DNA from: Nitrosospira multiformis ATCC 25196
GTDB lineage: Bacteria > Pseudomonadota > Gammaproteobacteria > Burkholderiales > Nitrosomonadaceae
Length of the DNA: 32,000 bases
Direction of reading: 5' to 3'
Assembly (NCBI RefSeq): GCF_000196355.1
Contig: NC_007614.1
Location: 810,001-842,000, forward strand
Position 1 is the first letter of the stretch. Each line of letters opens with the position of its first letter. Below are positions 1-32,000 of this stretch, one piece after another. The translations under genes and the position numbers were made by a program. The notes below the pieces were generated by a model. The model was not told where the DNA came from. It was given only the letters and a program-made list of their open reading frames with translations, and ran no database searches.

Positions 1-49
1 ACGTGCCGGCTGCGATACTGACCGAAGTTCTGACGGAATGCACGGCTGA
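1..49 (+). CDS. Possible 3' end of an upstream gene, product unknown
   Basis: Frame 2 is open from the window edge to a TGA at 47-49. That TGA overlaps the dgt ATG as TGATG. Only 15 codons are visible, so the product cannot be identified. Confidence 0.2.
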
Positions 50-1170
50 TGCATGAGCTGGCGGCCTACGCGGTATCAACTGCCAACTCCCGGGGGCGCC
101 GCATTGCGGAAGAAGCCTCTCCCGGTCGCACGCCTTTTCAGCGCGATCGCGATCGCATCATTCATTCCACCGCTTTTCGCAGGCTTGAGTACAAGACCCA
201 GGTTTTCGTCAATCATGAAGGGGATTTGTTCCGCACACGCCTGACGCACAGTCTCGAAGTGGCCCAGATCGGCCGCTCCGTAGCCCGGAATTTGCGCCTG
301 AATGAGGACCTGGTTGAGGCTATCGCGCTGGCGCATGATCTCGGCCATACCGCCTTCGGTCATGCCGGGCAGGACGCGCTGAACGAGTGCATGAAGGAAT
401 ATGGCGGCTTTGAGCATAATCTCCAATCCCTGCGGGTGGTGGATGTGCTGGAAGAGCACTATGGCGCATTCGACGGGTTGAATCTGTGCTTTGAAACCCG
501 CGAAGGTATTCTCAAGCATTGTTCGAAGAAAAATGCGCTGGAGCTGGGGGACGTTGGTGAGCGCTTCCTCACGAATCGTCGGCCTTCGCTGGAAGCGCAA
601 GTGGCCAATCTCGCTGACGAGATCGCTTACAACAATCACGACGTGGACGACGGCTTGAGATCCGGTCTCGTCACGCAGCAGCAACTTGAGGGAGTCGGCA
701 TATTTGCGCGTCATCTGGCAATGGCCAGACAGCAATACCCGAAAATCTCCGGAAGGCGGCTGGTCCATGAAACCGTGCGGCGCATGATCAATACGCTGGC
801 GGGAGATTTGATCAGACAAAGCGCAGTGAATATCGCGCAGGCCAGCCCGGTCACACTGGACGAAATCCGGGCCGCTCCCCCGCTGATCGGATTCAGCAGG
901 GAAATTGCCCAGGAGCAGCAGGAGCTCAAAAAGTTTCTGCGGGAGCATCTTTACCGCCACTACAAGGTATCGCGCATGAGTGCAAAGGCACGGTACATCA
1001 TCCGCCAGCTCTTTGACGCGTTCAATTCCGATATCCGTTTGTTGCCTCCGGAATTCCAGTCCAGGTATCAGCAGGACAAACATCAGGCTATCGCCGACTA
1101 TATCGCAGGCATGACGGACCGGTATGCCATTCGTGAATACCGGCGTCTCTTCGTTGTTGAGGAAAGCTGA
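49..1170 (+). CDS. dgt: Deoxyguanosinetriphosphate triphosphohydrolase-like protein (HD-domain dNTPase)
   Basis: 373-aa ORF with an ATG start. It has the N-terminal [24 protein letters not shown] motif, the HD-domain signature [10 protein letters not shown]...[12 protein letters not shown], and a C-terminal [11 protein letters not shown] motif typical of the dGTPase family. Confidence 0.9.
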
Positions 1171-1375
1171 CAGATCATTCCCATTGCTGATCTTTTCGCG
1201 AATGGCGTGTGCCTCGTTGGCCATTCATGGTAAGATGAAAGGTTGAAGGGAGCCTAACGGTTCCGGGGACTTGGCAGTTCCAAGACATACATTTCCACGG
1301 GTAGCTCTACGGGTAGTTTGAGCATCCGGCTTTTACTGATCGGCTTTACTGATTTTTGCGATTGATTGGGTCTGA

Positions 1376-2473
1376 ATGACAAGATTGAAGAACGATACCC
1401 TGCTCAGGGCCCTGCTGAGGCAACCTACTGAATACACGCCGGTTTGGCTCATGCGGCAGGCAGGACGTTATCTCTCCGAATATAATCAGACGAGGGCTCG
1501 TGCGGGCAATTTTCTCGCGCTCTGCAAGAATCCCGACTTCGCCACCGAAGTTACGATGCAGCCTCTAGCCCGATTTCCTTTGGATGCTGCCATACTGTTT
1601 TCGGATATTCTGACGATTCCTGATGCGATGGGATTGGGATTATATTTTGCGGAAGGAGAGGGTCCCAGGTTCGAGCGCCCCTTGCGCGAAGAGTGGGAGA
1701 TCCGGGCCCTTACCGTCCCGGATCCTGCTGTTCATTTGCGCTATGTCATGGACGCGGTTTCACAGATACGCAAGACTCTGGATAATCGGGTTCCGCTGAT
1801 CGGATTCTCCGGCAGTCCGTTTACGCTTGCCTGCTATATGGTGGAAGGAGCCGGCGGGACTGATTTCCGGCAAATAAAAACCATGCTGTACCGCCGTCCT
1901 GATCTGTTGCATCATATTCTCGATATCAATGCGCAGGCTGTCACCGCTTATCTGAACGCTCAAATCGAGTCCGGCGCGCAGGCAGTAATGATTTTTGATA
2001 CCTGGGGTGGCGCCCTTTCCCATGCCGCTTATCAGCAGTTTTCGCTGCGCTACATGACCCAGGTGCTGGCCGGGTTGAGGCGGTATCAGGGGGCTGAGCG
2101 TATTCCGAGCATTGTTTTCACCAAGGGCGGGGGGCTATGGCTCGAGAGTATCGCGGACAGCGGGTGTGATGCAGTGGGACTGGACTGGACGGTTAATATC
2201 GGAGACGCCCGGCGACGTGTGGGCCACAAAGTGGCCTTGCAGGGCAACCTGGATCCTGCCGTACTATTCGCCGAGCCGGGGGTAATTGCTGCCGAGGTGG
2301 AGCAGATCCTTGCGAGTTTTGGCGAAGGCAGTGGGCACATCTTCAACCTGGGACATGGCATATCGCAGTTTACGCCGCCCGAAAATGCGCTTACGCTGGT
2401 CGAGGCGGTTCACAGCCTCAGCCGCAGATTTCATCGTGCGGATGCAGAGGGAAACAACAGTTTCGGCAGCTAG
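1376..2473 (+). CDS. hemE: Uroporphyrinogen decarboxylase
   Basis: 365-aa ORF. It has the N-terminal [15 protein letters not shown] motif, [20 protein letters not shown], and a C-terminal IFNLGHGI motif, all characteristic of HemE/URO-D. Confidence 0.95.
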
Positions 2474-2506
2474 CGGATAAACAGAATTTTTCACCTCGAA
2501 TCTACA

Positions 2507-2522
2507 TGATATTTTGATATTT
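2507..2522. repeat. Perfect tandem 8-mer TGATATTT x2 upstream of the response regulator
   Basis: Read directly: TGATATTT at 2507-2514 and again at 2515-2522, about 30 bp upstream of the regulator start. It could be part of a promoter -10 region. Function is unknown. Confidence 0.4.
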
Positions 2523-2552
2523 CTGCAGGTCTGATTGTTTGGAACTCTTCAC

Positions 2553-3236
2553 GTGCGCATACTTATTATTGAAGATGATCGGGCAATAGCCAGTAATCTG
2601 TACGACTTTCTCGAAGCTCGCGGGCACAGTGTCGATGCCGCCGCTGATGGGATTACAGGGCTGCATCTTGCGGTTACCCAGCAGTTTGATGGCATTTTGC
2701 TGGATCTGGGATTGCCGGGTGCGGATGGTATAACACTATGCCGGAAGCTTCGTCAGGAAGCGCATCTCGATACCCCGGTCCTGATGCTGACAGCGCGCGA
2801 CACGCTGGAAGACAAGCTGAAAGGTTTCGATTGCGGGGCGGATGACTACCTGGTCAAACCCTTCGCCTTGAAAGAAGTTGAAGCGCGGCTGGTTGCCATG
2901 CACAAACGTCGCAAGGGCAAGGTAACCAGTCGAACCCTGGAAACCGAGGATCTTTCCTTCGATCCGAAAACTCTCACAATCCGCTTCGCGGGCGCGAACG
3001 TCAAATTGCCGCCGAAATGCATCGGCTTGCTTGCAGTCATCATGAGCGAGCCTGGCCGCGTTTTCAGTCGCAGGGAGCTCGAATCGGAAGTATGGGGGGA
3101 TGTGCAGGAAACCAGCGATACTCTCCGCAGTCACATGCACGAGCTTCGCCGCGCACTGACGCGCGCTGGGGGCTATGATCCAATCGAAACCGTTCACGGT
3201 CTCGGCTATCGGCTTTCCACGCGTGCCCGTAATTAG
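2553..3236 (+). CDS. OmpR/PhoB-family two-component response regulator
   Basis: The receiver domain shows IIEDD, LDLGLPGADG and LVKPF. The C-terminal winged-helix shows LTIRF...LPPKCIGLLAVIM...VHGLGYRL. The ORF is open from a TTG at 2535. A GTG at 2553 gives the canonical MRILIIEDD N-terminus, so the start is uncertain by 18 nt. Confidence 0.9.
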   Translation: MRILIIEDDRAIASNLYDFLEARGHSVDAAADGITGLHLAVTQQFDGILLDLGLPGADGITLCRKLRQEAHLDTPVLMLTARDTLEDKLKGFDCGADDYLVKPFALKEVEARLVAMHKRRKGKVTSRTLETEDLSFDPKTLTIRFAGANVKLPPKCIGLLAVIMSEPGRVFSRRELESEVWGDVQETSDTLRSHMHELRRALTRAGGYDPIETVHGLGYRLSTRARN

Positions 3237-4491
3237 GCGTGGGCTTCGCCTTCGTGTTGCACTTGCGTTTGCGATATTCTGTATTGTTGTTGTCGGAACG
3301 CTGGGTGTCAGTCTGTATATCGCTTCCGATGACATCGAAGAAGCTCATATCGAGCAGATCATCGAAACCGAGATGGATTATCTGCTCCAGCGCTATCGCG
3401 AGCATGTGGACTTCGTGCCGCAGGAAGGTTCCAATCTCGAAAAATACATCATCCACGATCCCTCCGAAGAATCTCGCCTTCCTTCCTATCTGCAGGGACT
3501 GAGTTATAGGCGGCACAAGGTTTTTCGCGGACCGGAGGAAGTGCGGGTCGCGGTCCATCACGTGGACGGGGTCAAGTTTCTTGTCGCCTATGAAATAGGC
3601 CTGCACGAAGCGCGGCAACGGGAATTGAAACTGCTCATCGTCCTGTCGCTCATTTCCGTCGTGGGTGTCGCTGTCGTGGTGGGATATCTGCTGGCCGGAG
3701 TGCTGGTCAAGCAGGTGACTGATCTCGCCGAGCAGGTGAGGCATCTCGCGCCGGGTGACATTCAGGGGGAAACGCTTACCCAGCCTGGGCAGGATGAGGA
3801 GGTGGCGCAGCTCGCTCGCGCGCTGGATGACTATCAAAGCCGTATAACCCGCATGCTGCGCAGGGAACAGGAGTTTACCGCCAATATAAGCCACGAGCTG
3901 CGCACTCCGATTACAACTATCCTGACAAGCTGTGAACTGCTGGTCGCGGAACCGAATCTGTCGGAAAGAGCGCGCATGCGCATCGGCATGATCGAAAGTG
4001 CCGCAACCCGCATGGGCGAGCAGTTGCAAGCCCTGTTATTTCTTGCGCGCGAGCAGTCGCTCGGGGTAATGGAACCCGTGGATCTGGCCGAGTGTGTCTA
4101 CGATGCGGCAGAATCGATATGCGGGGAGATCTATCGAAAGCATCTTACATTCGAAGTCACGGTGGAACCGAAAGCCATGCTGACGCTGAATCGGCAAGCG
4201 ATTCACACGGCTCTTGTGAATCTGCTGCGCAATGCGGTGCAATATACCAATAGCGGTTTCATACGGGTAAATTTCAAAGGCAATCGTCTTTCCATTTCCG
4301 ATTCCGGTATAGGTATTGAGCCTTCCTATCTGCCCCTCCTGTATGAACGCTTCTTCCGCGGTTCCACCCAGGGTGAAGGTCTGGGCATAGGGCTTGCCAT
4401 CGTAAAGCGCATCTGCGACTACTATGGATGGAGCATAGAAGTCGAAAGCATGCCCGGACAAGGCGCGACCTTCCATATTGTGTTTCCCTGA
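3223..4491 (+). CDS. Sensor histidine kinase (two TM segments, periplasmic loop, HAMP, HisKA, HATPase_c)
   Basis: The H-box is SHELRTPIT, the N-box is LLRNAVQYT, G1 is DSGIGI and G2 is GEGLGIGLAIV. Two hydrophobic segments (LRVALAFAIFCIVVVGTLGVSLYIA and LLIVLSLISVVGVAVVVGYLLAGVLV) flank a loop of about 110 aa. The start is either GTG 3223, a 14-nt overlap with the regulator, or ATG 3175. Confidence 0.9.
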   Translation: MPVIRRGLRLRVALAFAIFCIVVVGTLGVSLYIASDDIEEAHIEQIIETEMDYLLQRYREHVDFVPQEGSNLEKYIIHDPSEESRLPSYLQGLSYRRHKVFRGPEEVRVAVHHVDGVKFLVAYEIGLHEARQRELKLLIVLSLISVVGVAVVVGYLLAGVLVKQVTDLAEQVRHLAPGDIQGETLTQPGQDEEVAQLARALDDYQSRITRMLRREQEFTANISHELRTPITTILTSCELLVAEPNLSERARMRIGMIESAATRMGEQLQALLFLAREQSLGVMEPVDLAECVYDAAESICGEIYRKHLTFEVTVEPKAMLTLNRQAIHTALVNLLRNAVQYTNSGFIRVNFKGNRLSISDSGIGIEPSYLPLLYERFFRGSTQGEGLGIGLAIVKRICDYYGWSIEVESMPGQGATFHIVFP

Positions 4492-4692
4492 CCCTCGTTT
4501 TTCCTGGAGAAAGTCATTTCCCTGCAGGTTTCCCTGACTGCGCCGACATAGCGGAAGCTCTACAGTTGCCGCTATTCGATCTTCTGCAAAATCCGCGCTT
4601 TGCGGACTATTTCCATCAATTTCTCCTTCCTGAAGACGCCACTTCTTAGTGAGCGGATCGCCGGGATGCCTGTCTCATCCTTTAAGGGTGCT

Positions 4693-4739
4693 TGTTTAAA
4701 CTCTGTTTATCGAGGTATTTATCTTCACGAATTCTTCAC
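4693..4739 (+). promoter_or_regulatory. Candidate winged-helix regulator binding region: two pairs of direct repeats with 11-bp periodicity
   Basis: TGTTTA occurs at 4693-4698 and 4704-4709. TCTTCAC occurs at 4722-4728 and 4733-4739. Both pairs are spaced exactly 11 bp start-to-start, one helical turn, which is the geometry used by OmpR/PhoB-type regulators. The function is inferred, not shown. Confidence 0.3.
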
Positions 4740-4762
4740 AGGGCGTGTGTTAATTTGATGGG

Positions 4763-4786
4763 TGAGTAAATACCTGAGTAAATTCC
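4763..4786. repeat. Tandem 12-mer TGAGTAAATACC / TGAGTAAATTCC in the dabA leader
   Basis: Read directly: two adjacent 12-mers with 11/12 identity. They lie between a possible -35 (TTGATG, 4755-4760) and a possible -10 (TAAATT, 4779-4784), about 95 bp upstream of the dabA ATG. Confidence 0.55.
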
Positions 4787-4880
4787 TCTGTTATTTTAAG
4801 TTAATGAATCGAGTTTATTTTAGTTAAAGGGAATCCTATCAACAGGTCAGAAGGCGTCACGAAGAAGAGGAGTAAAAATT

Positions 4881-7628
4881 ATGCCAGCAGCAATAGACAA
4901 AGATGAAAATATTCAGAAAGAGGGAAAGAGGATCGAGTTGGTGAAGGATTCTCCAAAACAGTTTGCAGCTTCCGGTGCCGCCGCGGTAAGCGCACAGCCT
5001 AACTCGGATAAACTGGCGGATGTCAGTCCTCTGCACGCGGAGCGGACTGTAGCCCAAGCGCAGGAAGCCTCCGTTTCTTCCTTCAATGAAGAGGAAGTGA
5101 TCCATGACCTGCAGCACTATCTGCCCTCGCAGGCTCCGCTGAAAGACTTTATTCATCATAATACATTACACGCATTCCAGAACTATCCCTTCCATGAGGG
5201 AACGCGTCGCGCAAAAAAAATATTCGGATATTTTCCCTCTCTTCAACTTCGTGAATATAGAGACCTGTACGAAGCCGGGCGTATCCGCAAGGATATTCTT
5301 GAGCGAGTTATCTCCGAGCAGAAGGGCGCGCAGCATCTGGAGGATTGGATGCAGCGGCTGCTTGAGAAGGAATATGACGATTCCGTTTCCCCACGAATAG
5401 GCAAACTGAGGGCGAACTGGAAGCGCCATTATCCTATTGACCTGGACCTGATGGTTCATCCGCTTCTGTTCAGAATCCTGTGCAGCTACCTCGATCAGGG
5501 AATTTCAATATGGGGTTTCCCCATAGGGCACAAGGGTTTTCTTGCGGCCTTGAAGGAAATGGAAGAAAAAAGCTTTGCCAGTTTCTTCAAGACGAAGAGA
5601 GCTAAAAAGCTTTTGGTGTCTGGAAACTGCAAGATGGCGGATCTGCTGAAGCTCCTGGTGGGGGATGAAACCCTCTATGCGCAGTATCTGTTTGACCAGC
5701 AGTTCGCGCACCCGGGTTGGTCGGGCATGGTAGCTTCCGTCGAGGCCCAGCCTGCCTCTCTCCTGAACCCGAAGAACATTACCGTTCATGACCTGGTTGT
5801 CTTCGAGCTTTTGCTTGAGATTGACGCGCTCGATTCCTATTTCGGAGAAAGTTGGGAGCCCATTGCCCACATTCTGGAAGAGCGGCCGGAACCTTTGTTC
5901 GCCGATGTGCCCGAGACTGAGGTCGATACGGTTTTCTCCCTTTGGCACGATGCTTTTGAGTGGACGTACTATGACCAGGTGTTGACTGGAATCGCTTTGC
6001 AGGACAAGACCTGGGAAAGAAAGATCGAAAACAGAAGTTTCCAGACGTACTTCTGTATCGATGACCGGTTGACATCGTTCCGCCGTTACCTCGAGCAGCT
6101 GGATCCGGATTGCGAAACGTTCACCACCGCCGGATTTTTTAACGTCGAACTGTATTATCAACCCGAGAACGGCAAGTTTTACACGAAATGCTGTCCCGCG
6201 CCGGTTTTCCCCAAATTCCTCGTCAAGGAAATCGGTAACAAGCAGAAGATAAAGAAGGAGGTACATTTTTCCAAGCTCACGCATTCGCTTTTCCAGGGCT
6301 GGTTTATCTCCCAAACGATCGGATTCGTGTCGGCCCTGAGGCTAGCCTTGAATGTGTTCAAGCCGGGCTCGATGCCCGCCGGAGCCTCCTCTTATACCCA
6401 TGTGGACAAGAACGCGACGCTCACCATCGAAAACAAGGACCCGAACGACAAGGAAAACGGTTTGCAGATCGGGTTTACGATTGACGAGATGGTCCAGCGC
6501 GTTCAGGGTGTCCTGACCAGTACGGGCTTAAACGGGGTAGATAAAACCTTTGCTCCCATCGTTTACATGATTGGCCACGGCGCATCCAGCGTAAACAACC
6601 CTCACTATACCGCCTATGACTGTGGCGCATGCGGGGGCCGCCCGGGATCGGTGAATGCCAGGACATTCTGTTACATGGCCAACCATCCCAAGGTAAGGGA
6701 AGCGCTCAAGGAGCGGGGCATCATTATTCCGCCCACTACCCAGTTCCTCCCGGGTCTGCACGACACCACGCGTGACGAAGTCGCCTTCTTCGATGAAGAG
6801 ATTCTCTCCGAGGAAAACGCTGGAAAACACAGGAGGAATACGCTGGTCATCAATGAAGCGCTCGATCTTCACGCGAAGGAGCGGTCCAGAAGGTTGGTAT
6901 CCATTGATACCAAAATGAGTCCCAAGGAGATTCATGAGGAAATTCGGAGGAGATCGGTTTCGTTGTTCGAACCCCGGCCGGAGCTCAATCATGCGACTAA
7001 TGCGGTAAGTATTATCGGCAGACGGAGCATTACGGAAAACCTCTTCCTGGACAGGCGGGCGTCCACGAGCACCTATGACTACCGCACTGATCCTGAAGGT
7101 AAGTTCCTCACCATGTCCATGGGTCCCATTGCGTTGGTTATGGGCGGTATCGACCTCGAGTATTTTTTCTCCCGGACCGACAATCACAAAATGGGTGCCG
7201 GAACGAAACTGCCGCACAACGTCATGGGTCTGATCGGGGTGGCTAACGGCGCGGATGGCGATTTGAGGACAGGGCTTCCCAGCCAGATGATCGAGATCCA
7301 CGATCCGGTCCGTCTCCTGGTCATCATCGAACACTATCCCGATGTGGCATTGAAGGTGATCAAGTCGCAGACGGCAAACTATTCGTTTTATGAAAACTAC
7401 TGGGTGCATTGTTTGGCGCTGCATCCGGACACCGGTGAGCTTTGGCTGTACAAGGACGGTAGTTTCTCGAAGATTTACAAGCCGCTGTTAAACGATCTGG
7501 AAACCGTATCGGATCTGAGCGCACTGATGGAACGGGCTAAGAAAGCGGAATCCATCGAAACCCTGGATGCGGTTCAAGAGAATTTACCTGTCTACTTTAT
7601 CGAGAAGAAGGAGAGAGTGAAAAAATGA
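4881..7628 (+). CDS. dabA: DUF2309/UPF0753 family protein, DabA-like subunit of a DAB inorganic-carbon pump
   Basis: 915-aa ORF with an ATG start and AGGAG 9 nt upstream. It has the family-typical PLKDFIHHNTLH motif and FCIDDR, which gives Cys392 and Asp394. It also has MIGHGASS...YDCGACGG, which gives His566 and Cys581. The spacing (C-x-D, about 172 aa, H-x14-C) matches the beta-carbonic-anhydrase-like zinc site reported for DabA. It is immediately followed by, and overlaps, a NuoL-like gene. Confidence 0.88.
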   Translation: MPAAIDKDENIQKEGKRIELVKDSPKQFAASGAAAVSAQPNSDKLADVSPLHAERTVAQAQEASVSSFNEEEVIHDLQHYLPSQAPLKDFIHHNTLHAFQNYPFHEGTRRAKKIFGYFPSLQLREYRDLYEAGRIRKDILERVISEQKGAQHLEDWMQRLLEKEYDDSVSPRIGKLRANWKRHYPIDLDLMVHPLLFRILCSYLDQGISIWGFPIGHKGFLAALKEMEEKSFASFFKTKRAKKLLVSGNCKMADLLKLLVGDETLYAQYLFDQQFAHPGWSGMVASVEAQPASLLNPKNITVHDLVVFELLLEIDALDSYFGESWEPIAHILEERPEPLFADVPETEVDTVFSLWHDAFEWTYYDQVLTGIALQDKTWERKIENRSFQTYFCIDDRLTSFRRYLEQLDPDCETFTTAGFFNVELYYQPENGKFYTKCCPAPVFPKFLVKEIGNKQKIKKEVHFSKLTHSLFQGWFISQTIGFVSALRLALNVFKPGSMPAGASSYTHVDKNATLTIENKDPNDKENGLQIGFTIDEMVQRVQGVLTSTGLNGVDKTFAPIVYMIGHGASSVNNPHYTAYDCGACGGRPGSVNARTFCYMANHPKVREALKERGIIIPPTTQFLPGLHDTTRDEVAFFDEEILSEENAGKHRRNTLVINEALDLHAKERSRRLVSIDTKMSPKEIHEEIRRRSVSLFEPRPELNHATNAVSIIGRRSITENLFLDRRASTSTYDYRTDPEGKFLTMSMGPIALVMGGIDLEYFFSRTDNHKMGAGTKLPHNVMGLIGVANGADGDLRTGLPSQMIEIHDPVRLLVIIEHYPDVALKVIKSQTANYSFYENYWVHCLALHPDTGELWLYKDGSFSKIYKPLLNDLETVSDLSALMERAKKAESIETLDAVQENLPVYFIEKKERVKK

Positions 7629-9517
7629 CGATGCCGCTGCTAACCTCGCTGCTTGGGTTATTCATAATCATCCCGCTGATCGGGTTTGGGCTCACCATGC
7701 TCGTGCCGAAAAAGAATGAGGATGCCATTTCCTGGATAGCCTACTCCACTGTCGGTTCGCACATGGTTTTGGCCTGGATATTCCTGGTCCTCTGGCTCTT
7801 CAGCGGCTACCCGACGCTCGAGACAATTGAGCTTATCCTGTATAACACGGAAAGTTACAAGTTTTTCATTTCATTCTATTTCGACAAAATTACCGCGGTT
7901 TATCTGTTCGTCGGTTCTTTCCTCTGCTTTCTGGTTACCGTCTACTCCAGATGGTACCTTCATCGCGAAAGGGGCTATAAGCGGTTTTTCAACACCATCC
8001 TGTTCTTTTTCATCGGCTACAACATCATCATTTTCTCCGGTAATTTCGAGACGCTCTTTATCGGTTGGGAAGTTCTGGGAATCACGTCCTTCCTCCTGAT
8101 CGGGTTCTACAGGGAGCGGTATCTGCCGGTAAAAAATGCGCTCAAGGTATTCACGGTGTTTCGCGTGGCGGATATGGGTTTGATTCTGGTCATCTGGATG
8201 AGCCATCATCTGTGGCACGAAAACATCACGTTCTCCAAGCTCATGCATCCGGAACTGGTTGCACAGACTCTTGAGGGCAACACGACACTGGGGATTTTGA
8301 TCGGATTGATGCTCCTGCTGGCGGCCGCCGTGAAATCGGGTCAACTCCCGTTTTCTTCCTGGGTGCCCAGAGCAATGGAAGGCCCGACCCCGTCGAGTGC
8401 AATCTTTTACGGATCGCTCTCGGTTCACTTGGGCGTCTTTCTTTTGCTGAGAACGTTCCCATTCTGGGAAAATCAGATCGTTGTGGTAGCGCCTGTGATT
8501 CTTCTTGGCGTAGGGACTGCCGTAGTCGCGACCCTTATTTCACGCGTACAGTCCTCGATCAAGACGCAGATCGCCTACTCTTCGGTGGCGCAGATCGGCA
8601 TCATTTTCGTGGAAGTGGCGTTAGGGTTTTATGATCTTGCCTTGATCCATTTGGCAGGAAATGCATTCTTGCGGACGTATCAGCTTCTGGTCTCGCCATC
8701 GGCCGTGACCTTCCTGCTTCGCGATCAGTTCTACAACTTTGTTCCAAGGGAATACATCGACAAGCATTCCACATCCAAGCAAATCGAGTATGCGGCCTAT
8801 ATGCTGAGCGTGAAGGAGTTCAACCTCGATTCGTTCATGTATTTCTTCTTCTGGGATCCCGTGAAATGGATCGGCCGGAAGCTGAACCTGGTGTTATCCG
8901 GAACGGGTGGTTTCATTATCGCCACCACACTTTTCCTCGTCGGCCTCGCCTGCCTCTACTACGAGCAGTCTTTACCGGTCGGTGTCCAGCAATTCCTGCC
9001 GACGCTATTTGCCTTCATCGCCCTGATCGTCGTGCTGAAGTCTTTCTCGGAAAGAATGAGTCCCCAGTTGAGCTGGTACTTCGTCATCATGAATCATCTC
9101 TGGGTCGCACTCGCCATCTCGTTTTATGACGAAGTGACGACCCGGGAGATTGTCATTTATATAAGTGGCATCCTCCTTTCAGGCCTTGTGGGATACGCTT
9201 GTCTGGCACAACTGAAGTCACTTGAGCCGAAGGTGGATTTGAAGGAACCTCAGGGTCAGGGTCATGTCTATGAATATCCTACACAGGCTTTCATTTTCCT
9301 GCTTGCGTGTCTGGGCCTGATGGGTTTTCCTATTACGCCATCGTTCCTGGGGATAGATCTGATCTTCACCCACATTCACACAGACCAGATCGTATTTGCA
9401 TTCATTCTCGCACTGAGTTTCATCATCGTCGGTCTCTCCTTGGTGAGAATATATTCGCGGGTTTATCTTGGACCTCATGTTAAAACTTACCATGCCGTCC
9501 CCTTCAAAAACTCGTGA
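7625..9517 (+). CDS. dabB: NuoL/MnhA/ND5-type (proton-conducting membrane transporter, PF00361-like) subunit, DabB-like
   Basis: 630-aa polytopic membrane ORF. FIGWEVLGITSFLLIGFY carries the TM5-type Glu (E149, nt 8069-8071). AAAVKSGQLPFSSWVPRAMEGPTPSSAIFYGSLSVHLGVFLL carries the TM7-type Lys (K237, nt 8333-8335). QIAYSSVAQIGIIF is also present. All are hallmark NuoL/ND5 motifs. The start ATG overlaps the dabA stop as ATGA at 7625-7628. Confidence 0.88.
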   Translation: MTMPLLTSLLGLFIIIPLIGFGLTMLVPKKNEDAISWIAYSTVGSHMVLAWIFLVLWLFSGYPTLETIELILYNTESYKFFISFYFDKITAVYLFVGSFLCFLVTVYSRWYLHRERGYKRFFNTILFFFIGYNIIIFSGNFETLFIGWEVLGITSFLLIGFYRERYLPVKNALKVFTVFRVADMGLILVIWMSHHLWHENITFSKLMHPELVAQTLEGNTTLGILIGLMLLLAAAVKSGQLPFSSWVPRAMEGPTPSSAIFYGSLSVHLGVFLLLRTFPFWENQIVVVAPVILLGVGTAVVATLISRVQSSIKTQIAYSSVAQIGIIFVEVALGFYDLALIHLAGNAFLRTYQLLVSPSAVTFLLRDQFYNFVPREYIDKHSTSKQIEYAAYMLSVKEFNLDSFMYFFFWDPVKWIGRKLNLVLSGTGGFIIATTLFLVGLACLYYEQSLPVGVQQFLPTLFAFIALIVVLKSFSERMSPQLSWYFVIMNHLWVALAISFYDEVTTREIVIYISGILLSGLVGYACLAQLKSLEPKVDLKEPQGQGHVYEYPTQAFIFLLACLGLMGFPITPSFLGIDLIFTHIHTDQIVFAFILALSFIIVGLSLVRIYSRVYLGPHVKTYHAVPFKNS

Positions 9518-10122
9518 TCATGAAACCATGATGAAAGTGGGAATGGATAGACAGATGTGATGACGAAATGAAAGGCGCCGGCTTGAACCCCAGGAAATCA
9601 GAAGCCATGCGAGAGAAATCCCGGGATAAAGTCGGCGCTCAACGGGGTGTGAAAAAGGCTCGGAAAAGGAGTGTTATCAGGAAATAAGGAGGGATCTGAG
9701 TAATGAATAATAAGTGAACGCCTCAGAAGGTTTGGGAAGATGTTGTCGCTCGTCCGCGAGGGAAGTATAGAGCATAGACAAATTCATCTCTGATCGACTT
9801 AGCGCACGCACCTACGCCTCATCAGAGGCAATAAAAGACAAAGTATGCGAAACCTCACACTTCAAAAGAAAAAAGATGCGGGAGTGTCGTGGGTGTAGAG
9901 GGGGAAAAGGGAAATGCAGGATGATACTCCGTACTTTGAGCAACTCCTCTGAAAGGGGATGGAATAAAGTATGAATTTTATCACAAATGTGAAGACGTAT
10001 GGCGCAGGTCACGAAAACCTGGTGGTTGAGATGAATACACAGGTGTTTTATAGAAGAAAAATACCACGCATGAGGCTCTTCAAACCCTCTGGATAAGCCT
10101 GTCCTAAGAAACCTGGCAGACG

Positions 10123-10142
10123 AATGGAAATTAATGGAAATT
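10123..10142. repeat. Perfect tandem 10-mer AATGGAAATT x2 upstream of the SulP gene
   Basis: Read directly: copies at 10123-10132 and 10133-10142, 55 bp upstream of the SulP ATG. It is followed by an A/T-rich stretch (TTTGAGATTTTTTTATTCAGGATATTTAAAAATCC). Function is unknown. Confidence 0.55.
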
Positions 10143-10196
10143 TGAGATTTTTTTATTCAGGATATTTAAAAATCCAACTAATGGGAGCTATCACTG

Positions 10197-11858
10197 ATGA
10201 GTTCAGCTAATGCATCTACTGCTTCTACCGCTAAACTGACAGTACCGAAAGATGGTCTGGCGGGGATGATGCAGAATTTGAAATACGATTTCACTGCGGG
10301 TTTTTTCGTATTCCTGCTGGCGTTGCCTTTGAGCCTGGGTATTGCGAAGGCGGGAGATTTCCCTCCTGCGATGGGTGTTCTTACGGCCATGATCGGCGGG
10401 GTGCTGGTCGCCCTCTTGGCCGGTTCGCCGCTTACCATCAAAGGGCCTGCGGCGGGTTTGATTACAATCGTCGCAGGGTGTGTTGCCGAAGTCGGCGGCG
10501 GCCCGGAAGGGTGGAAGATGGCCTTGGGCGTCATGGTAGTAGCGGGTGCGCTGCAGGTCGTCATCGGCTTTATGAGAGCAGGTTCACTTAGCGATTTCTT
10601 TCCGTTATCCGCGGTACATGGAATGCTGGCTGCGATCGGGCTTATCATTATTTCGAAGCAGGCGCACATCCTTCTCGGAATAGACCCGGCGACACTGGCG
10701 GGAATGGGACCCGTGAAGCTGTATGCGCAACTCCCTAATTCCATCATGAATCCGAACGTGCCTGTAGCGATAGTCGGGATACTTAGTCTGATTGTCCTAT
10801 TTGGGTTGCCGAAGATAAAAAGTCCACTAGTGAAGAAAATTCCAGCTCCAATGGTGGTATTGCTGATAGCTATCCCCGCTGCCATCGCACTGGATTTCAA
10901 GGGGACGCAACCTGGACACATACTCGTTCATATTGGCGATTTCTGGAAGGAAATTACTTTCAATGCTGACTTCTCACAGATTGGAACGGGTGCATTCTGG
11001 AAATATGTGATCATGTTCCTGCTGGTAGGGAGCCTGGAGTCCTGCCTTACCGTCAAGGCGATTGACAGTCTCGATCCCTGGAGGCGTCAGTCGAATTTCA
11101 ACAAGGACTTGATCGCTGTTGGCACGGGTAATACGCTTGCTGCGGTACTCGGTGGATCGCCCATGATATCGGAAGTCGCACGCAGCTCGGCAAATGTAGG
11201 CTTCGGTGCACGCACCCGCTGGGCCAATTTCTTCCACGGCTTCTGCCTCTTTATATCGATGCTGCTCTTGATCCCTGTGATCGAGATGATTCCGAATGCC
11301 GCCCTGGCAGCCATGCTGATTTTCGTCGGCTATCGCCTGGCCTCGCCGCACGAGTTTTTCAAGACCTACAAGATCGGCAGCGAGCAGTTGACGATCTTCC
11401 TGGTGACGATTGCGGTGACAGTCGCCAGCGACCTGTTGATGGGTATCGGAGCAGGTATTCTCGTCAAATTCGTCTTCCATATCGTAAATGGCGCATCGCT
11501 CGGCAACCTTTTCTCGGCGCGCTATCAATTGAAGCAGACGGGAAATCAGTACTATATGAACGTTCAGGATGCCGCAATATTTTCCAACCTGATCGGCTTC
11601 AAGAAAGTACTGGCCAGGTTTGAACCCAAAAAGGAAGTCGTTCTTGACTTCAGCCAGGCAACCCTGGTCGATCATACCTTCATGGAATTCCTGGAGCATT
11701 TCGAAGAGCAATATGTCGAAAACGGCGGTACCGTGACGGTGACTGGCTTCGATCGCTTCCAACCTTTCTCAGCCCATCCGCTCGCGGGAAGAAAGGCGAA
11801 GAAGGAAAAAGTCAGCGCTACCGCGCCCTCGCTTGATGGTAGCACGTCGAGGGAGTGA
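10197..11858 (+). CDS. SulP-family inorganic anion transporter with a C-terminal STAS domain
   Basis: 553-aa ORF with GGGAG 11 nt upstream of the ATG. The N-terminal LKYDFTAGFFVFLLALPLSLGIAKAGDFPPAMGVLTAMIGG is typical of SulP/SLC26. It has about 10-12 hydrophobic segments. The C-terminal roughly 120 aa (YYMNVQDAAIFSNL...VVLDFSQATLVDHTFMEFLEHF) resembles a STAS domain. The substrate cannot be read from the sequence. Confidence 0.88.
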   Translation: MSSANASTASTAKLTVPKDGLAGMMQNLKYDFTAGFFVFLLALPLSLGIAKAGDFPPAMGVLTAMIGGVLVALLAGSPLTIKGPAAGLITIVAGCVAEVGGGPEGWKMALGVMVVAGALQVVIGFMRAGSLSDFFPLSAVHGMLAAIGLIIISKQAHILLGIDPATLAGMGPVKLYAQLPNSIMNPNVPVAIVGILSLIVLFGLPKIKSPLVKKIPAPMVVLLIAIPAAIALDFKGTQPGHILVHIGDFWKEITFNADFSQIGTGAFWKYVIMFLLVGSLESCLTVKAIDSLDPWRRQSNFNKDLIAVGTGNTLAAVLGGSPMISEVARSSANVGFGARTRWANFFHGFCLFISMLLLIPVIEMIPNAALAAMLIFVGYRLASPHEFFKTYKIGSEQLTIFLVTIAVTVASDLLMGIGAGILVKFVFHIVNGASLGNLFSARYQLKQTGNQYYMNVQDAAIFSNLIGFKKVLARFEPKKEVVLDFSQATLVDHTFMEFLEHFEEQYVENGGTVTVTGFDRFQPFSAHPLAGRKAKKEKVSATAPSLDGSTSRE

Positions 11859-11895
11859 TGCCTGACCAGCAAACTTCGTAATAAAAGTAATAGAG

Positions 11896-11934
11896 GCACG
11901 GTGGACCGTATCTTCGGTCCATCGTGCTTTTTTT
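11896..11934 (+). terminator. Rho-independent terminator downstream of the SulP gene
   Basis: GCACGGTGGACCG (11896-11908), loop TATCTT, then CGGTCCATCGTGC (11915-11927). This gives a 13-bp stem with one G.U pair, followed by T7 at 11928-11934. It lies 38 nt after the stop codon. Confidence 0.8.
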
Positions 11935-12029
11935 GCTCAGGGAAAAGAATGTATCGCAACTTTTATGATACGCAGTGCCCTGTTTCGTACTGCCTGTATC
12001 GAAGGGGGAAGTAAGTGGATTGGAAACCG

Positions 12030-12971
12030 CTACTGGATTTTTGTCCGGGAGGAAGAAGACGGAATACGATTCGTATTTAACGAAGCGATGAGTTTATGGT
12101 AGAGGTCAATGCGACGTACGCTCACCTCGCTCTCCCGCATTGCATTCGCCAATGCGCACCCTGGTTCGCCTGAATGGCGGCAGTTATTGAACTTGCATTT
12201 GCCGATGTAGGGACGAAATTCCCTGAATCCCCAAGCGATAGCTTCAATGCTCAGATGCTGCAAGCCGAACTGCTGAATTCCCGGAGAATCTATGATACGG
12301 GCATTCCTGTCGAGATGATAGAGCCGCGCATGAGTTGTCGTGTGGCGACCTGCGTCGAGGGTGGGGGAAATGTCGCCAGTGGCACGCTCAGCGTCAGGAA
12401 CAAGCGCATTGATGATGGTGGATTTTCCCATACCGGACTGACCCACCAGTACACTGAGATTGTCTTCGAGATAGGGCAGCAGGGGTTTTACGTCGTTTCT
12501 GGCACTGATAGGCAACAAAGTATAGTCGAGTTCCCGATAGAGTGAGAGTCCGTTCAAGGCAACTTTGCTAGGCCCTAGCAGGTCTGTCTTGTTGAGGACG
12601 ATCAGAACACTGAGCTGCTGGCTTTCGGCGGCAACCAGGCAGCGATTTATCAGCTCCTCACTGAAGCTTGGGACTGGCGCCACTACAATGATTACCTGCG
12701 TGGCATTGGCTGCAATGAGTTTTTCGCGGGAGAGATCACTACGGTATAAAAGGGCGCTACGCGGCAAAATCCTTTCGATAACCCCCTGCTCAGACGCCGT
12801 TTGATAGATTTCAACCCAATCGCCGCATGCCGCCCCACTCTTTTTTCCGCGCAACACGCATGTGAGCGTCGATTCATCCGCGGTTTTAACGAGGAAATGC
12901 CTGCCGAAGGCCGCTACGATTTCTCCACGAAGGGGAGGGGAGGTAACGGATGGGCGGCCAGGCGATCTCAA
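12030..12971 (-). CDS. rsgA: Ribosome small-subunit-dependent GTPase A (RsgA/YjeQ)
   Basis: Circularly permuted GTPase motifs are present: LNKTDL (G4) comes before GQSGMGKSTIINAL (G1). The C-terminal zinc-finger motif is CKFNNCRHSGEPGCA. The only plausible start is a TTG at 12971, overlapping the upstream gene's TGA. Confidence 0.88.
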   Translation of the reverse strand: MRSPGRPSVTSPPLRGEIVAAFGRHFLVKTADESTLTCVLRGKKSGAACGDWVEIYQTASEQGVIERILPRSALLYRSDLSREKLIAANATQVIIVVAPVPSFSEELINRCLVAAESQQLSVLIVLNKTDLLGPSKVALNGLSLYRELDYTLLPISARNDVKPLLPYLEDNLSVLVGQSGMGKSTIINALVPDAERATGDISPTLDAGRHTTTHARLYHLDRNARIIDSPGIQQFGLQHLSIEAIAWGFREFRPYIGKCKFNNCRHSGEPGCALANAMRESEVSVRRIDLYHKLIASLNTNRIPSSSSRTKIQ

Positions 12972-13309
12972 ATTTGAAAAAGAGTGTCAATTTTCGCGGC
13001 GCAAATAAAGTCATTCTCCGACAAACCACCGATAGCATGGGTGGTGTATTCCACCTGACATTTGTTGTAACCGACAGTGATGTCGGGATGATGGTCCTCC
13101 CGATGGGATATCCACGCTACAGCGTTAACGAATGCCATTGTTTGATAGTAGTTCTTGAAGCTGAATTCCTTGCGAATCGTTTTTCCAAGATAATTCCAGC
13201 CATCGAGTTGCCGCATCAGCTGAGTTATTTCCTCCTGTGACAAAGGAGGCATCGCTCCTTCACAGGGCTTGCATTGTTTTGTAGCGAGATCATCGATAGT
13301 GGTATCCAT
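12968..13309 (-). CDS. 4a-hydroxytetrahydrobiopterin (pterin-4a-carbinolamine) dehydratase
   Basis: 113-aa ORF. The motif SHREDHHPDITVGYNKCQVEYTTHAIGGLSENDF matches the PCD/DCoH catalytic signature (H-H-P ... Y ... H ... D). Confidence 0.88.
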   Translation of the reverse strand: MDTTIDDLATKQCKPCEGAMPPLSQEEITQLMRQLDGWNYLGKTIRKEFSFKNYYQTMAFVNAVAWISHREDHHPDITVGYNKCQVEYTTHAIGGLSENDFICAAKIDTLFQI

Positions 13310-13340
13310 TCGTGCTCCTGCTGATCAATATAGAACAAAG

Positions 13341-14597
13341 TTAATTATGCGCCAGACTTCTCAACCGCGCTATCCTCAGCGCGGCGGGCGGATGCGAATC
13401 ATAAAATGCCGAGTGCAGAGGATCCGGCGTGAGGGTCGATGCATTGTCCTGATAAAGTTTCAGGAGCGCGCGCACGAGGTCAGCTGCGGAAGCATGGTGG
13501 GCTGCATACTCATCCGCTTCAAACTCGTGTTTGCGCGAGTACAGGCTCCCCAGTGGCTGAAACGGGAAAGTGAACACAGGCATTATCAGGAAAAACAGCA
13601 ACAACGCCATCGCCGTGGAGGGCACTGTCGCAACCGAGACACCCAATCCCTGGTAAAACCAGCCCTGTTGCATCAGGTAGCCGAGGCCCCAGAGAAACAA
13701 CAGACTCATGGCGAATGTCCAGGCAATGCGCTTTATGACATGATGACGCCTGAAATGCCCTAACTCGTGCGCTAACACCGCTTCAATTTCCTGTGCATCC
13801 AGCCGGGACAGCAGGGTATCGAAGAAGACAATCCTTTTTGTTTTGCCGAATCCTGTGAAATAGGCGTTGCCATGATTGCTGCGGCGCGATCCATCCATCA
13901 CGAAAAGACCGCTGGACTTGAAGCCGCATTTCCGCATCAGCTCTTCAATCCGCCTTCTCAAGGAAACATCGTCCAGCAGAGTGAATTTGTTGAAGATAGG
14001 GGCGATCCAGGTAGGGAAGATCGCCAGTACCAGCAAGTTAAAGATCATCCATGCCAGCCAGGCATAAAACCACCAGTATTCACCCATCTTTTCCATCAAC
14101 CACAGGACGGCAAGCAGCAGCGGCATGCCCAGCACGATTCCAAGGGTAAACCGCTTTGCCAGATCAAGGAAGAACATGCGCGGCTTCATTTTGTTGAACC
14201 CGAACTGCTCTTCTATCACGAAGGTACGATAGTAACTCAGGGGTACGCCAACTACGCTCGCCAGGAACATGACACTCGCGATAAGCGCCACCCCCTGCGT
14301 CAACGGATCGCTTGTCCAGTTCGATATAACGGTATGGAGAGTGTTCAGCCCGCCTCCGAGGGTGAGTATCAACAGCAGCACAACATCGAGCAGGATGCTG
14401 GCGTATCCGAGACGGGTTTTCGCACAAGTATAGTCAGCTGCCTTCTGGTGCGCCTTCAATGATATCTGTGACGAAAAATCCCGCGGGACCTGATCGCGAT
14501 GTGAAATGACGTAATCGATGTGCCGTTTCGCCAGCCACATTCGCATAAGCGAAGTGACGGCCAGGACGGTAAGAAAAATGATAGTGAAAGTAGGCAT
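13341..14597 (-). CDS. M48-family (Ste24/HtpX-like) zinc metallopeptidase, integral membrane
   Basis: The HELGHFRRHH zinc motif (HExxH) is present, with a downstream EFEADEYA glutamate and multiple N-terminal TM segments. The ORF is open to 14672, but the Met at 14597 (MPTFTIIFLTVLAV...) begins the first TM helix and is the likely start. Confidence 0.82.
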   Translation of the reverse strand: MPTFTIIFLTVLAVTSLMRMWLAKRHIDYVISHRDQVPRDFSSQISLKAHQKAADYTCAKTRLGYASILLDVVLLLILTLGGGLNTLHTVISNWTSDPLTQGVALIASVMFLASVVGVPLSYYRTFVIEEQFGFNKMKPRMFFLDLAKRFTLGIVLGMPLLLAVLWLMEKMGEYWWFYAWLAWMIFNLLVLAIFPTWIAPIFNKFTLLDDVSLRRRIEELMRKCGFKSSGLFVMDGSRRSNHGNAYFTGFGKTKRIVFFDTLLSRLDAQEIEAVLAHELGHFRRHHVIKRIAWTFAMSLLFLWGLGYLMQQGWFYQGLGVSVATVPSTAMALLLFFLIMPVFTFPFQPLGSLYSRKHEFEADEYAAHHASAADLVRALLKLYQDNASTLTPDPLHSAFYDSHPPAALRIARLRSLAHN

Positions 14598-14703
14598 GTG
14601 CAAATTGGAGTTGTACTGCCCCAAATCAGGATTACGGTTGAAGGATGACTGATCAATAGTGATATGACACAATTACATGTCGAAAATTCAGGGCGATTCA
14701 ATT

Positions 14704-15258
14704 ATGACACAAGACAATGGCCGTCTCATCTGGATCGATATGGAAATGAGCGGGCTCAGCCCGGACAGGGACCGCATACTCGAAATCGCTCTGGTCGTAA
14801 CGGATTCGCAGTTGGAGGTTCTTGCAGAAGCTCCGGTGCTGGTCTTGTCGCAATCCGAGTCGGTGCTCGAGGGAATGGATAGCTGGAACAAATCCACGCA
14901 TGCAAAATCGGGCCTGGTGGAAAAGGTGCGGGCATCCGGGCTGACGGAAGCCGAAGTGGAAGTCCATATGATTGCTTTTCTTCAAGAACATATTTCCGCC
15001 GGAGTTTCGCCAATGTGCGGCAATTCGATCTGCCAGGATCGGCGTTTTCTGGCACGCTGGATGCCTCGGCTGGAAGCCTATTTCCATTACCGGAACCTCG
15101 ACGTAAGCACTTTGAAGGAACTGGCAAAACGCTGGAAGCCAGAAATTCTGGCGGGCGTGACGAAACAGTGCAAGCATGAAGCGCTGTCGGATATATACGA
15201 CTCCATTGCGGAGCTGAAATATTACCGTGAACATTTCATGCAGGCGGTAGAGCCATGA
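14704..15258 (+). CDS. orn: Oligoribonuclease
   Basis: DEDDh exonuclease motifs are present: [23 protein letters not shown] and [17 protein letters not shown]. The size is about 184 aa from the ATG at 14704. The ORF is open from 14677. Confidence 0.92.
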
Positions 15259-15339
15259 GTCGGACCGATATAAAAAAATCCCGGGACTAGGCAGGCTATT
15301 TCCGTACCTCATTTTTCAACTTCTCAGGAAAGATTGAGC

Positions 15340-17898
15340 ATGTCGAAAGGCACCTTGTTTACCATTGCTGTCACCCCGAAGATACCGCCTCGGCTGGCAC
15401 GTCTCGAAGACCTTGCCAACGATCTGTGGTATAGCTGGGATCGAGCCACGCGCTCGCTGTTCTCACGCCTCGACCCAAGTCTGTGGGGAGCCGTCGGGCA
15501 TAATCCGAAGGCTTTCCTCAAGCGGGTGGATGAAACGCTGCTGCTCAAGGCAGCCGAAGATCAGGTTTTCCTGGCCAATTACAATAGCATAGTATCCGCT
15601 TATGACTATTATCATTCGGAGACGTTGTGGAATGGCATCGATGCGAGCCTGAATCCGAGCGACAAGATCGCCTATTTCTGCTTCGAATTTGGTTTTCATG
15701 AGAGTTTCCCGATTTATTCGGGAGGACTTGGCATTCTGGCAGGGGACCACTGTAAGGCCGCCAGTGACTTGCGCCTGCCATTGATCGGCATCGGCTTGCT
15801 CTACCGTCAGGGATATTTCTTCCAGACGATCGATAACCAGGGGAATCAGCAGGTCATTTATGCTGATTCGGATTTTTCGGATTTGCCTGTTGCGCCCGTT
15901 CTGCGGGAGGATGGATCTGAAGTAAGAATAAAAGTGGAATTGCTGCAACGCCCGGTGGCGATAAAGGTCTGGCGGGCAAAAATAGGACATGTAAGTCTGT
16001 ATCTGCTGGACACGGATCTCCCTGAAAACTCACCCGGCGATCGCGACATCACACATCAGCTCTATGGGGGGGACAGAGTGATGCGCATCGAGCAGGAGAT
16101 CGTGCTTGGCGTGGGCGGGATCCGCGCTCTACGAGAAATGGGCATCGAGCCGACGATATGGCATATCAATGAAGGCCATGCGGCTTTCATGATGCTCGAG
16201 CGCATTCGCGGCCACGTGCAGCAAGGCCTGGATTTTCCCGCGGCGCTCGAAGCTGTAGCCGCAAGCACCGTATTTACGACTCATACGGCAGTGCCGGCCG
16301 GCCACGATCACTTCAGCGACGACATGATGAATGCCTATTTTGAGCCGTTCTATCGTGATCTCAAAATTACACGCGAGGACTTTCTCGCGCTTGGGCGTGT
16401 CCCGGGGAGTGATGATTTCAACATGACCGATCTCGCCATCCGGGCTTCGCGCTATCAGAATGGTGTAAGCAAGATCCACGGGAATGTATCTGCGCGCATC
16501 TGCAAGGATGTATGGCCGCAGATCGAGCCGGAAGAAAATCCGATGTCATACATCACGAACGGAGTGCATGTTCCCACGTTTCTCGCGCAGGAATGGGCCG
16601 ACCTGTTCGACCGCTACCTGGGATACGAGTGGCGCAATAACATGTGCGATACAGAATACTGGTCGCGCATCGATACCATTCCTGATCATCTATTCTGGAG
16701 TGTCCGGCAAACTCTGAAATCCCAAATGTTCTATGGCATACGCGCGCGCCTCACCACGCAGAATGCCCGGAATCATGGTTCCGAAGCGCATCTTGACCGG
16801 CTTCTGCGCTTTACCGATCCTATTAATCCGAACATCCTGACACTCGGCTTTGGCCGGCGCTTCGCCACCTATAAGCGCGCGACCCTGCTATTCGAGGATC
16901 TCGATTGGTTGCGCAGAATCATGCTTGACCAGGAACACCCGGTGATGATCGTCTTTGCCGGAAAAGCGCATCCTGCCGACGTGCCTGGACAGGATTTGAT
17001 CCGGAGAGTGAGCGAGATTGCGCGAATGCCCGAATTCGAGGGCCAGATTCTCCTGGTCGAAGATTATGATCTCCGCCTTGCCCGTCGTCTGGTGGCCGGC
17101 GTGGACGTATGGATCAACAGTCCCGTGTATCCATTGGAAGCAAGCGGAACCTCAGGCATGAAGGCAGGCATAAACGGAACCATCAATCTGAGCGTCCTCG
17201 ATGGGTGGTGGGGGGAAGGCTATGACGGAAAGAATGGCTGGGCCATCAAGCCGGGACCCGAGAATATGGATGCAGTGCGTCGCGACAAGGAGGAAAGCAA
17301 GGATTTTTATGAAACGCTGCAGGATCACGTAGTCCCCCTTTACTATAACCGCGATAAGCTGGGCTATTCTTCGGGCTGGGTAAAGATGGCCAAGAACTCG
17401 ATGAAGTCGCTGTTGCCGCGTTACAACGCCACCCGCATGATAACCGAATACACCATGAAGTTTTACCTGCCGGCAAAAAAGCAGGGCGCGCTTTATGCGG
17501 CGGATGACTTCAGCAATGCAAGGAAGATAGCCGCTTGGAAAGCGTTCGTAAGAGAAGCATGGCCAGGGGTTACGATCCGACGCCTGGATAAGCCTTTCAG
17601 CCAGATCAGCTTCGGGGAGGCAGTGGATTTTCGTGTTGCCGTCCGGTTGAACGGGTTACATCCGGAGGATGTGGTGGTCGAACTGCTGATCTGTCGTCGA
17701 TTGAAAAAGACTACGCTATGCTCGTTCAAGCACGTCCGCTTCCAGTTCAGGGGTATCGAGGAAGAATCGGCGGAGCACCTGTTCGAACTGGACCATACGC
17801 CCGATTTGTGTGGCAAGCTGGACTACTATATCCGGGTTTATCCCTATCATGCCTTATTGACCCATCCATTCGAGATGGGCATGATGGTGTGGCTGTAG
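15340..17898 (+). CDS. glgP: Alpha-glucan (glycogen/maltodextrin) phosphorylase, GT35, DUF3417-N-terminal type
   Basis: About 852 aa. The N-terminal LARLEDLANDLWYSWD is DUF3417-like. GGLGILAGDH is present. The PLP-lysine motif is EASGTSGMKAGINGT. The ATG at 15340 lies two codons inside the TTG-initiated ORF. Confidence 0.88.
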   Translation: MSKGTLFTIAVTPKIPPRLARLEDLANDLWYSWDRATRSLFSRLDPSLWGAVGHNPKAFLKRVDETLLLKAAEDQVFLANYNSIVSAYDYYHSETLWNGIDASLNPSDKIAYFCFEFGFHESFPIYSGGLGILAGDHCKAASDLRLPLIGIGLLYRQGYFFQTIDNQGNQQVIYADSDFSDLPVAPVLREDGSEVRIKVELLQRPVAIKVWRAKIGHVSLYLLDTDLPENSPGDRDITHQLYGGDRVMRIEQEIVLGVGGIRALREMGIEPTIWHINEGHAAFMMLERIRGHVQQGLDFPAALEAVAASTVFTTHTAVPAGHDHFSDDMMNAYFEPFYRDLKITREDFLALGRVPGSDDFNMTDLAIRASRYQNGVSKIHGNVSARICKDVWPQIEPEENPMSYITNGVHVPTFLAQEWADLFDRYLGYEWRNNMCDTEYWSRIDTIPDHLFWSVRQTLKSQMFYGIRARLTTQNARNHGSEAHLDRLLRFTDPINPNILTLGFGRRFATYKRATLLFEDLDWLRRIMLDQEHPVMIVFAGKAHPADVPGQDLIRRVSEIARMPEFEGQILLVEDYDLRLARRLVAGVDVWINSPVYPLEASGTSGMKAGINGTINLSVLDGWWGEGYDGKNGWAIKPGPENMDAVRRDKEESKDFYETLQDHVVPLYYNRDKLGYSSGWVKMAKNSMKSLLPRYNATRMITEYTMKFYLPAKKQGALYAADDFSNARKIAAWKAFVREAWPGVTIRRLDKPFSQISFGEAVDFRVAVRLNGLHPEDVVVELLICRRLKKTTLCSFKHVRFQFRGIEEESAEHLFELDHTPDLCGKLDYYIRVYPYHALLTHPFEMGMMVWL

Positions 17899-17972
17899 GT
17901 TTCCTCATCTGCCCCTGTCTTCTTCTCTACCTGCCTCTGTCCGTCGTGCAGATAGGGTCCTTGCGTTGGGGC

Positions 17973-19463
17973 CTATCGTTTCTGATTGAGCAGCGACAGG
18001 TAGATTTTCCGGTAGTCGGTTGCGCTGGCACGCCAGCTGAAATCCTGTACCATACCATTTCGCATCAGACGATCCCAAACCGGTTTGTCCCGATACGCCG
18101 CAACAGCCCTCTCCAATGCCCCCAGAAAGGCCTCGGGTGTCAGTTCATGAAATACGAAACCCGTGGCGGTTCCATCAGCCAGGCTCTCCGCCGTGCAGTC
18201 AACCACGGTATCGAGCAAGCCGCCCGTTCCATGAACGAGGGGAGGAGTGCCATAGCACTGGCTGTACATCTGATTCAGGCCACAGGGTTCAAATCTTGAT
18301 GGCATCAGGAAGCAGTCAGCCCCTGCCTCTATCAGATGCGCGAGTTTTTCGTCAAAACCGATACGTACCGCCATTTTTCCGGGATGATTTCTTGCCATCC
18401 GCATCAGCTCCTGCTCCAGCATCGTCTCGCCACTCCCCAGAATAACGAGTTGCCCGGGTATGTCAATCAGTTGTGTGATGATCCGCAAAAGCAGATCATA
18501 GCCTTTCTGATAAGTGAGGCGGCTCACTGCGCCAAACAGCGGAACATCAGGATCGACGGTAAGCCCTAGTTGCTGTTGCAGCGCTGCCTTGTTGATGACT
18601 TTGCCGGACAGATCATCCATCGAATAGTTTTGCTCAAGATGGGGATCATTGACAGGATTCCATTCATCGGAAATGCCGTTCACGATGCCCGTGATGTGCT
18701 CGTGCCGCAGGGAAAGCAGTCCCTCCATTCCAAAACCGAGAGGCGCAACCTGAATCTCCCTCGCATAGGTAGGACTTACAGTGACGATATGGTCGCAATA
18801 GTAGAGCCCGGCCTTGAGGAAGGACATGCCTCCATAATATTCCACCCCTTCGGTATGGAAGCTGGTCTGAGGCAATCCCAGTTGAGATACAGTCTCGGGA
18901 GAAAACACCCCTTGAAAAGCGAGGTTATGAATCACCATCAGAGATGCTGCCTTTGTTCCCTTATGGAAATGGAGATAGGCAGGTACCAGGCCGCTTTGCC
19001 AGTCATTGCAATGAACAACGTCCGGATGCCAGTCCAAAGGGCTGGCGTCGCTTGCCAGAATGGCGCCGATTTTTGAGAGAAGACCAAAGCGTATCGCATT
19101 ATCGGGCCAGTTGTGCCCCTGGGGGTCGGTGTAGGGACCTCCGTCACGCCGGTAGAGTTCCGGGCAATCAATAATGAACAGTGGAACATTGCCAGAGGCG
19201 CCAAATGGCAACCTTGCCGATAGCAGTGTTGCTGCCGGAAATGAGGATTGAGCGGCAAACTCCGCTATCTTCTGCTTGTTTTTCAATCCATTGAGTATCT
19301 GGGGATAGCCCGGAATGAGTATGCGCACATCCATTCCGAGTTCACTCAAGGCGGTGGGCAAGGCGGCGCTCACTTCCCCCAGCCCTCCGGTTTTGTTAAG
19401 AGGGTGAATCTCGGGTGTGATGAATAGAACGTCGAGGTGCGGATAGGATTGTGCAGGAGTCAT
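17973..19463 (-). CDS. glgA: Glycogen synthase (ADP-glucose type, GT5)
   Basis: 496 aa. It has the N-terminal VLFITPEIHPLNKTGGLGEV motif (K-x-GGL) and the C-terminal SRFEPCGLNQMY and TGGLLDTV motifs. Confidence 0.93.
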   Translation of the reverse strand: MTPAQSYPHLDVLFITPEIHPLNKTGGLGEVSAALPTALSELGMDVRILIPGYPQILNGLKNKQKIAEFAAQSSFPAATLLSARLPFGASGNVPLFIIDCPELYRRDGGPYTDPQGHNWPDNAIRFGLLSKIGAILASDASPLDWHPDVVHCNDWQSGLVPAYLHFHKGTKAASLMVIHNLAFQGVFSPETVSQLGLPQTSFHTEGVEYYGGMSFLKAGLYYCDHIVTVSPTYAREIQVAPLGFGMEGLLSLRHEHITGIVNGISDEWNPVNDPHLEQNYSMDDLSGKVINKAALQQQLGLTVDPDVPLFGAVSRLTYQKGYDLLLRIITQLIDIPGQLVILGSGETMLEQELMRMARNHPGKMAVRIGFDEKLAHLIEAGADCFLMPSRFEPCGLNQMYSQCYGTPPLVHGTGGLLDTVVDCTAESLADGTATGFVFHELTPEAFLGALERAVAAYRDKPVWDRLMRNGMVQDFSWRASATDYRKIYLSLLNQKR

Positions 19464-19680
19464 GGCTTTTTCCGTTTACTGTTCATTGTGGGGAGCTGGA
19501 CTTAACTCGGGCGGGGAGCATAGGCATATCGCTATGGGGCGCCCGTATGCTGAGGACCATTATTGATTATTGCCGCAGCATTACCAGGGAAACTCTAAAC
19601 AAAGCCTCCGTCGCGCCTGTGAGGGATTTGTTCAGGGGTTCCCAGGGCTATGGACTTGTCTCGAGGATCAACCTGCTCCC

Positions 19681-21921
19681 TTATCCGTCGGTGTTGATTG
19701 CAGGCAGATCAGTATGAACGAAAATGAGCCCGGCAAGCGGCGGCAGGGTGATAACAATTGAATCCATCCGTTCCATGGAAGGCTGGCCGGTGGTGCGGAT
19801 ACTTCCCATGTTACCGAGATCGCTGCCCCCATAGTAACGAGAATCGCTATTGAAGATTTCCTGATAGCTTCCCGATGTGGGCACCCCGATGCGGTAACGG
19901 TAGCGTGGCACCGGCGTAAAATTGAGTACCACCAGAGCAAACGAACCGTTTCGTGCAAAGCGCAGATAACTGATCACAGAGTTATCCGCGTCGTGACAAT
20001 CCACCCACGAAAAGCCTTCCGGCTCGAAATCACGTTGATGCAGTGCGGCGACGGCACTGTACAGTTGGTTGAGGTCTCGCGCTGCCATTTTTACTCCCTC
20101 ATGCCAGCCATCGCCTAACTGATACCAGTCGAGTTCGCGCGATGAATTCCACTCACGCCCCTGGGCAAATTCATTCCCCATGAAGTTGAGTTTTTTCCCG
20201 GGATATGTCATCTGATAGGTAAACAGCAGGCGCAGGTTGGCGAATTGTTGCCATGCATCTCCAGGCATCTTGCCCAGAAGCGAACCTTTGCCGTGAACCA
20301 CTTCATCATGGGAGAACGGCAGCACAAAGTTTTCGCTGTATGCGTATAACTGCCCGAACGTCAACTGCTCATGATGGAAACGCCGGTAGACGGGATCATT
20401 GCGCATATACACCAGAGTGTCGTTCATCCAGCCCATGTTCCACTTCATGGAAAAACCCAGCCCGCCGACATAAGTCGGACGGGATACACCCGGCCATGCA
20501 GTGGATTCCTCGGCAAGTGTCAGCGCCCCCGGAAATTCCTGATGCACCATGATATTCAGTTCACGCAGAAAATCGATGGCTTCCAGATTCTCCCTGCCTC
20601 CATATCTGTTGGGCAGCCATTCACCCGGAAGTCGCGAATAGTCGAGATAGAGCATGGAAGCGACAGCATCGACACGCAGCCCGTCAAGATGAAATTCCGA
20701 TAGCCAGTAGTGGGCGCTGGAAAGGAGAAACGATTTCACCTCATTGCGTCCGTAGTTGAAAATGTGCGTGCCCCAGTCCTGATGCAGTCCCATGCGTGGA
20801 TCCTCATGTTCATATAGGGCACTCCCATCGAATCGGGCCAGGGCGAAAGCATCCTGCGGAAAATGTGCGGGGACCCAGTCCAGGATTACACCGATTCCCT
20901 CCTGATGACAGGCGTTGATGAAAAATTTCAGGTCGTCCGATGTGCCGTAGCGACTGGTTGCGGCAAAATAACCCGTCGTCTGATAACCCCAGGATTCATC
21001 GAGGGGATGCTCCGAAATAGGGAGCAACTCGATATGCGTGTATCCCATTTCCCGCACATACGGGAGCAGGTGATCGGCAAGTTCCCGGTATGAATAAAAA
21101 CTTCCGTTCGCGTGCCGTTTCCATGACCCGGCATGAACTTCATAAATATTGAGCGGGGTGGCAAGCCAATCCCATACTGCGCGCTGAGCCATCCAGCGCG
21201 CGTCGCCCCATGTCATCCTGCTGGCGGATGGGGCACGGGCAGCAGTGCCGGGACGTACTTCATAATGGCGCGCATAAGGATCCGTTTTGAGAAGGATCGC
21301 GCCGGTATCCCGATTCCGGATTTCATATTTATAAAATGAATCCGTCGGCACGCCGGGGATAAACAATTCCCATACTCCGCTCGCGCCGTGGGAGACCATG
21401 GGATGGATACGTCCATCCCAGCGGTTAAAGCTTCCGACCACACTGACGCGCTCCGCATTCGGTGCCCAAACGGAAAAACGAACTCCGGCAACCCCTTCCA
21501 TTTCCACCAAATGAGAACCGAGCATCCTGTAAGCCTGATGCAAGCGGCCTTCGTTGAACAGATACAGGTCATGTTCCGAAACTTGTGGAGGGAACGCATA
21601 GGCGTCATAAATATCATACACATGTGCGGGTGCTTCGAAGGAAGCCTCTTCGATGCGTAGCTGATAAGGCAGAGGCAGGGGTATAAGTCCCCACCATTCA
21701 AAAACTCCGGCAGGATGGGCTCTTGTCATGCTTTCGAAACCGTCATCCGTGTTGATCCAGATGCTTGCAGCATGGGGATGGAAGGCGCGCACCACCCAAT
21801 GTCCATGTTCCACATGGGGGCCAAGGAAACTGAAAGGATCGTGCAGGCGTCCAGCCAGCAGGGCATGCAACCTAGGGTCTCGCTTGATGGAGGGGCGCTG
21901 TATTGTAGGATACGCTCGCAT
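19681..21921 (-). CDS. glgB: 1,4-alpha-glucan branching enzyme, GH13
   Basis: GH13 conserved regions are present: [30 protein letters not shown] and [10 protein letters not shown]. The ORF is open to 22092, but the Met at 21921 (MRAYPTIQ...[16 protein letters not shown]) aligns with the usual GlgB N-terminus. The upstream 57 codons look non-coding. Confidence 0.92.
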
Positions 21922-21985
21922 GTATCGATTATAACGTGGATAGTCAGGGTAGCGAGGGCGGCAACTGCATACGAGCAGGACCGAT

Positions 21986-22174
21986 TTACACAATGGGCGC
22001 GAGATTTTTGCCAAGAAACTGCGAGAGCAGAGCGTGGAGCTGGAAGCAACGCTGCAGTTTTCGCGGGGCATCGTCAGGAAGGTCGAACGCAATATTGCCT
22101 GTCATATGGCAAAGGGCAGAGAGAATATGTTCAAGTTCGCGCTCAGTCATGATGCACTGGAGCAGGCCTTGCAT
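21986..22174 (-). CDS. Hypothetical small protein (very uncertain)
   Basis: 62-aa ORF ([35 protein letters not shown]...) upstream of glgB. I see no convincing Shine-Dalgarno sequence and do not recognise a family. Confidence 0.2.
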
Positions 22175-22306
22175 TGCCGGTGGCGCATATCGTTGTCCAT
22201 TTTCACTGCATACGCGCAGCGTGTTCCGTGCTGCGGGAGTTTTCCAAATCGGGGCTGCGTCAGTCCGGGCAATTGCGAGCCTTCTCGGATTTGGGATCGT
22301 CTCTTT

Positions 22307-22528
22307 TTAATGATCAGTACATAAGTAGGAGAGAACGTTGTCGTCCTGCTCTAGCATTTCTTCCAAGTGGGCCGCGTTCTCTTCTTTCACGTCGATAAAC
22401 GCCAGATCATGCTTACCGTTATAGCGCTGGACCGCATCTCGCCACGAGCCGTCGCATGCAAGGGCTAGAGCATTTACTGCAAAAGACTTCTGATTGTTGG
22501 CGAAGATGATTTTGTAGCTTCTGGCCAC
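22307..22528 (-). CDS. Hypothetical small acidic protein
   Basis: 73-aa ORF with a GTG start, preceded by AGAGGAGAAGCAAA, a good SD about 8 nt upstream. I do not recognise a family. Confidence 0.45.
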   Translation of the reverse strand: MARSYKIIFANNQKSFAVNALALACDGSWRDAVQRYNGKHDLAFIDVKEENAAHLEEMLEQDDNVLSYLCTDH

Positions 22529-22901
22529 TTTGCTTCTCCTCTTGATTTGGCTTGGTTAATCGGTTGCTGCAGGATTCACACTGCACAGGAACATGATTGT
22601 TGTCCCAGGAGGGAAAGAGGGATATTTTAGGAGCGGAGAGATGTCCAAAATCGCGCTAACAGCTTATCGCGCATCCCTGCACAATAATTTTTTCGCTATG
22701 CTATTTTAGCCCGTTCCGCAATGACTTTGGCAATCTCAGGCTTGGCCTGGGGGCACTCCATGAGAGGAGCAGGCGGAGAAGAAACAGTCAGGCCAGACAA
22801 GGCGCTTGCGCTTCCTTCAATTTAGCTGCAGAAAACTGCTGCAACTGCAGTAATATAATGATAAAAGAGTCGCCCATGCGACAATTCAAGGGAGGTTGTG
22901 A

Positions 22902-24179
22902 ATGAAATTGCCGGCTGACTTGCGCTCTTATAGCCAGATCACACGTAATTCAATAGCAATGATACTGGCCGGCGGCCGTGGCACCCGGCTGCGGCAGTTG
23001 ACCGATTGGCGGGCGAAACCTGCGGTTCCTTTCGGCGGCAAGTTTCGTATCATCGATTTCCCTCTTTCAAATTGCGTGAATTCCGGTATTCGCCGCATTG
23101 GTGTCGCAACGCAATACAAGGCGCAAAGCCTGATCAGCCATATCCAGCAGGGATGGGGGTTTCTTGACGGACGGTTTCAGGAATTCATCGAACTGTTGCC
23201 GGCACAACAGAGAACCGAAGAAAGCTGGTATCAGGGAACAGCGGATGCCGTATACCAGAATATAGACATCCTGCGGAGTCATAATCCGGATTACGTACTG
23301 ATCCTGGGCGGCGATCACGTCTACAAAATGGATTATGCCAAATTGCTGGCCGATCACATTGCGAAATCCGCCGAGATGACCATTGCCTGTATCGATCTTC
23401 CTCTGGAAGAGGCGAGTGCTTTCGGAGTCATGAGTGTAACCAAGGACGGAAGGGTGACAGATTTCACCGAAAAGCCTTCAGTTCCCACAGCGGTTCCAGG
23501 TCGTCCGGGCTATGCACTTGTCAGCATGGGAATATACGTTTTCAACGCTGATTTTCTTTTCGATCAGTTGATACGTGATCACGACGATCCGAACTCGTCG
23601 CATGATTTCGGCAAGGATCTGATCCCGCATCTTGTTCCACGGAGCCGTGTGTTCACCCACCGCTTCTCGGACAGTTGCGTGAACATGGTTTCTGGCGTAC
23701 CGTATTGGCGCGACGTGGGGACAGTCGAGGCGTATTGGGAAGCCAATCTCGACCTGGTTCAGGTGACGCCCGATCTGAACCTGTATGATCAGGACTGGCC
23801 TATCTGGACGCACCAGGAGCAGCTACCTCCGGCCAAATTTGTCTTTGATAATGATGATCGGCGAGGGCAGGCGCTGGATTCCATGGTTTCCGGAGGTTGC
23901 ATTATCAGCGGGGCAACCGTGCGCCGCTCGCTATTGTTTTCCAATGTGCAGGTGCGAAGTTACAGCGTGCTTGAAGACTCGGTGATATTGCCGAACGTGG
24001 ATGTAGGTCGAAACGCACGGTTGAGGCGGGTAGTGGTCGACAAGAACTGCATCATTCCTCCCGGTCTGGAGGTGGGATTTGATCCGGTGGAAGACAGAAA
24101 GCATTTTTATGTGACGGAAACGGGTGTTACGCTTGTCACTCCGGAAATGCTGGGGCAAAAGATACATTACGTAAGATAA
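22902..24179 (+). CDS. glgC: Glucose-1-phosphate adenylyltransferase (ADP-glucose pyrophosphorylase)
   Basis: 425 aa with GGGAGG upstream of the ATG. It has the N-terminal [42 protein letters not shown] motif, YQGTADAV, and a C-terminal left-handed beta-helix region. Confidence 0.95.
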
Positions 24180-24223
24180 TAGAAACGGAGCTGGATAAGG
24201 TTGATCAAACAGGTGTGCGAGAT

Positions 24224-25924
24224 ATGCAACCAGTACAATTAGTCTTGCTGTGGCACATGCATCAGCCGGATTATCGCAATTACGAGACCGGCGAATTCAT
24301 GCTCCCATGGGTATACCTGCATGCGATCAAGGATTACAGCGATATGGCTGCTCACCTTGAGGCTCATCCCCACATGAAGGCGGTGGTCAATTTCGTGCCG
24401 GTATTGCTCGATCAGCTCGAGGACTATGCCACCCAGTTTGCTTCCGGAGAGATCCGGGATCCGCTGTTGCGGTTGCTGGCTATCCCCAGCCTGGATGACG
24501 TTTCCGAAGAAGATCGGTTACGCGCCTTCGACAGTTGTTTTCGCAGCAATCATCTGACCATGATGCAGCCATATCCCGCGTACAAACGCCTGTACGACAT
24601 CCATGAAATGTTGAGGGAATACGGAGATGGGGAATTGACCTATCTTTCCGGCCAGTATCTTGCGGATCTGCTTGTCTGGTATCACCTGGCTTGGACGGGT
24701 GAAAGTGTGCGGCGAAGCAGTGAGGTTGTGATCCAGTTGATGACCCAGGCGAAGGGTTTCAGCTATGCAGACCGAATGCAGTTGCTCGATGTGATCGGAG
24801 AGGTTGTGCAGGGCTTGATTCCTCGTTATCGCAAGTTGGTGGAGTCGGGGCAGATCGAGCTTTCCACCACACCGCATTACCATCCGCTCGCACCCTTGCT
24901 GATCGATTTTTCATCCGCTCGCGAAAGTGTGCCGGGTTCGGCTCTGCCGATCGAACCGGTTTATCCCGGCGGGCGGAGCCGCGTCGCATCCCAACTGGTT
25001 TCCGCCATTGAAAGCCATGCCGCGCGTTTTGGCGCAAGACCCGAGGGAGTATGGCCGGCGGAAGGAGCGGTATCGGCACCGCTACTTGAGATACTGGGTG
25101 AAAAAGGTTGCCAGTGGTGCGCCAGTGGCGAAGGGGTGCTGGCGAACAGTTTGCGTCACTCCTATCCGGGCGAGCCTCTGCCGGAGAGGAGCCGCTTTCT
25201 TTACCGGCCATATCGGGTTGACGGCAAATCAGGCGATGTCATTTGCTTCTTCCGGGACGAGAAGTTGTCGGACATGATCGGTTTCGAATATGCCAAGTGG
25301 TTTGGTCGGGACGCTGCCGAGCACCTGGTGCGATCTCTGGAGGAGATCGGGCACAGCGCATTGCCGGGAGAGAAACCGGTGGTGAGCGTGATTCTCGACG
25401 GTGAGAATGCCTGGGAATACTATCCTTACAATGGATATTATTTCCTCAATGATCTGTACGAAATTCTGGAAAACCATCCTTCCATCCATTCCACGACCTA
25501 TCGCGACTATATCGCGTCCGAGAACGAGAAGGAAGCGGCCCGCCTGCCGCTTCTGACCGCCGGCAGCTGGGTGTATGGAACTTTCTCCACCTGGATCGGG
25601 GATCGGGACAAGAACCGTGCGTGGGATCTGCTGAGCGCCGCCAAGCACAGTTATGATCTTGTCATGCAAAGTGGGCGCCTGACCCCTGACGAAAGAAAGA
25701 AAGCGGAGCGGCAGCTTGCGTCCTGCGAAAGCTCCGACTGGTTCTGGTGGTTGGGGGACTATAATCCGCCTTACGCGGTATCGAGCTTCGACCAGTTATT
25801 CCGCGACAATCTTGCCAATCTTTATGTCCTGCTGAAATTGCCCGTACCCATTTCCATCACTGAGCCAATCAGCCACGGAGGAGGAGTGCATGAAACGAGT
25901 GGTGCGATGCGGCGTGCTTCCTGA
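24224..25924 (+). CDS. Glycoside hydrolase family 57 protein (alpha-glucan-active; exact specificity unknown)
   Basis: GH57 conserved regions are present: WHMHQPDY, GQIELSTTPHYHPL, VWPAEGAVS (candidate nucleophile Glu, nt 25061-25063), ILDGENAWEYY (candidate acid/base Asp, nt 25397-25399) and CESSDWFWW. The ATG at 24224 has AGGTG upstream. The ORF is open from GTG 24215. Confidence 0.88.
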   Translation: MQPVQLVLLWHMHQPDYRNYETGEFMLPWVYLHAIKDYSDMAAHLEAHPHMKAVVNFVPVLLDQLEDYATQFASGEIRDPLLRLLAIPSLDDVSEEDRLRAFDSCFRSNHLTMMQPYPAYKRLYDIHEMLREYGDGELTYLSGQYLADLLVWYHLAWTGESVRRSSEVVIQLMTQAKGFSYADRMQLLDVIGEVVQGLIPRYRKLVESGQIELSTTPHYHPLAPLLIDFSSARESVPGSALPIEPVYPGGRSRVASQLVSAIESHAARFGARPEGVWPAEGAVSAPLLEILGEKGCQWCASGEGVLANSLRHSYPGEPLPERSRFLYRPYRVDGKSGDVICFFRDEKLSDMIGFEYAKWFGRDAAEHLVRSLEEIGHSALPGEKPVVSVILDGENAWEYYPYNGYYFLNDLYEILENHPSIHSTTYRDYIASENEKEAARLPLLTAGSWVYGTFSTWIGDRDKNRAWDLLSAAKHSYDLVMQSGRLTPDERKKAERQLASCESSDWFWWLGDYNPPYAVSSFDQLFRDNLANLYVLLKLPVPISITEPISHGGGVHETSGAMRRAS

Positions 25925-26083
25925 GTAGTCCTGCTTTTATTCCTTGCTTCTATTCCTGCTGGGAAGCAAAGCGGGGAAGGTTTTTCGAAGCGGCGCGATG
26001 CCAATCCATTCCCCGCTTTTGAGATTCATGCTCTACGCGTCAGGTTTACTGCCCTGCAGCGGCCTTAAATAACACCGCGGACT

Positions 26084-26497
26084 TCAGCAATGCTCGTTTT
26101 TTGTCGGAGGGATGCAGAATGTATCTTCCGCGAGCTGTATTGCCATTCCCCGATAGGATTCGGCTTCCTTGATATGGGCCTTTGCGGCATTGTCGTATTT
26201 GCGTGCCAAGGCATGAGCATGCCCTTGCAGATCTTGAGCTTGCCTTCCATAGAGATAGCTTTTAGCCTTGTACTGCTCAAGCAGCCGTTTTTGCTCCTGC
26301 GCTTTGGTTTGCATTTCCTTTGCTGCATCTTCGTGGTTCTTTGCTCTGGCCTCATAATCATTCAGAGTTATAGCATTATGAATCTTCTTGGCATCCGCAT
26401 CCTCCGTCGCTTCTGCAAATGAAACCGCTGTCGTCAACAATGCGGTCACAATAGCAAAAATATATGAAACAGCAACGAGCTTTGCTTTTTTCATCAT
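26084..26497 (-). CDS. Hypothetical secreted protein (signal peptide, helical Lys/Ala/Glu-rich, C-terminal Cys pair)
   Basis: The ATG ATG at 26497/26494 is preceded by GAAGGGA. The N-terminal MMKKAKLVAVSYIFAIVTALLTTAVSFA|EA looks like a Sec signal peptide with an AxA-type cleavage site. The mature part is charged and helical and ends in CIPPTKNEHC. I do not recognise a family. Confidence 0.6.
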   Translation of the reverse strand: MMKKAKLVAVSYIFAIVTALLTTAVSFAEATEDADAKKIHNAITLNDYEARAKNHEDAAKEMQTKAQEQKRLLEQYKAKSYLYGRQAQDLQGHAHALARKYDNAAKAHIKEAESYRGMAIQLAEDTFCIPPTKNEHC

Positions 26498-27022
26498 TGT
26501 TCCCTTCTTGGTAATCAATCGGTTAATTGTGATTTTTTTGTTATGTTTTTGTTATTTTAAAGTGAAAACAGCTTTTTGCCCATCAAGTTCCTCCAGGTAA
26601 TTTTTCTCGATGGGGAATTCGAGACTTGTTGTTGGCCTTTTTGGATTGAGGACAACAGGGGGCAGGGAGAGCCAGAAAAATAGCCTGACGATTAAAAATC
26701 TACAAAGGAACTGTATAGCCGAGATGAAATAACCTTTCATCAGTCATCCACAAAGCAATCTCCGCATTTCCGCCACTCCCTTCTCCTGCCCGGCAATCGT
26801 CTCTTGCAGGAGCAGATGCCAGTCAGTAATACACCTTTCCTTCTCCTTTTCCATATCCGGCAGACTCTCCCGAGTCCAGCCCTATCCGGTGACAGGGCAG
26901 AGTGAGGCCACAGGTCTTAAACCCATGATTGCAGTATGGTTCGGGGTCTTGGGGGTTATAGTGGTGTTCATAAAATTTCTGGTAAAATTGCGGATTCTCC
27001 AAGAGCTCAGCAAGGATCTGTC

Positions 27023-27346
27023 ATGACTTATGTAGTAACTGAAAGTTGTATCAAATGCAAATACACGGATTGCGTAGATGTGTGTCCAGTGGATTGCTTT
27101 CGGGAAGGGCCCAATTTTCTGGTGATTGATCCTGACGAGTGCATCGACTGCACTTTGTGTGTAGCTGAGTGCCCGGTAGAGGCTATTTACTCTGAGGACG
27201 ATGTGCCGGGAACTCAGCAGCATTTCATTGCACTCAATGCCGAATTATCCAAATCCTGGAAACCTATCATCGAGAAAAAGGATGCGCTGCCTGATGCCGA
27301 CGATTGGGCAAAAGTGACGGAAAAACTGGAAAAGCTGGAACGCTGA
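27023..27346 (+). CDS. fdxA: Ferredoxin, FdxA-type (7Fe: [3Fe-4S][4Fe-4S])
   Basis: 107 aa from the ATG at 27023. [26 protein letters not shown]...[16 protein letters not shown] is the classic Azotobacter-type ferredoxin I cysteine pattern. The ORF track's earlier start at 26936 is unlikely. Confidence 0.93.
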
Positions 27347-27371
27347 TTCAATAGCGGTGGCTTGCCGCGGC

Positions 27372-30164
27372 ATGTCTGCCATTCCTCATTCTCTACAAAT
27401 TCCTTTCCCCGAAGTTGTTGTAAACCGTATCGCCGGATTGAAAGCCGGCGATACGGTGGTGACTCCCAACACGCGGCTCGCCATCACCCTCAGGCGCGAG
27501 TTCGATCGAATCCAGGCAGCGCAAGGAATTTCTGCCTGGGCTGCAGCCGACATTCTGCCCGTTTCCGCATTTATCGAGCGCATCTACGAAGATGCGCTTT
27601 ATTCCACTCATGCATCTCATCTGCCCCAGCTGCTTACATCTGCACAGGAGCAGTTCTTGTGGGAGGAGGTTGTCGTCCAATCGGCCGCTCCCCTCTTGCT
27701 CTCGGTGGCAGAAAGCGCACGGTTGGCCCGGGAGGCGTGGAGGCTGGCCCATGAGTGGCAGTTGCTCCCCCGGTTCGGGAAATTCGTGTTGAACGAGGAT
27801 TGCAGGGCATTCAGCGCCTGGTCGCATCGCTATAAAAATGTAACCCGCAAGGCTCGTCAGATCGACCATGCACGTCTTTGCACGCTTGTAACCGGGTTGT
27901 GCGGTTCCCCTGGTATCGCGATTCCGCAACGCCTGATTTGTTATGGTTTCGACAGCGTTACGCCGCAGTGGGCTGCGCTGCTGGCAAAGCTTGAGGAAGC
28001 GGGTTGCGAGGTCGATGAGATGACACGAACCGATCCGGCCGCGCACCGCTTCGAAGTGCCGTACTCCCCAAACCGGACTGTGCACCGGGTGGAATGTGAC
28101 GTCAGCAATGACGAGATTTATCAGGCCGCGGTGTGGGCGCGGGCCCGAATCGAGAAGGATAGCACGGCTCGCGTCGGCATAGTGGTCCCCCCGCTTTCGG
28201 AGTACCGGAGTAGCCTCGTACGAATCTTTAGCTCGGTGATGGATCCGGATGTCCGTCAAGCCCTTCCCGGCGTACCGCGGCATATGCCATTCAACATATC
28301 CCTGGGCGTTGCGCTGAGTTCGTATCCGCTGGTACATACTGCATTCCTTGTGCTTGAGCTTATCCAGGGAGAAATCGAGTTCGAGCGTGCAAGCCTCTTG
28401 TTACGATCTCCCTTCCTGGCGGGAGCGGAGACTGAAATGCTTCCCCGCGCACGGCTGGATGCAAAATTGCGCAAGCGTGCCGAACCTGTGATTACACTCG
28501 AACGCCTGCTTGTACTGGTAAAGCGTGAAAACAACGCGAACTGTCCCCTCCTCGTGAAGCTGTTGTGGGACTGCGAAAAGTTCTGCAAAAAAATGTCGAC
28601 AGATGTGCAGCGCCCTTCCACGCTGGCAAGAGCAATTTCCGATATCCTGCAGCTCGTCGGATTTCCAGGTGAAAGAGCTCCTGACTCTTCAGAATATCAG
28701 ACGCTCAAAAAATGGCAGGACGTCCTCGCGGGTTTAGCCCTGCTTGATAACGTTACCATCGGCATGAGCTATCGCCAGGCTATCTCACATCTGCGCGGGG
28801 TGGCTGCCGATACCTTGTTTCAGCCGGAGACGCCGGATGTTCCCATCCAGATACTCGGGGTCTTTGAAGCTGGCGGAATGATGTTCGATCATCTCTGGGT
28901 GATGGGATTATCGGATGAGGCCTGGCCGCTGCAACCACGCCCGAACCCGTTCCTGCCGATCGAGCTGCAGCGCGCCGAAAGACTGCCCCTGGGCTCTCCG
29001 GCAGCCACTCTCGAACTTGCGTCCCGTTTTACGGAGGGATGGCTGGCCGCATCGAAGGAAGTTATTCTGAGTCACGCGCGGCATAGCGGAAGCAGTGATA
29101 CACGTGAGCTGGCGCCAAGTCCGTTGATCGCACATATTGCTACCAGCGATATCAGGCTTTTCGGTCTGCTTCCGGATTATGTGAAACATCGCGATCTGAT
29201 TCATCAGGGACGCCGACTTGAGCGAATAAAGGATGAGCCGGCGCCCGGGATAGTCTCTGGCAAAGGAGGAGAGGGCAGAGCCCGCGGCGGGGTGGCGGTG
29301 ATAAAAGACCAGGCCGCCTGTCCATTCCGCGCGTTGGCGCTACATCGTTTGCATGCGGAAGGTTTGAAGACGCCTCATCCTGGACTTGATGCGGGAGAGC
29401 GCGGCACGCTGGTTCACGAGATGCTTGCCCAGGTATGGGAGCGGATCAAGAATAAGAGCGCACTCGACGCTTTGGCTGAGGACGAGTTGAGAACGCTGCT
29501 GACCAGTGCCGCGGGGGAAGTCATTGCACGCATGAGCGCGAGGCATTCACATACTTTGTCAGAACGTCTTGCCCGGGTCGAGCAGCGGCGGCTGGTAAGA
29601 TTGGCCCGAGAATGGCTCGAAGAAGAGAGGAAGCGAGGCGATTTCACTGTAGTTTCCACCGAGGCTAGAAAGAGCATCGAAATCGGCGGGCTTGCATTGG
29701 ACACCCGGCTGGATCGTGTGGATGAACTCGCCGACGGTCGCCGGATTGTCATCGACTACAAAACACGGGCGCCTTCCGTGAACGCGATGCTGGGGGAGCG
29801 CCCGGACGAGCCTCAACTGCCGCTCTATCTTGTGGCCGCTGAGGTGAACGCTGCAGCCATTGCCTTTGCGCAAGTCAGGGCCGGGGAAATGCGGTACACC
29901 GCGCTTGCCCGCGACAACGATCTTTTACCGGACGTAAAAGGGTTTGCGCAATCACGCCATATTGATCGATATGACTCGTGGGAAGCGCTCGTCGCAGCGT
30001 GGTTTGAGGCTCTTGTAAGCGTCGTTACCGATTTTTCCAACGGTCATTCGCAAGTCGACCCCAAGAAATATCCACAGACCTGTCGTACATGCGATGTTCA
30101 GCCCTTATGTCGCATTTACGAGCGCGCAGCCACGGATTTCACCGCGCAAGGGGAGGAAGAATGA
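27372..30164 (+). CDS. PD-(D/E)XK nuclease family protein, AddB-like subunit of a two-gene helicase-nuclease (probable DSB repair)
   Basis: About 930 aa. The C-terminal nuclease motif is GRRIVIDYKT (D/Y/K at 29754-29762). The Fe-S 'staple' cysteine pattern is one Cys at 29319-29321 (QAACPF) plus C-x2-C-x5-C at 30081-30110 (CRTCDVQPLC). No Walker A motif is visible. The start is ATG 27372 or GTG 27357. Confidence 0.82.
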   Translation: MSAIPHSLQIPFPEVVVNRIAGLKAGDTVVTPNTRLAITLRREFDRIQAAQGISAWAAADILPVSAFIERIYEDALYSTHASHLPQLLTSAQEQFLWEEVVVQSAAPLLLSVAESARLAREAWRLAHEWQLLPRFGKFVLNEDCRAFSAWSHRYKNVTRKARQIDHARLCTLVTGLCGSPGIAIPQRLICYGFDSVTPQWAALLAKLEEAGCEVDEMTRTDPAAHRFEVPYSPNRTVHRVECDVSNDEIYQAAVWARARIEKDSTARVGIVVPPLSEYRSSLVRIFSSVMDPDVRQALPGVPRHMPFNISLGVALSSYPLVHTAFLVLELIQGEIEFERASLLLRSPFLAGAETEMLPRARLDAKLRKRAEPVITLERLLVLVKRENNANCPLLVKLLWDCEKFCKKMSTDVQRPSTLARAISDILQLVGFPGERAPDSSEYQTLKKWQDVLAGLALLDNVTIGMSYRQAISHLRGVAADTLFQPETPDVPIQILGVFEAGGMMFDHLWVMGLSDEAWPLQPRPNPFLPIELQRAERLPLGSPAATLELASRFTEGWLAASKEVILSHARHSGSSDTRELAPSPLIAHIATSDIRLFGLLPDYVKHRDLIHQGRRLERIKDEPAPGIVSGKGGEGRARGGVAVIKDQAACPFRALALHRLHAEGLKTPHPGLDAGERGTLVHEMLAQVWERIKNKSALDALAEDELRTLLTSAAGEVIARMSARHSHTLSERLARVEQRRLVRLAREWLEEERKRGDFTVVSTEARKSIEIGGLALDTRLDRVDELADGRRIVIDYKTRAPSVNAMLGERPDEPQLPLYLVAAEVNAAAIAFAQVRAGEMRYTALARDNDLLPDVKGFAQSRHIDRYDSWEALVAAWFEALVSVVTDFSNGHSQVDPKKYPQTCRTCDVQPLCRIYERAATDFTAQGEEE

Positions 30165-32000
30165 GTATTGTGCTCCCGCTGCAGCAGAATGCATCGAGTG
30201 TTCCGCCGGATGAGGCGGAACGGCGCCAGGCGCTCGATCCTGCCTGCTCATTCATTGTGCAGGCCCCGGCCGGCTCCGGTAAAACCGGACTTCTGATTCA
30301 ACGCTACCTCAAACTGCTGGCTTGCGTCGAAGAACCGGAGGAGGTGGTGGCGATTACATTCACGCGCAAGGCAGCTGCCGAGATGCGCCAGCGGCTGGTG
30401 GCCGCGCTGGCCTCCGCCCAAAAAGCGGCTCACTCATCAGGAGCCCAGGAAGCCGAACAGGAAAGCAAACATGAAAAAACGACGCGAACACTGGCTCATG
30501 CGGTGCTGCGACGGGATGCGGAGGCGTGCTGGCGCCTTGCTGACCATCCTGCTCGGCTACGCATCCAAACATTCGATTCGCTGTGCGCTTCCCTTACCCG
30601 GCAGATGCCAGTGCTCTCCGGATTCGGAGGGCAGCCGGAAACGGTGGATGACGCCTCCGATCTATATCTCGAGGCGGCGCGCGCCACCCTTGCTCTGCTT
30701 GACGGCGACGATGCGGTTGCCGAAGATGTCGAGTGTTTGCTGGAGCACCTCGATAATGATATCGGACGTATAGAAAAACTGCTGGTAGAAATACTGGCCC
30801 TTCGGGACCACTGGTTGCGGCACGTTCATGTCAGAGAGCGGTACGAGCTGGAAGCGGCATTAAGAAACGCACGCCGGCAGACATTACGGCGCGTGCGCGC
30901 ATTATGGGCCTCCCATCCTCCTGTCGCGCAGGATGAACTGCTCGCACTGGTCAGATATGCGGGCAGCAATCTGGCCAATGGCGCTAGTCTGTCGATTGAA
31001 TATGAGCGGCTCGGTGCGCTCGACATTCTGCCTGGTTGTGAGGAGCAGGATGTTTTCTGCTGGTGCGCCATTTCGGAATTGCTCCTTACGAGAGGAGGGG
31101 ATTGGCGCAAGCAGCATACAGTCAGGGAAGGTTTTCCACCCGGCTCTGGTACCAAAGCCGAAAAAGAAATTGCAAAGTCCTGGAAAGAGCGGGCGTTACG
31201 ATTGATTTCCCAATTGGCCGAAAATGACGAGGGTTCGCTTCGCCAGTCGCTGCACGATATTCGCCTGCTGCCGCCGCCTGCTTACACAGAGGGGCAGTGG
31301 AAAATACTCGGTTCGATCACCCGACTGCTACCCTATGCTGTTGCGCAGCTCAAGCTCGTATTTCAGCAGCATGGCAAGGTGGATTTTACCGAAGTGGCGC
31401 AGGCAGCATTGCGCGCCCTGGGTGATCCCGAGGCGCCGACAGATCTTGCGCTCGCACTCGATTATCGCATTCGGCATTTATTGATAGATGAGTTTCAGGA
31501 TACTTCGATCAGCCAGTATGAGCTGGTTACAAAACTGACGACAGGATGGGAGCCGGGCGACGGACGCAGCATGTTCGTGGTGGGGGACCCGATGCAATCC
31601 ATCTATCGCTTCCGCCAGGCTGAAGTCGGGCTGTTCCTGCGTGCCCGCGCTGCCGGATTTGGGAACGTGACACTCGGTCCAGTTTCACTCTCCGCCAACT
31701 TCCGGTCGCAGCGCGGTATCGTGGACTGGGTTAACGCGACGTTCGCAAGTGTCATGCCGCAGCGCGAGAATATTTCCACAGGTTCGGTACGCTACTCACC
31801 CTCCGTTGCCGTGCGCACCGCATTGCCAGATCCTGCCGTCAGCGTGCACCCATTCTTCAACGATGACCATGGGGCCGAGGGAGCGAAAGTGGTGGAGATT
31901 GTCGCCCGGGCGCAGCGTGACGAGAATTGCTCCACCACTGCCATTCTGGTTCGAAATCGCAGCCACCTGGCGGAAATCCTGCCTCGCCTCAAAAAAGCCG
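30161..32000 (+). CDS. UvrD/Rep-family helicase, AddA-like (5' part; continues beyond the window)
   Basis: This gene is not in the ORF track because it has no stop inside the window. I translated it by hand from the ATG at 30161, which overlaps the upstream stop as ATGA. Motifs found are Walker A APAGSGKTG (GSGKT at 30272-30286), ITFTRKAAAEM, motif II LLIDEFQDTS (31487-31501), VGDPMQSIYRFRQA and NFRS. The frame stays open to nt 32000. Confidence 0.85.
   Translation, partial: MSIVLPLQQNASSVPPDEAERRQALDPACSFIVQAPAGSGKTGLLIQRYLKLLACVEEPEEVVAITFTRKAAAEMRQRLVAALASAQKAAHSSGAQEAEQESKHEKTTRTLAHAVLRRDAEACWRLADHPARLRIQTFDSLCASLTRQMPVLSGFGGQPETVDDASDLYLEAARATLALLDGDDAVAEDVECLLEHLDNDIGRIEKLLVEILALRDHWLRHVHVRERYELEAALRNARRQTLRRVRALWASHPPVAQDELLALVRYAGSNLANGASLSIEYERLGALDILPGCEEQDVFCWCAISELLLTRGGDWRKQHTVREGFPPGSGTKAEKEIAKSWKERALRLISQLAENDEGSLRQSLHDIRLLPPPAYTEGQWKILGSITRLLPYAVAQLKLVFQQHGKVDFTEVAQAALRALGDPEAPTDLALALDYRIRHLLIDEFQDTSISQYELVTKLTTGWEPGDGRSMFVVGDPMQSIYRFRQAEVGLFLRARAAGFGNVTLGPVSLSANFRSQRGIVDWVNATFASVMPQRENISTGSVRYSPSVAVRTALPDPAVSVHPFFNDDHGAEGAKVVEIVARAQRDENCSTTAILVRNRSHLAEILPRLKKA

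Follow-up and report, generated by a model that had tools for sequence, protein, structure and literature searches.

A deep His-type branch of the DAB family in Nitrosospira multiformis, with a SulP neighbour as probable third part of a proposed DIC uptake system

The dabA and dabB genes of the ammonia oxidiser Nitrosospira multiformis described here belong, on the evidence of their sequences, to a deep His-type branch of the DAB family that departs from all the solved DABs at residues regarded as essential. It seems to us probable that the two proteins, together with a neighbouring SulP transporter, constitute a distinct His-type DAB-family system for DIC uptake with at least three parts (DabA, DabB and SulP). 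If the His-type branch is indeed mechanistically distinct, the models built on a "strictly conserved Leu" and an "elbow Glu" would cover only one half of the family. The genes lie in a window of 32,000 nucleotides (the whole stretch of DNA that was analysed), in which we have delimited the following features:

2535..3236, forward strand: OmpR/PhoB-family response regulator, candidate regulator of dabA (Pfam Response_reg and Trans_reg_C)
3175..4491, forward strand: sensor histidine kinase, two TM segments, periplasmic loop of ~100 aa (Pfam HisKA and HATPase_c)
4724..4739, forward strand: direct-repeat box TTCACGAATTCTTCAC, TTCAC-N6-TTCAC with an 11-bp pitch, conserved upstream of dabA
4881..7628, forward strand: dabA of the His-type branch, beta-CA-like Zn enzyme subunit (915 aa; PF10070)
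7625..9517, forward strand: dabB of the His-type branch, membrane subunit with NuoL-like, ion-conducting TM1-11 and a divergent C-terminal half (630 aa; PF00662 and PF00361)
9971..10096, forward strand: small conserved ORF of 41 aa (MNFITNVK...LFKPSG*) in the dabB-sulP spacer, open and preceded by a ribosome-binding site in those Nitrosospira/Nitrosovibrio loci that were examined
10197..11858, forward strand: SulP-family anion transporter with a weak STAS-like C-terminus (PF00916, E = 1e-55; weak STAS hits)

The DabA-DabB pair

The stop codon of dabA and the start codon of dabB share the sequence ATGA (7625-7628), and both reading frames have exactly the limits given in the original prediction (4881-7628 and 7625-9517). 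A ribosome-binding site (GGAGAG) was found 8-9 nt 5' of the dabB start, and another one, AAGAGGAG, is conserved at the dabA start codon in the intergenic alignment of nine loci. DabA and DabB were adjacent in all the related loci that were retrieved and were long enough, from Nitrosomonadaceae, Bacteroidota and a spirochaete, a pairing that is far beyond chance. The sole match in the window to NuoL, NuoM, NuoN and DabB queries (tblastn) was at 7625-9517, and the Pfam annotation of the other large ORFs likewise detected no nuo, mrp or hydrogenase genes, in agreement with what had been claimed.

The 915-aa protein gave a full-length match to PF10070 (DabA/DUF2309; E = 2.2e-212, 707.9 bits, profile positions 1-747 of 747), confirming the family to which it had been assigned, and the motifs quoted at that time are all present, namely PLKDFIHHNTLH (residues 86-97), FCIDDR (391-396), GHGASS (565-570) and YDCGACGG (579-586). 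In the alignment with DabA2 (PDB 9rd0_A, E = 2.9e-54) the zinc ligands and the NNPH..DCGACGG loop coincide. The beta-CA-type ligands C392, D394, H566 and C581 correspond to C351, D353, H524 and C539 of DabA2, R396 is also kept, and the residues of the zinc site are conserved among 150 representatives, barring a few divergent or truncated sequences. The coupling loop NNP(x5)DCGACGG (NNPHYTAYDCGACGG, residues 572-586) is present, as is the GFF lid, which reads TTAGFFN compared to GI(A/G)GFFG in DAB1; both elements contact DabB in the solved structures (2026 DAB structure papers). The earlier description of DabA as soluble-looking has to be qualified: a hydrophobic two-helix segment at residues ~465-492 aligns with the membrane-inserted elbow/finger motif of the solved DABs. 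The AF2 model of DabA had a pLDDT of 71, with residues 1-65 disordered and low confidence around the active-site loops, and a Foldseek search with this model, weak as it is at those loops, retrieved nothing.

DabB matched PF00361 (E = 9e-37) in addition to PF00662. The NuoL/ND5/MnhA character attributed to the 630-aa protein as a whole applies only to its N-terminal ~360 residues. Identity to E. coli NuoL was 31% over 363 aa, with the homology ending at residue ~366, and Foldseek placed DabB on NuoL with an rmsd of 2.5 A over 356 columns. Along TM1-11, homologous in E. coli NuoL and mitochondrial ND5, residues E144, R175, D178, K229 and H334 are found as E149, R180, D183, K237 and H342. However, H254, H338 and K342 of NuoL are replaced by Tyr, Asn and Arg, ~60 cytoplasmic residues are inserted after TM11, the C-terminal half cannot be aligned and the long lateral helix is missing. 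The N-terminal half scored 147 bits against true NuoL and 69 bits against DabB2, and a small tree did not separate a grouping with other DabBs from one with NuoL. We count the protein as a DabB because it is constantly paired with DabA, and not by phylogeny.

Residues 350-630 of DabB had zero matches among PDB sequences even at E <= 10. For the stretch 502-627 a homologue was found in a NuoM-C-half-like protein encoded at another locus (L033; hhalign probability 91%, E = 1e-6), and the profile matches of TM12 were weak (NuoN, E = 9e-4; NuoM, E = 0.04), none of them directly to NuoL. Position 578, housed in a predicted broken helix (552-566/572-583), is acidic in 34/34 sequences (D578 in the window protein), and DabB appears to retain here a TM12-like acidic site of its own.

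Differences between the His-type branch and the solved DAB systems

In a DabA tree of 23 sequences and 436 columns, the His-type and Leu-type sequences were split with a bootstrap of 1.0 and the DabA of the window fell on the His-type side. All 13 His-type sequences have RPExxH and lack the elbow Glu (no conserved acid was found in them at the aligned elbow position), while RPEW[GA]L together with the elbow Glu was found in 10/10 Leu-type sequences. His also occupies position 704 in essentially all full-length members of the set of 150 nearest 50%-cluster representatives. The cassette is ~57-67% identical to those of Bacteroidota and only ~26-32% to other proteobacterial DABs, which points to an old horizontal exchange.

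The reference for DAB2 was the H. neapolitanus system (DabA2/DabB2, PDB 9RD0; Desmarais et al., 2019; Lo et al., 2026). The window pair shares with it the PF10070 and PF00361 core, the Cys/Asp/His/Cys plus Arg zinc site, the GFF lid, the NNPH..DCGACGG loop and the hydrophobic elbow and, in DabB, the TM6 Arg/Asp, the TM7 Lys (K235, here K237) and the first TM11 His (H339, here H342). Identity between the DabA proteins is 32% across the C-terminal 485 aa, with the N-terminal 380 aa not alignable by BLASTP, and the DW..RPEWGL motif is changed to SLFEPRPELNH, in which His704 takes the active-site position of Leu658. At the elbow, Glu444 is replaced by Gln478. The changes in DabB with respect to DabB2 are Ile151 to Glu149 (the TM5 Glu of NuoL, kept here), His260 to Tyr262, Tyr265 to His268, His343 to Asn346 and Lys347 to Arg350, so that TM11 reads H-N-R (H342, N346, R350) where DabB2 has H-H-K. 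The window DabB is also ~80 aa longer (630 vs. 551), with an unrelated-looking C-terminal half that carries the TM12-like acid. The residues E149, R180, D183, K237, Y262, H268, H342, N346 and R350 are invariant in 34 members of the DabB clade, and hold down to 34% identity. The order dabB-dabA is found in DAB2 and in all seven other Leu-type loci read, whereas in the window dabA precedes dabB, an OmpR-type two-component system lies upstream in place of the divergent LysR gene common with DAB2, and there is a SulP partner beside the pair. A DAB2-type identity was rejected on the active-site Leu, the elbow Glu, the DabB proton-path set and the operon order. What had been proposed for this locus was an energy-coupled inorganic-carbon pump with the architecture of H. 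neapolitanus. The family pair and the zinc ligands are consistent with such a pump, but the architecture is another one, with the gene order inverted, a different C-terminal half of DabB and a DabA from a separate deep branch.

These substitutions affect positions of known importance. Both E444A and E444Q in the DabA2 elbow are inactive, Glu444 completing the proton path (Lo et al., 2026; PMC13144422 / 10.64898/2026.03.13.711513). According to the 2026 DAB structure papers, L658 in DW(x3)RPEWGL is strictly conserved in 150 DabA2 homologues, L658Q left DAB2 inactive in vitro, this Leu stands in DAB1 and DAB2 where canonical beta-CAs and CsoSCA have a hydrogen-bond donor, and the change of the TM8 His to Ala kills function (DabB2 H260, T. 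albus H229). The TM8 His that DAB1 and DAB2 need is Tyr262 in our DabB, with the invariant His268 nearby, and the Arg350 that stands for the TM11 Lys carries protons poorly. Since the positions of DabA2 E444 and of DabB2 H260 / T. albus H229 are naturally substituted, the canonical proton route cannot be assumed.

With DAB1 (DabABC; Thermocrinis albus / H. neapolitanus), compared through the motifs printed in Phillips et al. (2026), the likeness lies in the vectorial-CA design, the buried beta-CA site, the elbow into DabB and the NNP..DCGACGG loop. However, Leu825 in DW(xxx)RPEWGL is replaced by His, the equivalent of the essential DabB His229 is Tyr, and the window locus is without DabC. A DAB1-type identity was rejected, as no DabC-like gene was found after dabB, where the 680-bp spacer carries only the 41-aa ORF. 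This small ORF varies from 40 to 50 aa via in-frame indels, with its ends (MN.IT and F.PSG*) conserved. In place of DabC, some distant His-type loci carry a second PF00361 protein.

The SulP neighbour and the upstream two-component system

The SulP protein is, judging from its context, probably a bicarbonate transporter and the third component of the module. We found SulP genes beside His-type dabAB in Nitrosomonadaceae, Nitrotoga, Bacteroidota (including Rhodocytophaga) and Acidobacteriota (Bryobacterales), i.e., in three phyla, and the SulP identity levels match those of dabAB between Nitrosomonadaceae and Bacteroidota loci. In Saprospiraceae there is a SulP-DabA fusion of 1390 aa, in which DabA continues the cytoplasmic C-terminus of SulP and behind which lie DabB and a weak beta-CA; the cluster of these fusions has seven members, six of them full-length. 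No SulP gene adjoining dabAB was found in Spirosoma, a spirochaete, one unassigned locus and one Nitrosomonas MAG. The co-occurrence in three phyla and the fusion contradict the idea of a self-contained two-gene module.

SulP-carbonic anhydrase fusions are known, reportedly from Felce & Saier (2004). As in BicA and in such fusions, a SulP core with a STAS-like tail is found beside, or fused with, a carbonic-anhydrase-type enzyme, the differences from the SulP-beta-CA fusions being that the fused enzyme is DabA rather than a small beta-CA and that an ion-conducting DabB is added. A BicA equivalog assignment for the SulP protein was rejected (108.7 bits vs. an NCBIfam cut-off of 880). SulP proteins transport many anions.

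The response regulator gene keeps its place upstream of dabA in loci of Nitrosospira and Nitrosovibrio and in some of Nitrosomonas. The hydrophobic segments of the histidine kinase were located at residues ~26-49 and ~152-176 of its translation. In the alignment of the nine intergenic regions, which are otherwise diverged, the TTCAC box is the sole conserved block, followed by a conserved GTGTTAATTT that is a possible -10. An exact copy of the box was found once per locus, always 5' of dabA, in 13 Nitrosomonadaceae loci; within the window the exact match is unique, and no TTCAC box was found before sulP. Because the geometry of the repeat is of the OmpR/PhoB type, we infer that the response regulator binds the box, and the two-component system would probably activate dabA through it.

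Proposed working and competing explanations

Extrapolating from relatives that are ~30% identical, CO2 diffusing inward would meet a cytoplasmic DabA and be hydrated there at a buried zinc site, Cys-His-Cys(Asp), DabA being docked onto DabB by the membrane-inserted two-helix elbow. A flow of cations, most likely H+, via the NuoL-like DabB would render the hydration effectively one-way and bicarbonate would build up, while SulP, probably in physical association with the pair, would provide a parallel route for external bicarbonate. His704 would be the hydrogen-bond donor of canonical beta-CAs, retained where the solved DABs have Leu. The coupling would proceed without an acidic elbow residue in DabA, DabB offering Glu149 on TM5 and the TM12-like D578 instead. 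More tentatively, as a possibility that we would hold only loosely, the His-type DabA, DabB and SulP might form a mechanistically distinct, physically coupled supercomplex that hydrates CO2 and transports bicarbonate, with a canonical CA site and an ion path wholly inside DabB (TM5 Glu, TM7 Lys, TM8 Tyr/His, TM11 His/Asn/Arg and TM12-like Asp). If the path is within DabB and not completed by the elbow, the gating, the coupling ion and even the direction could differ from those of DAB1 and DAB2. We take the RuBisCO of N. multiformis to be form IC and non-carboxysomal, so a high accumulation of bicarbonate would need a further step to aid carbon fixation.

It is unlikely, in our opinion, that the locus codes for a vectorial carbonic anhydrase of the ordinary DAB2-like kind, with two genes and proton coupling, in which the residue differences are neutral drift and the SulP and two-component genes unrelated neighbours. 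The differences are fixed and co-vary in a branch with 100% support, and they are invariant over 34-150 sequences, which is not what drift would leave. In addition, the solved systems lose their function upon E444Q or upon the change of the TM8 His to Ala, and the SulP-DabA fusion and the adjacency in three phyla argue for a functional linkage. This ordinary reading does agree with the family membership and the intact zinc ligands, with the existence of some His-type loci without SulP, and with the argument of Phillips et al. (2026; 10.64898/2026.05.01.722082) that in DAB1 the elbow stops short of the proton path.

A bicarbonate-transport metabolon, with SulP as the true transporter, His-type DabA as a membrane-tethered conventional CA equilibrating CO2/HCO3- at the cytoplasmic face, and DabB as anchor and/or cation recycler, would account for His704, which brings back a hydrogen-bond donor that canonical beta-CAs and CsoSCA have and DAB1 and DAB2 lack. 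It would also suit the Saprospiraceae fusion, designed as the SulP-CA fusions with the enzyme at the cytoplasmic C-terminus of SulP, and the additional weak beta-CA of that operon. What makes this rather improbable is the retention of DabB in every locus with an invariant chain of charged residues, unexpected for a mere anchor, along with the conservation of the GFF lid and the NNP..DCGACGG coupling loop, the absence of in vitro activity in DAB2 L658Q and the several His-type loci without SulP.

We consider very unlikely a sodium-coupled, MpsAB-like system, in which Tyr262, Asn346 and Arg350 would reflect coupling to Na+ and not H+, or a cation translocator generating membrane potential, along the lines of the first proposal for S. 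aureus MpsA. In its favour, residues less fit for proton hopping occupy the central His/Lys chain, the literature argues that MpsAB uses Na+, and the Saprospiraceae fusion is named "Na-translocating system protein MpsB" at NCBI. However, an MpsA/MpsB-like pair from a Staphylococcus plasmid, on which the comparison was made in place of S. aureus MpsAB itself, turned out to be Leu-type; its TM11 reads H-H-K and it resembles the window proteins no more closely than DAB2 does, so that the NCBI name is no evidence for Na+. This plasmid pair differs further in the order mpsA-mpsB, in an MpsA of 492 aa and in lacking the TM5 Glu, TM6 Arg/Asp and TM7 Lys, all kept in the window DabB. A Na+-binding motif was not identified in the window proteins, and Nitrosospira lives in soil and freshwater. 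The likeness to S. aureus MpsAB(C) is that of a DabA/DabB-family pair supplying bicarbonate, in a family also present in heterotrophs, such as the Bacteroidota relatives of the cassette (Fan et al., 2019).

Finally, it is hardly credible that the 630-aa protein belongs as a stray subunit to a complex I or Mrp antiporter encoded elsewhere, with an incidental adjacency to DabA. Its N-terminal half does score better against NuoL/ND5 than against DabB2, and its database annotation is NADH-ubiquinone oxidoreductase subunit 5, but its scores are far under the NCBIfam cut-offs, the C-terminal half and long lateral helix of NuoL are absent, translation of dabB is coupled to that of dabA, the two genes go together in every related locus, and there are no nuo or mrp genes nearby. 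An identity as complex I NuoL was rejected at 225 bits vs. a cut-off of 556, with the 16-TM architecture and lateral helix HL incomplete, and one as MrpA/MnhA at a best score of about 116 bits vs. 937. The locus resembles the cyanobacterial NDH-1(3/4) complexes (CupA/B, NdhF3/F4, NdhD3/D4) in its putative coupling of Zn-dependent CO2 hydration to a NuoL-like antiporter subunit; however, NDH-1 genes are absent, CupA/B are unrelated to DabA, and DabB scored 102 bits on the NdhF3 model compared to the 225 bits obtained on NuoL.

The gene pair and its family membership

Among non-photosynthetic autotrophs, DAB complexes are the principal CO2 pumps known, and they are candidates for carbon-fixation engineering. 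The genes of the window that concern us here are the following.

Genes of the dabAB cassette
2535-3236, upstream of dabA: OmpR/PhoB-type response regulator
3175-4491, upstream of dabA: histidine kinase, predicted to sense the periplasm
4881-7628 (+): dabA, 915 aa; full-length PF10070 (DabA), 707.9 bits, E = 2e-212
7625-9517 (+): dabB, 630 aa; PF00662 and PF00361
9971-10096 (+): 41-aa ORF (MNFITNVKTYGAGHENLVVEMNTQVFYRRKIPRMRLFKPSG, then stop), ~100 nt upstream of sulP
10197-11858 (+): sulP; PF00916, weak STAS, below the BicA equivalog model

The two co-oriented ORFs are present as originally described, with the stop-start overlap ATGA (7625-7628) preceded by a GGAGAG ribosome-binding site, and the quoted DabA motifs are all found (residues 86-97, 391-396, 565-570 and 579-586). 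Assignment to the DAB family was right. The DabA match to PF10070 is full-length, which disposes of the refuting case of a protein with no such hit, and its partner carries PF00361. The window DabA matches chain A of H. neapolitanus DAB2 (PDB 9rd0) with E = 2.9e-54, the DabA2 zinc ligands C351/D353/H524/C539 align with C392/D394/H566/C581, and the NNPH..DCGACGG loop of DabA2 is aligned as well. DabA and DabB were adjacent in every related locus fetched of sufficient length (Nitrosospira, Nitrosovibrio, Nitrosomonas, several Bacteroidota and a spirochaete), and the window is N. multiformis DNA, its proteins being 97-98% identical to those of strains Nl7, Nl12 and Nl18. A Foldseek search of the DabA model, in which the active-site loops have low confidence, gave no match at E <= 0.001 in a PDB copy older than 9rd0. 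NCBIfam contains no DabA model, and therefore nothing about subfamily can be read from the names "YbcC family" and "MpsB" given by NCBI.

DabA residues 1-65 (window 4881-5075) form an N-terminal extension specific to Nitrosomonadaceae, predicted to be disordered (pLDDT ~30) and with a conserved start (IDKD.N.QKE..I.LVKDS.K) that a Nitrosomonas MAG (L009) shares. Homologues in Nitrotoga and Bacteroidota lack the extension.

Survey-level counts of DAB/DAC genes exist for ammonia-oxidiser genomes (PMC10880623), and Fan et al. pointed out Bacteroidetes homologues; therefore, presence alone is not new. Our literature search found no paper on Nitrosospira DabA, and none of the papers it covered describes the split into His- and Leu-types, the set of DabB residues or the SulP-DabA fusion presented below.

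Two DabA branches and the coupling residues

For comparison we recovered H. neapolitanus DabA2/DabB2 and eight further pairs from plasmids. With bootstrap 1.0, an NJ tree (436 columns, 23 sequences) divides the DabA family in two, and we name the branches His-type and Leu-type by the residue at position 704. The Leu-type branch (H. neapolitanus, Acidithiobacillus, Marichromatium, Thiodictyon, a Staphylococcus MpsAB-like pair, Azospirillum, Pantoea, Phaeobacter, Nocardia and a haloarchaeon) has the signatures VAVNP, FCID[VTP]R, an elbow Glu and DW..RPEW[GA]L, a DabB of 492-551 aa, the order dabB->dabA in 8/8 loci read and often a divergent LysR gene ahead. Judged by its printed motif, DW(xxx)RPEWGL (Phillips et al., 2026), DAB1 would fall here too. 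One Leu-type mpsA/mpsB-like pair, on a mobilizable Staphylococcus pettenkoferi plasmid (NZ_CP066063.1; L027:1024-7636), has a small downstream gene and is flanked by two IS6 transposases, i.e., it is a mobile DAB cassette.

The window DabA belongs to the His-type branch (FIHHNTLH, FCIDDR, RPE[LYW][NG]H, no elbow acid, order dabA->dabB), so that the H. neapolitanus architecture that had been proposed for it does not apply. This branch takes in all of the 150 nearest family representatives and extends to Bacteroidota of soil, to Acidobacteriota and to both nitrite and ammonia oxidisers, and His is found at position 704 in essentially all full-length sequences among the best 150 of 3,600 family representatives (50%-cluster). 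In DabA2 the residue aligned with His704 is Leu658 and in T. albus DabA it is Leu825, a Leu described as strictly or broadly conserved and as standing in for the Gln/His hydrogen-bond donor found in ordinary beta-CAs (Lo et al., 2026; Phillips et al., 2026). Gln478 aligns with DabA2 Glu444, whose replacement by either Ala or Gln abolishes DAB2 activity (Lo et al., 2026). Provisionally, no tested member is known to be His-type, though tested homologues also exist in B. anthracis, V. cholerae and thermophiles.

DabB differs as well. The window residues listed below are invariant in an alignment of 34 sequences (58-81% identity), and they also hold in the partners from Saprospiraceae and the spirochaete, where identity falls to 34%.

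DabB residues aligned with E. coli NuoL and DabB2
TM5: NuoL E144; window DabB E149; DabB2 I151
TM6: NuoL R175/D178; window DabB R180/D183; DabB2 R182/D185
TM7: NuoL K229; window DabB K237; DabB2 K235
TM8: NuoL H254; window DabB Y262; DabB2 H260 (required for function; T. albus H229)
TM8, next turn: NuoL T260; window DabB H268; DabB2 Y265
TM11: NuoL H334; window DabB H342; DabB2 H339
TM11: NuoL H338; window DabB N346; DabB2 H343
TM11: NuoL K342; window DabB R350; DabB2 K347

The coupling models of both 2026 structures rest on Leu658/Leu825, Glu444 and the TM8 His (Lo et al., 2026; Phillips et al., 2026). Lacking all of these, the His-type branch marks the limits of current models and offers a natural "mutant series" for what makes a carbonic anhydrase vectorial. 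Na+ coupling, another way of reading the altered residue set, seems improbable to us.

The likeness to NuoL/ND5/MnhA holds only for the first ~360 residues of the 630-aa protein; the last ~270 have no PDB sequence match at E <= 10. Over this N-terminal half, true NuoL is the nearer relative (31% over 363 aa, 147 bits; Foldseek rmsd 2.5 A, 356 columns), with DabB2 at 26% and 69 bits. In a small tree with NuoL/M/N and the Leu-type DabBs, all DabBs and NuoL group together against NuoM/N (88%), and on whether the two DabB groups are sisters support is divided (49% vs 33%). A stray complex I or Mrp subunit would show the same closeness to NuoL; with the conserved pairing with DabA on the other side, we hardly credit it.

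The C-terminal half of DabB is conserved within the clade. Residues 375-630 gave no direct profile match to NuoL or DabB2. By hhalign (probability 91%, E = 1e-6), 502-627 align with the second of two membrane proteins encoded in a Bryobacterales His-type locus; that protein is in turn equivalent to the C-terminal half of a NuoM-like subunit, covering TIGR01972 positions 207-484 (E = 2e-32). The AF2 model (pLDDT 78) has a broken helix (552-566/572-583) with Asp/Glu at position 578 in 34/34 sequences and Glu at 577 in 18/34. By these weak profile matches, position 578 would correspond to NuoL K399/D400, a position vacated in DAB2 and filled by DabA-Glu444 (Lo et al., 2026). In the His-type branch the second half-channel may thus stay within DabB, which would account for the missing elbow Glu of DabA.

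That Bryobacterales-type contig (L033:4409-11300), a distant His-type locus, has its membrane part split into two proteins of 451 aa (like the N-half of NuoL) and 400 aa (like the C-half of NuoM), which suggests that in the 630-aa DabB two subunits have been condensed into one.

The SulP partner and candidate upstream regulation

No further antiporter-like gene besides dabB is found in the window, in agreement with the two-gene module originally described, but the module is not self-contained: a SulP accompanies it. SulP lies beside His-type dabAB in the Nitrosospira/Nitrosovibrio loci with long enough contigs, a Nitrosomonas MAG (L011), Arcicella and other Bacteroidota, where SulP identities follow those of DabA/DabB (56-67%), and also in Nitrotoga, Rhodocytophaga and Bryobacterales (in L033, 8 nt upstream of dabA). 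It is missing next to the pair in Spirosoma, the spirochaete, one unassigned locus and one Nitrosomonas MAG (L009), and was adjacent to a Leu-type pair in 0/8 loci whose neighbourhoods were read. In Saprospiraceae, SulP (22-394) and DabA (556-1323) form a single 1390-aa protein, in a cluster of seven members, six of them full-length. One such locus (L029:6001-12602, MAG JANQWK010000022.1) encodes the fusion, a 622-aa DabB with overlapping start and a 181-aa weak beta-CA. The topology is consistent with DabA sitting at the cytoplasmic end of SulP, and the fusion suggests that hydration of CO2 and transport of bicarbonate are linked in a way not recognised before. A plain DAB2-like pump with unrelated neighbours, to which the aligned zinc ligands would conform, is unlikely given this recurrent SulP. 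Somewhat less likely still is a metabolon centred on SulP, with His-type DabA acting as an ordinary CA; that His704 restores a beta-CA-like residue speaks for it, and the retention of DabB throughout speaks against it.

The 181-aa protein of L029 (Pro_CA, 26.1 bits) has no obvious signal peptide; a conventional CA sharing an operon with a putative vectorial one is puzzling. Longer SulP partners (719-745 aa, exceeding that of the window by ~170-190 aa) occur in a Bacteroidota MAG (L014:4636-6813), Nitrotoga (L031:10894-13053) and Rhodocytophaga (L032:3261-5498), the Nitrotoga extension with TarH/4HB_MCP-like matches. In L009 a ChrA-family transporter (PF02417; 5804-7006, -) is divergent from dabA at the usual place of the two-component system; bicarbonate transport has been reported for Chr-family proteins (PMC10880623).

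The intergenic region ahead of dabA has diverged save for one block in 9/9 aligned loci, TTCACGAATT[C/T]TTCAC followed by GTGTTAATTT (4724-4756). The exact 16-mer is found in 13 Nitrosomonadaceae loci, once in each and in every case upstream of dabA; two of these loci lack the adjacent two-component system. In the -35 position are two TTCAC repeats with an 11-bp pitch, an arrangement typical of OmpR/PhoB activator sites, and they would be a candidate cis-element bound by the OmpR/PhoB-type regulator. OmpR-type two-component systems flank His-type dabAB also in Spirosoma, Rhodocytophaga and one further locus. Between 2300 and 12100, sigma-70-like promoter matches were fewer than in shuffled sequence and terminator-like sites not above shuffles, with none in the dabB-sulP spacer; an Rfam scan of the window gave no match.

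The original interpretation is thus partly supported and its observation confirmed. With moderate confidence, we favour a reading in which DabA-DabB would be an energy-coupled CO2-hydration complex, SulP a bicarbonate route working together with it, the cassette under low-DIC control, and the coupling hardware different from that of DAB1 and DAB2. A putative regulated DIC-uptake cassette and its candidate cis-element are now named in carboxysome-less nitrifiers, which bears on the open puzzle of ammonia-oxidiser genomes with both DIC transporters and cytoplasmic CAs (PMC10880623).

Within 3175-3236 (62 nt) the kinase ORF and the end of the response-regulator ORF overlap, and the true kinase start may be further downstream. 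A second TTCAC box before sulP was rejected as a sign of a regulon: the only match (9703-9718) has one mismatch, is on the opposite strand and is conserved only within the N. multiformis group.

Origin and surrounding sequence

Beyond Nitrosomonadaceae and Nitrotoga, the closest DabA/DabB/SulP relatives are in Cytophagales-type Bacteroidota (~57-67% identity), whereas other proteobacterial DABs are ~26-32% identical, a difference which indicates that the whole cassette was probably exchanged between phyla. GC drops slightly (cassette 0.47-0.53, flanks 0.52-0.58) and the GC profile has no clear compositional island; with composition so little shifted, the exchange would be old.

In those Nitrosospira/Nitrosovibrio loci that were examined, the 41-aa ORF is open and has a ribosome-binding site; it varies between 40 and 50 aa by in-frame indels, keeps its ends (MN.IT, and F.PSG before the stop) and could represent either a leader peptide or a small protein. 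Arcicella-type loci have a DUF2490 gene with signal peptide between dabB and sulP (L017:12488-13312; equivalents in L018 and L021). The 680-bp dabB-sulP spacer of the window is not a remnant of it, as tblastn gave no match. In Bacteroidota, small ORFs with signal peptides precede dabA; these were set aside, being unconserved between genera and without counterpart in the window. Downstream, at 15334-25924, lies a glycogen-metabolism cluster (DUF3417/phosphorylase-type glucan phosphorylase, glgA (-), glgB (-), glgC and a GH57 enzyme) that is unrelated to the DAB finding.
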